Of a DNA stretch of 64,000 nucleotides, positions 1 through 64,000 are shown piece by piece. The stretch is taken from assembly GCA_044867425.1 (NCBI GenBank), contig JBIOUX010000039.1, positions 15,383 to 79,382 of the forward strand. Reading direction: 5' to 3'. Both the position numbers and the translations under genes were made by a program. Under the pieces are notes generated by a model. It made no database searches, was not told the origin of the DNA, and was given only the letters and a program-made list of their open reading frames with translations. Every line of letters begins with the position of its first letter. Within the stretch, counting starts at the first letter, position 1. Origin of the DNA: Acidimicrobiia bacterium. GTDB lineage: Bacteria; Actinomycetota; Acidimicrobiia; IMCC26256; BP-133.

Positions 1-2
1 CT

Positions 3-788
3 GCCACCTTTACCGCCAGCTACACCCGCACCACCAGCGGATCGCCGCCGGCACCCTTCGCCATCCGGTCCATCGTGGGTACACCCGACGCCCAGGGCTG
101 GTGGCTGGCGGCGGCCGACGGGAGGGTCTTTCCGGCGGGCAACGCCGGCTTCTTCGGCAACGCCAGCCCCCAGGCCGGCACGTCCATCACCGGCATGGCC
201 GCCACCCGCACGGGCGACGGCTACTGGCTGGCCGCCACCAACGGCCAGATCTTCGCCAGTCCCAACGCCCAGTTCCACGGTGACATGGCGGGCACGGCCC
301 TGCAGCGTCCGGTCGTGGGCATGTCCGTCCGGCCCCAGGGCGACGGCTACTGGATGGGTGCGGGTGACGGAGGCGTCTTCAGCTTCGGCCACTCCCAGTT
401 CTACGGCTCCATGGGCGGGCGCACGCTCAACCAGCCCGTGGTAGGTATGGCGGCCACGCCCACGGGCAACGGCTACTGGCTGGTGGCCTCCGACGGCGGT
501 GTCTTCAGCTTCGGCGACGCCGGCTTCTACGGATCGACCGGCTCCATGACGTTGAACAAGCCGGTGATCGGGATGATCCCCACCAGCTCAGGACGGGGGT
601 ACTGGCTGTTCGCCTCCGACGGGGGGATCTTCGCCTTCGGCGACGCCCAGTTCTACGGCTCCACCGGCTCGAACCCGCCCTCCACCCCGGTGGCCGGGGT
701 CGCCGCCAGTCCGCAGGGCGACGGCTACTGGCTGGTGGCCAGCGACGGTCACGTGATCAACTTCGGCAACGCCGGTTTCTTCTTCTGA
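3..788 (+). CDS. 5'-truncated repeat protein with six tandem ~40-aa units (beta-propeller-like); function unknown
   Basis: The frame is open to the window edge (ATFTASYTRTTSGSPPAPFAIRSIVGTPDAQGWWL...), so the Met at 75 is internal. The unit ..GDGYWL.ASDGGVFSFGDA.FYGS.G...LN.PV.GM.. recurs six times. GC3-rich. Stop TGA 786-788. Confidence 0.7.
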   Translation, partial: ATFTASYTRTTSGSPPAPFAIRSIVGTPDAQGWWLAAADGRVFPAGNAGFFGNASPQAGTSITGMAATRTGDGYWLAATNGQIFASPNAQFHGDMAGTALQRPVVGMSVRPQGDGYWMGAGDGGVFSFGHSQFYGSMGGRTLNQPVVGMAATPTGNGYWLVASDGGVFSFGDAGFYGSTGSMTLNKPVIGMIPTSSGRGYWLFASDGGIFAFGDAQFYGSTGSNPPSTPVAGVAASPQGDGYWLVASDGHVINFGNAGFFF

Positions 789-2033
789 TCAAGCCCTCGA
801 TCGGGCCGGCGCCGGCTTGGTGGTGTCGTAGAGATAGAGGCGGTGACCGGAGATCGTGGCCTGCAGCCAGCCTTCGAGCTGGGAGGCGGTCATCGTCGCC
901 CAGTCGGGGGTCTCCTCCACCTGGGCCCGGCCGATGCGCCGGCCGAGCTCGACCAGGTCGTTGCCCGCCGGGCAGCGCTCCCGGTCGTAGGCCGCCAGGA
1001 CCTCGGCCCAGCTCGCCTGTTCCCGGCCATGACGCTCCAGGGCCAGGGCGTCCTCAAGTGCCTTGGTGGCGCCACTGGCGGTATGGGGACGGGTGATGGT
1101 GCTGGCGTCGCCGATCAGCAGGAGCCGTTGTGACGTGTAGGTGAGGACGGCCACGTCGTAGATGGGTTGCAGCGACATCGCCTCCGGGCCGGTGCGGCGG
1201 ACCACCTCGGCCCAGTAGGGCGGCAGGTGCCGCTCGAGAGCCTGGTCGAAGAAGGCGGTGAGGTCGGGGCTCAGCGATCCCGGCGGCAGCGAGGAGGGAT
1301 CGCCGTAGCCCGCGCCGTCGGGCAGACCCGTGTAGACCGCCCAGTTCATCCGCCGGTGCCCCGGTTCACAGGGGCGGTCGAACTCCGGGATCAGGTAGAA
1401 CATCCCGTGCCCGCCGGGGAAGCCCACGGTCACCACGCGGGCGTCCATGGCGGCGGGCCGGCGGCCGGCGGGCAGCCGGCGCTCCTCGTAGTTCCCCCGC
1501 CACAGGACGTACCCGGCGTAGCTGGCCGACGCACCGGGGTGGGCGGCGCGGCGCACCATCGACCGGTAGCCGTCGGCGCCGACCACGGCGTCAAAGCGCT
1601 CCTGGACGCCGCCGTGGAAGACCACGGTGGCACCGGCGGCGTCCGTTTCGACCCCGGCGACGGCCGCGCCCTCCCGGTACACCTCGTCGGGCACGCCCGC
1701 CCGCAGGGTCCGCCACAGCACGCCCCAGTTGTTGAGGACGGCGGACAGCCGTTGCCGGCCGATGACCCGGCCGTAGGCGGCGTTGCCGTGGCGCACCACC
1801 CAGGTCCGCTCCGAGCAGGGGCACACCGGCATGGTGGCGTCCAGGTAGCCGGCGGTGACGAGCTGGTCACGGAGGGGCCCCGGGATGACGATGCCGGAGC
1901 CGCGGTCCTTCAGCTGCCCCCGGCTGCGCTCGTAGACGGTGACGTCACAGCCCGCCCGGCGCAGGGCGATGGCCGCCGCGCACCCGCCGATGCTGCCCCC
2001 GACGATGCCGACCCGGCTTCCTTGGATTCCCAT
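789..2033 (-). CDS. FAD-dependent monooxygenase (aromatic hydroxylase-like)
   Basis: Rossmann motif VGIVGGSIGGCAAAIAL...VTVYER near the N-terminus, plus DGYRS and LLIGDAS..RPHTASGATKALEDA motifs. The ORF runs 789..2078. ATG 2033 is chosen so the dinucleotide fold is N-terminal; alternatives are ATG 2069 and TTG 2078. Confidence 0.85.
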   Translation of the reverse strand: MGIQGSRVGIVGGSIGGCAAAIALRRAGCDVTVYERSRGQLKDRGSGIVIPGPLRDQLVTAGYLDATMPVCPCSERTWVVRHGNAAYGRVIGRQRLSAVLNNWGVLWRTLRAGVPDEVYREGAAVAGVETDAAGATVVFHGGVQERFDAVVGADGYRSMVRRAAHPGASASYAGYVLWRGNYEERRLPAGRRPAAMDARVVTVGFPGGHGMFYLIPEFDRPCEPGHRRMNWAVYTGLPDGAGYGDPSSLPPGSLSPDLTAFFDQALERHLPPYWAEVVRRTGPEAMSLQPIYDVAVLTYTSQRLLLIGDASTITRPHTASGATKALEDALALERHGREQASWAEVLAAYDRERCPAGNDLVELGRRIGRAQVEETPDWATMTASQLEGWLQATISGHRLYLYDTTKPAPARSRA

Positions 2034-2142
2034 CCTCCGACCTTGCCGGGAAACGAGCCGGAGGTCCATCGACCGCAAAACAGATCTTGATTGACCGACG
2101 CGACAGTCGGTGCGTAAGCGTTCCTCTCAGCGGGCCGTGACA

Positions 2143-2661
2143 CTACGGGCCAGAAGGCCTCGACGCATTCTGACGAGGGCGAAGGTGGGGGGCCAGCTCC
2201 TCCCGGTCGTCGTAACCGGGACCGGCCACCGGATCCATCTCACGGGGGTCGGCGGGGGCGCCGCAGTGGTCGCACACCAGGTGGGGCTGGCTCTCGTGGC
2301 CGCACTCCCGGTGGACCAGGACGACGGGCGGGCCTTTGGTCTCGCCCGGGGCCCAGCGGTCCCCCCACTGCATGAGCGACACCAGGATGGGGTAGAGCTC
2401 GAGTCCCTTGGCGGTCAGGCGGTACTCGAAGCGTTCGGGACGCTCCTGGTAGCGGCGACGCTCCAGGATCCCGGCCGCCACCAGCTTCTGGAGACGGGTG
2501 GTGAGCACGTTGCGGGCGATCCCCAGCCGGCGCTGGAAGTCCTCGAAGCGCCGCACCCCCATGAAGGCGTCGCGGACGATGAGCATCGTCCACCACTCGC
2601 CCAGGATCTCGAGCGCCCCGGCCACGGAGCAGTTCATCCCGGCAAAGCTCGTGCGTCGCAT
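2143..2661 (-). CDS. HxlR-family winged-helix transcriptional regulator
   Basis: C.VAGALEILGEWWTMLIVRDAFMGVRRFEDFQRRLGIARNVLTTRLQKLVAAGILERR.Y...PERFEYRLT.KG is the typical HxlR core. ATG at 2661. Confidence 0.9.
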   Translation of the reverse strand: MRRTSFAGMNCSVAGALEILGEWWTMLIVRDAFMGVRRFEDFQRRLGIARNVLTTRLQKLVAAGILERRRYQERPERFEYRLTAKGLELYPILVSLMQWGDRWAPGETKGPPVVLVHRECGHESQPHLVCDHCGAPADPREMDPVAGPGYDDREELAPHLRPRQNASRPSGP

Positions 2662-2717
2662 GAACCGAAGCTTACTCCGTTTCGCAAAGCAACGGTATTG
2701 CTGGTACTATAGGTTGC

Positions 2718-3431
2718 GTGAAGCAACTAGCTCCCGAGCCGGGCAACGGCGCATTGCTCCCGCCTGACTGGCGTCCCGACCGGCGGGAGGAACGGTCCCG
2801 GGAACGGTCGGTACGTCCCCCCGTCCCCCGCCCCCACGCTCCTCCACCCCGTCCGGGCCGGTTCCACCTGCGCGACGGCACCCCGGTGGTGCTGCGCCCG
2901 CTGCGGGTCGAGGACCGGGCCCTGGTGGTGGCCGCCTTCGACCGTCTCTCCCCGAAGTCCCGCTACCGCCGCTTCCTCTCTCCCACGCCCCGGCTCACCT
3001 CATCGCTCCTCGACTTCCTCATGAAGGTGGACGACGACGACCACTTCGCCCTCGTCGCTCTCACCGACGAAGGCGGCACACCTGCGGTGGTCGGCGTGTC
3101 CCGCTACGCCCGTCTGGACGACCCCCGGGCCGCCGAGGCGGCCGTGACGGTCATCGACGAATACCAGGGGCGGGGGGCCGGCGCCTTCCTCCTCGACGCC
3201 ATCGTGCTGGCCGCCCGGGAACGGGGAGTGGACCGCTTCGAGGGGCTCGTCCTGGCCGAGAACCAGGCTTCGAAAGCCATCCTGGCCCACGCCGGCGCCC
3301 GCTTCGAGAACGACGGCAACGGCGTCCAGCGCTACGTCCTCGACCTGCCCGAGGGTCCTGAGGACCTTCCCGGCCACGGGGTCCGGGCCATCCTGCGGGC
3401 CTTTGCCGCGAAACTCCACCGCACCACCTGA
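2718..3431 (+). CDS. GNAT-family N-acetyltransferase with a ~55-aa Pro/Arg-rich N-terminal extension
   Basis: RYRRFLSP motif and acetyl-CoA loop QGRGAGAFLLDAIVLAARERGV..F.G.VLAEN..S. GTG 2718 is the only start codon upstream of the domain. A TACTAT hexamer lies 7 nt upstream. Confidence 0.85.
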   Translation: MKQLAPEPGNGALLPPDWRPDRREERSRERSVRPPVPRPHAPPPRPGRFHLRDGTPVVLRPLRVEDRALVVAAFDRLSPKSRYRRFLSPTPRLTSSLLDFLMKVDDDDHFALVALTDEGGTPAVVGVSRYARLDDPRAAEAAVTVIDEYQGRGAGAFLLDAIVLAARERGVDRFEGLVLAENQASKAILAHAGARFENDGNGVQRYVLDLPEGPEDLPGHGVRAILRAFAAKLHRTT

Positions 3432-3486
3432 TCCGGTGTCGTGCTGCGCACTGATCGGTTTGAACTCGTGAGTCACGGGGCAATGG

Positions 3487-3882
3487 ATGAACCCGATGGG
3501 CGAACCCACCCCAATACCACCGCGATCTTCAGGCGCGCTTTTGCCCATCTTCAGCCGGCGGCCTGAAGCTGAAGGGGTGCGTACACCCGTCGCCGTGCCC
3601 GCCTACGTCGGCCCCCTGACCTGGGACGACACCGGCTGGCGCTGCTGCCGAACGTGCGACGTCGAGTGGGTGGGCGAGGGGCGGTGCTTCCTCGATTCGC
3701 GCCACGCCGGCGTCCGCGGTCGCCTGCGCTCCTGGTGTCGCCATGGGCTGCGCCGCATCGCCGGGGAGGCCGGGCCCGTCTGTCCCTGGTGTGAACAGCA
3801 CGGGGCGTCGGATTTCACCCCCGAGTTCCTTGACGTCTTCGCCCTGGCCGCCGACCGCGCCCTGCGCCTGGTCCGCGGTTAG
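3487..3882 (+). CDS. Hypothetical Cys-rich protein (possible zinc ribbon: CC..C ... C..C)
   Basis: GC3-rich frame from about 3575 onward. Motifs WRCCRTCDVEW and PVCPWCEQHG. I recognise no family and the start is uncertain. Confidence 0.35.
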   Translation: MNPMGEPTPIPPRSSGALLPIFSRRPEAEGVRTPVAVPAYVGPLTWDDTGWRCCRTCDVEWVGEGRCFLDSRHAGVRGRLRSWCRHGLRRIAGEAGPVCPWCEQHGASDFTPEFLDVFALAADRALRLVRG

Positions 3883-4014
3883 CCCCGCGCCCCGTCGTCT
3901 CTGAACCGGGCATGCCGTTTTCCACTTACCGCGCCATCCGCGTGCCCAGAAACGGCCGCGCCGCCGTCCCTCGCCCTCTTCGTTGCCGCAGCTGTCTTTG
4001 CCCGAGGCGCGGGC

Positions 4015-5283
4015 TCAGCCCAGGGCGTCGCCCACGGCGTGGATGACCAGCCCGGCGATCCCACCCACGACCGTCCCGTTGATGCGGATGAACTGCAGGT
4101 CCCGCCCCAGCAGCAGCTCCAGCTTGGCCGAGGTCTCCCGGGCGTCCCACCGGGCGATGGTGCCGCTCACCAGCTCGGCCGCTTCGTCCCGGAAGCGCTC
4201 GGCCAGCGTGTAGGCCCCGGTCTCGGCCATCCGCTCCACCCGGGCCAGCAGCACGGGATCGTCCCGCAACCGGCGGGCGGCGGCCGCGATGGCGTGAGCC
4301 AGGTGCTGGCGCAGCGGCGAATTCGGGTCGGCCGCCTGGGCTCGCAACGAGTCCCGGAAGTTGCCCCACAGTGACGACGTCCAGGCGCGCAGCTCGGGGT
4401 GCTGGAGGAACTCGTGCTTGAGCTGCTCGAGCCGGGCCTCCATGTCCGGTGAGTGCTCGAGCCGTTTGACCAGCTCGTCGATCCACTCGTTGACCTGGCC
4501 CCGAACCCGATGGCCCGGATCCAGGTAGACGGCGCGCAGCAGATCGGAGCATGAGTCGGCCAGCCGGTCGAAGATGCGGTTGTCGACCCGGTCGGGGATC
4601 CACCACGGGGCCTGCTCGGTGAAGCGGCGCTTGAGCTCCCCCCGGTTGTCGGCTACCAGCCGCTCCAGGGCCCGCACGGCGTTGTCCACCAGCTCCTGCT
4701 GGCGCCCCTTGACCGTCATGAGCCGCACCACCCGGGCCGCCCAGGCCGCCAGGGGCACGGCTTCGATGGCCCGGCGCACTTCGGCTTCGACCAGCTCGAC
4801 CACGTCTTCGTCGCGCACCGAGTCGGCCAGGGCCACCAGCACGTCGGCGACGTGACCGGCGACCACCTCGGCATGGGCTTCGGTGGCCAGCCAGTTGACC
4901 GCCCGGGCCACCGCCTGGGACGAGCGCACCCGTTCGGAGAGCACGTCGGGCGACAGGAAGTTGGCCTGCACGAAGTCGCCCAGGGTCTCCCCGAACTGGT
5001 CCTTGCGCTCGGCGATGACCGCGGTGTGAGGAATGGGCAGGCCCAGGGGGTGGCGGAACAGCGCGGTGACGGCGAACCAGTCGGCCAGGCCGCCGACCAT
5101 GGCCGCCCCCGCCGCCGCCTGGGCGTAGTCCATCAGCCGGCCGCCGTCGCCCAGGAGGGTGAGGCCCAGGTAGAGCGCGGTCATGAGCACGAGCAGGCCG
5201 GTGGCCCGGCGCTTCATGGCGCGCAACTGCCGGAGCCGGTCCTCCTCCTGGCGGATGGGCGGCAGCAGCGCGGGCTGCTTCAC
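4015..5283 (-). CDS. DUF445-family membrane-associated protein
   Basis: N-terminus ..EEDRLRQLRAMKRRATGLLVLMTALYL, then a long helical region and a C-terminal LQFIRINGTVVGGIAGLVIH segment, typical of DUF445/YjiN. GTG 5283 is preferred over the ORF-track start at 5412, which falls in an AT-rich promoter-like region. Confidence 0.8.
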   Translation of the reverse strand: MKQPALLPPIRQEEDRLRQLRAMKRRATGLLVLMTALYLGLTLLGDGGRLMDYAQAAAGAAMVGGLADWFAVTALFRHPLGLPIPHTAVIAERKDQFGETLGDFVQANFLSPDVLSERVRSSQAVARAVNWLATEAHAEVVAGHVADVLVALADSVRDEDVVELVEAEVRRAIEAVPLAAWAARVVRLMTVKGRQQELVDNAVRALERLVADNRGELKRRFTEQAPWWIPDRVDNRIFDRLADSCSDLLRAVYLDPGHRVRGQVNEWIDELVKRLEHSPDMEARLEQLKHEFLQHPELRAWTSSLWGNFRDSLRAQAADPNSPLRQHLAHAIAAAARRLRDDPVLLARVERMAETGAYTLAERFRDEAAELVSGTIARWDARETSAKLELLLGRDLQFIRINGTVVGGIAGLVIHAVGDALG

Positions 5284-5423
5284 CGGACGCGCCGTACAAG
5301 GTTGCGGCGCCGAACCCCGAGTGTTACCCGTGTGAGTAAAGTTGTAAACGTGCTTGCAATATACATTTGAGGGCCTAGCATCTCTGTGGGCGGAGCGAGA
5401 CGAATGTGACAAGGAGTTCGCTT

Positions 5424-5978
5424 ATGCGTCGTCGCTCGATCGTCCTCCTCGCCGGCGGGTTGCTGGCCCTCGCCCTCGCCCCGCCCGTCTTCGGTGCCGG
5501 CGATTCCACCACGCCATCGCCGGACCAGTCGGCCTCCACCACGACCGCCCCACCGTCGGGATCGGCTTCGACGGCCACCACGGCGACCACCGCACCGAGC
5601 TCGAGCGCCACCACCGCACCCTCGGGCGCGGCGACCACGACCACCACCGCCGCCGATCAGGCGACGGACTCCCCGGCCCCGTCGGGCAACTGCGCCGCCC
5701 CCGTCCAGACCCACGAGGCGGCCCCGGCCGAGGGTGAGAGCGCCATCTACCCGGCCGGCGACGCCGGCGAGGTCGAGGTGTCCCGGACCTCGGCCACTGA
5801 GCTCGAGATTGTCGACGCTGTCGCCAACGACGGCTGGACGGCGGACGTCACCGCCCCCACCGGCCCCCGGGTCAAGGTCCGCTTCGTCGAGGACGCCACC
5901 TCCAGCAAGACCCGGTTCGCGGCGTCGATGGACCAGCACGGTGAGGAGATCCACGTCCGCGTGGAGAGCTGCGGCTGA
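5424..5978 (+). CDS. Secreted protein with a Thr/Ser/Ala-rich linker and a small C-terminal domain
   Basis: AAGGAG lies 7 nt upstream of ATG 5424. Signal peptide MRRRSIVLLAGGLLALALAPPVFGA, then a low-complexity STTTAPPSGSASTATTATTAPSSSATT stretch. Confidence 0.6.
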   Translation: MRRRSIVLLAGGLLALALAPPVFGAGDSTTPSPDQSASTTTAPPSGSASTATTATTAPSSSATTAPSGAATTTTTAADQATDSPAPSGNCAAPVQTHEAAPAEGESAIYPAGDAGEVEVSRTSATELEIVDAVANDGWTADVTAPTGPRVKVRFVEDATSSKTRFAASMDQHGEEIHVRVESCG

Positions 5979-6029
5979 CCCACCCCCGGGTACCCCGCCG
6001 GGACACCCGGCGGGGTACCCTCCGCCACC

Positions 6030-7580
6030 ATGTATCCGGGGCACTGGGGCAAGGTCACGCCGGACAAGCCAGCCACGATCGACGCCGCCACGGGAGAGGT
6101 GGTGACCCACGGCGAGCTCGACGAGCGGTCGACCCGCCTGGCCCGTCTCCTCCAAGCCGGAGGCCTGCAACCGGGCGACCACATCGCCCTGTTCATGGAG
6201 AACCACCCCCGCTACTTCGAGGTGCTGTGGGCGGCGCTGCGGTCGGGTCTGATCCTCACCACGGTCAACCGCTACCTCACCGCCGAGGAGGCGGGCTACA
6301 TCGTCGACAACTGCGACGCCCGAGCCCTGGTCACCTCCCGCAAGCTGGCCGAGGCCGCCACCGGCCTGCTCCCCCTCGCCCCCGGCTGCGGCCTGCGCCT
6401 CATGATCGACGGTGCGACCGACGGCTTCGATCCCTACGAGGAGGCGGTCGACGCCGCCAGCCCCGAGCCTCTCGACGACGAGCCGTTGGGGGACTTCATG
6501 CTCTACAGCTCAGGGACGACGGGACGGCCCAAGGGGATCGTCCGCCCCCGCCCGCCGATGAGCATCGCCAACGGCTTCCCCCTCGCCGGCGCCATCGGGG
6601 GGCTCTTCCGCTTCGACGACCAGACCACCTACCTGTCGCCTGCTCCCCTCTACCACTCGGCTCCGCTGGGCTTCACCCTGTCCGCCCAGGCCCTGGGCGG
6701 CACGGTGGTGATGATGCGCTCCTTCGACCCCGTCGAGGCGCTGGCCGCCATCGAGCGCCACCGCGTGACCCACAGCCAGTGGGTGCCGACCATGTTCACC
6801 CGGATGCTCAAGCTCCCCGAGGAGGACCGCACCCGCTTCGACCTGTCCAGCCACAAGATGGCCATCCACGCCGCCGCCCCCTGTCCCCGCCCGGTCAAGG
6901 AGGCCATGTTCGGGTGGTGGGGTCCGATCATCCACGAGTACTACGGCGGCACCGAGCTCAACGGCCTCACCTACGTCGGGCCCAAGGACTGGCTGGCCCA
7001 CCCCGGGACGGTGGGCCGGCCGGTGATGGGCGTGCTGCACATCTGCGACGACGAGGGCGACGAGATCCCCACCGGCGAGGTGGGCGTCGTCTACTTCGAG
7101 CAGCCCTTCCGGCCCTTCGAGTACCACAAGGATCCGGGCCAGACGAACTCGTCCCAGAACCCCAAGCACCCGACGTGGACGACCCTCAACGACGTCGGGC
7201 GGGTGGACGAGGACGGGTTCCTGTACCTCACCGACCGGGCCACGTTCATGATCATCTCCGGCGGGGTGAACATCTATCCCCAGGAGATCGAGGACTGCCT
7301 GGTGGTCCACCCGGCGGTGGAGGACGTGGCCGTCATCGGGGTCCCCAACGACGACCTCGGCGAGGAGGTCAAAGCGGTGGTGCAGCCCCGTCCGGGGGTG
7401 GAGACCTGCGCCCGCCTGGAGAAGGAGCTGATCGACTTCGCCCGGGAGCACCTGGGCCACTACAAGTGTCCCCGCTCGGTCGACTTCGAGGACCAGCTGC
7501 CCCGCCTGCCCACCGGCAAGCTCTACAAGCGCATCCTGCGCGACCGCTACTGGGGTGACCGCGACACCAGGCTGGTCTAG
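6030..7580 (+). CDS. Acyl-CoA synthetase / AMP-dependent ligase (ANL superfamily)
   Basis: AMP-binding motif YSSGTTGRPKGI, YGGTE, DRATFMIISGGVNIYPQEIE and a C-terminal PTGKLYKR motif. Confidence 0.92.
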   Translation: MYPGHWGKVTPDKPATIDAATGEVVTHGELDERSTRLARLLQAGGLQPGDHIALFMENHPRYFEVLWAALRSGLILTTVNRYLTAEEAGYIVDNCDARALVTSRKLAEAATGLLPLAPGCGLRLMIDGATDGFDPYEEAVDAASPEPLDDEPLGDFMLYSSGTTGRPKGIVRPRPPMSIANGFPLAGAIGGLFRFDDQTTYLSPAPLYHSAPLGFTLSAQALGGTVVMMRSFDPVEALAAIERHRVTHSQWVPTMFTRMLKLPEEDRTRFDLSSHKMAIHAAAPCPRPVKEAMFGWWGPIIHEYYGGTELNGLTYVGPKDWLAHPGTVGRPVMGVLHICDDEGDEIPTGEVGVVYFEQPFRPFEYHKDPGQTNSSQNPKHPTWTTLNDVGRVDEDGFLYLTDRATFMIISGGVNIYPQEIEDCLVVHPAVEDVAVIGVPNDDLGEEVKAVVQPRPGVETCARLEKELIDFAREHLGHYKCPRSVDFEDQLPRLPTGKLYKRILRDRYWGDRDTRLV

Positions 7581-7599
7581 GCGCCCCGCCGGTTGCGGC

Positions 7600-8568
7600 C
7601 TACGGCACGAGCAGCACCTTGCCCTTGGTCTCGCCGGCCTGGATGTAGCGGTGGGCCTCGGCCGCCTCGGCCAGCGGCCAGGTCCGGTCGATGCGAACAT
7701 CGAGCTCGCCGGCGGCGATCCAGCTGAACAGGTCGCCGGCCCGCCAGGCCCGTTCTCCCGGACCGCTGATGTAGTGGCCCAGGGTCGGCCGGGTCAGGTA
7801 GAGCGACCCCTTGGCGTTGAGGACCTGCGGGTCGACGGGGTCCACGGGGCCGCTGGACTGGCCGAAGAGCACCAGTTGCCCCCGGGGCCGGAGGCAGTCC
7901 AGGCTCTTGGTGAAGGTGTCCCTGCCCACCGAGTCGTAGACGACGTCGACGCCTGAGCCGTCGGTCAGGCCGCGCACGGCCTCAACCAGGTCGACATCGC
8001 GGTAGCGAACCACCTTGTCGGCGCCGGCGGCCCGGGCCAGCTCCTCCTTCTCGGCGCTGGAGCAGGTGCCGATGACCCGGGCCCCGAGGCGCTTGGCCAT
8101 CTGGGTGAGGAGCAGGCCCACTCCCCCGGCGGCGGCCGTCACCAGGGCCGTCATGCCCTTCTCCAGCGGCACGGTGGAATGGCTGAGGTAGTGGGCGGTC
8201 ATCCCCTGGAGCATGACCGCCGCCGCCACCTGGGGGTCGACGCCGGCCGGCACGGGGTCGACAGCGGCGGCGGGCAGCACCACCTGCTCGGCGTAGGACC
8301 CGAGGTTGGAGGCCCACGCCACCCGGTCCCCCTCGGCCAGACCCTCAACGTCGGGGCCGAGAGCCTCCACCACCCCGGCTCCCTCCATGCCCAGGGTGAC
8401 GGGCAGCTCCAGCTTGTAGGCGCCGGAACGCTGGTAGGTGTCGATGAAGTTGAGCCCGGCCGCCTCCACCCGGACCCGCACCTGCCCCGGCCCAGGTTCG
8501 GGGATGGGCACGTCCTCGGGGGTCAGGACCTCGGGTCCTCCCGTCTCGTGGATCCGGACCGCCAGCAT
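7600..8568 (-). CDS. qor: NADPH:quinone oxidoreductase (zeta-crystallin-type MDR)
   Basis: [15 protein letters not shown]..., the [23 protein letters not shown] nucleotide-binding motif, and C-terminal ...[20 protein letters not shown] 8568; the upstream 94 codons of the ORF are Arg/Ser/Trp-rich junk. Confidence 0.88.
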
Positions 8569-8647
8569 GGCGCCTCCCGCCTCGTCGACCGGTTCTCTCA
8601 CTAGTGTTGCCGCGCCGCCTTCTTCGGTGCGCAAAGGAGCGGGAGCG

Positions 8648-9634
8648 ATGGACGTCTGGTGGGTGCCACCCGCCGGCACCATGGAGCGCCACGGCCCCCA
8701 TGCCTTGAAGGAGCTCCTGGAACGGCCTGAAGGCTTCTGCTGGGTCGACATCGACCACTGCGACGACCAGGCGGCCGGCCTGCTCTCAGACGTGTTCTGC
8801 GCCCACCCGCTGGCCGTGCGGGACTGCGTCGAACCCAACCCCACCGGCAAGGTCCACGCCTATCCCGATTCCATCCTGCTGGTCATGCACTCACCCGAGC
8901 CCGGCGACGGCGGCCAGGTCCGCCTGGTGGAGCTCGACCAGCTGGTAGCGGCCCGCTACCTGGTGACCGTCCACGGCCCATTGGTCGACGGGGCCGACGA
9001 TGAGAGCGCCCGGCGAGATACGGCCGCCGTGCGGGCCCGGATGGAAGCCGGCCGCTACCACCCGGCTTCGCCGGTCCACCTGTCACACGCCATCGTGTCC
9101 TCGCTCGCCCGCCGCCAGGAGGACTACGTCCGGGACCTGGCCCGCAAGGTCGCCGCCCTGGAGCGCTGGGCGCTGGAGGGCGGCACGCAGGGCTCGGAGG
9201 ACGCGCTGGAGGAGATGTTCCGGGTCCGCCACGAGGTCCTCACGGTGGCCACCGTGGCCGCCCTCAACAGCACCCTCTACGCCCGGGTGGGGGCGCTGCC
9301 CCGCTTCGTGTCCGACGACCTCCACCAGCTGGCCGACGAGCTGCGCAACCAGTTCGAGATCCTGCTCGGCATGTGCAACGCCGAGGAGAAGTTCCTCCAG
9401 GGCGTGCTCGACTTCTACCAGTCCCGCACCGCCACCAAGATGAACACGGCCATGGAGCGTCTGGCCCTCATCACCGTGGTCATGCTCCCGGTGACGGCCG
9501 TGGCCAGCATCTACGGGATGAACATCATCGTGAACAACAACACCGACTTCCCCCATCTGTGGGTGGCGCTGGCGCTCATGGGAGTGGTGTCGGCCGGCAT
9601 GCTCCAGTGGGCCCGCCGCCAGGGCTGGTGGTGA
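8648..9634 (+). CDS. corA: CorA-family magnesium/cobalt transporter
   Basis: C-terminal YGMNI signature ([12 protein letters not shown]) followed by a final TM helix. ATG 8648 gives a typical ~328-aa length. Confidence 0.88.
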
Positions 9635-9675
9635 GGCCGCGCGTGGGGGGTCAGGCCGTCTCTGCGCTGCTCGCG

Positions 9676-9724
9676 AAGGTGGTTGCGCTTGACCCCCTGT
9701 GAAGGGGAGAAGCGCGACCACCTT
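9676..9724. repeat. 49-bp palindromic (hairpin-forming) intergenic repeat element, copy 1
   Basis: AAGGTGGTTGCGCTTGACCCCCTGTGAAGGGGAGAAGCGCGACCACCTT. The 15-nt terminal arms are reverse complements (14/15). It matches the reverse complement of 38280-38327 at 44 of 48 positions. Confidence 0.75.
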
Positions 9725-9776
9725 GTCGGGCCGCGCCGCTCGTGGACCAAGTCCGGACTCCGGGTAGAGGGCTGCC

Positions 9777-10406
9777 ATGAGCCCGCGCCGCGATCACCCC
9801 CAACCACCTGACCCGGTGACCGAAGCGCCGGCGGATCCCTTCAGCCGCTTCGGGGACTGGCTGGCCGAAGCCCGGGAGCGGGAGCTGGGGTGGGCCGAGG
9901 TCATGACGCTGGCCACGGCCGCGGCGGACGGGCGTCCATCGGCCCGGGCGGTCGTCCTCAACGGGTGGGACCAGCGGGGGCTGGTGTTCTTCACCGACTG
10001 CCGGTCCCGCAAGGCAGCCGAGTTCGCCGCCCGGCCGGCGGTGGCGGCGGTGTTCCTCTGGCCGGCGGGGCAGCACCAGGTCAGGGTGGAGGGGACGGTG
10101 GCCGAGCTCTCCGAAGCCGAGTCGGACGCCGGCTTCGAGTCGACCCCCCGGCAGGGCCGGCTGGTGGTGTGGGCCAGCCCCCAGGACGAAGTGGTGGCCG
10201 GCCGCGACCAGCTGGAGCAGCGGCTGGCCGAGGTGAAGGCCCGCTTCGCCGGGGGCGACGTGCCCCGGCCGCCGTGGTGGCGGGGCTACCGGCTGGCGCC
10301 CGCCGCCTTCGAGTTCTGGGCCGCCCGCGACGATGCCCTCCACGACCGGTTCCGCTACCGGCGGGGGGACGACGGCCCGTGGATGGTCGCGCGCCTGGCG
10401 CCCTGA
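9777..10406 (+). CDS. pdxH: Pyridoxamine 5'-phosphate oxidase
   Basis: ..MTLATA..DGRPSARAVVLNGWD.RGLVFFT..RS.K..E......AAVFLWP....QVRVEG.V and C-terminal FWAARDDALHDRFRY are canonical PdxH blocks. Confidence 0.9.
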   Translation: MSPRRDHPQPPDPVTEAPADPFSRFGDWLAEARERELGWAEVMTLATAAADGRPSARAVVLNGWDQRGLVFFTDCRSRKAAEFAARPAVAAVFLWPAGQHQVRVEGTVAELSEAESDAGFESTPRQGRLVVWASPQDEVVAGRDQLEQRLAEVKARFAGGDVPRPPWWRGYRLAPAAFEFWAARDDALHDRFRYRRGDDGPWMVARLAP

Positions 10407-10432
10407 GCCTCGTTGCGCGGCTGGCGACGCCT

Positions 10433-11455
10433 CTACGGGAGCTGGGGCGGGATCACCTTGATCCCCTCGTGGGTCAGCGCCTTGAGGTAGGCGACGAGGG
10501 CGGCCCGCTCGGCGGGGTCGAGGGTGAACGTCGGGAGGAGCGGGCTCTTGTTCGGTGCCGTTCCGCCGCCGCCCTCGTAGAAGGCCACCACTTCCTCGAG
10601 GGTGGCGAAGGCGCCGTCGTGCATGTACGGGGCCGTGAGGGCGATGTTGCGCAGGGTTGGCGTCCGGAAGGCGCCCCGCTCCTTCTCGTCGCCCGTGGCC
10701 GTGAACCGGCCCGGGTCGTCGGCCTGGGGACCCACCTGGGGTACGCCCAGGACGTGGAAGCGGTTGTCGGTGAACAGCGGGGGGGTGTGGCAGCCGGCGC
10801 AGCCGGCCTTGTCGAAGAACACCTCCCGGCCCCGCTGCTCCTCCTCGGAGAGGGCACTCTTGTCGCCCGCCTGGAAGCGGTCGTGGGCCGACTTCCAGCT
10901 CACCAGCGTGCGCTCGAAGGCGGCCAGGGCCCGGGTGATGTTGGTGAAGTTGACCTCACCGAAGACGTCGCGGAAGCGCTCCCGGTAGCCGGGGATGGCC
11001 TCGACCCGGGCCACCAGGGCGGGAATGGCCTCCCCGAAGCGGGTCATGGCCCGGCCGCTGTGCTGCTCGAGGCTGGCCATGGTCCCGTCCCAGGAGGGGA
11101 AGTCCTCGTAGCCGGAGTTCCACAGGCTGGTGCTGTTGCGGCCCAGCTCCTCGCCCTTCTGGTCCCGGTTCCGGGGGAGACCGTCGGCGAATCCCTTCTC
11201 CGGGAGATGGCAGCTGGCGCAGGCCAACTGGCCGTTCACCGACAGCCGCGCATCGAAGAACAGCTGCTTCCCCAGCTCCGCCTTCTCGGGCGTCTGGGGG
11301 TTGCCGGCGGGGATGGGCATCGGGCCCAGGACGGCGGCGGCGGTCAGCTTGCCGGCCTCGTGGGGGGCTGACGACCGGCTGCAGCCGAAGGCCACGGCCG
11401 CCACCAGCAACGGCACGACCACGAACGTCGAAGGGGGGACGGCCCGCATCCTCAC
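10433..11455 (-). CDS. Di-haem cytochrome c peroxidase (CCP/MauG family), lipoprotein
   Basis: Two haem-c motifs (CASCH, CAGCH), FRTPTLRNIALTAPYMHDG, and a lipobox AFGCS after the signal peptide. Confidence 0.9.
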   Translation of the reverse strand: MRMRAVPPSTFVVVPLLVAAVAFGCSRSSAPHEAGKLTAAAVLGPMPIPAGNPQTPEKAELGKQLFFDARLSVNGQLACASCHLPEKGFADGLPRNRDQKGEELGRNSTSLWNSGYEDFPSWDGTMASLEQHSGRAMTRFGEAIPALVARVEAIPGYRERFRDVFGEVNFTNITRALAAFERTLVSWKSAHDRFQAGDKSALSEEEQRGREVFFDKAGCAGCHTPPLFTDNRFHVLGVPQVGPQADDPGRFTATGDEKERGAFRTPTLRNIALTAPYMHDGAFATLEEVVAFYEGGGGTAPNKSPLLPTFTLDPAERAALVAYLKALTHEGIKVIPPQLP

Positions 11456-11466
11456 CGGCCGCCACC

Positions 11467-11859
11467 TTACGGCCCGGCGACGACCTTGGCATGGATCTGC
11501 TCCGCCAGGGCGTGGATGGCCCGGGTCAACTCGGTGTTGAGCTTGAGCTCCTGCTCCTGCTCGTTGAAGTCATGGTCGGCTTTGCGCTGGGTGAACTCGG
11601 CCTGGCGGTTCTGGCCGATCATGACGAAGGTCGACAGGAAGATCGCCTCCAGCGAGACGATGAGCGTCAGCTTGGGCCACGGGTCCTGCTCCAGCACCAG
11701 CATCCACACGGCGAAGGCGACGGCGTGGATGTAGACGAACTTCATCGACCCGGCGAAGGCGGTGATGGCATCGGCGATGCGGAGCTGGACATCGGCCGCC
11801 CGACGGGCCTTGTGCTCCATGACAACGGGGTGTCGCGGTCGTGTGTCCGTGGCTGTCAC
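11467..11859 (-). CDS. DUF1003-family membrane protein
   Basis: ADAITAFAGSMKFVYIHAVAFAVWM...LSLEAIFLSTFVMIGQNRQ...D...N...ELK matches the DUF1003 architecture. Confidence 0.8.
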   Translation of the reverse strand: MTATDTRPRHPVVMEHKARRAADVQLRIADAITAFAGSMKFVYIHAVAFAVWMLVLEQDPWPKLTLIVSLEAIFLSTFVMIGQNRQAEFTQRKADHDFNEQEQELKLNTELTRAIHALAEQIHAKVVAGP

Positions 11860-11962
11860 GTGCTCCTCCTCTGCAGGCGCGGCGGTGACCGGGGGGATGG
11901 CCGTGAGCGAGCTCGCGTCAACTCTATGGCGGAGGCCGAGCAGGCCGTCTGGTCGGCTCGAG

Positions 11963-13273
11963 TCACCCGAAGCGGGGGACGGAGAAGAGGACCCCGCCGA
12001 AGAGCAGGTAGGCGAGGAGCAGCGTCCAGGCCACGTTGAACGCCTGCGCCAGCACGAAGGCCAGGGCCGGACGGCCGCCCTCGGCCGTGACGAGGTCGGC
12101 GAAGCGCGTCTCGAGCCCGATGGAGGTGAAGGCGAGGGCGAACCACAGGGTGCGCAGGCTGGTCAGGATCGGCTTGGTGTCGGTCACCGTGGCGTCGGTG
12201 AGGAAGAACGAGAAGATGATCGAGGCGACGATGAAACCGAGCACGAACTTGGGGAAGCGTTCCCAGATGACCCGGGGGCTGGGCCGCTCGGTGCCCTCCC
12301 GCCGCCGCATGGTCCACCACACCGACAGGGCGAAGGCCGCCACGCCGATGAGCACGTTCTGGGAGAACTTGACGATCACCCCTGCTTTGAGGGCGGACTC
12401 GCCGATCAGCTCGGCCGCCGCCACCACCGAACCGCTCGTGTCCAGCGTGCCCCCCAGCCAGGCGCCCCCCACCACGTCCGGCATGTGGAAGGTCTTCACC
12501 ACCCAGGGCATGACAACCAGCATGGGGACGGCGACCAGGAGCACCAGCGAGGTGACGTAGGACAGCTTCTTGCGGTCGCCCTGGATGGCCCCGCAGGTGG
12601 CGATGGCAGCGGAGACGCCGCAGATGGCCACGGCCGAGGAGAGCATGACGGCGAACTCGTCGTCCACCCGGAACTTCCGGGCCAGCCAGAAGCACACGTA
12701 CCACACGGTGGTGGCCACCAGCAGTGCCTGGACCAGGCCCCGGGCACCGGCGTCGAGGATGTCGGGAAAGAGGATGCCGGCGCCCAGCAGGACCAGCCCG
12801 ATCTTGATGTAGTACTCGGTGCGCACCGCCTCCCGCAGCCAGTCGGGCACCCCGATGAGGTTGCTGATGGCCAGGCCGATGAACAGGGCGAAGAGCACGA
12901 ACTCCAGCCCGATGTCGGAAACCGCCGTGTTGCCGGCGATGACCAGGGAGGCGAAGGCCAGCAGGAAGACGGCCGGGAACCCGACGGCGTAGCGGGCCAC
13001 CTTGCCGCCCATGAGCCAGATCCCTCCGGCGGAGAGCACCAGGTAGGCGGCCCCACCCAGGACCCACTTGCCGAGCGTCTCGCCCCCCAGGAGGTCGCCC
13101 AGGCCGCCCAGGCTGTCCCATTCCAGCTTGGGGAGGTCGATGTGCACGCCCGCCAGGGTGAGGAGGATGAGCAGGCTGCCGAGCCCGACGGCCAGCCAGT
13201 CCTCGCTGCGCCAGGCGGGGGCGGGCGGGCCGGCCGGCGGCGTGTCCTGCTCGGGGGCGGCGGGCTCGGCCAT
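11963..13273 (-). CDS. YeiH/UPF0324-family putative sulfate-exporter-type membrane protein
   Basis: Polytopic membrane protein with the AICGVSAAIA motif characteristic of the family. Confidence 0.8.
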   Translation of the reverse strand: MAEPAAPEQDTPPAGPPAPAWRSEDWLAVGLGSLLILLTLAGVHIDLPKLEWDSLGGLGDLLGGETLGKWVLGGAAYLVLSAGGIWLMGGKVARYAVGFPAVFLLAFASLVIAGNTAVSDIGLEFVLFALFIGLAISNLIGVPDWLREAVRTEYYIKIGLVLLGAGILFPDILDAGARGLVQALLVATTVWYVCFWLARKFRVDDEFAVMLSSAVAICGVSAAIATCGAIQGDRKKLSYVTSLVLLVAVPMLVVMPWVVKTFHMPDVVGGAWLGGTLDTSGSVVAAAELIGESALKAGVIVKFSQNVLIGVAAFALSVWWTMRRREGTERPSPRVIWERFPKFVLGFIVASIIFSFFLTDATVTDTKPILTSLRTLWFALAFTSIGLETRFADLVTAEGGRPALAFVLAQAFNVAWTLLLAYLLFGGVLFSVPRFG

Positions 13274-13279
13274 GCCCCT

Positions 13280-13891
13280 CTAGGCGTCGTCGGTGGGCTC
13301 GAACTCGATCCGCTCGGGGCTGCGGGCCTGGCGGGCCGGCTTCTTCTCCCACACGACGATCGTTCCCGCCGAGCGGTCGTGGAGCGTCTGGAGGAGCGGG
13401 TCGGCCAGGGCCAGGAAGGACACGAACCAGAACAGCGCCCGGGCCCCGGCGCGATGGGTGGCCACCTGGAAGCCGATCGGGCCGCCCGTCTCCTGGTGGA
13501 CGACCTTGATGCCCACCAGCCGCTTGCCCATCGTCTGGCCGCCCGCCCCCTCGAGCAGCACCACGTGGGCCAACACCGCCACGGTGGCCAGGAGGCGGAC
13601 CCGCAGCGGGGCACCATCGTTGCCGAAGGCGGGATCCCAGCCGAGAGCACCGACGAAGGACAGCGCCACCAGCATCACCGTGACGTCGAGGGCGGCGGCC
13701 GCGAGCCGGGCCCGGGGCGAGGCCAGATCCGGCCGCCGGACGGCCTCGGTACCGGCGGGGTCGTCCGAATCGGCGGAGAACAGCCGGCGAGCGAGCGCCC
13801 GGGAGGAGAACCGCTCCCCGCAGCGGTGGCAGTTGCGCCGGAATCCGTTGGTGGCCCCGCACCTCTGGCACTGCACCGCGCCAATATCCAT
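13280..13891 (-). CDS. RDD-family membrane protein with an N-terminal zinc ribbon
   Basis: MDIGAVQCQRCGATNGFRRNCHRCGERF, then an RDD-type core (R.AAAALD..., GGQTMGKRLVGIKVV, HDRSAGTIVV). ATG 13891; the upstream ORF extension is non-coding-like. Confidence 0.75.
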   Translation of the reverse strand: MDIGAVQCQRCGATNGFRRNCHRCGERFSSRALARRLFSADSDDPAGTEAVRRPDLASPRARLAAAALDVTVMLVALSFVGALGWDPAFGNDGAPLRVRLLATVAVLAHVVLLEGAGGQTMGKRLVGIKVVHQETGGPIGFQVATHRAGARALFWFVSFLALADPLLQTLHDRSAGTIVVWEKKPARQARSPERIEFEPTDDA

Positions 13892-14006
13892 CTGCCGGCG
13901 GCTCCCGTAAAGAGGGTGATTTCGTGCGTCAGCAACGACTCCCCGAGGGGACCGGGCCTCCGCCCCGGGGGCAAGATGTTCGCTCCCGGTCCGATCCCAA
14001 GGGAGG

Positions 14007-14495
14007 GTGAACGTGTCCGAGATCCTCACCAAGGCCGCCACGCAGGCCCACGACTCGCTGATCGGCTTCGAGAAGATCCTCCGCGCCATCAGCGACGCCG
14101 ATCTCCACCGCGCCCAGCCGGAGGGAGGTTGGACCTGCGCCCAGGTCGTCTCCCACATGCACCTGTCCGGGTTGGTGTGGATCGCCGACCTGGAACGGCT
14201 GCGCCACTGCACCGGCGAGGGCATGTTCATGTTCCGGGAGGAGTTAGGTCACGACGCCGTGGGCGCGCCCCCTCCTACCGCGGCCGAGGCCGCCGACCGC
14301 ATCGCCAGCCTGCGAGCCGCCCTGGAGGCGTGCCTTCCCGCCGCCGACCCGGCCATCCTCGACAAGGAGATGGAAGTCCCACCCTTCGGCACCGTGACCT
14401 GCGCCGAGTTCATGCCGCTCATCATCGGCCACCTGGACAACCACGCCGAGCAGGCCAAGGCGATCCTCAGGGTCCGGGGCGCCCTCCCCGCTTAG
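14007..14495 (+). CDS. DinB-family (DinB_2-like) four-helix-bundle protein
   Basis: GGWTCAQVVSHMHLSG... and IIGHLDNHAEQ His triad spacing. GTG start preceded by AAGGGAGGG. Confidence 0.7.
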   Translation: MNVSEILTKAATQAHDSLIGFEKILRAISDADLHRAQPEGGWTCAQVVSHMHLSGLVWIADLERLRHCTGEGMFMFREELGHDAVGAPPPTAAEAADRIASLRAALEACLPAADPAILDKEMEVPPFGTVTCAEFMPLIIGHLDNHAEQAKAILRVRGALPA

Positions 14496-14902
14496 AGCAC
14501 TGGAAAGACCTGGATGGCGGATCGTTCCTGCCGGGCCAGGGCCCGCACAACGGCGCGATCCCCGTGTTGGAGGCGGGGCGACTCGAGCAGGGCGCCCAGG
14601 GCAACGGTCACCGCCTCGGCCGGCAGTTCGGAGTCTTCCCCGCCGATGGAGACCGCCAGGTCGTCCCCGTGGACCACCAACTCGATGATCTCCAGCCGGA
14701 CCCGGTCGTCCAGCCGCATGGCGGTGGGAAACACCAGCAGGCGCTCGAGCCAGACCAGGCCCTGCAGGACGTGGGCGACCAGACCACCGACGCTGAGATC
14801 CTCGAGCGCGCTGGGCTCCTCCCAGCGCTTGGCCGTGGCCGGGTCGCCGAGGAGCCCGGCGAAATGGTCGCCGGCCCGCAGGAAGGCCTCTGTGATCTCC
14901 AC
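14492..14902 (-). CDS. Mycothiol-dependent maleylpyruvate-isomerase-N-domain (DinB superfamily) protein
   Basis: MEITEAFLRAGDHFAGLLGD......W..PSAL.DLSVGGLVAHV is the usual N-terminal pattern of this family. The stop overlaps the convergent gene by 4 nt. Confidence 0.65.
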   Translation of the reverse strand: MEITEAFLRAGDHFAGLLGDPATAKRWEEPSALEDLSVGGLVAHVLQGLVWLERLLVFPTAMRLDDRVRLEIIELVVHGDDLAVSIGGEDSELPAEAVTVALGALLESPRLQHGDRAVVRALARQERSAIQVFPVL

Positions 14903-14925
14903 GCCCGCATCCTTACACTGGCGCC

Positions 14926-16449
14926 GTGCTGCGCGAGCCGGTGCGGGGCGGCTTCCCGGAGCCGTCCTTCCATGCCCTCCCGGGCATCGACCGGGCGCGG
15001 GCCTACCTGCGGGGCCTCGTCCCCCGGCCGCCGCTGTCCCACCTGGTCGGCTACCGGGTCACGCAGGTCGGCCCCGGAAGCGCCACGCTGACCATGCCGG
15101 CCAGCCCCTGGCTCCAGGGTCTTGACGACGGCATGTTCATCGAGTTCCTGGTGGCGGCGGCGCTGACCGGGGCGGCGATGACCAGTGCCCCTCCGGGGGC
15201 GGAAGTGCGCCTGACGTCGGTCTCCGTGAACCGCTTCCGCCCGGCGACCACCGCCAGCGGCACGCTGGTGGCCCGGGGCCGGACGCTCAACAGCGGACGC
15301 ACGTTCCCGTTCACGGAAGTGCTGGTGGAGGACTCCCTGGGCCGGGCGGTGATCCACGCCACCGGCGCCGCCATCTTCCGGCCTGTGACCTCGCTCCCGG
15401 CGCCGTCCCCCGCCTTCGCCGCCGTCCCGCTGGAGACCCCGAGCTACTCCACACCCGACCCCCACGAGCGGCCCCTCCCAGGGGGCGTCGGGCTGGCCCC
15501 TGTCCAGCTGTGGGAAGAACACGACGGTCCCGCCATCATCCGGATGTACCTGGCCGGGGAGCTGCCACAGATGCCGGTGACAGCGCTGTTGGGTCTCCGG
15601 ATCCTCGCCTGGGAGGAGGGACGGGTCGAGGGCTCGCTGCCGGCAACGGAATGGCTCGCCGGCGAAGGCCGTGACGTGGCTCCCGGCGTCCTCACCTTCC
15701 TCGCCCACGTCGGTCTGGGAGGGACGACAGCGTTACGGGTGCCGCGCCGGCGTGTCCAGGTCGGCATCCTCGACGACAGCGTGAGCTTCTACCGCAGCGT
15801 GGCCTGCGACGGCCGCGACCTCCGGGTGCGGGGCAGGATCACCCATCGACCGGGTGACTTCGTGGTGTCGTCCATGGACGTGACGGACGCCGACGGGAAC
15901 CTCGTGGCCGTCGGGCACCGGACGTCCGTGTTCCTGGAGCCGCGCGCCACCCCGGCGGCCAAGTCGGAGCGCCGCCTGCTCACCGTGTTGTTCACCGACC
16001 TCGTCGAGTCCACCCGGACGGTGGAGCAGTCCGGCGACGGGCGGTGGTCCGAGCTCCTCGCCGAGCACCACCGGCTCGTCCGCTCCGAGCTGGAGGTCCA
16101 CCACGGGCGGGAGGTGAAGACGACCGGCGACGGCTTCCTGGCCACGTTCGACTCGCCGACCCGGGCGATGCAGTGCGCCCGCGCCATCCGCGACGGCGTC
16201 CGCCGCCTCGGCCTGGAGATGCGGGCGGGCATCCACACCGGGGAGTGTGAAGTCGGCGGGGGCGATGTCGCCGGGCTGGCCGTCCACGTGGCCGCCCGGG
16301 TCCAGTCGGCGGCCCAGCCGGGCGAGATCCTGGTGTCGGCGACGGTCCGCGATCTCACCGCCGGGTCCGGAATCCAGCTCGTCGACCGCGGTGGGCACGA
16401 GCTGAAAGGCCTCGACGGGCAGTGGGCGCTCTTCGCGGTCGAGGGCTGA
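14926..16449 (+). CDS. Class III adenylate/guanylate cyclase with two N-terminal PaaI-like hotdog domains
   Basis: C-terminal RRLLTVLFTDLVESTR...EVKTTGDGFLATFDSP..A..CA..I.......MRAGIHTGECE...GDVAGLAVHVAARV cyclase core. Two thioesterase-like hotdog modules lie in residues ~20-150 and ~170-320. Confidence 0.88.
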   Translation: MLREPVRGGFPEPSFHALPGIDRARAYLRGLVPRPPLSHLVGYRVTQVGPGSATLTMPASPWLQGLDDGMFIEFLVAAALTGAAMTSAPPGAEVRLTSVSVNRFRPATTASGTLVARGRTLNSGRTFPFTEVLVEDSLGRAVIHATGAAIFRPVTSLPAPSPAFAAVPLETPSYSTPDPHERPLPGGVGLAPVQLWEEHDGPAIIRMYLAGELPQMPVTALLGLRILAWEEGRVEGSLPATEWLAGEGRDVAPGVLTFLAHVGLGGTTALRVPRRRVQVGILDDSVSFYRSVACDGRDLRVRGRITHRPGDFVVSSMDVTDADGNLVAVGHRTSVFLEPRATPAAKSERRLLTVLFTDLVESTRTVEQSGDGRWSELLAEHHRLVRSELEVHHGREVKTTGDGFLATFDSPTRAMQCARAIRDGVRRLGLEMRAGIHTGECEVGGGDVAGLAVHVAARVQSAAQPGEILVSATVRDLTAGSGIQLVDRGGHELKGLDGQWALFAVEG

Positions 16450-17315
16450 TGGGAAGCGACCGCCTGGCCCTGGCCGTCGACATCGGCGGCACCAAGCTGG
16501 CCGCCGGCGTGGTCGACGGCGAGGGCCGCCTTACCGACCGGGCGTCCACCCCCACACCCGTCACCGACGACCCCGAGGAAGTGTTCTCCGCCCTCACCGG
16601 CGTGATCGAGAAGCTGCCGCCGGTGGAGGCGGCCGTGTGCGGCATCGGCTGCGGGGGCCCCATGGCCCCCGGCGGTGAGGAGGTGTCCACGCTCCACATC
16701 CCCGCCTGGCGCCGGTTCCCGCTGCGCCGGCGGGTGGCCGAGGCCACCGGCCTGCCCACCTTCGTCGACAACGACGCCAAGGCCCTGGCCCGGGGGGAGG
16801 GCTGGGTGGGGGCGGCCGCGGGCCAGTCCGAATTCATCGCCATGGTCGTGTCCACCGGCGTGGGCGGGGGGATCTTCCTCGACGGCCGCCTCCTCGACGG
16901 CCGGGCCGGCAACGCCGGCCACATCGGCCATGTGGTGGTCGTGCCCGGCGGCCGGGAGTGCTTCTGCGGCGGGCGGGGCTGCCTGGAGGCGGAGGCCTCG
17001 GGGCGGGCCATCGCCGCCGCCACCGGCCGTCCGCCGGCGGAGGCCGGTCCCGAGGTGATCCACCGCACCGGCACGCTGGTGGGCCGGGCGGTGGCGTCGG
17101 TGGCCAACCTCCTCGACCTGCCCCTGGCCGTTGTGGCCGGGTCGGTGGCGCTGGGGTTCGGCGCCCCGTTCTTCGCTGCCGCCCAGGCGGAGATCGACGC
17201 CCTGGCCCGCCTCGACTTCTCCCGGGGCACCCGCATCGTCCCCGCCGGCCTGGGCGACGCCGGGCCCCTCATCGGCGCCGCCGCCGTGGGCTTCGCCGGC
17301 CTGGCCTCCCGCTGA
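16449..17315 (+). CDS. ROK-family sugar kinase (glucokinase-like)
   Basis: LAVDIGGTKLAAGVVD, the GNAGHIGH motif and the zinc motif CFCGGRGCLE. ATG 16449 overlaps the cyclase stop (ATGA). Confidence 0.88.
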   Translation: MGSDRLALAVDIGGTKLAAGVVDGEGRLTDRASTPTPVTDDPEEVFSALTGVIEKLPPVEAAVCGIGCGGPMAPGGEEVSTLHIPAWRRFPLRRRVAEATGLPTFVDNDAKALARGEGWVGAAAGQSEFIAMVVSTGVGGGIFLDGRLLDGRAGNAGHIGHVVVVPGGRECFCGGRGCLEAEASGRAIAAATGRPPAEAGPEVIHRTGTLVGRAVASVANLLDLPLAVVAGSVALGFGAPFFAAAQAEIDALARLDFSRGTRIVPAGLGDAGPLIGAAAVGFAGLASR

Positions 17316-17331
17316 CGACCCCCGCCAGCCT

Positions 17332-17643
17332 TCAGAGGGCCTCGAGGAGCACGACGGTGGCCATCCCGGCGATCAGGGTGAGGGCCACGCTGCCCGTACG
17401 CCAGGCGACGAGGGTGGCCAGGACGCCGGCCGCGAACCGGGGCTGGGTCAGGTCCAGGGCACCGTGGGGCCGGGCGATCGCCGGCAGCACCAGCGAGGCG
17501 AGGGCGGCCGGCGGGATCTGGCGCAACAGGCGCTGCACGCCGGGCGGCACCGTGGCCAGGCGGTGGGCGAAGGCGATGAACGAGGCTCGCATGGCGAAGG
17601 TGCCCAGGCCCGCGGCCACGATGACGATCCAGACCCGGCTCAT
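17332..17643 (-). CDS. azlD: AzlD-family branched-chain amino acid transport protein
   Basis: 103-aa hydrophobic protein, MSRVWIVIVAAGLGTFAMRASFI.... ATGA overlap with the upstream azlC reading frame. Confidence 0.8.
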   Translation of the reverse strand: MSRVWIVIVAAGLGTFAMRASFIAFAHRLATVPPGVQRLLRQIPPAALASLVLPAIARPHGALDLTQPRFAAGVLATLVAWRTGSVALTLIAGMATVVLLEAL

Positions 17644-18397
17644 GCCGGGGTCTCCGGCATCTCTGGCGGACGGGGGTGGTGGTCGTCGGGCCCACCGCTC
17701 CCCTCACCGTCCCGTCGCTCGGCCAGGACCTCGGCCAGGGCGCCGGCGGCGATCCCGCTGACCGCCCCCGCCATGATCGACAACCCGCCGGCCCCGGCCT
17801 CGGCGGCCACCACCGCCGCCACCCCACCGGCCGTCGCCGCCACCACCGCCGGGCGGGTGGTGCCACCGGGACCAGCAGCACCAGGAACACGAGGGACACG
17901 GCGAAATCCAGTGGGATCCGGTCGGGCAGCGCCGTGCCCACCAGCGCCCCGGTCAGGGTCGACGTGACCCAGATGGCCGCCAGGAAGACGCCGGCGCCGG
18001 CCATGAAGGGGATGCGGCGCCGGGGCTCGTCCTCCTCTGGCCACCGGGAGATGCAGGCGGCATAGACCTGGTCGACCAGCACATAGCCGGCGGCCAGCCG
18101 GCGCCAGCGCGGCTCTCTGGCCAGGTAGGGCGCCAGCGACGCCGAGTACAGGAGCATTCGCAGGTTGATGGTCCAGGCGGCCAGGACGGCGACGGCCACC
18201 GAGCCGCCACCGGTGAGCACGTTGATGGCGGCCAGCTGCGAGGCGCCGGCGAAGACGATGGTGGAGAACCCGAGGGCGGCGCCGGCCCCCAGCCCGGCGG
18301 CCACCGGGGTGGCCCCCGCCACCAACCCGAACGGGATGACGCCGATCACCATGGGGGCCACGGCGGCGGCACCGGCCCGGGCATCCGAGAGCGACAT
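17640..18397 (-). pseudogene. azlC: AzlC-family branched-chain amino acid permease interrupted by an apparent 1-nt frameshift
   Basis: N-terminal 178 aa (MSLSDARAG...DFAVSLVFLVLLVP) are in one frame. The C-terminal ~73 aa (..TTRPAVVAATAGGVAAVVAAEAGAGGLSIMAGAVSGIAAGAL..) are in the -1 frame and end in the ATGA overlap with azlD. The span is 758 nt (3n-1). The junction is near 17872-17881. Confidence 0.7.
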
Positions 18398-18487
18398 GGC
18401 CCTGCATGATGGCCGCCCCCGGGCCCGAGCCGGGAACCGCAAAACCCGATTGACACCCTCCGGCGGTCCCCACCACAGTGGCCGGCA

Positions 18488-19300
18488 ATGATCAGGACGC
18501 TGTCGCTGGTCGCCGTGGCGGTGCTCGTCTCCGCCGTGACGCTGGTCGCCCCGGACGCCCGGGCGGAGACCGACCTGTACTACGTGGCCCTGGGCGACTC
18601 CTACTCCTCCGGTGAAGGGGTCGAGCCCTACGACCCCGACTCGCTCGACTGCCACCGCTCCCCCGGCGCCTATCCCAGCCTGGCCGCCGGCCAGCCGCCG
18701 GCCCGCGCCTGGACCTACTGGTTCTTCGCCTGCTCGGGCGCCACCACCGACGACGTCAACCGGCCGGTGTCGGGCCAGGCCCACCAGGTGGAGAAGGCGG
18801 CCGAGTGGGTCCGCCTCGTCACCATCACCATCGGCGGCAACGACGCCCGCTTCGGTCCCATGCTCCGGCGCTGCGCCCTCGGGTCCACCCCCTGCACCGA
18901 AGAGAACGACAACGAGGAGGCCTTCATCGAGCAGGAGGTCCGGCCCAGGCTGAAGGCCACCTACGCCAAGCTGCGGGCCGCCTCGCCCCCGGCCCGGATG
19001 GTCGTCCTCACCTACCCCCACATCTTCCAGACCGAGCGGCACTGCGGCCGGGAACCGGGCATCCAGAACGACGAGAAGGCGTGGATCCGGGACCGCACCG
19101 ACCAGCTCAACGACATCGTCGACGAGCAGGCCACGGCCGCCGGCCTCCAGGTGCTCGACGGGCGCGACGCCTTCGCCGGCCACGAGATCTGCACCGAGGA
19201 ACCCTGGGTCAACGGGTGGGGGCAGCCGGGCTCCTTCCATCCCAACGCCAAGGGGCACGAGGTTCTGGCCCGCCAGCTGGTCGACTTCCTCAACCGCTGA
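18488..19300 (+). CDS. Secreted SGNH/GDSL-family hydrolase (lipase/esterase)
   Basis: Signal peptide, block I YVALGDSYSSGEG, block III TIGGND, block V HPNAKGH. Confidence 0.88.
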   Translation: MIRTLSLVAVAVLVSAVTLVAPDARAETDLYYVALGDSYSSGEGVEPYDPDSLDCHRSPGAYPSLAAGQPPARAWTYWFFACSGATTDDVNRPVSGQAHQVEKAAEWVRLVTITIGGNDARFGPMLRRCALGSTPCTEENDNEEAFIEQEVRPRLKATYAKLRAASPPARMVVLTYPHIFQTERHCGREPGIQNDEKAWIRDRTDQLNDIVDEQATAAGLQVLDGRDAFAGHEICTEEPWVNGWGQPGSFHPNAKGHEVLARQLVDFLNR

Positions 19301-19389
19301 CCGGTGCTTGCCAGGCTGTATTAGGGCTACCTAAGCTTACGTCTTAGGATTCTCTAATCTCCCGGACGGGCGACGGCAGCGGAGGATGG

Positions 19390-19956
19390 ATGTTCACCCA
19401 GGCGGCTTTCGACTCCATGCGGATGGCGGCGACACTGGCGCTGGCCGTGCCCAGCCTCGGGGCACGCGTCTCGTTTCCCCGCGGGCCGGAGGTGGAGGTG
19501 AGCTGGGTCCCTCGCCCGCTCCCGACCGGCGTGCGCCACATGGCGCCGTGCCTCTTCCGCCGGTTCGTCGCCTGCGCCCACCATCGCCGGGCCGCCGGCC
19601 ACACGGTGAGGCTGTGGGGCCAACCCCCGGGTGTCGACCCGACCGTGCACATGCTGATCGCCCCGGGCGACCGCAAGCTCCCATCCGGCATCTACCAGGT
19701 CCAGGTCGACGGAGGCTGGCGGATGGTGTTCCCCTGCCTGCTCTCCGCCCCCGACTGCGCCGAGACACTGGCCGGAGGCTGGCCCGAGCTCACCTTCCAC
19801 GCCGACCCCCTGACCGGGGTCACCCTGGTGGCGTGCCGGCGGCCCTTCGGCGAGGGTCCGGCGGTGGGCCGGGACGTCGAGCGGCTGGTCGACGCCCGGG
19901 CCCGCCTGCTGGTGGCCGAGCTGCTCGACGGGCTGGCGCCGGCGGCCCGGTCCTGA
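19390..19956 (+). CDS. Hypothetical protein
   Basis: ATG start and a GC3-rich frame with ordinary amino-acid composition. I recognise no family. Confidence 0.5.
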   Translation: MFTQAAFDSMRMAATLALAVPSLGARVSFPRGPEVEVSWVPRPLPTGVRHMAPCLFRRFVACAHHRRAAGHTVRLWGQPPGVDPTVHMLIAPGDRKLPSGIYQVQVDGGWRMVFPCLLSAPDCAETLAGGWPELTFHADPLTGVTLVACRRPFGEGPAVGRDVERLVDARARLLVAELLDGLAPAARS

Positions 19957-20015
19957 GCCGGCGTCAGGTGGGGCACCGCGGGTGATCGACGACGCCTCTG
20001 GGTAGGCCAGGGCCT

Positions 20016-20927
20016 GTGAATGCCTTCGTCCTCTCCGGCGGCGTGAACCTGGGCAGTGTCCAGGTGGGGATGCTCAAGGCATTGTTGGAGAAGGGGATCA
20101 CTCCCGACGTGCTCGTGGGCACGTCCATCGGCTCGGCCAATGCCGCCTTCCTGGCCGCCGATCCGTCGCTGGACCGGGTCGAAGAGCTCTGCGAGCTCTG
20201 GCGGACGGCCCGCTCCCGGGATGCGTTCAACTGGAACCCGCTGCGGATGCTGCACGCCGTCCTGCGCCGGGGCTCGCTGTTTCCGCCCGAGGCCTGGCGG
20301 CGCTACCTCACCGAGCGCATCCCACTCGAGCGCATCGAGGACGCGGCCGTGCCGCTGCGCATCATGGTCACCGACTTCGAGGACGGCTCCCCCGTCATCC
20401 TCGAATCCGGCCCCGTCATCGATGCCGTGATGGCCAGCACCTGCCTGCCCGGCATCTTCCCGCCCCAGAGGGTCGGCGATCGTCTCTATCTCGACGGCGT
20501 CCTGGCCGAACAGGTGCCGCTCAAGCCGGCGATCGACGCCGGCGCCGACACCGTCTACGTGCTGGCCCCCAGCCACGCCTCGCCGTCACCCGACGTGCGC
20601 TCACCGGGCCAGATCCTGCGCCACGCCCTCACCATCCTGCTGTTCCCGCGCATCCGCCTCGACGCCCTCGAGCTGCCGGAGCGCCACCCGGACCTGCGGA
20701 TCGTGCAGGTCCCCTCGGCCGGCGCCCAGGTCGCCCTGTGGGACATGTCCCAACACGAGCAGCTGATCGAGGATGCCTACCGGGAGACGATGGACTTCCT
20801 GGCCGAGCGCGACGGGTCCGGCGACGACCGGGGCGCCGAGACGGCGACCGTCCCGGAGATGACCATCGAGGTCGATGTGCGCGACCGACCGGTGGCGCAG
20901 ACCCGCTCCGCCGGCAAGAACGCGTGA
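20016..20927 (+). CDS. Patatin-like phospholipase
   Basis: Oxyanion motif LSGGVNLGSVQVG, nucleophile elbow GTSIGSANAA (G-x-S-x-G), catalytic Asp motif YLDGV. Confidence 0.88.
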   Translation: MNAFVLSGGVNLGSVQVGMLKALLEKGITPDVLVGTSIGSANAAFLAADPSLDRVEELCELWRTARSRDAFNWNPLRMLHAVLRRGSLFPPEAWRRYLTERIPLERIEDAAVPLRIMVTDFEDGSPVILESGPVIDAVMASTCLPGIFPPQRVGDRLYLDGVLAEQVPLKPAIDAGADTVYVLAPSHASPSPDVRSPGQILRHALTILLFPRIRLDALELPERHPDLRIVQVPSAGAQVALWDMSQHEQLIEDAYRETMDFLAERDGSGDDRGAETATVPEMTIEVDVRDRPVAQTRSAGKNA

Positions 20928-20934
20928 CCGGTTT

Positions 20935-21744
20935 CTAGGCGGCGTAGACCAGCGGCACGGCTGCCTCGGGGGTGAGCACCCGGAAGCCGATGCTCTCCTC
21001 GATGTAGAGCTGAACCGAGCTGCCGTTGGCGGTGGCGTAGCCGACGGCCAGGTCCTGGCCGCAGCTGAGCGAGAAGTCCTCGCCGCGCAGGCTCAGCACC
21101 ACCGCCCCGTCGACCGCCGGGCCCCAGACCACGGGGCCGCCGAGGATGAGGTGGATGTGCTCCAGGACCGGGTAGCCCCCGTACTCGGTCGACTCGATCA
21201 CCCCCGTGTAGCACCGGGGCCCGAGCACGGCGGCGTAGGGGCCGTCGATGCCGGCGCTGCGCAGGATGTCCACCGCCTGGGCCACGGTGCCGGGGTACTT
21301 GGCGTAGTCGTCGCTGATCTCCAGCCGGCGGTGGGGCGACAGGTCGGACATGCCCATGGTCCCTCCGGCCTTGAAGCCGTGGAACACCATCCGGTCCTCG
21401 GCCAATGCGGCCCGGCGGGCACCTTCCACCACCGCCGAGAGGTCGGCGTCGGCCCGGCCCCGTTCGATGTCGTCGAGGTCGGCTCGGGCCAGGGGGAAGG
21501 GGGTGCGCAGCTCGACCAACGGCTGGACGGACCGCACACCGGCGTCCACCCCGTCGACCGGCCCGTCGATGCGCTCGACCCGGCCGACGATGTCGGCCGA
21601 GTGCGCCCAGCCGTGGGGGCCGGAGAAGTCGACCACCTTGCGGGCGGCCAGGAAGTGGCGCAGGGAGCGGGAGGCCTCGGCGTCGATGGCCTTCCAGGCG
21701 TCGTCGGAGATGGGGGCCAGCTCACGGCGCAGGTGGTTCATCAC
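20935..21744 (-). CDS. Family 1 encapsulin nanocompartment shell protein (linocin M18-like)
   Basis: MNHLRRELAPISDDAWKAIDAEASRSLRHFLAARKVVDFSGPHGW... is the canonical encapsulin N-terminus. 269 aa. ATGA overlap with the upstream cargo gene. Confidence 0.92.
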   Translation of the reverse strand: MMNHLRRELAPISDDAWKAIDAEASRSLRHFLAARKVVDFSGPHGWAHSADIVGRVERIDGPVDGVDAGVRSVQPLVELRTPFPLARADLDDIERGRADADLSAVVEGARRAALAEDRMVFHGFKAGGTMGMSDLSPHRRLEISDDYAKYPGTVAQAVDILRSAGIDGPYAAVLGPRCYTGVIESTEYGGYPVLEHIHLILGGPVVWGPAVDGAVVLSLRGEDFSLSCGQDLAVGYATANGSSVQLYIEESIGFRVLTPEAAVPLVYAA

Positions 21745-22127
21745 ATCCTCCCTTTCTGAAGGCTGCCCAGCCCGAGCGAGGGTGCGGCGGCGGCCAGGCC
21801 CGGCTCGCCCTCGCCGTTTCCCTCGTGGGCCGCCTCGCGCTCGACGATCGGCCCGGTGGTGAACAGGTACATCCGCAGGAACCGGTCGAGCGCCGGGTCA
21901 CGCCGGCGGAGCCACTCCAGCGCCATGGAGGCGTGCTCTTTCTCCTCGTCCCGGTTGTGCTCGAGGATCCCCCGCAGCTCCGGGTCCTGGGTGGCGTCGA
22001 TGCGCTGGTCGTACCAGTCGACCGCCTCCAGCTCCTCCATCAGGGAAATGATCGCCCGGTGACGTTCGATCGTCTCCGGGCGCAGGCTCCCGGTCGCCTC
22101 GTGCAATCCCGCGCTGCTGTCTGCCAT
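21741..22127 (-). CDS. Encapsulated ferritin (EncFtn) cargo protein with a C-terminal targeting peptide
   Basis: Ferritin-like core ...SLMEELEAVDWYDQRIDA..DPELRGILEHNRDEEKEHASMALEWLRRRDP. The C-terminus SLGLGSLQKG resembles the encapsulin cargo-loading peptide. Confidence 0.88.
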   Translation of the reverse strand: MADSSAGLHEATGSLRPETIERHRAIISLMEELEAVDWYDQRIDATQDPELRGILEHNRDEEKEHASMALEWLRRRDPALDRFLRMYLFTTGPIVEREAAHEGNGEGEPGLAAAAPSLGLGSLQKGRM

Positions 22128-22169
22128 GCTCCGCTCCTCGGTGCGTCGGCCCGCTCAGTCCCGGCAATC

Positions 22170-22227
22170 ACCTACCCGCCGGGGGTTGCCGGGAACCGAC
22201 TTACCCGCCAGTTGTTGCCAGGAACCG
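22170..22227. repeat. Tandem 2 x 29-bp direct repeat in a divergent promoter region
   Basis: ACCTACCCGCCGGGGGTTGCCGGGAACCG (22170-22198) is directly followed by ACTTACCCGCCAGTTGTTGCCAGGAACCG (22199-22227); 24/29 identical. Confidence 0.8.
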
Positions 22228-22265
22228 CCGAAGCACGTTTCGCCGCCCCGGGCCAGACTGGACGG

Positions 22266-23102
22266 GTGACCGCCACCCCCATCGACGGCCGCGCCGCCCG
22301 CCGGGCGCTGGAGGCGGCCGCCGGCCGGAGCGCCGGCCTGCTGCGGACGGCGGGCCACGGCGGCAGCCGGGTCCGGGCGTCGGAATGGACGGTGGCCGAG
22401 CTCGGCGTCCACCTCGTCATGGGCCTCCGGGCCTACCGCGGCCTCCTGGAGGGCCGGACCGACCTGGTGCCCTCCGGGTTTCCCGAGGCATCGATCTTCC
22501 CCGAGCGGATCAAAGCGGTGACGGCCGCCATGCTCGACACGGAACCGGAGAGGGACCCGGGCGTGCTGGCCGGCCTCGTTCAGGCCGAAGCGGCGGCGTT
22601 CCTCGCTGTGGCCGCCGAGCACGCGGGTGAGGACGGCATCCCCACGCCGTTCTACGGGGAGGGGTCGACCCTCAGCGTGGCGGCCGTGACCTGTCTCCTC
22701 CTCGGCGAGCAGCTGATGCACGGCTGGGACCTGGCCCGGACGCTGCGCCGGCCATGGCCCATCAGCGCCGCCGATGCCCATCTGATGGCCGGCGCCTACC
22801 CCTCCATGCTGCCCCTGGCCATCGATCCGCAGGCGGCCGCCGGCGTCGACCTGGCCTGCGAGATCCGCCTCCGGGGCGGAGGAGCCCGGATCGTGGTCCG
22901 GGTCCGGGACGGGCGAGTCGAGGTCGCTGCGCCGGGGGCGGGCCCGGTGGACTGCCACCTCTCGGCCGACCCGGTCGCCTTCGCCCTGGTGGCCTACGGC
23001 CGTCTCAGCCAGTGGCACGCCATCGGCCGGGGCCAGCTCCTGGCCTGGGGGCGCCGGCCGTGGACGGCGCTGCGCTTCCGCAGCCTGTTCTTCAATCCCT
23101 AG
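22266..23102 (+). CDS. Maleylpyruvate-isomerase-family mycothiol-dependent enzyme-like protein (DinB N-domain plus C-terminal SCP-like domain)
   Basis: SEWTVAELGVHLV....Y.....G and GEQLMHGWDLAR motifs. GTG 22266 is the first plausible start; the upstream part of the 565-aa ORF is Arg/Pro/Gly junk antisense to the encapsulin operon. Confidence 0.7.
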   Translation: MTATPIDGRAARRALEAAAGRSAGLLRTAGHGGSRVRASEWTVAELGVHLVMGLRAYRGLLEGRTDLVPSGFPEASIFPERIKAVTAAMLDTEPERDPGVLAGLVQAEAAAFLAVAAEHAGEDGIPTPFYGEGSTLSVAAVTCLLLGEQLMHGWDLARTLRRPWPISAADAHLMAGAYPSMLPLAIDPQAAAGVDLACEIRLRGGGARIVVRVRDGRVEVAAPGAGPVDCHLSADPVAFALVAYGRLSQWHAIGRGQLLAWGRRPWTALRFRSLFFNP

Positions 23103-23458
23103 GGCTTGCCTTCCTCCTCCACCAGGCGGCCCAGGCGCTTCGGCGCCACCAACGTGTAAGAGGTGCGGATCCACTCCTCGATCTCCCGCCAACGCTCGGC
23201 GCCGGCGCCCTCGGGGACATGGAAGGCGATCCAGCCGTGGCGGCCCAGGCCGTAGCCGGCGGGATGGACGTCGGCGTCGGTGGCCACCACCGCCTCCGCC
23301 TCCTCCTTGGTGAGCTTGACGGAGAGGTCCCGTCCGGCGGCGTCGCAGAAGATGAAGTTCTTGCCCCGCACCCGGAACGTGGGGTGGTCGCCCCACTCGG
23401 CCACGTCGACCCGTTCGGCCTCCGGGAGTCCGGCCACGATCTTCTCGATTCGCGCCAT
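23099..23458 (-). CDS. MmcQ/YjbR-family DNA-binding protein
   Basis: ...WGDHPTFRVRGKNFIF........LSVKL..EEAEA.........PAGYGLGRHGWI matches the YjbR fold family. ATG 23458. Confidence 0.8.
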   Translation of the reverse strand: MARIEKIVAGLPEAERVDVAEWGDHPTFRVRGKNFIFCDAAGRDLSVKLTKEEAEAVVATDADVHPAGYGLGRHGWIAFHVPEGAGAERWREIEEWIRTSYTLVAPKRLGRLVEEEGKP

Positions 23459-23544
23459 GTTCTTCACCACAACCTCCAATTCGGGGTGGCTCGCGCCCTT
23501 TGACCCTCTCCCGCTCGAACGGGGCCTTCCTCACCATCGCCGGC

Positions 23545-24054
23545 ATGGGAATGAACGGTGGCGCCTACAAATTCGTCCTGGTCCTGCACATCCTGTCGGC
23601 CATCGCCGGCTTCGGCGGGGTGCTCCTCAACGGGCTCTACGCCCACCACGCCAAGCAGCGCCGGCGGACGGAGGGCATCGCCATTGTCGAGGCCAACTTC
23701 CACGTCTCGGAGATGGCCAGCAAGTTCATCTACGCCGTCCCCGTCTTCGGGGTGCTGCTGGTGTGGCTGTCCGACGGCGCCTGGTCCTTCTCCCACACCT
23801 GGGTGTGGATGACCATCGTCATCTACGCCGCCGCCATCACCATCTCCCACCAGGTGATGCGGCCCACCATCCAGCGGATCCTGGTCCTGATGCGGGAGAT
23901 GGCCTCGGTGCCCGTGGGTGGCGCCCCTGCCGGGCCGCCGCCCCAACTGGCCGAGCTCCAGGCGCTGGGCCAGAAGGCCGGCGCCACCGGCGCCGTCCTG
24001 CACGTGGCCCTGGTGGCCGTCCTCTTCCTCATGGTCTTCAAGCCCGGCGCCTGA
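23545..24054 (+). CDS. DUF2269-family integral membrane protein
   Basis: Four TM helices beginning YKFVLVLHILSAIAGFGGVLL. Start ambiguous (TTG 23500, ATG 23545, ATG 23551). Confidence 0.7.
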   Translation: MGMNGGAYKFVLVLHILSAIAGFGGVLLNGLYAHHAKQRRRTEGIAIVEANFHVSEMASKFIYAVPVFGVLLVWLSDGAWSFSHTWVWMTIVIYAAAITISHQVMRPTIQRILVLMREMASVPVGGAPAGPPPQLAELQALGQKAGATGAVLHVALVAVLFLMVFKPGA

Positions 24055-24122
24055 GCAGTCCCTGAGGTGTGCGCAGGTTTTGCCGCTGACAGCGGCAAAA
24101 GCGCAAACACCTTGGGCCTCTC

Positions 24123-24578
24123 CTAGCGCCCGAGCCAGCGGTAGATGGTCCAGCCCTCCACGGGCTGGGCGCCGATCGACCGGTAGAAGACGAGGGAGGG
24201 GGCGTTCCAGTCGAGGACGGCCCACTCGACGCGCCCGTCGCCCGCCCGCTCGAAGAGGTGCTCGAGCAGGGCCCGGCCCACGCCGCGGCCGCGGTACTCG
24301 GGACGGACGAAGAGGTCCTCCAGCCAGATGCCAGGGCGGCCCCGGAAGGTGGAGTACGTCGGAAACCAGATCGCCAGCCCGGCCACCACCCCGGGCGGGT
24401 CGTCCAACTCGCCCAGCACCACGCGGGGAACGGCGTCGGGCCCGAACAGGGAACCGGCCAGCTCCTCCTCGGACCACAGCACCTCGTCTTCGAGGTGCTC
24501 GTACTCGGCCAGGGCCCTGATCAGCTCGGCCACCACCTCCAGATCGGCCGGCGTCGCCTCGCGCAGGTGGACCGCCAC
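24123..24578 (-). CDS. GNAT-family N-acetyltransferase (diamine/spermidine acetyltransferase-like)
   Basis: LEDLFVRPEYRGRGVGRALLEHL...VEWAVLDWNAPSLVFYRSIGA. GTG 24578 lies 10 nt after the stop of the upstream HAD gene. Confidence 0.85.
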   Translation of the reverse strand: MAVHLREATPADLEVVAELIRALAEYEHLEDEVLWSEEELAGSLFGPDAVPRVVLGELDDPPGVVAGLAIWFPTYSTFRGRPGIWLEDLFVRPEYRGRGVGRALLEHLFERAGDGRVEWAVLDWNAPSLVFYRSIGAQPVEGWTIYRWLGR

Positions 24579-24588
24579 GGAGTCCTGC

Positions 24589-25287
24589 TCAGCCCGTCGC
24601 GGGCCCGGCCAGGGACCGGAGCGTGGCGACGTCCAGGCGGTCGAAGTTGTCCAGCACGAGGGCGGCACCGGCGAAGTCCTGGCCGGCGGTGTAGTCGTTG
24701 GTCACCACCACGCAGGGCACGCCCGCACCCAGGGCGGCGCCGAGCCCGGGCCGCGAGTCCTCCACCGCCACCGCCTCTGACGGTTCCAGGCGCAGACGCT
24801 CCAGGGCGATCAGGTAGGCGGCCGGGTCCGGCTTGGTCTCCTTGACGTCGTCGCCGCCGACCACCACTTCGAAGCGGTCGAGGCCGAAGTGGCGGTCGAG
24901 GAGCGGCTCCACCCAGGCCAGCGAACCGGTGGTGGCCACGGCCAGGCGCAGCCCGGCGCCCGCCGCCTCATCGAGAAACCGGCGCACTCCGGGTCGAGCG
25001 GGCACCTCGCCGGCGCCGACCAGCTCCAGGAACAGCTCGGTCTTGCGTCGGTGGAGGCGGGGCACGAGATCGGCCCGTTCGGCCTCCGCCACCCCCTGCT
25101 CCTCCAGGTAGGCGTGCAGCCGGGACTGGCCGCCGGTCACGGCCAGGAGCCGCCCGTACTCCTCCACCTCCCAGCGCCACGGCAGGCCGAACTCACGGAA
25201 GGCGGCGTTGAACGCCACCCGGTGCCCGTCCCGCTCGCTGTCCACCAGGGTCCCGTCGACGTCGAGGACGACCGCCTCGAGGCTCAT
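24589..25287 (-). CDS. HAD-IA hydrolase, CbbY-like (candidate xylulose-1,5-bisphosphate phosphatase)
   Basis: AVVLDVDGTLVDSERDGHRVAFNAAFREFGLPWRWEVEEYGRLLAVTGGQSRL...LAVATTGS...KPDP..Y......VAVEDS..G parallels CbbY proteins. ATG 25287 makes an ATGA overlap with the upstream GNAT gene. Confidence 0.75.
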   Translation of the reverse strand: MSLEAVVLDVDGTLVDSERDGHRVAFNAAFREFGLPWRWEVEEYGRLLAVTGGQSRLHAYLEEQGVAEAERADLVPRLHRRKTELFLELVGAGEVPARPGVRRFLDEAAGAGLRLAVATTGSLAWVEPLLDRHFGLDRFEVVVGGDDVKETKPDPAAYLIALERLRLEPSEAVAVEDSRPGLGAALGAGVPCVVVTNDYTAGQDFAGAALVLDNFDRLDVATLRSLAGPATG

Positions 25288-26150
25288 CGGCAATAGCTAA
25301 ACCGGTACTCCTGGGCGCCGGCCACCTGGCGGTAGCCGATCCGCTGGTAGATGGCGTTGGACGTCGGGTTGGCGGTGTCGGTGTAGAGCATGCAGGCCGA
25401 GGCCCCCCGGTCGAGCGCCTGCTGGCTGAGCGCGGCCACACAGCTGCTGGCGTAGCCGCGGCCGCGCCGCTCGAGTGGCGTGTAGACGGGCCCGACCCGC
25501 ACCACCCCCGCCACCGCCGGCACGCAACCGGCCATGCACACCACGGGGCCGTCCTCCCACAGATGGAGCCCGCCGTTGGTCAGCCACCGGTCCACCGCCG
25601 CCGACGTGTCCCCGCCGATGGTGCCCGTCTCGTGCAGGAAGCTGGCGAACCACTCCCGCAGGAGGAGGCGGTCGCCCTCACCGGCAGGCCGGAAGCTCCC
25701 CGGCGCCGGCCGGGGCGCCACCACGGCGTCCAGCCGGTACACCAGCAGCTTGAAGCCCTCCTTCACCTCGGCACCCGTCCGCTCCCCCCACAGCCGGGCG
25801 AAGCGGGTGGCGACGTCCCCGGGGCCCCCCACCCCCGGCAGCTGCGGCTGCCGCTCGGCCAGCACCTCCACCAGGGCGGCCAGGGCGGTGTCGGGCATGG
25901 GCGTGAGGCCGAGCAGGAACGGCGGCGTGTGCATGGCCACCCCGACCACGTTCCGGCATCCCTCGGGAGGGGCACCCGGCTCGCCGCCCTCCTCCACCGC
26001 CAACCAGATGGCCTCGGTGAACCGGGCGGGTTCGGCCTGCGCCCGGGACAGGACGGTGCAGATCACGTTGTGCAGGACGGGTTCGCCCTCCAACCAGGCG
26101 CCGGCCCGGCGGGACAGCTCGGCCGGATCACATTCCACGACGGTGCCCAT
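25284..26150 (-). CDS. GNAT-family N-acetyltransferase (two-domain, ~288 aa)
   Basis: C-terminal VYTPLERRGRGYASSCVAALSQQALDRGASACMLYTDTANPTSNAIYQRIGY. ATG 26150. Confidence 0.8.
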   Translation of the reverse strand: MGTVVECDPAELSRRAGAWLEGEPVLHNVICTVLSRAQAEPARFTEAIWLAVEEGGEPGAPPEGCRNVVGVAMHTPPFLLGLTPMPDTALAALVEVLAERQPQLPGVGGPGDVATRFARLWGERTGAEVKEGFKLLVYRLDAVVAPRPAPGSFRPAGEGDRLLLREWFASFLHETGTIGGDTSAAVDRWLTNGGLHLWEDGPVVCMAGCVPAVAGVVRVGPVYTPLERRGRGYASSCVAALSQQALDRGASACMLYTDTANPTSNAIYQRIGYRQVAGAQEYRFSYCR

Positions 26151-26211
26151 GGCGCCATTGTTCCGGCTCGGGGTCGCACGACGCCTGCCAATTTCCGGGC
26201 CGCCCCGGGGC

Positions 26212-26736
26212 TCACTCCCCGAGCAGTTCGACCACGTCCCGGTAGACCTGCTCCAGCACCTCGCGGGACAGCGGCCTCGCTCCCCCGCCCGTCCGCCGGG
26301 CCAGGCCCCAGTAGCGGAGGTCGGAGAGCACGATGGCCTTGGTCGTCCCCGTCCGGGCGGCCACCGCTTCAGCACTCAGGCGGCGCTCGACGTAGAGGTC
26401 CTCCAGGACCTCCCGGGGGATCCGCTGGCGCCGGGCACGACGGATGTGGTGGCTGCGCAGGTTGCGTTCCACCACGCCCCGGCTCACCCGTAGCTCGCGG
26501 GCCACGGCATCCATGCTCAGGCCCCGCCGGAGGTAGAGGTCCTTGAGGACCTCGGGGTCCACCGCCGTCCGCTGGGGTCCCGAGGCACGGCGGGGGATGC
26601 CCGCCTCGTCCAGGCGACGCCACACCTGACGGGGCGACAGACCGGTCTGCGCCGCCACCTGGCGGATGGTCATGTGCTGGCCGACGTAGAGATCTTCCAG
26701 ATCTGCCGGCGGGGGTTCGACTCCACGGGATGCCAC
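26212..26736 (-). CDS. Protein built from three and a half tandem ~45-aa helix-turn-helix-like repeats
   Basis: The unit (L/V)(E/K)DLY....(L/M)S...VA...G.S...V.R.L...GI.RR repeats (ADLEDLYVGQHMTIRQVAAQTGLSPRQVWRRLDEAGIPRR; VLKDLYLRRGLSMDAVARELRVSRGVVERNLRSHHIRR; VLEDLYVERRLSAEAVAARTGTTKAIVLSDLRYWGLARR; VLEQVYRDV..). GTG 26736 is preceded by GGGAGAAAGG. Confidence 0.6.
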   Translation of the reverse strand: MASRGVEPPPADLEDLYVGQHMTIRQVAAQTGLSPRQVWRRLDEAGIPRRASGPQRTAVDPEVLKDLYLRRGLSMDAVARELRVSRGVVERNLRSHHIRRARRQRIPREVLEDLYVERRLSAEAVAARTGTTKAIVLSDLRYWGLARRTGGGARPLSREVLEQVYRDVVELLGE

Positions 26737-27153
26737 GCGACGCCTTTCTCCCACGTCAAGCTCCCTCGCCAGGACAACGCCGCATCCCGGGCGGTATGAC
26801 GCAAACACCCCGTTCTTCCTTACCGTGGGGCTGGAGACCGTTCACCGCTTCCGGCGATCCGGTCATCGCCAAATCGACGCTTTCTTGCTTAATTCGGCCC
26901 ATGGTATTCAGCTCATATCGGCGCCACAACAGGGCGTCGTGAGCAACGGTTCACTGCAGCGGCAACGGCTCGGTGCCGGGCGACCACTTGAATTCCCACT
27001 CTTGGACAACCTAGATACGCGACAATCTAGAGACCTAGGTTCCAGGTATTAACGAAAGGCTCCGTGGCCCCGCCTCGACCCGGCGCCTGACCGACGCGAA
27101 CATGGAGGTCGGAAGCAGCCGACTGGCGTCAGAAGGCCGGCTGGGCCCTGCTG

Positions 27154-27399
27154 GTGGTGGGCGCCGTACTGGTGATCCTCAGCTACATCGGTGTGAGCGG
27201 AGCCGACATCGAGGTGCTGCAGCTGCCCTACCTGGCCAGCCGCATCGGGGGCCTGGCGGCGGTGGCCGTCGGCTCCGCCCCGCTCGTCGCCGCCGACGTC
27301 CGCCATGACCGGGAGCGGCTGGGGCGGATCGAGGGCGAGCTGCTCGAGCTCCAGGACCTCGTCCGCTCCCTGTCCGGCCCCGCCCGACCCACCCGCTAA
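27154..27399 (+). CDS. Hypothetical small membrane protein (81 aa)
   Basis: GC3-rich frame with an N-terminal TM segment (VGAVLVILSYIGV) and a C-terminal coiled-coil-like ERLGRIEGELLELQDLV. GTG is the only start in frame. A hairpin terminator follows. Confidence 0.35.
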   Translation: MVGAVLVILSYIGVSGADIEVLQLPYLASRIGGLAAVAVGSAPLVAADVRHDRERLGRIEGELLELQDLVRSLSGPARPTR

Positions 27400-27406
27400 C
27401 CCTCAT

Positions 27407-27453
27407 CGCGCGTTAACGAAACCCGGCTCTCAGCCGGTTTTGGCTAACGCGCG
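27407..27453. terminator. Bidirectional hairpin terminator between convergent genes
   Basis: CGCGCGTTAACGAAACCCGGCT-CTC-AGCCGGTTTTGGCTAACGCGCG is a long imperfect inverted repeat. The inner GC stem is followed by TTTTGG on the plus strand and TTTCGTT on the minus strand. Confidence 0.55.
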
Positions 27454-27470
27454 ACGGGGGTTGGGGCGCG

Positions 27471-28487
27471 TCAGCAGTGGGTGGAGATCAGCGGGTAGGG
27501 GTCGATCGCCGCCTCGTGACCGGGGTGGAACTCGAAGTGGGTGTGGTAGGCGGTGGCGTTGCCTGACGCCCCGGTGAGGCCGACGACCTCGCCCTGCTCG
27601 ACGTGGCGAGGGTAGGGGCCGACGAGCTCGAGCAGATGCATGTAGACGTAGGTGTTCCCGTCGTCGCCGGTGAGGAAGATGGTCAGGCCTCCCCCGCCCC
27701 AGTGCCGGGTGGAGACGGTCCCGGCCACCACGGCCACGTTCTCCGTCCCTCTCGGGTTCATGAGGTCGTTGCCCTTGTGGCCCCGCCCGTCACCCCAATC
27801 GTCGCTGAAGGCGACCGGGCCGTTGATGGGACAGATGAAGCTCCCGCCCAGACCGGGCCGGGCCCGCACCACCTGCGCCGGCTTGCTCCGGCTGGCCCGG
27901 GACTGCGCCTTGGCCAGCGCCACCTGGCGGGCCCGGAGCTCCTTCTCGGCCTTGACCATCGCCGCCAGCCGGCCCTCCACCGCCCGCCGCTCGCCGGCCA
28001 GCTGGTCGACGACCTTGTCCTGCTGCTTGCGGCGGTCGTCCAGGGCGCGGCGCTGCGTCCGCAGCTGGCGGGCGGTGTCGCCCAGCGTCGCGACCGCCTC
28101 GCCGGCCAGCTGGTTGACCTGGCCGATCAGCTTCGACCGGCGGGCCGAGCCGAGGACGGCTTCGGTGTCGCCCAGGCCGGAAACCGAATCGACCATCGAG
28201 TCCCGCTTGTACATGGCCGCCGCCCCCCGCAGGGCCGCCTGCCGCAACATCCCCATGCGCCGCTCCAGGTCGGCCACCTTGCGCTCGAGGCCGTTGACCT
28301 CCCAGCCGACCTTCAGCTGCTCGGCCCGGGCCCGGCTCCAGCGGGCCGCCGCCTGGTTGGCTTCCCGTTTGAGCTCGGCCATGGCGGCCGCGTCGCCGCC
28401 GGCCTCCCCTCCGGCCAGGGCGGGGGACGCCGCCGCCAGCAGGCAGCAGAAAGCAAGGAGGCACCGAGCCAGGAATCTCGTGATCAC
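27471..28487 (-). CDS. Secreted M23-family metallopeptidase (peptidoglycan endopeptidase) with an N-terminal coiled coil
   Basis: HKGNDL...G..V.AV.AGTV and H.HFE (TAYHTHFEFHPG) LytM-type metal ligands. Signal peptide ITRFLARCLLAFCCLLAAASPALA after GTG 28487. Confidence 0.9.
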   Translation of the reverse strand: MITRFLARCLLAFCCLLAAASPALAGGEAGGDAAAMAELKREANQAAARWSRARAEQLKVGWEVNGLERKVADLERRMGMLRQAALRGAAAMYKRDSMVDSVSGLGDTEAVLGSARRSKLIGQVNQLAGEAVATLGDTARQLRTQRRALDDRRKQQDKVVDQLAGERRAVEGRLAAMVKAEKELRARQVALAKAQSRASRSKPAQVVRARPGLGGSFICPINGPVAFSDDWGDGRGHKGNDLMNPRGTENVAVVAGTVSTRHWGGGGLTIFLTGDDGNTYVYMHLLELVGPYPRHVEQGEVVGLTGASGNATAYHTHFEFHPGHEAAIDPYPLISTHC

Positions 28488-28698
28488 ATCACATACGCCC
28501 CGAACCAGCACACCTGCTCCCGTCCAGGCGGCGGATCGGGGAGGCACGCTAACAACCCTCCGAGCCGAACGGCAAAACTGGTGACGGACCGGGATGTTCC
28601 CGACGCGTCCGGCGCGCATTTGGGGCCCAAGTCACCGCCTGTGCCCCACCCGGGGTGTGTTCGGCCCCGTCGAGCCCGACGGGTGGTAGTCCCGGCGC

Positions 28699-29070
28699 TC
28701 AGCCGGTATTGGAGAACCGGCCCGGGCGCTCGACCAGCTCGAGGCGGAGCCGGCTGGCCCGGACCCCGGTGGCGGTCTCCCGAATGACCCGGGCCACCCG
28801 CCCGGTGGGCAGGGCCACCGGATAGCCGGCGGCGGCCCGCTCCTCCTCCGACTCGCCGCCCCAGAAGCCGTACTCCCGGCGCTCCCGCGCCCAGGCCCGG
28901 CACTCCGGCAGCACCGGGCAGGCCTCGCACAGTGCCCGGGCCTGCCGCTCCCTGTGGTTCCGCTGATCGGGGCGTTCGGCGAAGGAGGCGAAGAACAGCT
29001 CCGTCCGGCCCGCGCAGGCGGCCTCGTCGGTCCATTCCGCCACGGAGGGCTTCAGCGTTCCGGTTGCCAT
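28699..29070 (-). CDS. WhiB-family redox-sensing transcription factor with a C-terminal extension
   Basis: Four Cys in WhiB spacing: AACAG..ELFF.....ER........A.ALCEACPVLPECRAWA.....YGFWGGESEEER. ATG 29070 (alternative 29133). Confidence 0.85.
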   Translation of the reverse strand: MATGTLKPSVAEWTDEAACAGRTELFFASFAERPDQRNHRERQARALCEACPVLPECRAWARERREYGFWGGESEEERAAAGYPVALPTGRVARVIRETATGVRASRLRLELVERPGRFSNTG

Positions 29071-29188
29071 CAACACGTCGTCACCCCTGGCGATGGTCGC
29101 ACGGGATGCTTCACCTGTCGATTGAGACTTCACCGAACGCGCTTAAGCTGTTTGTTAATCAATCGTCAGGGCGGGGAGGTACCGGGCC

Positions 29189-30094
29189 ATGACTCTGGGG
29201 CAGCTGCGCACCTTCCTGGCGGTGGCCGAGACCGGCTCCGGGCGGGCCGCCTCCCACCGCCTGGTGGTTACCCAGCCGGCCGTTTCCGCGGCCCTGGCCG
29301 CCCTCCAGAAGGAGGTCGGGGTGGCGCTGGTGGTCCGGGAAGGCCGGGGGCTGCGCCTCACGCCGGCCGGGACGGTGTTCGCCGGCTACGCCCGCCGGAT
29401 CCTGGGCATGGCCGACGAGGCGGTGGCCGCCGCCGCCGGCGCCGGCGAACCCGGCCGGGGCCGGCTGCGGCTGGCCGCCGTCACCAGCGCCGGCGAGCAC
29501 CTAGCCCCCTCGCTGCTGGCGACCTTCCTGTCCCAGCATCCGGGAGCGGACGTCGCCCTCGAGGTCGGGAACCGGCAGCGGGTCTGGGATCTGCTCGCCC
29601 ACCACGAGGCCGACCTGGCCATCGGGGGCCGGCCGCCGCCGGGGGCCGACAGCCTGGCCCACCTCCCCAACCAGCTGGTGGTGGTGGCGGCGCCGGAGGC
29701 GCCGACGGGGCGGCGGCGGAGCCGTCCGCCGGTGCGGTCCGTGACCCGTACCGAGCTGGGCCGCGCCACCTGGCTCCTGCGGGAGCCCGGCTCGGGCACC
29801 CGGGCGGCCGCTGAGGAGGTGTTCTCCCGGCTGGATCTCGCTCCCCGCATCCTCAACCTGGGCTCCAACGGTGCCATCGTGAACAGCGTGCTCATCGGCC
29901 TGGGGGTGACCCTCATCTCCCGGGACGCCGTCGCCGACCGGCTGGCCGACAGCCTGCTCGAGGAGTGGAGCCACGGTCCACTGCCCCTGGAGCGGGCCTG
30001 GCATCTGGTCAGCCGGGCGGGCGAGCCGCTGGCCGCCACCCCCCGGCTCTTCCTCGATGGCCTGCTCGCCGCCGGCTGGAAACCCGCGGCCTGA
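29189..30094 (+). CDS. LysR-family transcriptional regulator (candidate CbbR-like)
   Basis: N-terminal HTH MTLGQLRTFLAVAETGSGRAASHRLVVTQPAVSAALAALQKEVGVALVVREGRGLRLTPAG plus a periplasmic-binding-like C-domain. Confidence 0.9.
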   Translation: MTLGQLRTFLAVAETGSGRAASHRLVVTQPAVSAALAALQKEVGVALVVREGRGLRLTPAGTVFAGYARRILGMADEAVAAAAGAGEPGRGRLRLAAVTSAGEHLAPSLLATFLSQHPGADVALEVGNRQRVWDLLAHHEADLAIGGRPPPGADSLAHLPNQLVVVAAPEAPTGRRRSRPPVRSVTRTELGRATWLLREPGSGTRAAAEEVFSRLDLAPRILNLGSNGAIVNSVLIGLGVTLISRDAVADRLADSLLEEWSHGPLPLERAWHLVSRAGEPLAATPRLFLDGLLAAGWKPAA

Positions 30095-30104
30095 CGTCCG
30101 TCGG

Positions 30105-30737
30105 CTACATGGGGCGGAGGGCCATCCACACCGCCCGAGCGGTCTGGCGGCCGGGGTTTCCCCAACGGTGGGGGCGGTCGGTGCGGAAATGGACGGCGTC
30201 GCCTTTGCCCAGGCGGTACTCCCGGCCGTCGACCTCGAAGGTCATGGTCCCGTCGAGCACGAACACCAACTCCTCGCCGGGGTGCTCCATGGGGTTCTCC
30301 CCGCTCGATGCCCCCGGCTCGACCTCGGCCAGGGCGCCGGCCAGGAAGAACCGGCCGTAGGGACCGGAGATGCCCCCCAGATCGATCCCCCGGTGGGAGG
30401 TGTAGACCACCCGGCGCTCGTCGGCCGGTATGAACACCGCCGGTCCGGTCTCCTCGGCGTCCTCGTTCACGAAGTAGGCCACCGGCCGGTTGAGGGCGGC
30501 GGCCAGCTTGAGCAGGGTGGTGATGGTAGGCACCATGCCGGACCGCTCGATCTTGTGGATGGCCGCCGCCGAGACGTCGGCGCGGTCCGCCAGTTGCTGG
30601 AGCGACAGGCCCCGTTGGAGCCGCAGCTCGCGGAGCTTGGGCCCGATCGAGGTGACGATCTCGTCGAGCGAGCCGGGTGTTCCCCGGCTGGGCGGAGGGC
30701 CGCTGTCCGACCGGCCGACGGCTGCCTGCTCCTTCAC
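30105..30737 (-). CDS. XRE-family HTH regulator fused to a cupin sensor domain
   Basis: IGPKLRELRLQRGLSLQQLADRADVSAAAIHKIERSGMVPTITTLLKLAAALN (HTH_3), then cupin H.GEELVFVLDGTMTFEVDG.EY.L..GDAVHF. GTG 30737 (alternative GTG 30755). Confidence 0.85.
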   Translation of the reverse strand: MKEQAAVGRSDSGPPPSRGTPGSLDEIVTSIGPKLRELRLQRGLSLQQLADRADVSAAAIHKIERSGMVPTITTLLKLAAALNRPVAYFVNEDAEETGPAVFIPADERRVVYTSHRGIDLGGISGPYGRFFLAGALAEVEPGASSGENPMEHPGEELVFVLDGTMTFEVDGREYRLGKGDAVHFRTDRPHRWGNPGRQTARAVWMALRPM

Positions 30738-30772
30738 CGCTCCCCCTCGGGTCACGCACCCGTCAGACTCAC

Positions 30773-30800
30773 TTGACGAGCGGACTGCAATCAGTATAGT
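30773..30800 (+). promoter_or_regulatory. Sigma-70-like promoter TTGACG-N16-TATAGT upstream of the flavoprotein/nitrile hydratase operon
   Basis: TTGACG at 30773-30778, a 16-nt spacer, TATAGT at 30795-30800. The same TTGACG-N16-TATAGT arrangement recurs upstream of the paralogous flavoprotein gene (53127-53100, minus strand). Confidence 0.45.
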
Positions 30801-30830
30801 CAATGCCTCCTCACGTATCGTGAATGGTGG

Positions 30831-32033
30831 GTGGGCGTGCCGGCAAGGGTCATCGTCGTCGGAAACGGAGCTGGAGGGGTCGGCGCCACCGCGGCCGTCC
30901 GGGCCACGGACCCCGGGGCCGAGGTCAGCAACTGCTGGCCCGTCAGCGGCATCGACGTCGACCGCCGGACGGTCGACGTGGGGGGCCGGGGAGCAGCGGG
31001 CTGGGATCGCCTGATCCTCACCGCCGCGGCGTCGCCCGCCGGCCCCGCCGGGCTGCCCACCGACCTCGAGGGCCTCTATCCCGTGGCCGCCATCCCGTCG
31101 GGCAGCGACTGGGACCAGGTCCTGGCCTCGGTCAAGGTGGCGGTGGTGGTGGATGCCACCCCCGCCGGCCTGGAGATGGTGGCCACCCTGGCCTCGCGGG
31201 GCATCGAGACGCACGTGGTCGACCCGCAGGCCTCGGTTCTGGCCGGCTCAGTGGACCAGGAGATCGCCGCCCCGGTGGAGGAGTCGTGGGGCGAGATGGG
31301 CGTGAAAACCCACTTCAACACCCGGGTGGAGGACTACCTGGGCGAGGGCCGGGTGCAGGGTGTGCGCACCTCCGCGGGCGAGCTGCCCGCCGACCTGGTG
31401 GTGGTGTGCACCCGTCCGCCGGTGGCCAACGACCTGGCCGCCGCCGCCGGCCTGGAGATCTCCCCCGCCGGCGGCATCGTCGTCGATGATCACATGGCCA
31501 CCTCGCTGGCCGGGGTGTGGGCCGCCGGCGACGGCATCGAGCTGCCCGCCGGCGCCGCCCGCTTCGCCCTCCCCGACTCCCCCAGCCACGCCCACGCCCA
31601 GGGCCGGGTGGCGGGCACCAACGCCGCCGGCGGCAGCCGGACCTACCAGCCGGCCTATGTCCCCTGGGCCCTGTCGGCGGGCCGGTGGCTGATGGGCGGC
31701 GTCGCGTACGGCGAGACGCAGGCCACCGACCAGGGCGTCGCCTATGTGCTGGGCCAGGCGACGGGCATCTCCCGGGCCCGCTACTACCCGGACGTGAAGA
31801 AGGTGACGGTGAAGCTGCTGGCCGAGCCCGGTAGCCTGCGCCTGATCGGTGCGCAACTGGTGGGGGGCGAGGGCATCAAGGAGCGGGCCGGCTTCCTCGG
31901 CATGGCCGTCCGGATGGGCATCACCCTCACCGACCTCGCCTACATGGAGAACGTGTACTCCCCGCCCATCGGGGCGCTCAACGAGCCCATCGCCGTGGCC
32001 GCCCAGAACGGCCTGGCCTCCTTGGGGAGCTGA
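30831..32033 (+). CDS. Pyridine nucleotide-disulfide oxidoreductase (CoA-disulfide reductase/NADH oxidase-like), N-terminally deleted paralog
   Basis: VIVVGNGAGGVGA FAD motif, VAVVVDATPAGLEM NAD motif, AAGDGIE, and a C-terminal dimerisation domain. Aligns along its length with the 51680..53026 product but lacks ~48 aa that include its YSPCGIPY motif. Start GTG 30831 or 30837. Confidence 0.85.
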   Translation: MGVPARVIVVGNGAGGVGATAAVRATDPGAEVSNCWPVSGIDVDRRTVDVGGRGAAGWDRLILTAAASPAGPAGLPTDLEGLYPVAAIPSGSDWDQVLASVKVAVVVDATPAGLEMVATLASRGIETHVVDPQASVLAGSVDQEIAAPVEESWGEMGVKTHFNTRVEDYLGEGRVQGVRTSAGELPADLVVVCTRPPVANDLAAAAGLEISPAGGIVVDDHMATSLAGVWAAGDGIELPAGAARFALPDSPSHAHAQGRVAGTNAAGGSRTYQPAYVPWALSAGRWLMGGVAYGETQATDQGVAYVLGQATGISRARYYPDVKKVTVKLLAEPGSLRLIGAQLVGGEGIKERAGFLGMAVRMGITLTDLAYMENVYSPPIGALNEPIAVAAQNGLASLGS

Positions 32034-32035
32034 CG

Positions 32036-32344
32036 ATGAGACTGGGACTGGGACAGGGACTGGAGAAGGGACGGGGGAAAGCGTTGCAAGGAGCCCGCTG
32101 GCTGCGGTCGAACTCCGAGCACTACCTCCTCCTCGACGCCCAGACCCGCATGGCGGCCCGCTACGGGCGCCCCGCCCCGTCGCCGCCCAAGGGGGCGCGC
32201 GAGCTGTTCTGGCGCCAGGTCTTCGCCCCCACCTACCGTCGTCTCCCCTGGAAAGCCCGCCTGGCTCTCATCAACCGGATGCCCGGCAGCCACCGCCGGG
32301 ACTGGTCGAGCCGCTCTGTTCCCACCCGCCGGCCGGCCATCTGA
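32036..32344 (+). CDS. Hypothetical basic protein (102 aa)
   Basis: ATG lies 2 nt after the flavoprotein stop, so translational coupling is possible. GC3-rich from codon ~20. Sequence ...RELFWRQVFAPTYRRLPWKARLALINRMPGSHRR.... I recognise no family. Confidence 0.5.
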   Translation: MRLGLGQGLEKGRGKALQGARWLRSNSEHYLLLDAQTRMAARYGRPAPSPPKGARELFWRQVFAPTYRRLPWKARLALINRMPGSHRRDWSSRSVPTRRPAI

Positions 32345-32437
32345 GCCGGCCCCACGTTGCTGGATGTTTCACCGCAGTGCCAACGCCGTTGTAGACCCCA
32401 CCACAACTGACAACCCCCAGACCGAGGGAGGTCCCCT

Positions 32438-32923
32438 ATGCCAAAGACCGTCACCCACAAAGTGAGTGAAGGCGACACCCTGTACAACGTCGAAGAGAAG
32501 CTCTTCGAGGACATCCGGGCCAATCCGGGTGAGCAGGCCTACGTCTTCATCCACAGCGTGCCCTACGAAGCCTCCGTGGCCCTGGTCAACCTGCTGACCT
32601 CCACCCGGCTGGTCCGCAAGGGCTTCGACGTCAAGATCGTGCTCTACGGACCGGGCGTCCTCCTCGCCTCGGGCTCCCGCGGCTACCCCTCGGTAGGCAG
32701 CGAAGCCTTCCCCGGCCACCTGGCCATCAACAACCAGATCAAGACCCTCCTCAAGGAAGGGGCCACGATCTACGCCTGCCGCTTCGCCATGGGTGCCCTC
32801 TACGGCTTCCGGGAGGACGACCTCATCGAGGGCATCACGCCCTTCAACCCCCTCGACGTCCTCGACTCCGCCCTCACCGCCTGGCGGGCGGGCGCTTTCC
32901 AGATCAACACCTGGACGGTCTGA
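32438..32923 (+). CDS. DsrE/DsrF-like fold protein; candidate MSMEG_0572/Sll0783-family member
   Basis: GAGGGAGG RBS before ATG 32438. AYVFIHSVPYEASVALVNLL....V.KGFDVKIVLYGPGV and ATIYACRFAMGALYG resemble the DsrE-like sulfur-relay fold. The MSMEG_0572 assignment rests on context and memory only. Confidence 0.7.
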   Translation: MPKTVTHKVSEGDTLYNVEEKLFEDIRANPGEQAYVFIHSVPYEASVALVNLLTSTRLVRKGFDVKIVLYGPGVLLASGSRGYPSVGSEAFPGHLAINNQIKTLLKEGATIYACRFAMGALYGFREDDLIEGITPFNPLDVLDSALTAWRAGAFQINTWTV

Positions 32924-33003
32924 CCGGTATCGGGGTGGTGGGACGCCCGGCCTCGTAGGGGGGGCCGGGCGTCTCTCGCCTCGAGGGACACGAGGAGGTG
33001 CCC

Positions 33004-33666
33004 GTGGACAGCATCGCCGACATGGGCGGGATGCAGGGCTGGGGATCGGTGCCCTACGAGCCTGACGAGCCGCCGTTCCACGAGCCGTGGGAGGGGCGGG
33101 CCTTCGCCATGACGCTCCTGGCCATCAACCGGATCTCGGGGCAGAACCTCGACGCCATGCGTCATGCCCTGGCCCGCCTCCACCCCGTCGACTATCTGGT
33201 CGACGGCTACTACGGCCGCTGGCTCAACTGCGCCGAGCTCATGCTGGTCGACAGCGGCGTTATCGCTCCCGGGGCCATCGACGCCCGGGCCCGGCGCCTG
33301 CGGGGCGAGGACGTCGAAGAACCTCCCGAGCCGGAGCTCAACAAGCCCGACTACGCCGCCACCGGGCCCGGGTCCCTGCGCCAGGTCGACGACCAGCCCC
33401 TCTTCAAGGTGGGCCAGACGGTCCGGGCCAAGGACATCCATCCCACCGGCCACACCCGCCTGCCCCGCTACGTCCGGGGCCGGACGGGGGTGGTGCAGGG
33501 CATGCACCCCGCCGCGCTGCTCCCTGACACCCACGCCCACTTCCAGGGCGAGAACGCTCAGGCCGTCTACGACGTGGCCTTCGACTCGGCTGAGCTGTGG
33601 GGTCCGGACGGGGAGAGCTTCACCCTCCACATCGACTGCTACGAGACGTATCTGGAGGAAGTCTGA
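33004..33666 (+). CDS. nthB: Nitrile hydratase beta subunit
   Basis: [14 protein letters not shown]....[18 protein letters not shown]... and C-terminal [14 protein letters not shown]...........VY.V.F...ELWG are canonical NHase-beta blocks. GTG 33004 with GAGGAGG upstream (the ORF-track start 32998 is too close to the RBS). Confidence 0.92.
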
Positions 33667-34265
33667 TGACGACCACGCCCGCCACCGAACGAATCCCCCC
33701 CTCCCTGCGGACCGAGGCCCTGGAAGCGATCCTGACCGAGCGGGGCCTCGTCGACCCGGCCGTGCTCGACAAGTTCATCTCCATGTACGAGAACGACGTC
33801 GGACCCCTCAACGGGGCCAAGGTGGTGGCCAAGGCCTGGACCGATCCGGAGTACAAGGAGCGCCTGCTGGCCGACGGCACGGCCGCCATCGCCGAGCTGG
33901 GCTACAAGGGCCCTCAGGGCGAGTGCATCGAGGTGCTGGAGAACACCCCGACGCTCCACCACCTGGTGGTGTGCACGCTGTGCTCCTGCTACCCCTGGCC
34001 CGTCCTCGGCCTGCCCCCCTCCTGGTACAAGGACCCCGCCTACCGGGCGCGGGCGGTCCGGGAGCCGCGGGCGCTCGTGGCCGAGTTCGGTCTCGAGCTC
34101 GGTGACGACGTGGAGATCCGGGTGTTCGACTCCAGCTCCGAGGTGCGCTTCATGGTGCTGCCCGAGCGGCCCCCCGGCAGTGAATCCATGTCCGAAGAGG
34201 AGCTGGCCGCCCTGGTGACCCGCGACGCCATGACGGGCATCGCCAAGGTGACGCTGCCGGCGTGA
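33666..34265 (+). CDS. nthA: Nitrile hydratase alpha subunit, cobalt type
   Basis: Metal-binding claw [20 protein letters not shown]. Thr in VC-T-LCSC and Tyr after CSC mark Co-type enzymes. The ATG overlaps the beta-subunit stop (TGATG). Confidence 0.95.
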
Positions 34266-34266
34266 C

Positions 34267-34620
34267 GTGAACCTCGACATCGCCGGCCCCGCCGCCCCGC
34301 CCCGGTCCAACGGCGAGCTGGTCTTCACGTATCCGTGGGAGAGCCGGGCCTTCGGCCTGGCCGTCACCCTGCACGCCGGCGGGGCCTTCGAGTGGGAGGA
34401 CTTCCGCCAGCAGCTCATCGCCGCGGTGGGGCGCTGGGAGGCCGACCATCCCCGGGCCGAGGGATGGTCGTACTACACCTGCTGGCTCGAGGCCCTGGAA
34501 CAGGTTCTGGCCACCGAAGGCCTCGTTCTGGCCGACGACGTCGCGTGTCGGGCCGTCGAGCTGGCCGGACGTCCGTCCAGCCATGGCCACCGCCACGACG
34601 ACCACGGGCACGGGCACTGA
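34267..34620 (+). CDS. Nitrile hydratase accessory (activator/metallochaperone) protein with a His-rich tail
   Basis: ELVFTYPWESRAFGLAVTL......W.DFRQQLIA resembles the beta-subunit N-terminus, as in NHase activators. The C-terminus is SSHGHRHDDHGHGH. GTG lies 1 nt after the alpha stop. Confidence 0.85.
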   Translation: MNLDIAGPAAPPRSNGELVFTYPWESRAFGLAVTLHAGGAFEWEDFRQQLIAAVGRWEADHPRAEGWSYYTCWLEALEQVLATEGLVLADDVACRAVELAGRPSSHGHRHDDHGHGH

Positions 34621-34627
34621 GGCGGCC

Positions 34628-35041
34628 GTGTCCGAAGGTCGCTCCAAGACGCTGTCGGTGGCGGCCACCTGGGAGGGCGGATACCGGGCCCGGATGACTG
34701 TACGGGACCATGAGCTGGTGGCCGACGAGCCGGTGGCGGCGGGTGGCGGTGACGGCGGGCCGCAGCCCAGCGAACTGTTCCTGGCTGCCCTGGCCTCCTG
34801 CTTCGCGCTGGCCATCTACCACGTCGGCAAGAAACGGGACATCCACCTGACCGACCTGTCGGTGCGGGCCACCGGTGAGTACGAGGGACCCAAGTTCGGC
34901 CGCCTCCGGCTCGAGGTCACCTCGAGCACGCCGCGGGATGTCCTCGACGGTCTGGTGGAGCGGGCCAAGTCCGTCTGCTACGTCTCCAACACGCTGCGGG
35001 CCGTCTCCGACGTCGAAGTCGTCGTGGTGGAGGATGAGTGA
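34628..35041 (+). CDS. OsmC/Ohr-family peroxiredoxin-like protein
   Basis: GGGDGGPQPSELFLAALASCFALAIYHV and KSVCYVSNTL carry the two conserved Cys of OsmC. GTG 34628 avoids overlap; in-frame ATG 34583 would overlap the accessory gene by 38 nt. Confidence 0.85.
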   Translation: MSEGRSKTLSVAATWEGGYRARMTVRDHELVADEPVAAGGGDGGPQPSELFLAALASCFALAIYHVGKKRDIHLTDLSVRATGEYEGPKFGRLRLEVTSSTPRDVLDGLVERAKSVCYVSNTLRAVSDVEVVVVEDE

Positions 35042-35117
35042 TGGCCGGTCCGGGTTTGCCTCCCAGGAGGGGGGTAGCCTCATAACAGGCCTCCCACACC
35101 TGAGAGGAGGAGGACAG

Positions 35118-35372
35118 GTGACCGAGACCGGTTCCCGCAGCGGCTACGACAGCACCGCGGAAAAGGCTCAGGGCCAGACGAAGAAGGTCACGGGCAAGCT
35201 CAGCGACGACATGGAGAAGGCAGAGGAAGGCGCGGTTCAGGAGACCCTCGCCCAGGAGCAGAAGATCAGGCCCTCGAGCCCTGGCAGCGCCTCAAGGCGG
35301 CTGAGGAGATGGAGGACAATCCCGGCCGGTAGGTCGGGCCTGACCTCGACAGCCTCAGGCTCATCCGCCTGA
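35118..35372 (+). CDS. Small hypothetical protein (weakly CsbD-like N-terminus); 3' end uncertain
   Basis: Strong RBS GAGAGGAGGAGGA 3-8 nt before GTG 35118. AEKAQGQTKKVTGKLSDDMEKAEEG is vaguely CsbD-like. The last ~35 codons are Arg/Ser-rich and an alternative frame looks more protein-like, so a frameshift or shorter product is possible. Confidence 0.3.
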   Translation: MTETGSRSGYDSTAEKAQGQTKKVTGKLSDDMEKAEEGAVQETLAQEQKIRPSSPGSASRRLRRWRTIPAGRSGLTSTASGSSA

Positions 35373-36017
35373 AGCTGATCCGCCCTCCAGCCGCCGGCGC
35401 TGTGCCTCGATGGCCGCCGTCCACTCGGCCCTGTCCTCGAAGGACTCCTCCATGGCCAGGTCGCCGTCCGGCTCCAGCCGTTCACCGGTGACCGGGTCGA
35501 GACGGACGACCTCCAGGCGGAAGAAGGCGGCGCCGGTGTCGGGGTCGGCCTCCACCGTCTGGCTCAGCCCGGTGCCGGTAGGGACGTGCATCTCGAGCCG
35601 CACCCAGGGCACGAGACCGGCCGACGCCGGCGAGCCGGACTCGGAGACCAGGACCCAGGCGCTGCCCTCCTGGGCGGCGGCGGCCAGGCGGGCCAGGCGC
35701 TCGGCGCGGGCCGCCGGCCCGGCCAGCTCCCGGTAGCGCATGGAGAAGCCGGCCCCGGCCACCAGGTTGATGTCCAGGTCGGCCAGGGGCAGCAGGGCCA
35801 GCGACGACGCCCGGTACACGATGTCGGAGGCGTCGGGCCAGGCCGCCACCAGGGCGGGCAGGTCCCCGCAGGAGCCCAGCTCGTCGGCCACCTTGCGCAC
35901 CAGCTCGACGGCCCGCTGGTAGAGATCGGGCCGGACCATGATGACGGGATACAGGCGCTCCTCGGCCGAGCTCCAGGTCGACAGCAGCTCGGCGGGCACC
36001 CCGAGTGGGATTGTCAT
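35361..36017 (-). CDS. Hypothetical protein (218 aa)
   Basis: ATG 36017. GC3-rich with normal composition (MTIPLGVPAELLSTWSSAEERLYPVIMVRPDLYQRAVELV...). I recognise no family. The rest of the 555-aa ORF is antisense junk over arcC. Confidence 0.55.
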   Translation of the reverse strand: MTIPLGVPAELLSTWSSAEERLYPVIMVRPDLYQRAVELVRKVADELGSCGDLPALVAAWPDASDIVYRASSLALLPLADLDINLVAGAGFSMRYRELAGPAARAERLARLAAAAQEGSAWVLVSESGSPASAGLVPWVRLEMHVPTGTGLSQTVEADPDTGAAFFRLEVVRLDPVTGERLEPDGDLAMEESFEDRAEWTAAIEAQRRRLEGGSASGG

Positions 36018-36095
36018 TCGCGCCCTCCCTCTACTATCGTGAACGCGAGGTTTCTCATCCTGTATGCCGCGCCGCCAGAGGAGGGGCCCGACGCA

Positions 36096-37082
36096 ATGGG
36101 CCGGATCGTAGTCCTCGCCTTGGGAGGCAACGCCCTGTGCCCCGTCGGAGCCGCGGGGACCTACGAGGAGCAGGAGCACAACGCCGCCCTCATGGCCCGC
36201 TCCGTCTGCTCGCTCATGTGGACGGGCTGGGACGTCGTGGTCGTGCACGGCAACGGCCCCCAGGTGGGCAACCTGGCCATCCAGCAGGAGGAGGGCTCGG
36301 ACCTCGTCCCGGCCCAGCCTCTCTTCGTCCTGGGCGCCATGACACAGGGCCAGCTCGGCAGCCTCCTCACCCTGGCCCTGCGCAAGGTGGCCGGTCCCCG
36401 GGGGCCCGACGTCGTGTCGGTGGTCACCCACGCCCTGGTCGACCCGGCCGATCCCGCCTTCTCCGACCCGACCAAGCCCATCGGGCCGTTCATGACGGCC
36501 GAGGAGGCGAAGGAGAACGCCGCCGCCCGGGGCTGGACAGTCAAAGAGGACGCGGGGCGGGGCTGGCGCCGGGTGGTGCCCTCCCCTGAGCCCCTGGGGC
36601 TCCTGGAGGCCCCCGCCATCCGGGCCCTGCTGGGGGAAGGCTTCCTCGTGGTGGCCGGTGGCGGCGGGGGCATTCCCCTTGTCCCCACCCGCGACGGGTA
36701 CCGGGGCGTGGAGGCGGTGATCGACAAGGACTACGCCGCCGCCGCCCTGGCCACCTCGCTCGGCGCTTCGGCCCTGGTGTTGGTGACGAGCGTGGAGTCG
36801 GTCCTCCTCGACTACGGCACCCCCGAGCAGCGGCCGGCGGAGGAGATGACCCTGGAAGACGCCGAGCGCCACCTGCACGACGGCCAGTTCCCCGAGGGCA
36901 GCATGGGCCCCAAGGTGCGCTCCGCCACCCGGTTCCTGCGGGCCGGCGGCGAGACCGCCGTCATCACCACCCCGGCGCTGGTCTACGCCTCCCTGGAAGG
37001 CACGGTGTCGGAGCTGGAGGGCCATCACGGGACCCGGATCGTGCGGTTGCGCCAGGTCGAAACGGAGAGCCCCCTGCTGTGA
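36096..37082 (+). CDS. arcC: Carbamate kinase
   Basis: RIVVLALGGNAL...VVVVHGNGPQVG...KPIGPF...GW.V.EDAGRGWRRVVPSP.P......I..L...G..VVAGGGGGIP...G.EAVIDKD.A...LA are canonical carbamate kinase blocks. Confidence 0.92.
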   Translation: MGRIVVLALGGNALCPVGAAGTYEEQEHNAALMARSVCSLMWTGWDVVVVHGNGPQVGNLAIQQEEGSDLVPAQPLFVLGAMTQGQLGSLLTLALRKVAGPRGPDVVSVVTHALVDPADPAFSDPTKPIGPFMTAEEAKENAAARGWTVKEDAGRGWRRVVPSPEPLGLLEAPAIRALLGEGFLVVAGGGGGIPLVPTRDGYRGVEAVIDKDYAAAALATSLGASALVLVTSVESVLLDYGTPEQRPAEEMTLEDAERHLHDGQFPEGSMGPKVRSATRFLRAGGETAVITTPALVYASLEGTVSELEGHHGTRIVRLRQVETESPLL

Positions 37083-38281
37083 CGCTGCCCGTCCTGCTCG
37101 TGGCCCACTCCACCCGGCCCCGGGGCGGCCTGGTGCACACCCTGTTCCTGGCCGAGGCCCTCCACCGCCTGGGCCAGCCCGTCGGTCTGGTGGCCCTGGG
37201 CGACCCGGCCGAGGGCCTGTTCCGGGCCACGGCCGTGCCCCACACGATCCTGCCCTCCCCGCCGCCGGCCCCGACGCTGGAGGAACGGGTGTTCGCCGCC
37301 GTCGACGCCCTGGAAGACGGGCTGCGGGGTCTGGTCAAGGGGCCCACCATCCTCCACGCCCAGGACTGCATCGCGGCCCGGGCCGCCGGGCGCATCCGCG
37401 ACGCCGACCGCTTCCCCGCCCTGACCGGTGTGCGCATCGTCCGCACCGTCCACCACTGCGACGACTTCACCACCGAGATCCTGGTCGAGTGCCAGCGCCG
37501 CTCCATCCACGACCCCGACCGGGTGCTGGTGGTGAGCCGGCAGTGGCAGGACATCCTGGCTGCCGACTACGACGTGAAGGCCGACATCGTGGCCAACGGC
37601 ATCGACCCGGATCGCTTCGGCCCGGCCGTTCCCGGTCAGCGGGATGAGCTCCGTTCCCGGCTGGGCGTGGGCGACGGCGGGTTCTTCGTGTTGACGGTGG
37701 GCGGCATCGAACCCCGCAAGGGGACCGCCACCCTGTTCGAGGCGCTGGCGGTTTTGAAGAGCCGCCTCGCCGTGGCCCCCGTGCTCGGCATCGTGGGCGG
37801 CCACTCCTTCCAGGACTACAAGGCGTACCGGGACGCCGCCCTGGCCCGCCTGCCCGAGCTCGGCCTGGAACTGGGACGGGACGTCGTCCTCCTCGGCACC
37901 GTCTCCGATGAAGAGCTCGGCGGCTGGTACCGGGCCGCCGACGCCTTCGCCTTCCCCTCGGTCAAGGAGGGCTTCGGCCTGGTGGTGCTGGAGGCGATGG
38001 CGATGAGTCTCCCCGTGGTGGCGACCGACATCCCCGTCTTCGCCGAGTACCTGACCGACGGGAAGAATGCCCTCCTGGCGCCGGCCGGTGACGCCACCGG
38101 CCTGGCCGGCGCCCTGGAACGGCTGGCCACCGACCCGGCGTTACGGGAGCGTCTGGTCGCCGGCGGCGCCGACGTGGTGGGCCGCTTCACCTGGGAAGCC
38201 AGCGCCCGTCGCCACATCGACATCTACGCCGCCGTGGAAGAGACGCAGAAGCTGCCGTCCGTCCCGTCCGTCCTGGAGTAG
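37079..38281 (+). CDS. GT4-family glycosyltransferase (candidate MSMEG_0565-type)
   Basis: C-terminal GT-B motif FAFPSVKEGFGLVVLEAMAMSLPVVATDIPVFAEY. The GTG start overlaps the arcC stop (GTGA). Confidence 0.88.
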   Translation: MTLPVLLVAHSTRPRGGLVHTLFLAEALHRLGQPVGLVALGDPAEGLFRATAVPHTILPSPPPAPTLEERVFAAVDALEDGLRGLVKGPTILHAQDCIAARAAGRIRDADRFPALTGVRIVRTVHHCDDFTTEILVECQRRSIHDPDRVLVVSRQWQDILAADYDVKADIVANGIDPDRFGPAVPGQRDELRSRLGVGDGGFFVLTVGGIEPRKGTATLFEALAVLKSRLAVAPVLGIVGGHSFQDYKAYRDAALARLPELGLELGRDVVLLGTVSDEELGGWYRAADAFAFPSVKEGFGLVVLEAMAMSLPVVATDIPVFAEYLTDGKNALLAPAGDATGLAGALERLATDPALRERLVAGGADVVGRFTWEASARRHIDIYAAVEETQKLPSVPSVLE

Positions 38282-38327
38282 GTGGTCGCGTTCCTCCCCC
38301 TCACAGGGGGTCAAGCGCGACCACCTT
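38280..38327. repeat. 48-bp palindromic intergenic repeat element, copy 2 (inverted relative to copy 1)
   Basis: AGGTGGTCGCGTTCCTCCCCCTCACAGGGGGTCAAGCGCGACCACCTT. Outer stem AGGTGGTCGCG/CGCGACCACCT and inner hairpin CCCCC-TCACA-GGGGG. It starts inside the TAG stop of the glycosyltransferase. Confidence 0.75.
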
Positions 38328-38355
38328 GGGCACGGGTCCCGGCGATAATTCCGGC

Positions 38356-38943
38356 ATGGATCAGGCACGGGGCAAGCACTTGAGCATCGTCGACTACGAC
38401 GCGACGTGGCCGGCCAGATTCAAGGACATCGGCGCCGCTCTGCGCGAGAGGCTCGGGGAGCACGCTCTCCGGGTCGACCACATCGGATCGACCGCCGTTC
38501 CCGGTCTGGCGGCGAAGGACGTCATCGACATCCAGGTGACGGTGGCGTCTCTCGATGCGGCGGACTGCTGGCCGGACGAGCTGCTGCCGAACCTGACGCG
38601 GAAGTACCGGGGAACCGCCGACGATCACGTTCCTCCCGGGGCGACGGGGGATCCCCGCCAGTGGACGAAGCACCTCTGGTCCGAGAGGTTGGCGATCCAC
38701 GTCCACGTGCGGGAGGACGGCCGGCTGAACCAGCGCTACGCGCTGCTGTTCCGTGACTACCTGCGAGCCGACGCCACCGCAGCCGGCGCCTACGGGCTCC
38801 TGAAGCGCGCCCTTGCGGACGTGGTGGCCGATGACTGGGACACCTATTACGCCGACAAGGATCCCGCCCGCGATCTGATCATGGCGGGCGCCGAGCAGTG
38901 GGCGCTCCGCACCGGTTGGACGCCAGGACCGACCGACGCCTAG
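38356..38943 (+). CDS. GrpB-family (UPF0157) nucleotidyltransferase-fold protein
   Basis: IVDYDATWPARF......L.......ALRVDHIGSTAVPGLAAKDVIDIQV is typical GrpB. Confidence 0.85.
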   Translation: MDQARGKHLSIVDYDATWPARFKDIGAALRERLGEHALRVDHIGSTAVPGLAAKDVIDIQVTVASLDAADCWPDELLPNLTRKYRGTADDHVPPGATGDPRQWTKHLWSERLAIHVHVREDGRLNQRYALLFRDYLRADATAAGAYGLLKRALADVVADDWDTYYADKDPARDLIMAGAEQWALRTGWTPGPTDA

Positions 38944-38981
38944 CCGCAGCAGCGGCAGCGGCAGCGGCAAGACTGGAAACC

Positions 38982-39353
38982 ATGCTGAGCATCGGGACGG
39001 TCGTCATGGGCGTGGGGGACCTGCGCCGCGCCGTGGACTTCTGGACACGGGCGCTCAACTACGTGCCGAAACGCGAGATCACCGCCGAGGACGACTTCGT
39101 CATCCTCGTTCCGGCAGCCGGCGACGGTACCCACGTGGCGCTCGATGTCAGCGAGACGCCCCCGCAGCCGTACCCCCGGGTCCATCTCGACCTGTACGCC
39201 GGCGATGCCGCCGACCAGGTCGCCGAGGTGGAGCGGCTCGTCTCGCTCGGTGCGCGGCGTGTCGATTGGGACCGGTACCCGGAGGATGCTGACTTCATCG
39301 TCCTCGCCGACCCCGAGGGCAACCGGTTCTGCGTCATCGACACCCAGCGCTGA
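38982..39353 (+). CDS. VOC/glyoxalase-family protein
   Basis: IGTVVMGVGDLRRAVDFWTRALNY..., HLDLYA... and LADPEGNRFCVI are glyoxalase-fold beta-alpha-beta-beta-beta modules. Confidence 0.85.
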   Translation: MLSIGTVVMGVGDLRRAVDFWTRALNYVPKREITAEDDFVILVPAAGDGTHVALDVSETPPQPYPRVHLDLYAGDAADQVAEVERLVSLGARRVDWDRYPEDADFIVLADPEGNRFCVIDTQR

Positions 39354-39395
39354 GGGAACGTTCGAGGTCGGCGGGTCCACCGCCCGCCGCCGGCC

Positions 39396-40430
39396 CTAGG
39401 AGCTCGCCGTGTCCTCGTCGAAGACGCGGCTCTTGAGCAGGTCCTCGGCTTCGATGCGCATCAGGTCGTCGCGGCCCACCTGGCGCTTCCCGCCGGAGAC
39501 GAGCCGGTTGGCGTGGCGGAGCCGGGCCCGCTCCAGGGCGTTGCGGACGGACCGGGCGTTGGCGAAGCGGGGCTGGATGCGGCGCCGCTCCAGGTAGTCC
39601 CGGAAGGCCTCCTGGGCCTCGGGGGAGAGCTCGTAGCGCTGCTCGGTGAGCATGAGGTCGCCGATGGCCAGCAGCTCGTCGAGGCCGTACTCGGGGAAGT
39701 CGATGTGGTGGGCGATGCGGGAGCTCATCCCCGGGTTGGACTGGAAGAAGGTGTCCATCCGGTCCTTGTAGCCGGCGAGGATGACGACGAGATCCTCCCG
39801 CTGGTTCTCCATCACCTGGAGGAGGATCTCGATCGCCTCCTGGCCGTAGTCCCGCTCGTTCTCCGCCCGGTGCAGGTAATAGGCCTCGTCGATGAACAGC
39901 ACCCCGCCCATGGCCCGGCGCAGCACGTCCCTGGTCTTGGGTGCGGTGTGCCCGATGTACTGGCCCACCAGCTCGTCCCGGGTGACCGACACCAGGTGGC
40001 CCTTGCCCAGGTAGCCCAGGCTGTGGAGCAGCTCCCCCATCCGCATGGCCACCGTGGTCTTGCCCGTCCCCGGAGGGCCGGTGAAGGACATGTGGAGCGT
40101 GGGCCGGGTGGAGTCGAGCCCGAAGCGGCACCGGAGGCGGTCGACGAGGAGGAGGGCGGCGATCTCCCGGATGCGGGTCTTGACCGGCACCAGCCCGACC
40201 AGCTCCCGGTCGAGGCGGTCGAGGACGGCGTCGACCTCGAGGGAGCGCCGCTCGGCGTCGATGTCGACCAGGGCGTCAGCCGCCAGCGGCTCGTCCTCCT
40301 CCGGTGCCGGCTCTGCCTCCTTGTTCTCCTCCGGTTCCGTCCGGACGTCGGGTTGGCGGCCGCCGGGCGCGGGCACGGCGAAGCCGAAGCGGGCCCCGCC
40401 CCCGCCGTTGGCCGCGCCGTCACCCGTCAT
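39396..40430 (-). CDS. cbbX: CbbX, AAA+ red-type RuBisCO activase
   Basis: [28 protein letters not shown], Walker [12 protein letters not shown], Walker [26 protein letters not shown]. Sits directly downstream of cbbS. Confidence 0.93.
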
Positions 40431-40433
40431 CCG

Positions 40434-40862
40434 TCACTGCCCGTTGGTGTAGCGCTCGCCGGGCGGGCGGTCGGCGGCGTAGGGGTGGAGGGTGTAGCGG
40501 ATCCGGCGGTCGGCGCTCGCCTGGCGCTCCAGGCGGAAGCCGGGCTCGTTGGGCGGCCGGTTGACCAGGAAGGACAGGCCCGTCGTCTGGCGGCCCAGGC
40601 GGGCGTCGTAGGCGCTCACCCGGATGTACTGGTTGGGGAAGGCCTCCCGGCACTTGCGCACCTCCTGGAGGACGGCGGCCGGGTCGGAGATGTCGAACAT
40701 GGGCAGCCCCCACATCTCCCAGTAGGCGTTGCGGGGGTGGGGGTCGTCGGTGAACTCCACGGCCAGAGCCCAGCCGTTCTCGATGGCGTAGTTGGCCTGG
40801 GCGCCGATCTCGTCGTCGGTCAGATCGGGCAGGTAGGAGAAGGTGCCTTGGGTGAGCCGCAT
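40434..40862 (-). CDS. cbbS: RuBisCO small subunit (red-type, with C-terminal extension)
   Basis: [21 protein letters not shown]....[25 protein letters not shown] is canonical. 142 aa. Confidence 0.93.
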
Positions 40863-40878
40863 GGATGCTCCGCTCCTC

Positions 40879-42393
<1,515 letters not shown>

Positions 42394-42515
42394 TCACCAC
42401 CAACCATTAAGTCTCTGTTTATGACTCCCGGTAAGTACGCGAAACGCGGGGCGATGAGTTTCGGGCGCCCCAATCGTCGGTACCAGCGAAGACGAAGCCG
42501 GCGACAGGAGAAGCC

Positions 42516-42989
42516 ATGCCCAAGATCACCCCCAACCTCTGGTTCGACACGGAAGGACAGGAGGCGGCCGAGTTCTACGTGTCGGTCTTTCCGAACTCGA
42601 AGATCACCAACGTCACCCACTACACCGAGGCCGGCCCGCGACCGGCCGGCACCGTGCTGACCGTCGAGTTCGTCCTCGACGGGCAGGAGTTCGTCGCCAT
42701 CAACGGCGGCCCGGAGTTCACGTTCGACGAGGCGATCTCCCTCATGATCACCTGCGAGGACCAGGACGAGATCGACTACTACTGGGCCAAGCTCTCCGAA
42801 GGCGGCGAAGAGGGGCCGTGCGGTTGGCTCAAGGACCGCTACGGCCTGTCCTGGCAGGTCGTCCCGGGCGGCATGGCCGACGCGCTCAACGACCCGGACC
42901 AGGGCCGCGCCACGCGCGCCATGACGGCGATGCTGGGCATGAAGAAGATCGACATCGCCGCCCTCCAGGCCGCCGCTGATCAGGCCTGA
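42516..42989 (+). CDS. VOC-family protein (PhnB / 3-demethylubiquinone-9 3-methyltransferase-domain type)
   Basis: MPKITPNLWFD..G.EAAEFYVSVFPNSKI..........G....V..VEF.L.GQ.F.AINGGP.F.F.EAIS....C..Q.E.D.YW.KL......CGWLKDRYG.SWQVVP. Confidence 0.85.
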   Translation: MPKITPNLWFDTEGQEAAEFYVSVFPNSKITNVTHYTEAGPRPAGTVLTVEFVLDGQEFVAINGGPEFTFDEAISLMITCEDQDEIDYYWAKLSEGGEEGPCGWLKDRYGLSWQVVPGGMADALNDPDQGRATRAMTAMLGMKKIDIAALQAAADQA

Positions 42990-43963
42990 GGCGGCAGGCC
43001 GGTGACGGGCTCGGCGGTCAGGTCGATGACCGTGGCCGTCTCCGCTCCCAGGCGGGCCCGCAGCAGGCCGGAATCGTCGATGGTGCCCACCACGGCGGCG
43101 TCCAGGCCCCGTTCCAGGAACGGGCGGGCACAGTCCTCCTCCTGGCCCGGCGGGGCGCACAGGAGGAAGGCGAAGCAGGGAAAGGACACCACCCAGGCGG
43201 ACAGCGACACCCCGGTTGGCTGGGGCAGGGCGTCGAGGTCGACGGTGACCCCGAGGCGGTGGCATTCCAGGAGCATGGCCAGGGATCCGAGCAGGCCGGG
43301 CATGCTCACGTCCTTGGCCGCCACCGCCGCCCCCGACTCGGCCACCGCGGCCAGGGTGCGGACGTCACCGCCCAGCCGGGTGCCCCGGGCGTCGAAGGAG
43401 GCGAAGAACGGGAAGTCGGCCCGCATGGTGCCCTGGGTGCAGCAGGCCACCAGCAGGCTCTGGCCGGCGGCGGCGTGGCGGGCGGCGAGCACCGGTCCAT
43501 CGGCCCGGCCCAGGCCGAAGGCCGACAGGGCCGGGGGACCGTCGCGCACGGTCAGGTGCCCGCCCACCACCGGCACCTGGTAGAGCATGGAGGCGTGGCG
43601 CATGCCCTCCAGGGCCTTGCGAGCCACCAGCTCGGGGCCGGTGACGGTGTCGACCACGGCCAGGGGCCGGGCGCCCATGGCGGCCAGGTCGTTGACGTTG
43701 GCCAGCACGGCGGCCACGCCGGCACCGAAGGGGTCGGCCTCCAGGAACGGCGGCCAGATGGCCTCGCCCCCGACCACCATGGTGGCCTCCTTGTCGACCA
43801 CCACGGCCCCGTCGTCGCCCGGCCCGGCCAGCCAGTCCCCCGCCCCCAGCACCTCGCCCACCAGGGCGATGGGCGCCTTGTTGCGCAGGCCGGGATGGGC
43901 GCGCACGGCGGCCACCACCGATTCCAGGGTGGCGCTCGTGGTCAGCGCCTGCTCGAGGGCCAT
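42980..43963 (-). CDS. AIR-synthase-related (PurM-like) protein, candidate sll0787/MSMEG_0571 family
   Basis: PurM-type N-domain GPGDDGAVV....MVVGGEAI.P.F...DPFGAGVAAVLANVNDLAAMGARPLAVVD and C-domain KDVSMPGLLGSLAMLLE. Lies 9 nt downstream of fdrA. Confidence 0.85.
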   Translation of the reverse strand: MALEQALTTSATLESVVAAVRAHPGLRNKAPIALVGEVLGAGDWLAGPGDDGAVVVDKEATMVVGGEAIWPPFLEADPFGAGVAAVLANVNDLAAMGARPLAVVDTVTGPELVARKALEGMRHASMLYQVPVVGGHLTVRDGPPALSAFGLGRADGPVLAARHAAAGQSLLVACCTQGTMRADFPFFASFDARGTRLGGDVRTLAAVAESGAAVAAKDVSMPGLLGSLAMLLECHRLGVTVDLDALPQPTGVSLSAWVVSFPCFAFLLCAPPGQEEDCARPFLERGLDAAVVGTIDDSGLLRARLGAETATVIDLTAEPVTGLPPQA

Positions 43964-43972
43964 ACCCGCAGA

Positions 43973-45538
43973 TTAGGCGGAGGTGGTGGAGTTGGCCCCG
44001 GCGGGGGCGAGGACGAGCTCGGGCCGGCGGGTGGCGATGGCGGCGGCCGCCAGCGCCGCGCGGGCGGCGGTGGGAGCGACGAGGCACCCGGCCTCGGCCA
44101 GGGTGGCCTGCTGAGCGGCCAGTCCCTGGGGGTCGGCCTCGGTGCCGAGCACGTAGGCCACGATCTGGGTGCCGGCGGCCCGCACCTCGGCGCAGACCGG
44201 GGCCAGGGCGCCGGCGGGGTCGTCATTGGCGCCGTAGCCCAGGACGACGTCGAGAAGGACGACGGCCGTGGCCGGATTCCGGCTTTCCTCGGCCAGGTGC
44301 TCGAGTCGGATGGACGGATCGATCATCGGGTGAGGCCGGCCCTTGGTGTACTCCTCCTCACCCAGGTCGAGGCAGATGTGGCTGTCGGGCGGGGCGGGCA
44401 CGTCCCAGCCCTTGCGCAGCGGCGTGTTGGAGTGGACCGGGCCCAGCACGCCCGAGAGGAGCACCAGCGCCTCGTAGCACAGGGTGCCGCCCGAGTAGAG
44501 GCCACGGACCAGGCGGCGCCCGGGGTCCATGGTGGCGCAGGCGGCCCGCACCGCCTCGGCCAGGCCGCCGGCGGCGGGGTCGGGCGTGTCCTTCCCGGCC
44601 AGCTCCAGGGCCAGGAGCGCCCCTTCCTCCAGGGTGGTGGCCAGGCGCACCGTGTCCGGGACGGGGATGGGCTCCTTCAAGCCGATGAGGGCGGCGGCCA
44701 GGGGCGTGTCGCCGGCTTCGGCCACCACCGCCTGGGCCACCTCAGGCGATGGCGGCTTGGACACCAGCAGGATCACGTCGGTGCCCGGGTCCTGGCGCAG
44801 GGCGGCCACGGCCAGGCGGGCCATGCGCCCCCCGACCGCTTCCGACAGGTCGCGCCCGCCCACCCCGATGACGGCGGAGACCCCTGCCCCCCACCGGTCG
44901 AGGAGGCACATGACCTCCTGGGCTCCGGTGCCGGCGGCGGCGACCACGCCCACCCGGCCCCGGCGCACGACGTTGGCGAAGCCGAGCCCGCATCCTCCCA
45001 GCACGGCCGTCCCCGCCCCCGGCCCCATGACCAGCCGGCCCAGCGCCCGGCCCCGGTCCTTCAGCTCGATTTCCTCCTCCACCGGGACGTTGTCGGAGAA
45101 CAACAGCACGTGGAGCCCGGCGGTCAGGGCCTTGTGGGCTTCGAGGGCGGCGTAGTCGCCGGGGACGGACACGATGGCCAGGTTGGCGTCGGGAAGCTCG
45201 GCCACCGCCTCCTCCAGGCTGAGGGGTTCCGGCGCGGTGCCCGCCCCGTTCCTGCCGCCGCCACCGCGCCTGGGGCCACCCCCGAGGGCGGCGTGGCCGG
45301 CGGCCAGGGCCGCTTCGGCCGCCTCGTCGTCGCCGGCCCGGGCGGCCAGCACGCAGTCGTTGGCCCCGGCCCCGGCCAGGTCGAAGCCCTCGCCCTCCAT
45401 GATGGCGACGTTGGCCGGGGTGGCCATGGCCGCCGTGGCCCACTCGACCCCGTCGATCTCCCGCATGGCCCGGGTGGCGGCCATCTGGAGGACCGAGTCG
45501 ACGTAGGCGTCCTTGAGCAGGCGCAGCTTGTGGCTCAC
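43973..45538 (-). CDS. fdrA: FdrA-family protein (succinyl-CoA-synthetase-alpha-like; oxalurate/oxamate pathway-associated)
   Basis: The N-terminus ..LLKDAYVDSVLQMAATRAM.....VEWATAAMATPANVAIMEGEGF parallels E. coli FdrA. CoA-ligase-like Gly-rich repeats follow. GTG 45538. Confidence 0.88.
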   Translation of the reverse strand: MSHKLRLLKDAYVDSVLQMAATRAMREIDGVEWATAAMATPANVAIMEGEGFDLAGAGANDCVLAARAGDDEAAEAALAAGHAALGGGPRRGGGGRNGAGTAPEPLSLEEAVAELPDANLAIVSVPGDYAALEAHKALTAGLHVLLFSDNVPVEEEIELKDRGRALGRLVMGPGAGTAVLGGCGLGFANVVRRGRVGVVAAAGTGAQEVMCLLDRWGAGVSAVIGVGGRDLSEAVGGRMARLAVAALRQDPGTDVILLVSKPPSPEVAQAVVAEAGDTPLAAALIGLKEPIPVPDTVRLATTLEEGALLALELAGKDTPDPAAGGLAEAVRAACATMDPGRRLVRGLYSGGTLCYEALVLLSGVLGPVHSNTPLRKGWDVPAPPDSHICLDLGEEEYTKGRPHPMIDPSIRLEHLAEESRNPATAVVLLDVVLGYGANDDPAGALAPVCAEVRAAGTQIVAYVLGTEADPQGLAAQQATLAEAGCLVAPTAARAALAAAAIATRRPELVLAPAGANSTTSA

Positions 45539-45714
45539 ATCCGCCTCCGATTCGAGCCATAATCCCCGCCCGGCTCCCGCTCGCCGCCGCCGAAGCTCGG
45601 TCGGCGGCAGTGGGCGTCGCGTGGCGGATAGGAAAAACAGCGTTCACCATAGGAGACGGCACCCCATCTGACAAGCGTCTATCGTTCGGACGCTCTCTGA
45701 CGCGTTTCTTATGG

Positions 45715-45744
45715 TTGACGCCCATGTCGGAAAGTAGTTAGATT
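45715..45744 (+). promoter_or_regulatory. Candidate promoter TTGACG-N18-TAGATT for the radical-SAM operon
   Basis: TTGACG at 45715-45720 and TAGATT at 45739-45744, in an AT-enriched divergent intergenic region ~30 nt upstream of GTG 45774 (RBS GAGGGAGG). Confidence 0.35.
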
Positions 45745-45773
45745 TCACGCCTGGCTGCGAGAGGGAGGTCGAC

Positions 45774-46913
45774 GTGGATGTCGAAACGCCGGTAGACCTC
45801 GCCTGGCTGATCACCGAGCTCCAGAGCCGCGGCCTGCGGGCCGAGACCCCGATGGAGGGCCGGCGGGGCGGGGCGGGCCCCTCGGACTCGGGGATGCTCT
45901 GGATCGAAGGGGTGGCCGTCACCGTCCCCACCGACGCCCCCTGGGCCCGCTCCTCCCCCTATTCGCTGCGGCCCGAGGATGACGGCTTTGGCATCTACCG
46001 GGACGGCGCCCGGCTGGCCGGGGCCTCGGGCAGCCAGCGGCCCCGCTACTACGACCTGACCACCGCCGACGGGATTCCCTACTGGAAGATCGCCCCCCTC
46101 CACCTCGACTCGCTGGCCTCCACCGTCCTCCAGGCCTGCGCCTACTGGGGCAACGACGACCAATGCCGCTTCTGCGGGATCGGCCTGTCGCTGGAGGCCG
46201 GCCGTACCATCGCCCGCAAGTCACCCGAGCAGCTGGCCGAGGTGGCGGTGGCGGCCAAGGAGCTCGACGGCGCCGTCGACGCCACCCTCACCACCGGCTC
46301 GACCTCCGCCCCCGACAAGGGCGCCCTCTACGTGGGCCGCTGCGGGGCGGCCGTCAAGGCGGCCGCCGGCCTGCCCGTCGAGGTCCAGTTCGAACCCCCC
46401 GCCGACCTCGACGCCATCGACGCCGTGGCCGACATGGGCATCGACTCGGTCGGCATCCACGTGGAGACCTTCGACCCCGAGGTCCTGGCCCGGGTGGCGC
46501 CGGCCAAGGCCCGCACCGGCGTCGAGGGCTACTTCGCGGCCTGGGAGCGGGCCGTGGCCCGCTTCGGGCAGGGCCAGGTCTCCACCTACGTGATCCTGGG
46601 CATGGGCGAGGACCCCGAGCTCACCGTGGCCGGGTGCCGGCGGGCCATCGACATGGGCGTCTACCCCTTCGTGGTGCCGCTGCGGCCGATCGCCGGCACC
46701 CTCATGGAGGACCACGTACCGCCCTCGGCCGCCTACACCGAGTCCATCTACCGCCGGGTGGTGCCCTACCTCACCGCCCGGGGCATCACCGCCGGGGCCG
46801 TCTCCGCCGGCTGCGCCCGCTGCCAGGCCTGCTCGGCCATGGGGGCCATGGAGCGCACCGTCGAGCTGGGGGGCCGGCGGGCCAGCATCCCGCTCCAGGA
46901 CGCCCGGAGCTGA
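45774..46913 (+). CDS. Radical SAM protein, candidate MSMEG_0568 family
   Basis: Cys cluster CAYWGNDDQCRFCG (C-x8-C-x2-C), a TIM-barrel-like core (DSVGIHVETFDPEVLARVAP.K........F..W..A...F..G.VSTYVILGMGE) and C-terminal CARCQAC. Followed without a gap by its usual GNAT partner. Confidence 0.85.
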   Translation: MDVETPVDLAWLITELQSRGLRAETPMEGRRGGAGPSDSGMLWIEGVAVTVPTDAPWARSSPYSLRPEDDGFGIYRDGARLAGASGSQRPRYYDLTTADGIPYWKIAPLHLDSLASTVLQACAYWGNDDQCRFCGIGLSLEAGRTIARKSPEQLAEVAVAAKELDGAVDATLTTGSTSAPDKGALYVGRCGAAVKAAAGLPVEVQFEPPADLDAIDAVADMGIDSVGIHVETFDPEVLARVAPAKARTGVEGYFAAWERAVARFGQGQVSTYVILGMGEDPELTVAGCRRAIDMGVYPFVVPLRPIAGTLMEDHVPPSAAYTESIYRRVVPYLTARGITAGAVSAGCARCQACSAMGAMERTVELGGRRASIPLQDARS

Positions 46914-47426
46914 GTGGTGGCCGAACGCAGCGTCCTCGCCCGCCAGGTTCCCGGGCTCGAAGCCGCCGGGCGGCTGCCGCTGGCGTGCCGGATGGCGCTC
47001 AGCGCCGAGGAGCTCGCCCTGCACCATCGCATCCGCCACCAGGTGTTCGTCGACGAACAGCGCATCTTCACCGGGTCCGACGTCGACGTCCACGACGACG
47101 AGGCCGCCACCATCCGGGTCATCGGGACGGCGGGAGCGGTGGTGGCGGGGGCCGTCCGCCTGTACCCGCTGGAGCCCACCGGCGAGCTGTGGCTGGGCGA
47201 CCGGCTGGCGGTGCTGCCCGCCTTCCGCATCCAGGGGCTGGGCAAACCGCTCGTCCGCTTCGCCGTGGCCACCGCCGCCCGCCTCGGGGGCCGGGAGATG
47301 CAGGCCCACATCCAGCCGCCCAACGTCCGCTTCTTCGAGCGGCTGGGCTGGGAGTGCCGGGGCCCGGTGGAGATCTACGTCGGGACCCCCCACCAGCCCA
47401 TGGCCATCGATCTGACTGCTCTTTGA
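46914..47426 (+). CDS. GNAT N-acetyltransferase, candidate MSMEG_0567/Sll0786 family
   Basis: HHRIRHQVFVDEQRIF...D.HD......IG........GAVRLYP, then FRIQGLGKPLVRFAV..A...G...M.A.IQ..NV.FFE.LGW. The GTG abuts the preceding TGA. Confidence 0.85.
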   Translation: MVAERSVLARQVPGLEAAGRLPLACRMALSAEELALHHRIRHQVFVDEQRIFTGSDVDVHDDEAATIRVIGTAGAVVAGAVRLYPLEPTGELWLGDRLAVLPAFRIQGLGKPLVRFAVATAARLGGREMQAHIQPPNVRFFERLGWECRGPVEIYVGTPHQPMAIDLTAL

Positions 47427-47432
47427 GGTGCC

Positions 47433-48836
47433 ATGACACTCGTCCTGCCTGAGGACGTGGCCGTCGTCAACGTCGGCCTCTCGCTCTTCACCGATGCCAT
47501 CCGGGACCAGGACCGGCCCGTCCAGAGCGTCGACTGGCGCATCCCGGCCGGCGGCGACCTCGAGGCGGTGGCCGCCCTCCGCCGGCTCTACGGCCCCAAG
47601 GCGGAAGCGATCGACGCCGCCAACGCCGAGGTGGTCCGCCGGCTCGACCAGGGTGTGCCCATGCTGGTGGGGCTGGAGCCCGCCTCCCGGGTCGTGCCCG
47701 ACCTGGGCGAGCGCACGATCCTGCACTGCGGCCCCCCCATCGGCTGGGACGACATGTGCGACCCGCTGCGCCGCTCGGTCCAGGCGGCGGTGGTGGCCGA
47801 GGGCTGGGCCGCCAGCCCCGGTGAGGCGGGCGCCCTGGTGGCCGGAGGCCAGGTCGCGCTCGAGCCGGCCAACGCCCACATGACGGTCATTCCCATGGCC
47901 AGCGCCATCGGGCCCTCGGCCTGGGTGTGGGTGGTCGAGTGCGGCGAGGCCGGCACCCGGGCCTTCTCCGCCGTCAACCAGGGGCCGGGCGAGGTGGCCT
48001 GGTTCGGCCGGGACACCCCCGCCGCCGTCCAGCGCCTGGTCTTCCTGGCCGAGGTGGCGGGCCCCCTGCTGGCGGAAGCCGTGGGCCGGGCCGGGCCCAT
48101 GGACGTCTTCGGCCTGGCCGCCCAGGGCCTGCAGATGGGCGACGACGTCCACATGCGCAGCCAGGCCACCACCAACATCCTGTGGCGCCACCTCCTACCC
48201 CACCTGGTGGCCCTGGAGGACCCCCGGCGCGTCGACCTGGCCACCTTCCTGGCGTCCAACCACCTCTTCTTCCTCAACCTGGCCATGGCCGGGGCCCGCT
48301 CCCTCACCGAGTGGGCCCGGCAGGTCCCGGGTTCGAGCGTGGTGTGGAGCATGGCCCGCAACGGGACGACCTTCGGGGTCAAGCTGCCGGGCCTGGACGA
48401 CTGGTTCCTGGCCCCCGCCCCGCCCGTCACCCATGCCCTCTACTACTCGGGCGAGGGGCCGGAGACGAGCGCCCCGGACATCGGCGACAGTGCTCTCCTC
48501 GAGCTGGTCGGCCTCGGCGGTCCGGCGGGGGCGGCCTCGCCCGCCGTGGCCTCCTTCGTGGGCGGCACCATGGACGACGCCATCCGCCTCACCCTGGACA
48601 TGGACCGCATCTGCGCCGGGCGCAGCAGCCGCTTCAAGCTGCCCCTGCTGGACTTCCGGGGGACGCCGATCGGGGTGGACGTCCGCCGGGTGGTGGAGAC
48701 CGGCATCACCCCCAGGATCAACACCGGGATCCTCCACGTCTCGGCCGGGACGGGACAGGTGGGCGCCGGGGTGGCGGTCGCTCCCCTGGAGTGCTTCTCC
48801 CAGGCCCTCCTCGCCCTCGACCGCCACCTGGCTTGA
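47433..48836 (+). CDS. DUF1116-family protein (YlbE/AllG-like)
   Basis: 467 aa; ...ILHCGPPI.W..MC.P.R.......V.EGWA and MRSQATTNIL...L... match my recollection of YlbE-type proteins. Gene order fdrA / DUF1116 / DUF2877 matches E. coli fdrA-ylbE-ylbF. Confidence 0.8.
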   Translation: MTLVLPEDVAVVNVGLSLFTDAIRDQDRPVQSVDWRIPAGGDLEAVAALRRLYGPKAEAIDAANAEVVRRLDQGVPMLVGLEPASRVVPDLGERTILHCGPPIGWDDMCDPLRRSVQAAVVAEGWAASPGEAGALVAGGQVALEPANAHMTVIPMASAIGPSAWVWVVECGEAGTRAFSAVNQGPGEVAWFGRDTPAAVQRLVFLAEVAGPLLAEAVGRAGPMDVFGLAAQGLQMGDDVHMRSQATTNILWRHLLPHLVALEDPRRVDLATFLASNHLFFLNLAMAGARSLTEWARQVPGSSVVWSMARNGTTFGVKLPGLDDWFLAPAPPVTHALYYSGEGPETSAPDIGDSALLELVGLGGPAGAASPAVASFVGGTMDDAIRLTLDMDRICAGRSSRFKLPLLDFRGTPIGVDVRRVVETGITPRINTGILHVSAGTGQVGAGVAVAPLECFSQALLALDRHLA

Positions 48837-48927
48837 CCTGCCTGACGGCGGAGGGACCGCCCGGCCCGCCGCCTCCAAGGAACTTGTGCGTTTTTTGCCA
48901 GCAATCACTGGCAGAAAGCCCACAAGA

Positions 48928-49710
48928 ATGGATTTCCACCCCGTGAGCGGCCTCCGGGTCGGCGCCGGCGCCCGCGAGGTGCTGGCCACACTCGGCCCGG
49001 GGGAAGTGCTGGCCGTCTACCGGCGCGCCGCCTACCTCCGCCTCCCCGGCGGCATCGTGGCCCTGGTGGTTCCCGGCGTCCCGCCCGGCCCACTTTGGAT
49101 CGCCGGTGGCCTCGACCCCGAGGCTTCCCTCGGGTTAGGGGATCCGGTTGCCGTCGGGGACGGCTGGCTGGAGGTGGCGGGCAGAAGGTTGGACGTCGGC
49201 GGGGCGGACACGTGGCGGGGACCGCTCCCCGACCCAGCCGCCCTGCGGGCCGCCCGGCCGCTGGCGCTTGACGTTCTCGCTGCCGCCCCCCCTTCGTCGC
49301 TGCTCGACGAGCCCTGGCGGCCGGCGCTCCGCCAGGCCGAGGCGACCGTGGGCACCGGGGACCTCGTGGAGGCCGCCGGCATCCTCGGGGGCCTCGGGCC
49401 CGGCCTCACGCCGGCCGGTGACGACGCCCTGGCCGGCATCCTCCTCGCCCGCCGGGGCCTCGCCGGCGCGAGCACCGAGGAGGACCTCATGGCCGTCGCC
49501 CGGGCCGCCCGCACCACGGACCTCAGCGCGGCCCTCCTCTCCTGGGCGGCGCGGGGCCAGGCGGTGGAACCGGTCCACGACCTCCTCTCCGCCGTCGCCG
49601 CCGGCGACCGGCCGACGGCGGCCGCCGCCACCGCACGCGTCGCCGCCCTCGGCGCCTCCTCTGGTGCCGATCTGCTGCTCGGCCTCCGCCTCGGCCTTTC
49701 GGCCGGCTGA
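48928..49710 (+). CDS. DUF2877-family protein (YlbF/AllH-like)
   Basis: GLGPGLTPAGDDALAGILLA and GASSGADLLLG motifs typical of DUF2877. ATG 48928 (upstream ORF extension ignored). Confidence 0.8.
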   Translation: MDFHPVSGLRVGAGAREVLATLGPGEVLAVYRRAAYLRLPGGIVALVVPGVPPGPLWIAGGLDPEASLGLGDPVAVGDGWLEVAGRRLDVGGADTWRGPLPDPAALRAARPLALDVLAAAPPSSLLDEPWRPALRQAEATVGTGDLVEAAGILGGLGPGLTPAGDDALAGILLARRGLAGASTEEDLMAVARAARTTDLSAALLSWAARGQAVEPVHDLLSAVAAGDRPTAAAATARVAALGASSGADLLLGLRLGLSAG

Positions 49711-49774
49711 ACTCCCCCGGTCTTCCACCCCGGGGGGTGAGGTGGGCCACCCCTGGTTTCCGTAGCGTCAACCC

Positions 49775-50794
49775 ATGGACACCACCATGCTCATCGCCAC
49801 CGCCCAGGCCCTGGTCGCGCCCGGCAGAGGGATCCTCGCCGCCGACGAGAGCACCGCCACCATCACCAAGCGCTTCAACGCCCTCGGGATCGAGTCGACC
49901 GCCGACTCCCGGCGGGACTACCGGGAAGTGCTCCTCACCTGCCCGGCGCTGGCCGGTACGGCGGGCGGGGTCATCCTCTACGACGAGACGCTGCGCCAGT
50001 CGGCCGCCGACGGCACGCCCTTCCCCCAGCTCCTGAAGGGCCAGGGCGTCATCCCCGGCATCAAGGTGGACACCGGGGCCAAGCCCCTGGCCGCCTGCCC
50101 CGACGAGACGGTCACCGAGGGGCTCGACGGCCTGTGCGAGCGCCTGGCCGAGTACCGGGAGCTGGGCGCGGGGTTCGCCAAGTGGCGGGCGGTGATCAGC
50201 ATCGGGGACGGCCGCCCCAGTGCCACCTGCCTGGACGCCAACGCCCACGCCCTGGCCCGCTACGCCGCCCTGTGCCAGGAGGCCGGGATCGTGCCCGTGG
50301 TCGAGCCCGAGGTCCTGATGGACGGTGATCACGACATCCACCGCTGCTACCAGGAGACCAGCGCCGCCCTCCAGTCCGTCTTCGCCGCGCTGGCCACCCA
50401 CCGCGTCGTCCTCGAGGGCATCGTCCTCAAGCCCAACATGGTCCTCCCCGGCGCCCGGTGTGTCGACCAGGTCCCGGTGGACGCGGTGGCCGACGCCACG
50501 CTGAGCTGCCTGGCCCAGAACGTGCCGGTGGCCGTACCCGGCGTCGCCTTCCTCTCGGGGGGCCAGGGCCCGGAGGTGGCCACGGCCCATCTGAACGCCA
50601 TGAACGTCAAGGGCGGCGCCCCCTGGCGGCTCACCTTCTCCTTCGGCCGGGCCCTCCAGGACCCGGCGCTGCGGACCTGGGGCGGCAAGCCCAGCAATGC
50701 CGAGGCGGCCCAGCTGGCCCTGGCCCACCGGCTCAACCTCACCGCCGCCGCCTCCCAGGGCACCTACGACCCGGAGATGGAAACAGCCGCCTGA
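49775..50794 (+). CDS. Fructose-bisphosphate aldolase, class I
   Basis: GRGILAADESTATITKRF..LGIE.T...RR.YRE.L...........GVILYDETL.Q....G.PF...L...G..PGIKVD.G and LKPNMV (Schiff-base Lys region). Confidence 0.92.
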   Translation: MDTTMLIATAQALVAPGRGILAADESTATITKRFNALGIESTADSRRDYREVLLTCPALAGTAGGVILYDETLRQSAADGTPFPQLLKGQGVIPGIKVDTGAKPLAACPDETVTEGLDGLCERLAEYRELGAGFAKWRAVISIGDGRPSATCLDANAHALARYAALCQEAGIVPVVEPEVLMDGDHDIHRCYQETSAALQSVFAALATHRVVLEGIVLKPNMVLPGARCVDQVPVDAVADATLSCLAQNVPVAVPGVAFLSGGQGPEVATAHLNAMNVKGGAPWRLTFSFGRALQDPALRTWGGKPSNAEAAQLALAHRLNLTAAASQGTYDPEMETAA

Positions 50795-50879
50795 GTGGGG
50801 AGGAAAAGTGCGGCGCAACGGCCGGGAATCGGCTCGCCGGACTTGACTACTAAACTGAATGCCTGTCTACTATCGTCCT

Positions 50880-51683
50880 ATGCAGTCCTTCCTCCGCCTC
50901 CCCCGCCGCAGCGAGAAGCCCCGGTTCGTCGGGCTCACGCACGTCATCGACAAGGGCCTCCCGCTGGCCGAGCTCGAATCGCTGCTGGCCGCGTCGGGGG
51001 AGTACGTCGATGTCTGGAAGCTGGGCTTCGGCACGGCCTATCTCGACCCCACCGTCGAGGCGAAGGTGGCGGTGCTCACCGGGGCCGGGAACCGGGCCTG
51101 CCTGGGCGGCACCCTCCTCGAGGTGGCCTGGGCCCAGGGCCGGGCCGAGGAGTGCCTCAACTGGGCCGGGGAGGTCGGCTTCTCCTGCGTCGAGGTGTCG
51201 AACGGCAGTTGCCACATGCCGCTGGCGGCCAAGCGGAACCTGATCGCCACCGCCAGCCGGAACTTTGTGGCCATCTCCGAGGTGGGCTCCAAGAACCCCC
51301 AGACGCCGGTGTCGCCCGCGGCGTGGGCCGAGGAGATGACGGGCGACATCGAGGCCGGCGCCACCTGGGTGCTGGCCGAGGGGCGCGAGAGCGGCACCGT
51401 GGGCCTCTATGACGCCGACGGCCGGGTCCGGGAGGAGCTGGCCGAGGCCCTGGTCGCCGCCGTCGGGTTGCGCTTCGTGGTCTTCGAGGCCCCCCGGTCG
51501 GCTCAGCAGGCATGGTTCGTGAACCGCTTCGGCTCGGCCGTGAACCTGGGCAACATCGCCCCGGCGGAGCTGCTGGCCGTCGAATCGCTGCGCCTCGGAC
51601 TGCGGGCTGACACCTTCGGGCTGGGCCAGCCCGTCCTCCACGCCGCCGAGGGCCAGCCCGCCGTCGTCGGCGAGAGCGCCTAG
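50880..51683 (+). CDS. comA: Phosphosulfolactate synthase (ComA family)
   Basis: LP.R..KPR..GLTHVIDKGL........LL..SGEYVDVWKLGFGT.......V..K......AG......GGTL.E.A.......E......E.GF..VEVSNG, then EGRESG and VFEAP...QQ.WF...FGS.VNLGNI. Start ATG 50880 (TACTAT 6 nt upstream) or ATG 50859. Confidence 0.88.
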   Translation: MQSFLRLPRRSEKPRFVGLTHVIDKGLPLAELESLLAASGEYVDVWKLGFGTAYLDPTVEAKVAVLTGAGNRACLGGTLLEVAWAQGRAEECLNWAGEVGFSCVEVSNGSCHMPLAAKRNLIATASRNFVAISEVGSKNPQTPVSPAAWAEEMTGDIEAGATWVLAEGRESGTVGLYDADGRVREELAEALVAAVGLRFVVFEAPRSAQQAWFVNRFGSAVNLGNIAPAELLAVESLRLGLRADTFGLGQPVLHAAEGQPAVVGESA

Positions 51684-53026
51684 CTGTCTGATCCTGACCG
51701 GGCGGCGGCCAGCCCGTTCTGGGCGGCCAGGACGATGGCCTCGTCGACGGCGCCCATGGAGGGCGCGTAGACGGTCTCCATGTTGGCCAGGTCGGTGAGC
51801 GTGACGCCCGTCTTGACCGCTATGGCCAGGAAGTCGGCCCGCTCCTTGATGCCCTCGCCGCCCACCATCTGGGCGCCGATGAGCCGCAGGCTGCCGGGCT
51901 CGGCCAGGAGCTTGACCCGGAGCTTCTTGTCGTCGGCGTAGTACCGGGCCCGGGAGATGGTCTCGGCCAGCCCGACCACGTGGGGGATGCCGAGGGCGGC
52001 GGCCAGGGTCTCGCCGAAGGCCACGCCGCCGATCATCCACTTCCCCGCCACCATGCCCCAGGGAACGTAGACGGGCTGGTAGGCCCGCTTGCCCCCGCCG
52101 GCGTTGGTCCCCGCCACCTTGCCCTGGGCGTAGGCATGGCTGCCCGAGAGGCCCTGCAGGGGGATGTTGGCCACGCCGTGGGGCACCTCGATGCAGTCGC
52201 CGGCGGCGTAGACGTCGGGCACCGAGGTGGCCATCCGCTCGTCGACGATGATGCCCCCGGTGGAGCCGATCTCGATGCCGGCGGCGGCGGCCAGATCGTT
52301 GCGGGGCACCTTCTTGGTGCAGACCACCACCAGGTCGGCGGGCAGCTCACCGGCGGAGGTGCGCACCCCCCGGACGTGGCCCTTCCCGTCGTCCAGGAAG
52401 GCCTCGAGCTCGGTGTTGAAGTGCATCTTCACGCCCATCTCGGCCCAGGAGTCCTCCACCGGCCCGGCGATGTCGGGGTCGGCCGCCTCGGCCATGGCCC
52501 ACGGGAAGGGATCGATCAGATGCGTCTCGATCCCCCGGTGGGGCAGGGCGGTGACCATCTCGAGGCCCAGCGGTGAGGCCTCGACCACCACCGCCACCTT
52601 GGCCTGGTCGATGACCTTGTCCCACTCCATGGCCCGGCGGATGTTCTTCACGTAGTAGAGCCCGTCGAGATCCGAGCCGGGCACGCCGGGGTCGGCGTAG
52701 TCGAAGCCGGTGGCCAGGATCAGCCGGTCCCAGGGCACCTCGCCCTCGCCCTCCACCGTCACCACCCGGCGGGTCACGTCGATCCCCGTCACCTTGGTGG
52801 AGTAGTGGATGTCGATGCCCGCCTCGACGTAGGCCTCCTTGCCGGCCAGGAACAGCCGGTCGAAGTCGGGGATCTCCTTGCCGTGGACGTAGGGGATCCC
52901 GCACGGGCTGTAGGCGGCGTCCTCGTACTCGGTGTAGACGGTCACCTGACCCGACCGGTCGGCGGCCCGGGCCGCACCCGCCGCTCCGATGCCTGCGGCG
53001 CCGCCGCCCACGATGACGGTCCTCAT
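51680..53026 (-). CDS. Pyridine nucleotide-disulfide oxidoreductase (CoA-disulfide reductase/NADH oxidase family), full-length paralog
   Basis: MRTVIVGGGAAGIGAAGAA, candidate redox Cys motif YSPCGIPY, VAVVVEASPLGLEM, AAGDCIEV, and a dimerisation domain. RBS GGAGGCGGGGAGG. Confidence 0.9.
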   Translation of the reverse strand: MRTVIVGGGAAGIGAAGAARAADRSGQVTVYTEYEDAAYSPCGIPYVHGKEIPDFDRLFLAGKEAYVEAGIDIHYSTKVTGIDVTRRVVTVEGEGEVPWDRLILATGFDYADPGVPGSDLDGLYYVKNIRRAMEWDKVIDQAKVAVVVEASPLGLEMVTALPHRGIETHLIDPFPWAMAEAADPDIAGPVEDSWAEMGVKMHFNTELEAFLDDGKGHVRGVRTSAGELPADLVVVCTKKVPRNDLAAAAGIEIGSTGGIIVDERMATSVPDVYAAGDCIEVPHGVANIPLQGLSGSHAYAQGKVAGTNAGGGKRAYQPVYVPWGMVAGKWMIGGVAFGETLAAALGIPHVVGLAETISRARYYADDKKLRVKLLAEPGSLRLIGAQMVGGEGIKERADFLAIAVKTGVTLTDLANMETVYAPSMGAVDEAIVLAAQNGLAAARSGSDS

Positions 53027-53099
53027 GACAGCCTCCCCGCCTCCGACGACCGGCCCGTCTGCTGGCGGGCGCGTGTCTACGATAGTGAGTGAGGCGTTT

Positions 53100-53127
53100 A
53101 CTATACGGCCGACCAGCCGTCCGTCAA
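53100..53127 (-). promoter_or_regulatory. Sigma-70-like promoter TTGACG-N16-TATAGT upstream of the flavoprotein paralog
   Basis: Minus-strand TTGACG (53127-53122), 16-nt spacer, TATAGT (53105-53100). It overlaps the 3' end and stop of the PP2C gene. Same architecture as 30773-30800. Confidence 0.45.
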
Positions 53128-53952
53128 GACGCCCAGCACGAGGACGGCGAGATCGTCGCCCGGGGCTCCGCCGGAGAAGGCCAGGGCTCGCTCTTCGATG
53201 GCGTGGGCGACAACGGCCGCCCGCTGTCCCCGGGTCTCGGCGAGGACCCCGACCAGCCCGTGCTCGTCCAGGAAAACGGGGGGCGAGCCGGGGAGCGTGT
53301 GGGGGGATCGGGCCTCCAGGATGCCGTCGGTCACGAGCACCAGCATGTCACCGGGCCAGAGCGTCAGCTGGATGGGCTCCACGTTGATGACGGGGAACTG
53401 GCCGAGCAGCGGGCCCGAACCTTCGATGGCGATGATGGGTCCATCCGCCTTCACCACCACGGCGGCCGGGTGGCCGCAACCGAGGAGGCGCACGGCCACG
53501 TGGGTCGCCGCCAGCCGCAGGTCGCCGTAGGCCATGGTGGCGAAGCCCTCCTCCTGGTCCGATTCGAGGAGGGCGGCGTTCACCGCCTCCGGCACCCGGA
53601 GCCCGCCGCTCATCCGGGCCGTGGCCCGGGCCGTGTGGCGGACGACGGCGGTCATGGCCGCCGCCCCCGGACCTTTGCCGGCCACGTCGCCGATGAGGAA
53701 GCCCCACCGGTCCTCACCCAGGCGGAAGGCGTCGTAGAAGTCTCCGCCCACCTCGGCGTGCTCTTCCGCCGGGTGGTAACGGGCGGCCAGCTCGACGCCG
53801 GGGATCTCAGGCAGGCAGGGCGGCAGCAGGCTGCGCTGGAGCGCGTGGGCGATGTGCTCGGCTTCGATCCGGGCCGTCCGTTCGGCCTCCAGGAGGCCGG
53901 ACAGGCGCCCGTCCGGTGCGCGGGTCACTTCGTAGACAATCTGGTCGCTCAT
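53101..53952 (-). CDS. PP2C/SpoIIE-family serine/threonine phosphatase
   Basis: IAHALQRSLLP..LP...GVELAARY.PA.....VGGDFYD........W.FLIGDVAGKG..AA..., CGHP and LVLVTDGI..A blocks. ATG 53952. Confidence 0.88.
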   Translation of the reverse strand: MSDQIVYEVTRAPDGRLSGLLEAERTARIEAEHIAHALQRSLLPPCLPEIPGVELAARYHPAEEHAEVGGDFYDAFRLGEDRWGFLIGDVAGKGPGAAAMTAVVRHTARATARMSGGLRVPEAVNAALLESDQEEGFATMAYGDLRLAATHVAVRLLGCGHPAAVVVKADGPIIAIEGSGPLLGQFPVINVEPIQLTLWPGDMLVLVTDGILEARSPHTLPGSPPVFLDEHGLVGVLAETRGQRAAVVAHAIEERALAFSGGAPGDDLAVLVLGVLTDGWSAV

Positions 53953-54129
53953 GCTCCCCCTCCTCAGCTGGGGTCGCTTCGTCCATTTGGGTATCGGACG
54001 CCGCCAACCTGGCCCTTGAACTTCTTTGCACTGCCTTAAGGGGGGGACACACCGGCCCAAAGCGTGCCTACCTGCTTCAGAACCACGCTGTCCGGCCGAA
54101 GAAAAGGGAGAGAGGACGGAGGGGCCACC

Positions 54130-54816
54130 GTGAGCACCAAGCCAAATCGCTGCCCATATTGCTGGTCGTCGCTGCCCCCGGCGGTGGACGACTTCTGCCC
54201 CCACTGCCACAAAAGCCTGGCGGTGAAGGCGTCCAAGCGCCGCCGGCGGGGCCAGGCCGACGAGGTGGCGACGCCGCCGGACGCTCCCGTCGCGGCTCCG
54301 GGCGTGACCCTCTACGAGTACACCCCGCCCGCTCCCCCGCCTCCGCCGCCCGGGGCCTCCTCACCCGACGAGCCCACCGAGGCCTCCTCATCCGACGAGC
54401 CCTACGAGGCCTCCGCGCCCTACGAGGCCTCCGCGCCCTACGAGCCCTACGAGCCCTACAGCCCGCCGGCCCCCCCACCTCCGCCCCCGGCCGAGCCGGC
54501 GTCCACGCCCCACGAGTACGCCCCGCCGGCTCCCCCGCCTCCGCCTCCGTCCTCGCCCGCTGATGCCTCCACCCTCTACCAGGGCTACGGCCCGCCCACC
54601 GAGCCTCCGGCCGATTGGGCGCCGGCGCCGGTTCCCGGGGCGGTGACCCTCCTGGAGCGCGACGAGGTCGAGTTCCCCGGCCAGCCGCTGCCCCCGGGCT
54701 TCTTCGACGCCCTCCCCCAGCGGACCCGCCGGGAGCCCGGCAAGCGCAACCGGACGATCCTGATCGTGGCCATCATCGCCGGCAGCGCCATCGTCAGGGC
54801 CATCCGCCGGTCATAA
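54130..54816 (+). CDS. Zinc-ribbon, proline-rich repeat, C-terminally membrane-anchored protein
   Basis: CPYCWSSL....DDFCPHCH zinc ribbon, three Y.PPAPPPPPP units, PYEASA/PYE micro-repeats, and a C-terminal TM ILIVAIIAGSAIV. GTG 54130 with RBS GAGAGGACGGAGGGG. Confidence 0.6.
   Translation: MSTKPNRCPYCWSSLPPAVDDFCPHCHKSLAVKASKRRRRGQADEVATPPDAPVAAPGVTLYEYTPPAPPPPPPGASSPDEPTEASSSDEPYEASAPYEASAPYEPYEPYSPPAPPPPPPAEPASTPHEYAPPAPPPPPPSSPADASTLYQGYGPPTEPPADWAPAPVPGAVTLLERDEVEFPGQPLPPGFFDALPQRTRREPGKRNRTILIVAIIAGSAIVRAIRRS
54367..54459 (+). repeat. Nested in-frame tandem repeats (24-, 18- and 9-nt units) inside the Pro-rich gene
   Basis: GACGAGCCCACCGAGGCCTCCTCA / GACGAGCCCTACGAGGCCTCCGCG; CCCTACGAGGCCTCCGCG x2; CCCTACGAG x2 plus CCCTAC. 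Confidence 0.8.
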
Positions 54817-54827
54817 AGGAGACCATC

Positions 54828-56477
54828 GTGAGCTTCGTGTTGCGCCGCTCCCTGCCGATGCTGGGCACCCTCGCCGGGCTCCTCATGGGCGTGGGCTTCC
54901 TGGCCGTGGCCTCTACCGGCGCCCCGGTGTGGTTCCCGGTGGCCTTCGCCGTGGTCATCCTCCTCGTCCAGTTCGCCATCAACCCGTCGATCATCGAGTG
55001 GCTCGTCCCCGCCGTGATCGTCCGACACGACGGGCAGCGCTACGACCTCGACCACCCCGTGTCGGAGATCGTGGCCCGCCGCTGCCGGGAGGCGGGGATA
55101 CCCCTGGTCAAGCTGGGCATCGTCGACGACGGCACCCCCAACGCCTTCACCTTCGGCCACATGCCCGGCGACGCCCGCATGTGGCTCACCCGGGGGCTCA
55201 TCGAGCGGCTCGACGAGGCCGAGCTCGACGCCGTGGTGGCCCACGAGATCGGCCACATCAAGCACTGGGACTTCGCCGTCATGACGGTGGCCGCCGTCAT
55301 CCCCATGGCCCTCTACCTGCTCTACATCATGACCCGGAACGAGAAGGAGACCCGCCCGGTCGCCCTCGGCGCCTACGTGGCCTACGCCATCTCCCAGTTC
55401 ATCGTCCTGGGACTGTCCCGGGCCCGGGAGTATGCCGCCGACCGCTGGTCGTGCGAGTGCACCGGCAACGGCGACGCCCTCGCCTCCGCCCTGGTCAAGA
55501 TCGCCTACGGGATGGGCCGGGTCTCAGCCGAGCACAAGGAGCAGGCCGCGGCCCTGGTGGCCCAGGGCAAGGCGGGCGCCCAAGCGGCCCGGGAGCTCGA
55601 CGGCCGGGCCCGGCGGGCCCACTCCATGCGGGCCATGGGCATCTTCGAGCCCAAGGCGGCCGAGGCCATGGCCACCGTCTTCGCCTCCGGGATCGACCCG
55701 GAGCGGGCCGTGGCCGCCATGCGCTGGGATGCCGTGAACCCGTGGGCCCCGGTGCTGGAGAAGCTGTCGTCCCACCCGCTGGTGGTGAACCGCATCCGGG
55801 CCCTGGAGGAGTCGGGCCTGCCGGGAGCGCCGGTCCGCTTCGGCGTGCTCCGGGGCATGGCCGGCAACGCTGCCAGCGGCGAGGTGATCGCCGCCCGGGC
55901 CCGGTTCGGCAAGGAGCTCGCCATCGGGCTCGCCCCCTACGCGGTGGTCGTGCCGCTCCTCGGCTTCGGCGCCTTCACCGGCTCCACTCTCTCGGTCGGT
56001 CTGGCCCTCACGGCCGCCGGCGTCCTCTTCCTGGTCAAGCAGCAGCTGCGCTTCCCCGCCGGGCACCAGCCCGTCACCGAGGTGGCCTCGCTCTTGGAGC
56101 GGCTCGACGCCGGCCCCATGGCCGGGATCCCGGTGGAGGTCAAGGGCCAGATCATCGGCCGGGGCTTCCCCGGCTACCGGCTCTCCCCCGACCTCGTCGT
56201 GCAGGACAGCTCCGGCTTCGTGCCCCTGGCCTACCGCCAGCCCGTCCCCTTCCTGGCCGAGCTGTTCGGCCTGTTCCGGGCGGAGAAGTTCATGGGCCAG
56301 GAGGTGACGGCCCGGGGCTGGTACCGCCGGGCCCCCGGTCCCATGATCGAGCTGCAGACGGTCACGGGGGCCAATGGCCTCCGGGCTCGGAGCTGGACGT
56401 ACCTGGCCCGCTACATCGGATCGGTGGCGCTGGTGGCCGCCGGCCTCATGGCCGCCCTGGCCGGCCTCTCCGGCTGA
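54828..56477 (+). CDS. M48-family (HtpX-like) zinc metalloprotease with a long C-terminal membrane extension
   Basis: HEIGHIKHWD (HExxH), PNAFTFG, the downstream E..ADRW motif, and several TM helices. GTG 54828 with AAGGAG upstream, 11 nt after the preceding stop. Confidence 0.88.
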   Translation: MSFVLRRSLPMLGTLAGLLMGVGFLAVASTGAPVWFPVAFAVVILLVQFAINPSIIEWLVPAVIVRHDGQRYDLDHPVSEIVARRCREAGIPLVKLGIVDDGTPNAFTFGHMPGDARMWLTRGLIERLDEAELDAVVAHEIGHIKHWDFAVMTVAAVIPMALYLLYIMTRNEKETRPVALGAYVAYAISQFIVLGLSRAREYAADRWSCECTGNGDALASALVKIAYGMGRVSAEHKEQAAALVAQGKAGAQAARELDGRARRAHSMRAMGIFEPKAAEAMATVFASGIDPERAVAAMRWDAVNPWAPVLEKLSSHPLVVNRIRALEESGLPGAPVRFGVLRGMAGNAASGEVIAARARFGKELAIGLAPYAVVVPLLGFGAFTGSTLSVGLALTAAGVLFLVKQQLRFPAGHQPVTEVASLLERLDAGPMAGIPVEVKGQIIGRGFPGYRLSPDLVVQDSSGFVPLAYRQPVPFLAELFGLFRAEKFMGQEVTARGWYRRAPGPMIELQTVTGANGLRARSWTYLARYIGSVALVAAGLMAALAGLSG

Positions 56478-56495
56478 TCGCCACGCTTCGAGCGT

Positions 56496-56580
56496 GCGGA
56501 AGGGGGGATTTGAACCCCCACGCCCTGACGGGCACTAGCACCTCAAGCTAGCGCGTCTGCCTGATTCCGCCACTTCCGCG
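56496..56580 (-). tRNA. tRNA-Leu (anticodon GAG), type II with long variable arm
   Basis: Minus strand GCGGAAG-TG-GCG-GAATCAGGCAGA-CGC-G-CTAGC-TTGAGGT-GCTAG-TGCCCGTCAGGGCGT-GGGGG-TTCAAAT-CCCCC-CTTCCGC-A. 7-bp acceptor stem, T-loop TTCAAAT, anticodon loop T-T-GAG-G-T. No encoded CCA. Confidence 0.9.
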
Positions 56581-56682
56581 TGTGCCCAGCAAGCCTAGCG
56601 GAGGCACCCCGCCCCGGTCGGTGGGGCGCGACTCGGGCAAAGTGCACATCCCATGTGCTCAATGCCCGTGAGGCCTTCGTGA

Positions 56683-58224
56683 TCAGCCCGCCGGCGTCCA
56701 GTTCTCGGCTCCCCAGAAGGGTCCGAGCGACCAGGAGTTGGCCGCCAGACCCTTGACGTGACGGCCGGCGAGGACGGTCGACGGGCGCCACAGGGGCAGC
56801 AGCACCGCCTCCGATTGCAGGCGGGCCTCCAACATCGGGGCCGCTCCCGGCTCGCCCCGGTCGGCGGCGGCAGCCAGGTCGTCGACGCCGCCCACCCGCG
56901 ACACGTTGCCCCGCTCCCGGGCCGCGCCGGCGAACCAGCACCGCCAGCACGGCTGGGGCCAGGCGACGTCGTCGACGACGGCGAAGTCGAAGCTGCCTTC
57001 GGGCAGCCAGCGCCCGTCGACGATGGGCGCCTCGGCGAACTTCAGCTCCAGGGTGGCGCCCGCGGCCCGCACGCCCGACTCCAGCAGCCGTCCCAGCAGC
57101 GGCACCATCGGTTCCTCCATGGCCGCCACCAGCGTGTCGGTCTCGCCCCGCTCCAGTCCCTCCACCTCCGCCCCCGGCGCGGACGGCCCGCCGCCCTCCG
57201 CCCACGCCGGTGCCGGGCCGGCGGCCGGCCCCGCCACCCCGGCCAGGGTGACGGCCCGGCGGGCCTCCCCGGCCAGGAGCACGTCCACGAAACGGTCCCG
57301 GTCGGGGATGCCCAGGACCCCCCGGCGCCGGGCCGGCGGCACCGTCTCGATGTTGGCCACCAGGGAGACCACCCGCCCCCCGGGGTCGGCCACCGACACG
57401 TCGACGTCCTCCAGGGCGGCGAAGCGCCGGGTCCGGTTGATGGTGGCCGGCGGCCAGGCGACGTCGAGCTCACCGTTGTCCAGCAGCTGTTCCATGGTGC
57501 GCACGTCGGGCACCACCACCACCCGCAGCGACTCGACCCGGGGACCGTCGCCCCACCAGGCGTCGTTGCGCTCCAGCTCCACCTCCAGCCCGGGTGTGAC
57601 CCGGCCGAGGCGGAACGGGCCCCCGGCCAAGTCGGGCCCCTCCCGCCACACGGCGGTGAGGTCCTGGCCGGCGAGCCGGTGGGCGGGCAGGACGAAGTCG
57701 GCTCCCGAGAAGAGGCGCTTCCAGCCCGGGAAAGGGCCGTCGAAGCGGAGCCGCACCGACGGACCTTCGCCGTCCACCGCCACCACCCGGTCGTAATCCA
57801 CCTTGGGCCCGGGCCACGGGCCCGAGCGCACCGTCTCCAGGGTGAAGCGCAGGTCGGCGGCCGAGATGTCGGTCCCATCGCTCCAGCGGGCGCCCGGGCG
57901 CAGGCGGAACGAGGCCGCCACCGCCCCCTGGTCCTGGCCGACGGTGGCATCGTCGGCCAGGTAGCCCCGCACCCTGCCCTCGGGGTCGACCCGGAACAGC
58001 TGGGGGAGGATCTCCCCCAGCAGGGCGGCCGCCGGCGGCGTGCGCGAGCGCCGGTCGAAGGGGTCGAGGGTGGCTGCCTCCTCCGGAACGCCGAGCCTGA
58101 GGCCTCCGGCCGGCGCCGGCGGGGTGGTGGACGGCGCCGGGCGGGCGGAGTCACCGTCGCCCGTGCACGCCCCCACCATCACCAGGACCACGACGGCGAG
58201 GACGCCCGCCGCCCGCCTGGTCAA
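56683..58224 (-). CDS. ABC transporter substrate-binding lipoprotein (family 5, peptide/nickel type), divergent second copy
   Basis: TTG start in a TTGA overlap with the upstream gene. Lipobox LVMVGAC. Size and patterning of SBP_bac_5. Confidence 0.8.
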   Translation of the reverse strand: MTRRAAGVLAVVVLVMVGACTGDGDSARPAPSTTPPAPAGGLRLGVPEEAATLDPFDRRSRTPPAAALLGEILPQLFRVDPEGRVRGYLADDATVGQDQGAVAASFRLRPGARWSDGTDISAADLRFTLETVRSGPWPGPKVDYDRVVAVDGEGPSVRLRFDGPFPGWKRLFSGADFVLPAHRLAGQDLTAVWREGPDLAGGPFRLGRVTPGLEVELERNDAWWGDGPRVESLRVVVVPDVRTMEQLLDNGELDVAWPPATINRTRRFAALEDVDVSVADPGGRVVSLVANIETVPPARRRGVLGIPDRDRFVDVLLAGEARRAVTLAGVAGPAAGPAPAWAEGGGPSAPGAEVEGLERGETDTLVAAMEEPMVPLLGRLLESGVRAAGATLELKFAEAPIVDGRWLPEGSFDFAVVDDVAWPQPCWRCWFAGAARERGNVSRVGGVDDLAAAADRGEPGAAPMLEARLQSEAVLLPLWRPSTVLAGRHVKGLAANSWSLGPFWGAENWTPAG

Positions 58225-59918
58225 TCGCCCGCCATGGCGACCGTGGCGCCGTCGAAGCTCCCGAGCGGGTTGAGGGCGAAAGCCTGCACCCCCTTGGCCA
58301 CCGCCATGCGAACTTCCAACTGGGCCACGGGCACGACCACGAACTGGTCCAGGACCTTCTGTTCGACGTCCCGGTACAGCGCCAGGCGCTTGGAGGCGTC
58401 GGGCTCGGCCCGGGCCGCGGTCAGCGCGTGGTCCACCTCCGGGCTGGCCAGGCCAGTCAGGTTCTCGGGGGACGAGGAGGAGAACAGCGGGGTCAGGAAC
58501 CCCTCGGGGCTCGGGTAGTCGGCCACCCAGCCGAGGCGGAACAGCTCGGCCTGGCCCGAGACCAGGAACGACGGATATTCGGCGAAGGGGTGGGGCCGGA
58601 TCACCGACGGGATCCCCACGGAGTCGAGGTCGGCCTTGATGGAGGCGGCGACCGCCGCCTGGGTGGGGTCGTCGTCGTGGTCGATGGCCACCTCGGGGAT
58701 CCCGCCGCCCGGGAAGGCCTCGGTCAGGATGACCCGGGCCCGGTTGGGGTCGTGCGCGCAGCGGTCGCCGCAGGCGTCGGTGGGCACCCCGGGGACGCCC
58801 GCCGCCACCAGACCGGAGGCGACGTCGACCTCGTTCTTGTAGACCTCGGCCACGATCCGGCGCCGGTCGATGGCCAGCGAGACCGCCTGGCGCAGGCGGA
58901 CGTCGGCCAGGTCCGGGCTCTTCAGGTTCATTCCGTAGAACACGACCCCGAGGTAGGGCCGGGCCTCCAGGCGGCCGCGGTCGGTCAGTTCCTTCCCGGC
59001 GTGGCCGGGAGGAACGGGGCCGACGTCGATGCTGCCCCGGAGGAAGGCCTGGTAGGCGGCTTCCGTGGTGTCGAACCTGACCAGGAGCATGCCGTCGAGG
59101 TTGGCCGCCCGCTGCCCCCCGGCCCGCCCGGCCCGGGCCAGCTCGATGCCCTGGGGCGTCTGCGCCGACACCTTGAACGGACCCGATCCCACCGGGGCCT
59201 GCTTGAAGGCCGGACCCAGCTCGGTGACCCTGGCCTGGGGGACGATCCCGAACCCGGGGTGGCCGAGGGCGGCGGGGAAGGTGGCCACGGGCCGGTCCAG
59301 GCGCACCACCACGAGCTTGAGCTCGGGAGTCTCCACCCCGGCCAGGTTGGGAGCGCTGCCGTCCCGGTAGGCGCCGAACCCGTTGACCGCCTCCAACTGG
59401 GCCAGCAGGGGAGAGTCGGAATCCTTGGCCGCGATGCGCTCCAGGGTGAACTTCACGTCGGCCGCTGTCACCGGCGTGCCGTCATGGAAGGTGGCCGCTT
59501 CGGCCAGCCGGAAGGTGAACACCGTCTGCTCCGGGTTGACGTCCCAGGCGGCGGCCAGGGCGGGACGGGGCTCGAGCGTCTTGGCGTCGTAGGTCACCAG
59601 GGTGTCGAAGACCTGGTCGGCCACCATCATGTCGACGGGCTCCCGGGCGTCGAGGGGGTCCAGGCTGTGGAGGCCGACCACGGCCACCCGCAGGGTCCCG
59701 CCGGGACGGACGGCGGGGCGGTCGTCGTCACCGCCGGCCCGCACGGCCAGGAAGAAGGCCACCATCGCCCCCACGCCCAGAACCACGGCCAGGGCAACGC
59801 CGGTCCACGGGAACCGGCTGATCAGCGACGGCGGGGGCGGCGGCTCGGGGGGTTTGCGCCAGTCGGCCCGGGGCGGGCCGGGGCTGGGTGGGCCCGTCTC
59901 GTGGGTCTGGTCGGTCAT
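58221..59918 (-). CDS. ABC transporter substrate-binding protein (family 5, peptide/nickel type), N-terminally membrane-anchored
   Basis: TM anchor [22 protein letters not shown], then an SBP_bac_5 core ([14 protein letters not shown]......D.......VFDTLV.YD). ATGA overlap with the upstream ATPase gene. Confidence 0.88.
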
Positions 59919-61033
59919 GACGGGAGAACGCTCAGCTCCTCGGCGAAGTGGCAGGCCACGGGATGGCCCTGGCCCCGGTCGACGAGCTCGGGCACCTCGG
60001 TGGCGCAGATGTCCTGCGCCTTCCAGCACCGGGTCCGGAACCGGCAGCCGCTGGGGGGGTCGATGGGACTGGGGACGTCACCGGTCAGGACGATACGGCG
60101 CCGGGCCCGCTCCCGGACCGGGTCGGGGACGGGCACGGCCGACATGAGCGCCTGCGTGTAGGGGTGGGAGGGGTGGGAGAAGATGGCCTCCCGGGAGCCG
60201 ATCTCGACGATCCGCCCAAGGTACATGACCCCCACCTGGTCGGAGATGTGCCGGATGACGGACAGATCGTGGGCGATGAACAGGAAGGCCAGGCTCAGGC
60301 GGTCCTGCAGCTCGGAGAGCAGGTTGACCACCCCGGCCTGGATGGAGACGTCGAGGGCGGAGACGGGTTCGTCGAGGACCACCACGTCGGGTTCCAGGGC
60401 CAGGGCGCGGGCGATGCCCACCCGCTGGCGCTGCCCGCCGGAGAACTCGTGCGGGTAGCGATTGGCGTGCTCGGGGTTGAGGCCGACCAGGGACAGGAGG
60501 TCCCGGACCCGGTCGCGGGTGTCGCCCTCCAGCCGGTGGACCTTCAGGGGCTCGGCCACGATGCCCCCCACCGTCATGCGGGGGTCGAGGGAGGCGTAGG
60601 GGTCCTGGAAGACGATCTGCAGCTCCCGGCGTAGCTTGCGCAGCTCGCCGCCGGACATGCCCACCACGTCCTGGCCCTTGTAGGTGATCTCGCCGGCGGT
60701 GGGTTCGTGGAGGCGCAGCAGGCAGCGGCCGGTGGTCGATTTGCCCGACCCCGACTCCCCCACTAGGCCCAGGGTCTGGCGGGGATACAGATCGAAGGAC
60801 ACGTCGCACACGGCGTGGACCTCGCCCACCGTGCGCCGGATGAACTCCCCGGCGTGAACGGGGAAGTGCTTGACCAGGTTGCGGACCGACACCACCGGCG
60901 CCCCCGCCAGCCCGGGCACCACGGGCGCCGGCGCCGCCCCGGTGGTCACGGGACCTGCGCCAGCAGGGACCGGCGGCTGGGGCAGGGGCCCCCGGCCGCA
61001 CACGACCGCCAAGACGGCGCCGCCCGCCGGCAC
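59915..61033 (-). CDS. ABC transporter ATP-binding protein (OppF/DppF-like)
   Basis: Walker [10 protein letters not shown], signature [14 protein letters not shown], Walker [13 protein letters not shown], and a C-terminal oligopeptide-type Cys motif (CRFRTRC). Confidence 0.92.
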
Positions 61034-61079
61034 AACCGCCGCTCGGGACGACGATGAGCCGCCAGGCGAAGAGCCATGG

Positions 61080-62069
61080 TCACGGCGCCGTCACCTCCTC
61101 GAGCGTCTCGGCGAAGTGGCAGGCGGAGCGCTGCCCGGTGCCTTCGATGGGCCGCAACCGCGGGGTGTCCTGCGAGCAGATGGGCTGGGCGAAGCGGCAC
61201 CGCGGGTGGAAGGCGCACGCCGGCGGCGGGTGCACCAGCGACGGCGGGGTGCCGGCGATGGGCACCAGCTGCTCGTCGCCGGCCTCGTCCAGGCGGGGCA
61301 GGGACCCCAGGAGGCCGAGGGTGTAGGGATGGCGGGGATGGCCGAACACGTCGAAGACGCTGCCCGTCTCGGCCACCCGCCCGGCGTACATGACGCTCAC
61401 CCGGTCGGCCATGCCCGCCACCATGCCCAGGTCGTGGGTGATGAGGACGATGGCTGAGTGGGTCGCATCCTGGACCGTTTCCAGCACCTCGAGGATCTGG
61501 GCCTGGACGGTGACGTCGAGGGCGGTGGTGGGCTCGTCGGCGATGAGCACATCGGGGTCGTTGGCGATGGCCATGGCGATCATGGCCCGCTGGCGCATCC
61601 CGCCCGAGTACTCGTGGGGGTACTGGCGGGCCCGCTCCCTGGCGTTGGGGATCCCGACCAGTTCGAGCAGCTCGGCCGCCTTGGCCAGCGCCGCCTCCCG
61701 CTTGGTGCCGGGCCGGTGGGTCTCGACCGCCTCGGCGATCTGGAAGCCGACGGTGAGGACGGGGTTGAGCGACGTCATCGGGTCCTGGAAGATCATGGCG
61801 ATCTTGCCGCCCCGCAGCCCCCGCAGCTCGGCTTCGCTGAGGCCGACGAGCTCCTGGCCCCGGTAGCGGATGGAGCCCGTCACCTTGGCACTGCGGGGCA
61901 GCAGGCCCATGGCGGCCAGCACGCTCACCGACTTGCCCGAGCCCGACTCCCCCACGATGCCGAGGACCTCGCCCTCCTCCACGGAGAAGTCGACGCCCCG
62001 CACCGCCTGCACCACCCCGTCGGGGGTGTTGAACGACACGTGGAGGTCACTGACCTCCAAGACGGTCAC
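61080..62069 (-). CDS. ABC transporter ATP-binding protein (OppD/DppD-like)
   Basis: [33 protein letters not shown], and C-terminal CAFHPRC. GTG 62069 makes a GTGA overlap with the permease stop. Confidence 0.92.
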
Positions 62070-63040
62070 GCCCGGACCCGGCTCTGCTGGGGGTCGAAGG
62101 CGTCGCGCAGCCCGTCGCCGATGAAGTTGACGGCCAGGCAGAACAGCAGGAGGAACAAGCCCGGCGGGTAGAACAGCCACCAGCGGGTGTTGGCCGCCTG
62201 CACCCCGGTCTGGATCAGGTTGCCGAGGGACACGTCCGGAGGCTGGATTCCGAACCCCAGGTAGGACAGGGCGGTCTCGGTGAGGATGGCGCCGGCCACC
62301 ACCAGCGTGCCGTTGACGATGATGGGCCCCAGGCAGTTGGGCAGGATGTGCCGGAAGATGATGCGGGCGTTGGAGGCACCCACCGCCCGGGCCGCCTCCA
62401 CGAACTCGCGCTCCCGCAGGGAGAGGGCCACGCCCCGCACCAGGCGGGCGAGGGGCATCCAGGCCAGGCCGGAGATGACGAACACCAGCACCAGCCAGTT
62501 GGCCTGCGACCCCCGGTAGCGGTTGGCCACCACCAGCAGGACGGCCAGGGTGGGCAGGGTGAGGAACAGGTCGGTGAGGCGCATGAGCACGGCGTCCAGC
62601 CAGCCCCGGTAGTACCCGGCCACCGCCCCCACGACGGCCCCCAGGCTGGTGGAGAACAGCGCCACCAGGAAGCCGACCTCGATGGAGCGCTGGGCGCCCC
62701 GCTGAACCTGGGAGAAGACGTCGATGCCGATGGCGTCGGTCCCGAACCAGTGCTCCCCGGACGGCCCCTGGCTGAGGCCGGTGTTATCGGCGGCAGGCTG
62801 GCGGAAGTCGTAGCCGGAGAGTGCCTCCCCCAGGAAGGCCACCACCACCAAAAGCAGGAGGACCGCCAGGCTGGCCACGGCCAGCCGGTGCCGCACGAAC
62901 CGGCCCAGGACCAGGCGCCACTGGCTGCGGACGGCGACGCCGAACTCGACCAGCTCCTCGGACGGCCCGGGGGCGCCGGCCGGCACCACCGGCGGGATCA
63001 TGCCCCCGGGGACGGGCTGGATCGGCCCCGGGTCAGCCAC
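62066..63040 (-). CDS. ABC transporter permease (OppC/DppC-like)
   Basis: Six-TM BPD_transp_1 protein with the EAA-type loop REREFVEAARAVGASNARIIFRHILPN. Confidence 0.9.
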   Translation of the reverse strand: MADPGPIQPVPGGMIPPVVPAGAPGPSEELVEFGVAVRSQWRLVLGRFVRHRLAVASLAVLLLLVVVAFLGEALSGYDFRQPAADNTGLSQGPSGEHWFGTDAIGIDVFSQVQRGAQRSIEVGFLVALFSTSLGAVVGAVAGYYRGWLDAVLMRLTDLFLTLPTLAVLLVVANRYRGSQANWLVLVFVISGLAWMPLARLVRGVALSLREREFVEAARAVGASNARIIFRHILPNCLGPIIVNGTLVVAGAILTETALSYLGFGIQPPDVSLGNLIQTGVQAANTRWWLFYPPGLFLLLFCLAVNFIGDGLRDAFDPQQSRVRA

Positions 63041-64000
63041 GGCGGATCCTCGGGTCCAGGTAGCCGTAGAGGATGTCGGCCAGGAGGTTGAAGGTGACGA
63101 TCATGGTGGCTGACACCAGCAGCCAGGCCTGGACCACGTTGCTGTCCCGGTCAATGAGGCCGCGCAGGAGCAGGCGCCCCATCCCGTTCCAGGCGAAGAC
63201 CGTCTCGGTGATCACCGCCCCCGACATGAGCAGGCCGAAGTCGATGGCCACCAGGGTGACGATGGGGATCAGGGCGTTGCGCAGGGTGTGGCGCAGGATG
63301 ACCTTGGCCGGCGCCAGTCCCTTGGCCCGGGCGGTGCGGACGTAGTCGGCGGAGAGCACGTCGAGCATGGCCGCCCGCTGGTAGCGGCTCCACCCCGCCA
63401 CCTGGATGAGGATGAGGGCCATCACGGGCAGGATCATGTGCCCCAGCCGGTCGCCCCACACGGTGAAGAACCCGCCCACCACGGTGGGGTCCTTCTCCCC
63501 GATGGTGAAGAACAGCCGGAAGCCGAGGGCGTCGTTGATCCGGATCCCCACGTCCTTCAGCACCGCCGCCAGCCAGAACACGGGCATGGAGAAGAAGATG
63601 AAGGCGAAGAGCGTGGAGAGGTAGTCGAACTTCGAGTACTGGCGCAGGGCGGCGGCCACGCCGATGGCGACGCCGAGAAAGACGGCGAAGGTGAGGGCGC
63701 CGCCCAGGAGCCGGAGTGTGACCCCGATGGCCCGCCCCAGCTTGTCCGTCACCGGCTCGTTGTCCTCCGAGGAGCGGCCGAAGTCGCCCGTCAGGGCGCT
63801 GGTGGCCCAGTCCACATAGCGGGTCATGAGGGGCCGGTCGAGGCCCAGCTCATGGCGGCGGGCCTCGATCTGAGCCTCGGTGATCGACGGGTTGGAACGC
63901 AGCTCCCCCAGCGGATCGCCGGACACGGCCACGAGCAGGAAGACGAGGAAGCTGGCCAGGGCGATGAGCGGGACGGAGATGGCCAGCCGGCGCAGGATGA
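63033..64000 (-). CDS. ABC transporter permease (OppB/DppB-like), 5' end beyond the window
   Basis: DYVRTARAKGLAPAKVILRHTLRNALIP EAA loop. The frame stays open to the right edge (..ILRRLAISVPLIALASFLVFLLVAVSGDPLG), so the listed Met at 63932 is internal. Confidence 0.9.
   Translation of the reverse strand, partial: ILRRLAISVPLIALASFLVFLLVAVSGDPLGELRSNPSITEAQIEARRHELGLDRPLMTRYVDWATSALTGDFGRSSEDNEPVTDKLGRAIGVTLRLLGGALTFAVFLGVAIGVAAALRQYSKFDYLSTLFAFIFFSMPVFWLAAVLKDVGIRINDALGFRLFFTIGEKDPTVVGGFFTVWGDRLGHMILPVMALILIQVAGWSRYQRAAMLDVLSADYVRTARAKGLAPAKVILRHTLRNALIPIVTLVAIDFGLLMSGAVITETVFAWNGMGRLLLRGLIDRDSNVVQAWLLVSATMIVTFNLLADILYGYLDPRIRRG

Follow-up and report, generated by a model that had tools for sequence, protein, structure and literature searches.

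A Nit1C-type gene cluster combined with AllFGH-like and carbamate kinase genes in Actinomycetota

Genetic evidence connects the canonical Nit1C cluster with the assimilation of cyanide and with nitrogen starvation (PMC11049912, PMC6039565), and in M. smegmatis its counterpart, the gpr cluster, has a phenotype of peroxide resistance and NADPH balance (PMC6039565). AllFGH has been shown experimentally to be a carbamoyl-phosphate-forming transcarbamylase (PMC11326118), and in nitrifiers allFGHK adjoins other ureide-catabolic genes (PMC12625717). Genes of both kinds are combined in the 64-kb stretch of DNA analyzed here (the window), and we found no published description of such a combined cluster in the literature. 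The hybrid provides a new handle on the 20-year-old question of Nit1C function.

An earlier note on this DNA had flagged positions 42980-49710 as a hybrid locus. Its six genes and their junctions were borne out, including the GTG start of the FdrA gene at 45538, the 9 nt between that gene and the AIR-synthase-like (AIRS-like) gene, the GNAT GTG that abuts the radical SAM (rSAM) TGA, and the 6-nt gap before the DUF1116 gene. The extent given was too small, however: the flagged region is the core, or middle, of a larger gene cluster that spans ~30.1-53.0 kb of the window and is interrupted by an inserted RuBisCO (cbbLSX) operon. Likewise, the Nit1C-type and FdrA/DUF1116/DUF2877 sets are combined as the note had recognized, but there are four modules rather than two: the Nit1C core; AllFGH plus carbamate kinase; a nitrile hydratase or Amidohydro_2 (Amh2) enzyme; and a coenzyme M (CoM)-type xcb set plus disulfide reductase. 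We conclude that the cluster derives from Nit1C and that three classes of Actinomycetota (Acidimicrobiia, Actinomycetes, and Thermoleophilia) conserve it. It retains five Nit1C-type genes (MSMEG_0572, the 0568 rSAM, the 0567 GNAT, the sll0787-like AIRS protein, and the 0565 glycosyltransferase), and, instead of nitrilase, MSMEG_0570, and the MSMEG_0569 flavoprotein, contains a three-subunit AllFGH-type carbamoyltransferase paralog, carbamate kinase, a single-Cys CoA-disulfide-reductase (CoADR)-type flavoprotein, OsmC, a PuuR-like regulator, h219, and s102. Homologs of CN-hydrolase, MSMEG_0570, and MSMEG_0569 are absent across the whole window, in line with the earlier observation that it holds no nitrilase.

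The MSMEG_0572/Sll0783 family protein (Nit1C ORF1, DsrE/YchN-like; 32438..32923, plus strand) scores 201.9 bits with TIGR04044 (cut-off, 109.85), shares 51% identity with the Klebsiella Nit1C copy, and has a single invariant Cys, C114. The MSMEG_0568 family rSAM protein (45774..46913, plus; TIGR04043, 391.6 bits versus 303.7) carries the Cx8Cx2C motif that had been noted (C122-x8-C131-x2-C134) and a C-terminal Cx2Cx2C identified by alignment. It is followed by the MSMEG_0567/Sll0786 family GNAT (46914..47426, plus; TIGR04045, 103.6 bits versus 68.45). The start of the MSMEG_0565 family (Nit1C-type) GT4 glycosyltransferase gene (37079..38281, plus; TIGR04047, 343.7 bits versus 259.85) overlaps the carbamate kinase stop by 4 nt. 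The AIRS-like protein (PurM superfamily; 42980..43963, minus; Pfam AIRS and AIRS_C) has the sll0787 family model TIGR04049 as its best family match, at 239.3 bits below the cut-off of 321.3, and HypE as its best solved relative, a weak match. Among the products of the six flagged genes, the rSAM and GNAT proteins exceed the curated Nit1C cut-offs and AllG and AllH pass in Pfam; the AIRS-like and FdrA proteins score slightly under their cut-offs.

The FdrA/AllF-like subunit (43973..45538, minus; NF004760, 411.5 bits, below 433) has SucD-like CoA-binding and CoA-ligase domains with conserved motifs (Pfam Ligase_CoA and CoA_binding) and is 39% identical to AllF and 36% to YahF. The AllG/DUF1116 subunit (47433..48836, plus; PF06545, 209.6 bits, pass) is of YahG-like length and has an N-terminal segment that corresponds to the AllF C-tail; it is 38% identical to AllG and 36% to YahG, and matches PDB 3CLQ. 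The AllH/DUF2877 subunit (48886..49710, plus; PF11392, 82.8 bits, pass) most likely starts at GTG 48886, with an AAGGA ribosome-binding site, 49 nt past the AllG stop, and is 38% identical to E. coli AllH across its C-terminal part. The carbamate kinase (36096..37082, plus, with the start codon refined to 36096) scores 275.7 bits with NF009007 (cut-off, 266) and 330 bits with TIGR00746, and is 42% identical to E. coli AllK and 41% to YahI. These paralogs are equally distant (36 to 42% identity) from the All set and the Yah set of E. coli, each of which, like the window set, is paired with a carbamate kinase. The presence of the kinase gene strengthens the suggestion, made in the earlier note, of a carbamoyl/ureido intermediate yielding carbamoyl phosphate, which we consider plausible. 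One could instead read FdrA/AllG/AllH as a SucCD-like acyl-thiol/acyl-phosphate enzyme whose substrate is a sulfonated acid or CoM thioester of the xcb branch, with the kinase homolog phosphorylating or dephosphorylating a different acyl-phosphate. FdrA does belong to the succinyl-CoA synthetase alpha superfamily and lies under its NCBIfam cut-off, the three subunits are only 25 to 39% identical to AllFGH and YahEFG and constitute a separate paralog set, and AllG-AllH share a predicted operon with xcb genes in about half of the loci. Yet the kinase passes the carbamate kinase subfamily cut-off, and each of the three FdrA/DUF1116/DUF2877 sets known or inferred so far (All, Yah, and the window type) is accompanied by a carbamate kinase family gene, which suggests that carbamoyl phosphate is the intermediate they share; we regard the non-carbamoyl reading as unlikely.

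The gene cluster is kept together in >100 actinobacterial genomes and metagenome contigs; Kribbella, Asanoa, Nonomuraea, and Leekyejoonella are among its cultured carriers. Our forward sample comprised the best 80 rSAM loci, from different GTDB species (52 to 91% identity), 52 of which had at least 8 kb on both sides of the rSAM gene (well-flanked loci). The neighborhood tabulation proposed earlier for rSAM orthologs places at least one of carbamate kinase, FdrA, and AllG in 51 of these 52 loci and all three in 37; GNAT is found in 51 and the glycosyltransferase in 43, and nitrilase, MSMEG_0570, and MSMEG_0569 in none of the 52. Reciprocally, when metagenome loci were selected by AllG and a length of at least 5 kb, 36 of the 37 contained Nit1C-type or xcb genes, some with the complete array (L143, L147, L149, L150, and L165). 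The gene set holds together through many rearrangements in three Actinomycetota classes. In the common layout, synteny predicts one operon of carbamate kinase, FdrA, and glycosyltransferase (AllF usually shares its predicted operon with the kinase and the Nit1C-type glycosyltransferase) and another of ComA-XcbA-XcbD-XcbE-XcbC-AllG-AllH. Compared with this gene order, the window shows a derived, rearranged version. The insertion at 38326..42989, outside the conserved cluster, encodes GrpB, CbbX, the RuBisCO small and large subunits, and a glyoxalase-like protein, and is absent between the glycosyltransferase and AIRS-like genes in locus L003 and nearly all other loci.

Viewed in isolation, the window might suggest a chance or lineage-specific juxtaposition, in which an ordinary ureide (oxalurate-type) catabolic module sits beside a functionally unlinked Nit1C remnant: the pieces lie on different strands, 8 kb separates carbamate kinase from FdrA, and the RuBisCO operon lies between them. 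The comparative data already contradict this, as the co-occurrence in both samples spans three classes and many rearrangements, AllF and AllG-AllH are routinely in separate operons, each with Nit1C-type or xcb genes, and the loci contain zero allantoin-pathway genes. Chimeric assembly is unlikely given >100 independent assemblies, including isolate genomes. Also against chance, the operons are linked by a common 12-nt predicted promoter box, CTATSGTGAACG, which has 22 matches in upstream windows versus 0.32 with permuted motifs, and 3 versus 0.15 in a hold-out set. It occurs upstream of carbamate kinase as the putative promoter/operator CTATCGTGAACG (36034..36045, plus), within a sigma-70-like match (36011-36040), and, facing FdrA, as CTATGGTGAACG (45641..45652, minus), inside the 235-nt divergent FdrA/rSAM promoter region, where promoter-like hexamers occur on both strands. 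Chance juxtaposition is therefore extremely improbable, and the claim of one pathway rather than chance adjacency is strongly supported by the two-way comparative genomics and the common promoter box.

In the canonical Nit1C cluster of Klebsiella, a nitrilase occupies the position where hybrid loci have nitrile hydratase or Amh2, immediately after 0572 or before rSAM. The window encodes a nitrile hydratase beta subunit (32998..33666, plus; TIGR03888, 190.8 bits versus 152.2; Pfam NHase_beta_N/C), a Co-type alpha subunit (33666..34265, plus; TIGR01323, 291.8 bits versus 249.85; motif VCTLCSCY), and an accessory (activator) protein (34267..34620, plus; Pfam NHase_beta_N, 45.3 bits), and this beta-alpha-accessory order is kept in related loci. 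Thiocyanate hydrolase was rejected as an identity for the alpha subunit (model score of 193.7, below 291.45). We conclude that, in the window cluster, the missing nitrilase is replaced in the same slot by a predicted nitrile hydratase. Nitrile hydratase occurs in 15 loci and Amh2 in 30, never both in one locus, and about 16 of the 52 well-flanked loci have neither within +/-10 kb. Some loci have an AmiS/UreI-like channel, a sub-threshold match.

An xcbABCDE-like CoM set lies directly upstream of AllG-AllH in about half of the loci. XcbA passes its cut-off (329.5 bits versus 150), XcbD scores 598.2 versus 600, and XcbC and XcbE are the best matches for their respective genes; because all but XcbA score below NCBI exact-function cut-offs, the product may not be CoM itself. 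Of this set, only ComA, a phosphosulfolactate synthase (ComA/XcbB-like; 50859..51683, plus; Pfam ComA, 263 bits; TIGR03849, 239.7, below 280), is in the window, where xcbA, xcbC, xcbD, and xcbE were not found. ComA is present in 26 of 52 well-flanked loci, usually as the first gene of the xcbA-D-E-C-allG-allH operon. An OsmC/Ohr-like peroxiredoxin (34583..35041, plus; NCBIfam OsmC-like and Ohr matches) has counterparts in 29 of 52. The first CoADR-like flavoprotein copy (DSOR1; 30831..32033, plus; Pfam Pyr_redox_2) occupies the ancestral position XRE|DSOR-s102-0572 but is probably decaying, with an internal deletion of ~45 residues in which the active-site segment YSPCGIPY is lost. The intact CoADR/NADH-peroxidase-type copy (DSOR2; 51680..53026, minus; Pfam Pyr_redox_2, Pyr_redox, and Pyr_redox_dim; TIGR03385, 232.7 bits, below cut-off) has the CoADR-type single-Cys motif YSPCGIPY and is 83% identical to the L003 cluster copy. 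The XRE-HTH plus cupin regulator (PuuR-like; 30105..30737, minus, start approximate) shares 80% identity by tblastn with the L003 regulator (Pfam HTH_3 and Cupin_2; NCBIfam PuuR, 91.6 bits) and occurs in 32 of 52 well-flanked loci.

As the best explanation, we tentatively propose an assimilatory route that would free nitrogen from a cyano, nitrile, or cyanate-type C1-N unit via a carbamoyl intermediate. Nitrile hydratase (Amidohydro_2 in other lineages) would hydrate the unit to a carboxamide/carbamoyl group. A heteroatom would carry the carbamoyl group, and the most economical candidate is the thiol of CoM or of a related sulfonate. The AllFGH-like enzyme might then move this group onto phosphate, in analogy to the way E. 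coli AllFGH phosphorolyzes oxalurate and to the half-reaction in which the SucCD superfamily, which includes FdrA, converts acyl-S-CoA and Pi to acyl-phosphate; carbamate kinase would turn the resulting carbamoyl phosphate into NH3, CO2, and ATP. The disulfide reductase and OsmC would hold the thiol pool reduced, and the Nit1C core (rSAM with its auxiliary cluster, DsrE-like 0572, AIRS-like protein, GNAT, and glycosyltransferase) would make, load, or repair the carrier. Because the nitrilase of canonical Nit1C would liberate NH3 in a single step, canonical clusters would have no need of AllFGH and carbamate kinase. Against this model, about half of the loci lack xcb genes, some lack both nitrile hydratase and Amh2, we know of no Amidohydro_2 enzyme that is a nitrile hydratase, and, to our knowledge, no AllFGH-type enzyme has been shown to phosphorolyze an S-carbamoyl thiol, the substrate on record being an N-acylurea. 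It also gives the rSAM, GNAT, AIRS-like, and glycosyltransferase proteins, typical biosynthetic enzymes, only a vague role.

Alternatively, the cluster may build a dedicated small molecule, such as a low-molecular-weight thiol/redox cofactor modified by glycosylation, N-acetylation, sulfonation or thiolation, and carbamoylation. Its own family aside, the glycosyltransferase most closely resembles MshA and BshA (mycothiol and bacillithiol enzymes), mycothiol synthesis likewise involves a GNAT, the rSAM protein combines its auxiliary Cx2Cx2C with weak similarity to sulfur-inserting LipS2, and 0572 is DsrE/YchN-like with its one invariant Cys. Carbamate kinase might then supply carbamoyl phosphate for carbamoylation by the AllFGH-like enzyme, the direction assayed for AllFGH in E. 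coli, although the kinase is normally catabolic, CarAB is the normal source for biosynthetic carbamoylations, and both known AllFGH contexts, like that in nitrifiers, are catabolic. The AIRS-like enzyme may dehydrate a carboxamide to a nitrile, as does HypE, its best solved relative, and nitrile hydratase, Amh2, or nitrilase may trim or recycle the product; however, thiol biosynthesis offers no easy place for a nitrile-hydrating enzyme in the nitrilase slot, and the PuuR-like regulator and the AmiS/UreI-like channel resemble substrate-utilization features. The disulfide reductase and OsmC might use the product in peroxide defense. Also in favor of the biosynthetic reading are the inclusion of both in the cluster, the weak match of canonical MSMEG_0569 to the YpdA bacillithiol-disulfide reductase model, the thiol cofactor produced by xcb genes (PMC9457059), and the peroxide resistance conferred by the gpr cluster (PMC6039565), a phenotype that fits a redox cofactor at least as well as nitrogen release. 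On balance, we consider this biosynthetic reading possible but doubtful.

Two further proteins accompany the cluster. The small conserved protein s102 (32036..32344, plus) has the motif WLRxNSEHYLL...MPGSHRRxW, conserved in 12 loci, and zero matches in Pfam and NCBIfam searches; a comparison with MSMEG_0570 showed no relation. The conserved protein h219 (35361..36017, minus, divergent from carbamate kinase) likewise gave zero Pfam/NCBIfam family matches, and its AF2 model (pLDDT 91.2) gave zero PDB fold matches at E<=0.001. Its homologs occur in 39 of 52 well-flanked loci, usually immediately upstream of rSAM.

By its gene content, the locus is a variant of the Nit1C cluster, and we found no earlier description of this variant in the literature. 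A full-text search that took in few subscription journals returned no publication joining FdrA, DUF1116, and DUF2877, or AllFGH, to Nit1C, nitrile hydratase, or xcb genes. The Nit1C cluster (sll0783-0787; MSMEG_0565-0572, or "gpr"; nitBCDEFGH in Pseudomonas) was reportedly described by Podar in 2005, and we know of no product or pathway for it since that year. The cluster occurs widely, responds to nitrogen starvation with strong induction, and is needed in model bacteria for cyanide assimilation and peroxide resistance.

The six genes reported by an earlier note between 42980 and 49710, and the geometry it described, were borne out when coordinates, strands, and junctions were re-read in the sequence. 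The G+C content of the window is about 72%, and real reading frames were picked out by third-position GC; very long antisense ORFs (555-767 aa) over real genes at 35361-37028 (-), 46221-48191 (-), and 43259-45562 (+) are artefacts of the high G+C content. On the minus strand, a gene for an AIR-synthase-like (AIRS-like) protein (42980-43963) lies 9 nt from fdrA (43973-45538, GTG start). Across a divergent intergenic region of 235 nt, the plus strand carries a radical SAM gene, rSAM (45774-46913), of the MSMEG_0568 family (TIGR04043, 391.6 bits; cut-off, 303.7), with the motif C122-x8-C131-x2-C134 and a C-terminal Cx2Cx2C. The GTG of the GNAT gene (46914-47426; MSMEG_0567/Sll0786; TIGR04045, 103.6 bits; cut-off, 68.45) abuts the rSAM TGA; GNAT is followed, after a gap of 6 nt, by AllG/DUF1116 (47433-48836; PF06545, 209.6 bits). 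AllH/DUF2877 (PF11392, 82.8 bits) most likely starts at GTG 48886, which has an AAGGA ribosome-binding site, and ends at 49710. Both Pfam scores are above the gathering score, and the current Pfam names of the two families are "oxamate carbamoyltransferase subunits AllG/AllH." Curated models uphold the note's assignment of the rSAM, GNAT, DUF1116, and DUF2877 genes, whereas FdrA (NF004760, 411.5 bits; cut-off, 433; Pfam Ligase_CoA and CoA_binding pass) and the AIRS-like protein (TIGR04049, the sll0787 family, 239.3 bits; cut-off, 321.3; its best match; 34-35% identity to canonical Nit1C copies) fall below the cut-off. The note's statement that the window holds no nitrilase also stands: tblastn and six-frame phmmer across the 64 kb found no CN-hydrolase, and neither MSMEG_0570 nor MSMEG_0569.

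The locus extends well beyond these six genes, so that the window contains five Nit1C-type families, against three in the note, and all four components of the AllFGH-carbamate kinase system. To the left, a PuuR-like XRE-cupin regulator (~30105-30737, -) is followed by a CoA-disulfide-reductase (CoADR)-like gene, DSOR1 (30831-32033), a small conserved gene of no known family, s102 (32036-32344), and the homolog of MSMEG_0572/Sll0783, ORF1 of Nit1C (32438-32923; TIGR04044, 201.9 bits; cut-off, 109.85). The last encodes a DsrE/YchN-like protein with one invariant Cys; we rejected its reading as a generic "DsrE-like" sulfur oxidation gene because it belongs to the Nit1C ORF1 family. The product of s102 has a strongly conserved motif; a divergent MSMEG_0570 was rejected (hhalign probability, 0.6%). 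Next come a Co-type nitrile hydratase operon in the order beta-alpha-accessory (32998-34620), OsmC (34583-35041; NCBIfam OsmC/Ohr), and h219 (35361-36017, -), a protein with a confident structural model (pLDDT, 91.2) yet no family and no solved-fold match. The nitrile hydratase passes the TIGR03888 and TIGR01323 equivalog cut-offs and has the metal site VCTLCSCY; a thiocyanate hydrolase was rejected, as that model scores 193.7 against a cut-off of 291.45 while the nitrile hydratase alpha model passes. The carbamate kinase gene (36096-37082, ATG 36096; NF009007, 275.7 bits; cut-off, 266) overlaps by 4 nt an MSMEG_0565-family glycosyltransferase gene (37079-38281; TIGR04047, 343.7 bits; cut-off, 259.85). 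A longer kinase with an N-terminal extension of ~170 residues (498-aa ORF, 35586-37082) was rejected, its upstream part being antisense of h219. To the right, a class I fructose-bisphosphate aldolase gene (49775-50794) lies between AllH and a ComA/phosphosulfolactate synthase gene (50859-51683; Pfam ComA, 263 bits; TIGR03849, 239.7 bits; cut-off, 280), and an intact second CoADR-type flavoprotein, DSOR2, is encoded at 51680-53026 (-). DSOR1, which occupies the ancestral position beside the regulator, has lost ~45 residues, including the active-site Cys segment YSPCGIPY; it looks like a decaying paralog, with the intact copy having moved next to ComA. No homology of DSOR to MSMEG_0569 was detected; DSOR and MSMEG_0569 would be functional analogues at most.

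The stretch between the glycosyltransferase and AIRS-like genes (38326-42989) holds GrpB, cbbX-cbbS-cbbL, and a glyoxalase-like gene, the form I RuBisCO operon comprising cbbX (39396-40430), cbbS (40434-40862), and cbbL (40879-42366), all on the minus strand. A related locus, L003, has the cluster without RuBisCO, so the cbb operon in the window is an insertion; the same insertion occurs in the related loci L001 and L007. On a Pseudonocardia MAG contig (L064:1-4100), RbcL lies 1.7 kb from rSAM. The presence of RuBisCO beside the cluster may be a coincidence or may reflect a transferred block.

Experiments have established AllFGH of Escherichia coli as an oxamic transcarbamylase (oxalurate + Pi <-> oxamate + carbamoyl phosphate) whose partner is the catabolic carbamate kinase AllK (PMC11326118); in nitrifiers, allFGHK also adjoins biuret and triuret genes (PMC12625717). 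The window has the same three subunit families and a carbamate kinase family gene, but its proteins are equidistant from the two E. coli sets, allFGHK and yahEFG-yahI, at 25-42% identity: in identity, FdrA reaches 39% with AllF and 36% with YahF, AllG 38% with its E. coli namesake and 36% with YahG, AllH 38% with E. coli AllH and 25% with YahE, and the kinase 42% with AllK and 41% with YahI. These identities indicate a third paralog set. The FdrA motifs are conserved, and the FdrA/AllG domain split and lengths are of the YahF/YahG type. Unlike allFGHK, the genes are split over operons, with AllF beside the carbamate kinase and glycosyltransferase and AllG-AllH beside either rSAM-GNAT or xcb genes, and allantoin/ureide genes (allECD) occur neither in the window nor in related loci. 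As each of the three sets has a carbamate kinase family gene for a partner, carbamoyl phosphate is likely the common intermediate. Judged by these comparisons, the recently identified AllFGH family appears to include a dedicated third group of paralogs whose substrate differs.

Such a combination could in principle have arisen by chance adjacency of the gene sets, an explanation that the gene neighborhoods contradict. Close rSAM homologs (75-92% identity) all come from Actinomycetota/Acidimicrobiia assemblies, and three neighborhoods reached via identical proteins have the same gene set, arranged in different orders. A scan with an rSAM alignment, using one genome per GTDB species, found at least 590 relatives. 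We analyzed the best 80 (52-91% identity), and transitional forms might lie below them, at 46-52% identity; all 80 are from Actinomycetota (Acidimicrobiia, Actinomycetes, and Thermoleophilia), and they include isolates of Asanoa hainanensis, Nonomuraea sp., Leekyejoonella antrihumi, and Kribbella spp. MAG contigs make up many of the loci, which are also phylogenetically related to one another. Genes were counted within 10 kb on either side of rSAM in the 52 loci, among these best 80 of at least 590, that have at least 8 kb on both sides. In line with the note's proposal to tabulate neighborhoods, Nit1C-type genes co-occur with at least one of carbamate kinase, FdrA, and AllG in 51 of these 52 loci, and all three are present in 37. 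GNAT was found in 51/52, carbamate kinase in 44, the glycosyltransferase in 43, the AIRS-like protein and h219 in 39 each, and MSMEG_0572 in 34. Because a gene had to reach a coverage threshold in tblastn and lie within the 10-kb flanks, the counts are too low for distant members and for genes that are divergent or small (AllH, s102). Nitrilase, MSMEG_0570, and MSMEG_0569 were found in none of the 52, and the latter two had no match in any of the best 80 of at least 590 loci. In the reciprocal direction, metagenomes queried with the window AllG returned 80 contigs (53-92% identity); among the 37 with a length of 5 kb or more, 36 have Nit1C-type and/or xcb genes next to AllG, which argues that this AllG lineage is dedicated to the hybrid cluster, and five (L143, L147, L149, L150, and L165) carry the entire array on a single contig. 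As linkage is conserved in both rSAM-selected and AllG-selected loci, the note's preference for one pathway over chance adjacency is sustained, and we are highly confident that the genes form one conserved pathway. The Solirubrobacterales/Thermoleophilia loci (L067-L086) have no xcb genes and no nitrile hydratase; a Methyltransf_20 gene is added, and a class I/II aminotransferase nearest GntC/VioD-type cyclodehydratases is encoded upstream.

The hybrid cluster resembles canonical Nit1C in having MSMEG_0572 (upstream), an rSAM with the Cx8Cx2C motif adjacent to GNAT, and an optional GT4 glycosyltransferase, all above cut-offs, as well as an AIRS-like protein nearest sll0787. It differs in lacking nitrilase, MSMEG_0570, and MSMEG_0569, in the AIRS-like protein, which is below the cut-off and usually encoded on the opposite strand, and in being a multi-operon locus with many added genes, so far in Actinomycetota only (best 80 of at least 590). 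The hybrid rSAMs form one clade, with 48-91% identity among themselves and 37-48% to canonical Nit1C rSAMs (Rhodococcus pLP1 and a Klebsiella virulence plasmid). In the commonest layout, one block reads <GT <FdrA <CK / (0572>) h219> (Amh2>) rSAM> GNAT> <AIRS (GT, glycosyltransferase; CK, carbamate kinase; Amh2, Amidohydro_2), followed by the unit (ComA> XcbA> XcbD> XcbE> XcbC>) AllG> AllH>, and the other reads <XRE DSOR> s102> 0572> (nitrile hydratase beta, alpha, accessory) OsmC. AllF is usually in an operon with carbamate kinase and the Nit1C-type glycosyltransferase, and AllG-AllH usually stand at the end of an operon headed by coenzyme M (CoM)-type genes. A derived layout is seen in the window and in the loci closest to it (L001, L002, L007, and L008), in which FdrA adjoins the AIRS-like gene, AllG follows GNAT, the reductase is duplicated, cbbLSX is inserted, and ComA alone is kept from the xcb set.

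The place of the missing nitrilase is occupied by other enzymes. The canonical order in Klebsiella is 0572-nitrilase-rSAM-GNAT-AIRS; in the hybrid loci, the slot directly after MSMEG_0572 or directly before rSAM holds a nitrile hydratase operon or an Amidohydro_2 gene. The former resembles other Co-type beta-alpha-activator operons in its passing alpha and beta subunits, metal site, and accessory third gene, but differs in standing directly after MSMEG_0572, in the nitrilase position, with Amidohydro_2 in other lineages. Nitrile hydratase occurs in 15 and Amidohydro_2 in 30 of the best 80 of at least 590 genome loci, and the two never occur together there or in the metagenome set. Such a pattern is expected when a single hydrolytic step undergoes non-orthologous displacement, and it speaks for a genuine nitrile-type intermediate in the pathway. 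In an Aeromicrobium MAG (L027:459-1348), a frameshifted nitrilase-like gene spread over two frames lies 0.7 kb from the glycosyltransferase; it has 35% identity to the Klebsiella Nit6803-type enzyme and may be a relic of a nitrilase or an assembly error. Between nitrile hydratase and rSAM, L026:9380-9922 and about five similar loci (Candidatus Aldehydirespirator and other Acidimicrobiales) encode a 180-aa membrane protein with a sub-threshold match to AmiS/UreI amide/urea channels (24.3 bits; cut-off, 25), a hint that small uncharged molecules (an amide, urea, or a nitrile) may be imported.

The added genes also tie the cluster to thiol chemistry. The bacterial CoM pathway, xcbABCDE, is established in Xanthobacter autotrophicus Py2, which uses CoM in alkene metabolism (PMC9457059). 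The NCBI models of this pathway are matched in about half of the related loci (best 80 of at least 590), with best-match homologs of all five genes in one operon, B-A-D-E-C. XcbA scores above its family cut-off (329.5 bits; cut-off, 150), whereas the others fall below the exact-function cut-offs: XcbD at 598.2 bits (600), XcbC at 429 bits (575), XcbE at 235 bits for a partial ORF (450), and ComA/XcbB at about 230-240 bits (280). The window retains ComA/XcbB, and a search of its 64 kb for xcbA, xcbC, xcbD, and xcbE found none. Unlike the Xanthobacter genes, the hybrid operon runs on into allG-allH and has no alkene monooxygenase or epoxyalkane:CoM transferase context; the hybrid loci contain no alkene/epoxide genes. 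Other pointers to thiol chemistry are the single-Cys CoADR/Npx-type reductase (YSPCGIPY), OsmC/Ohr, and the DsrE/YchN-like MSMEG_0572. CoM-type biosynthesis genes appear to be far more widespread in bacteria than the few known alkene oxidizers.

Nitrile hydratase converts R-CN to R-CONH2, AllFGH-type enzymes interconvert a carbamoyl compound and carbamoyl phosphate, and carbamate kinase normally yields NH3, CO2, and ATP from carbamoyl phosphate; in the SucCD superfamily, which includes FdrA, acyl-thioesters are phosphorolysed to acyl-phosphates. In the pathway that we propose, the starting point would be a C1-N unit of the cyano, nitrile, or cyanate type, probably attached to the thiol of CoM or of a similar carrier; this unit would be hydrated to a carbamoyl group, the AllFGH paralog would shift the group to phosphate, and carbamate kinase would free ammonia while ATP is gained. 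With a nitrilase, NH3 would be set free directly, which would account for the absence of AllFGH and carbamate kinase from canonical clusters. To the Nit1C core we assign "carrier synthesis or loading" and no more specific role. The assimilatory direction, with carbamoyl phosphate as the product, we regard as evenly balanced, and the thiol-bound carbamoyl group is a detail that we hold to be unlikely. A different chemistry is a rival here: the substrate of the FdrA complex could be an acyl-thiol from the xcb branch instead of a carbamoyl group. Mechanistically, HypF/HypE, with the carbamoyl-to-cyano chemistry of [NiFe]-hydrogenase maturation, offers an analogy only, in that a PurM superfamily protein occurs together with carbamoyl phosphate metabolism and thiol chemistry. 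Among solved structures, the AIRS-like protein is closest to HypE, but the similarity is very weak (31.9 bits); no HypF, HypC, or HypD is present, and we rejected the protein as a HypE-type self-carrier because it has no C-terminal Cys. For the rSAM, the search for a solved relative found none.

The same genes could instead be biosynthetic, making a glycosylated, acetylated, and carbamoylated thiol or sulfonate cofactor for redox defense. The MshA/BshA-like glycosyltransferase, the GNAT, the sulfur-insertion-like rSAM, and the disulfide reductase with OsmC would suit such a product, as would the peroxide resistance phenotype of the mycobacterial Nit1C cluster, but carbamate kinase and all known AllFGH contexts are catabolic. 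The canonical cluster is needed for cyanide assimilation in pseudomonads (PMC11049912); in Mycobacterium smegmatis it is GlnR induced, and peroxide resistance is the phenotype of the mycobacterial cluster (PMC6039565). Taken as a whole, the nitrogen-scavenging reading would run from a thiol-bound cyano/cyanate unit to an S-carbamoyl thiol (by nitrile hydratase or Amidohydro_2), to carbamoyl phosphate (by the AllFGH-type enzyme), and to NH3, CO2, and ATP. Many Actinomycetota of soil, freshwater, and marine habitats would then make CoM or a close sulfonate-thiol relative as the carrier of this pathway, unrelated to alkene or methane metabolism, a joint proposition that we consider quite improbable; if true, it would reveal what the Nit1C core (rSAM, MSMEG_0572, AIRS-like protein, GNAT, and glycosyltransferase) serves. 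The variant replaces the nitrilase branch with known chemistry (nitrile hydratase, a carbamoyl phosphate-forming transcarbamylase, and carbamate kinase) and ties Nit1C to thiol-cofactor genes, which narrows the possible chemistry to carbamoyl/cyano groups and thiols. It points to concrete, testable substrates, and cultured carriers exist in Kribbella orskensis (VKM Ac-2538), Asanoa hainanensis (CGMCC 4.5593), Leekyejoonella antrihumi (C5-26), and Nonomuraea sp.

The intergenic regions suggest that the operons are controlled together. The two divergent regions contain five sigma-70-like hexamers, compared to 0.5 expected. The 9-mer TATCGTGAA has only two exact copies in the 64 kb, one preceding DSOR1 and one preceding the kinase gene, and a copy with one mismatch points towards FdrA. 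Across the genome loci, 9/9 exact copies of the 12-mer CTATSGTGAACG and 14/25 copies with one mismatch lie at most 250 nt upstream of, and facing, a gene, namely, that for carbamate kinase, FdrA, rSAM, h219, ComA, or the regulator. In gene-oriented upstream windows, this motif, which was found on part of the same data, gave 22 hits in 18 loci, compared to 0.32 +/- 0.71 for 200 position-permuted motifs; a small independent metagenome hold-out gave 3 hits against 0.15. The box lends in silico support to co-regulation of the operons, and we infer that the PuuR-like regulator would bind it. No Rfam match to a riboswitch or known RNA was found in the intergenic regions at an E value of ≤0.1, and intrinsic terminators were not above expectation.

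Two further features were seen in the surroundings. Between OsmC and the 3' end of h219, a gap of 319 nt contains a ribosome-binding site, GGAGGAGGA, and then a GTG ORF (35118-35372, +), whose first ~45 residues (…AEKAQGQTKKVTGKLSDDMEKAEEG…) may resemble small CsbD-type stress proteins. About 9 kb to the left of the cluster, an encapsulin shell protein is encoded at 20935-21897 (-) (Pfam Linocin_M18, 273.9 bits).
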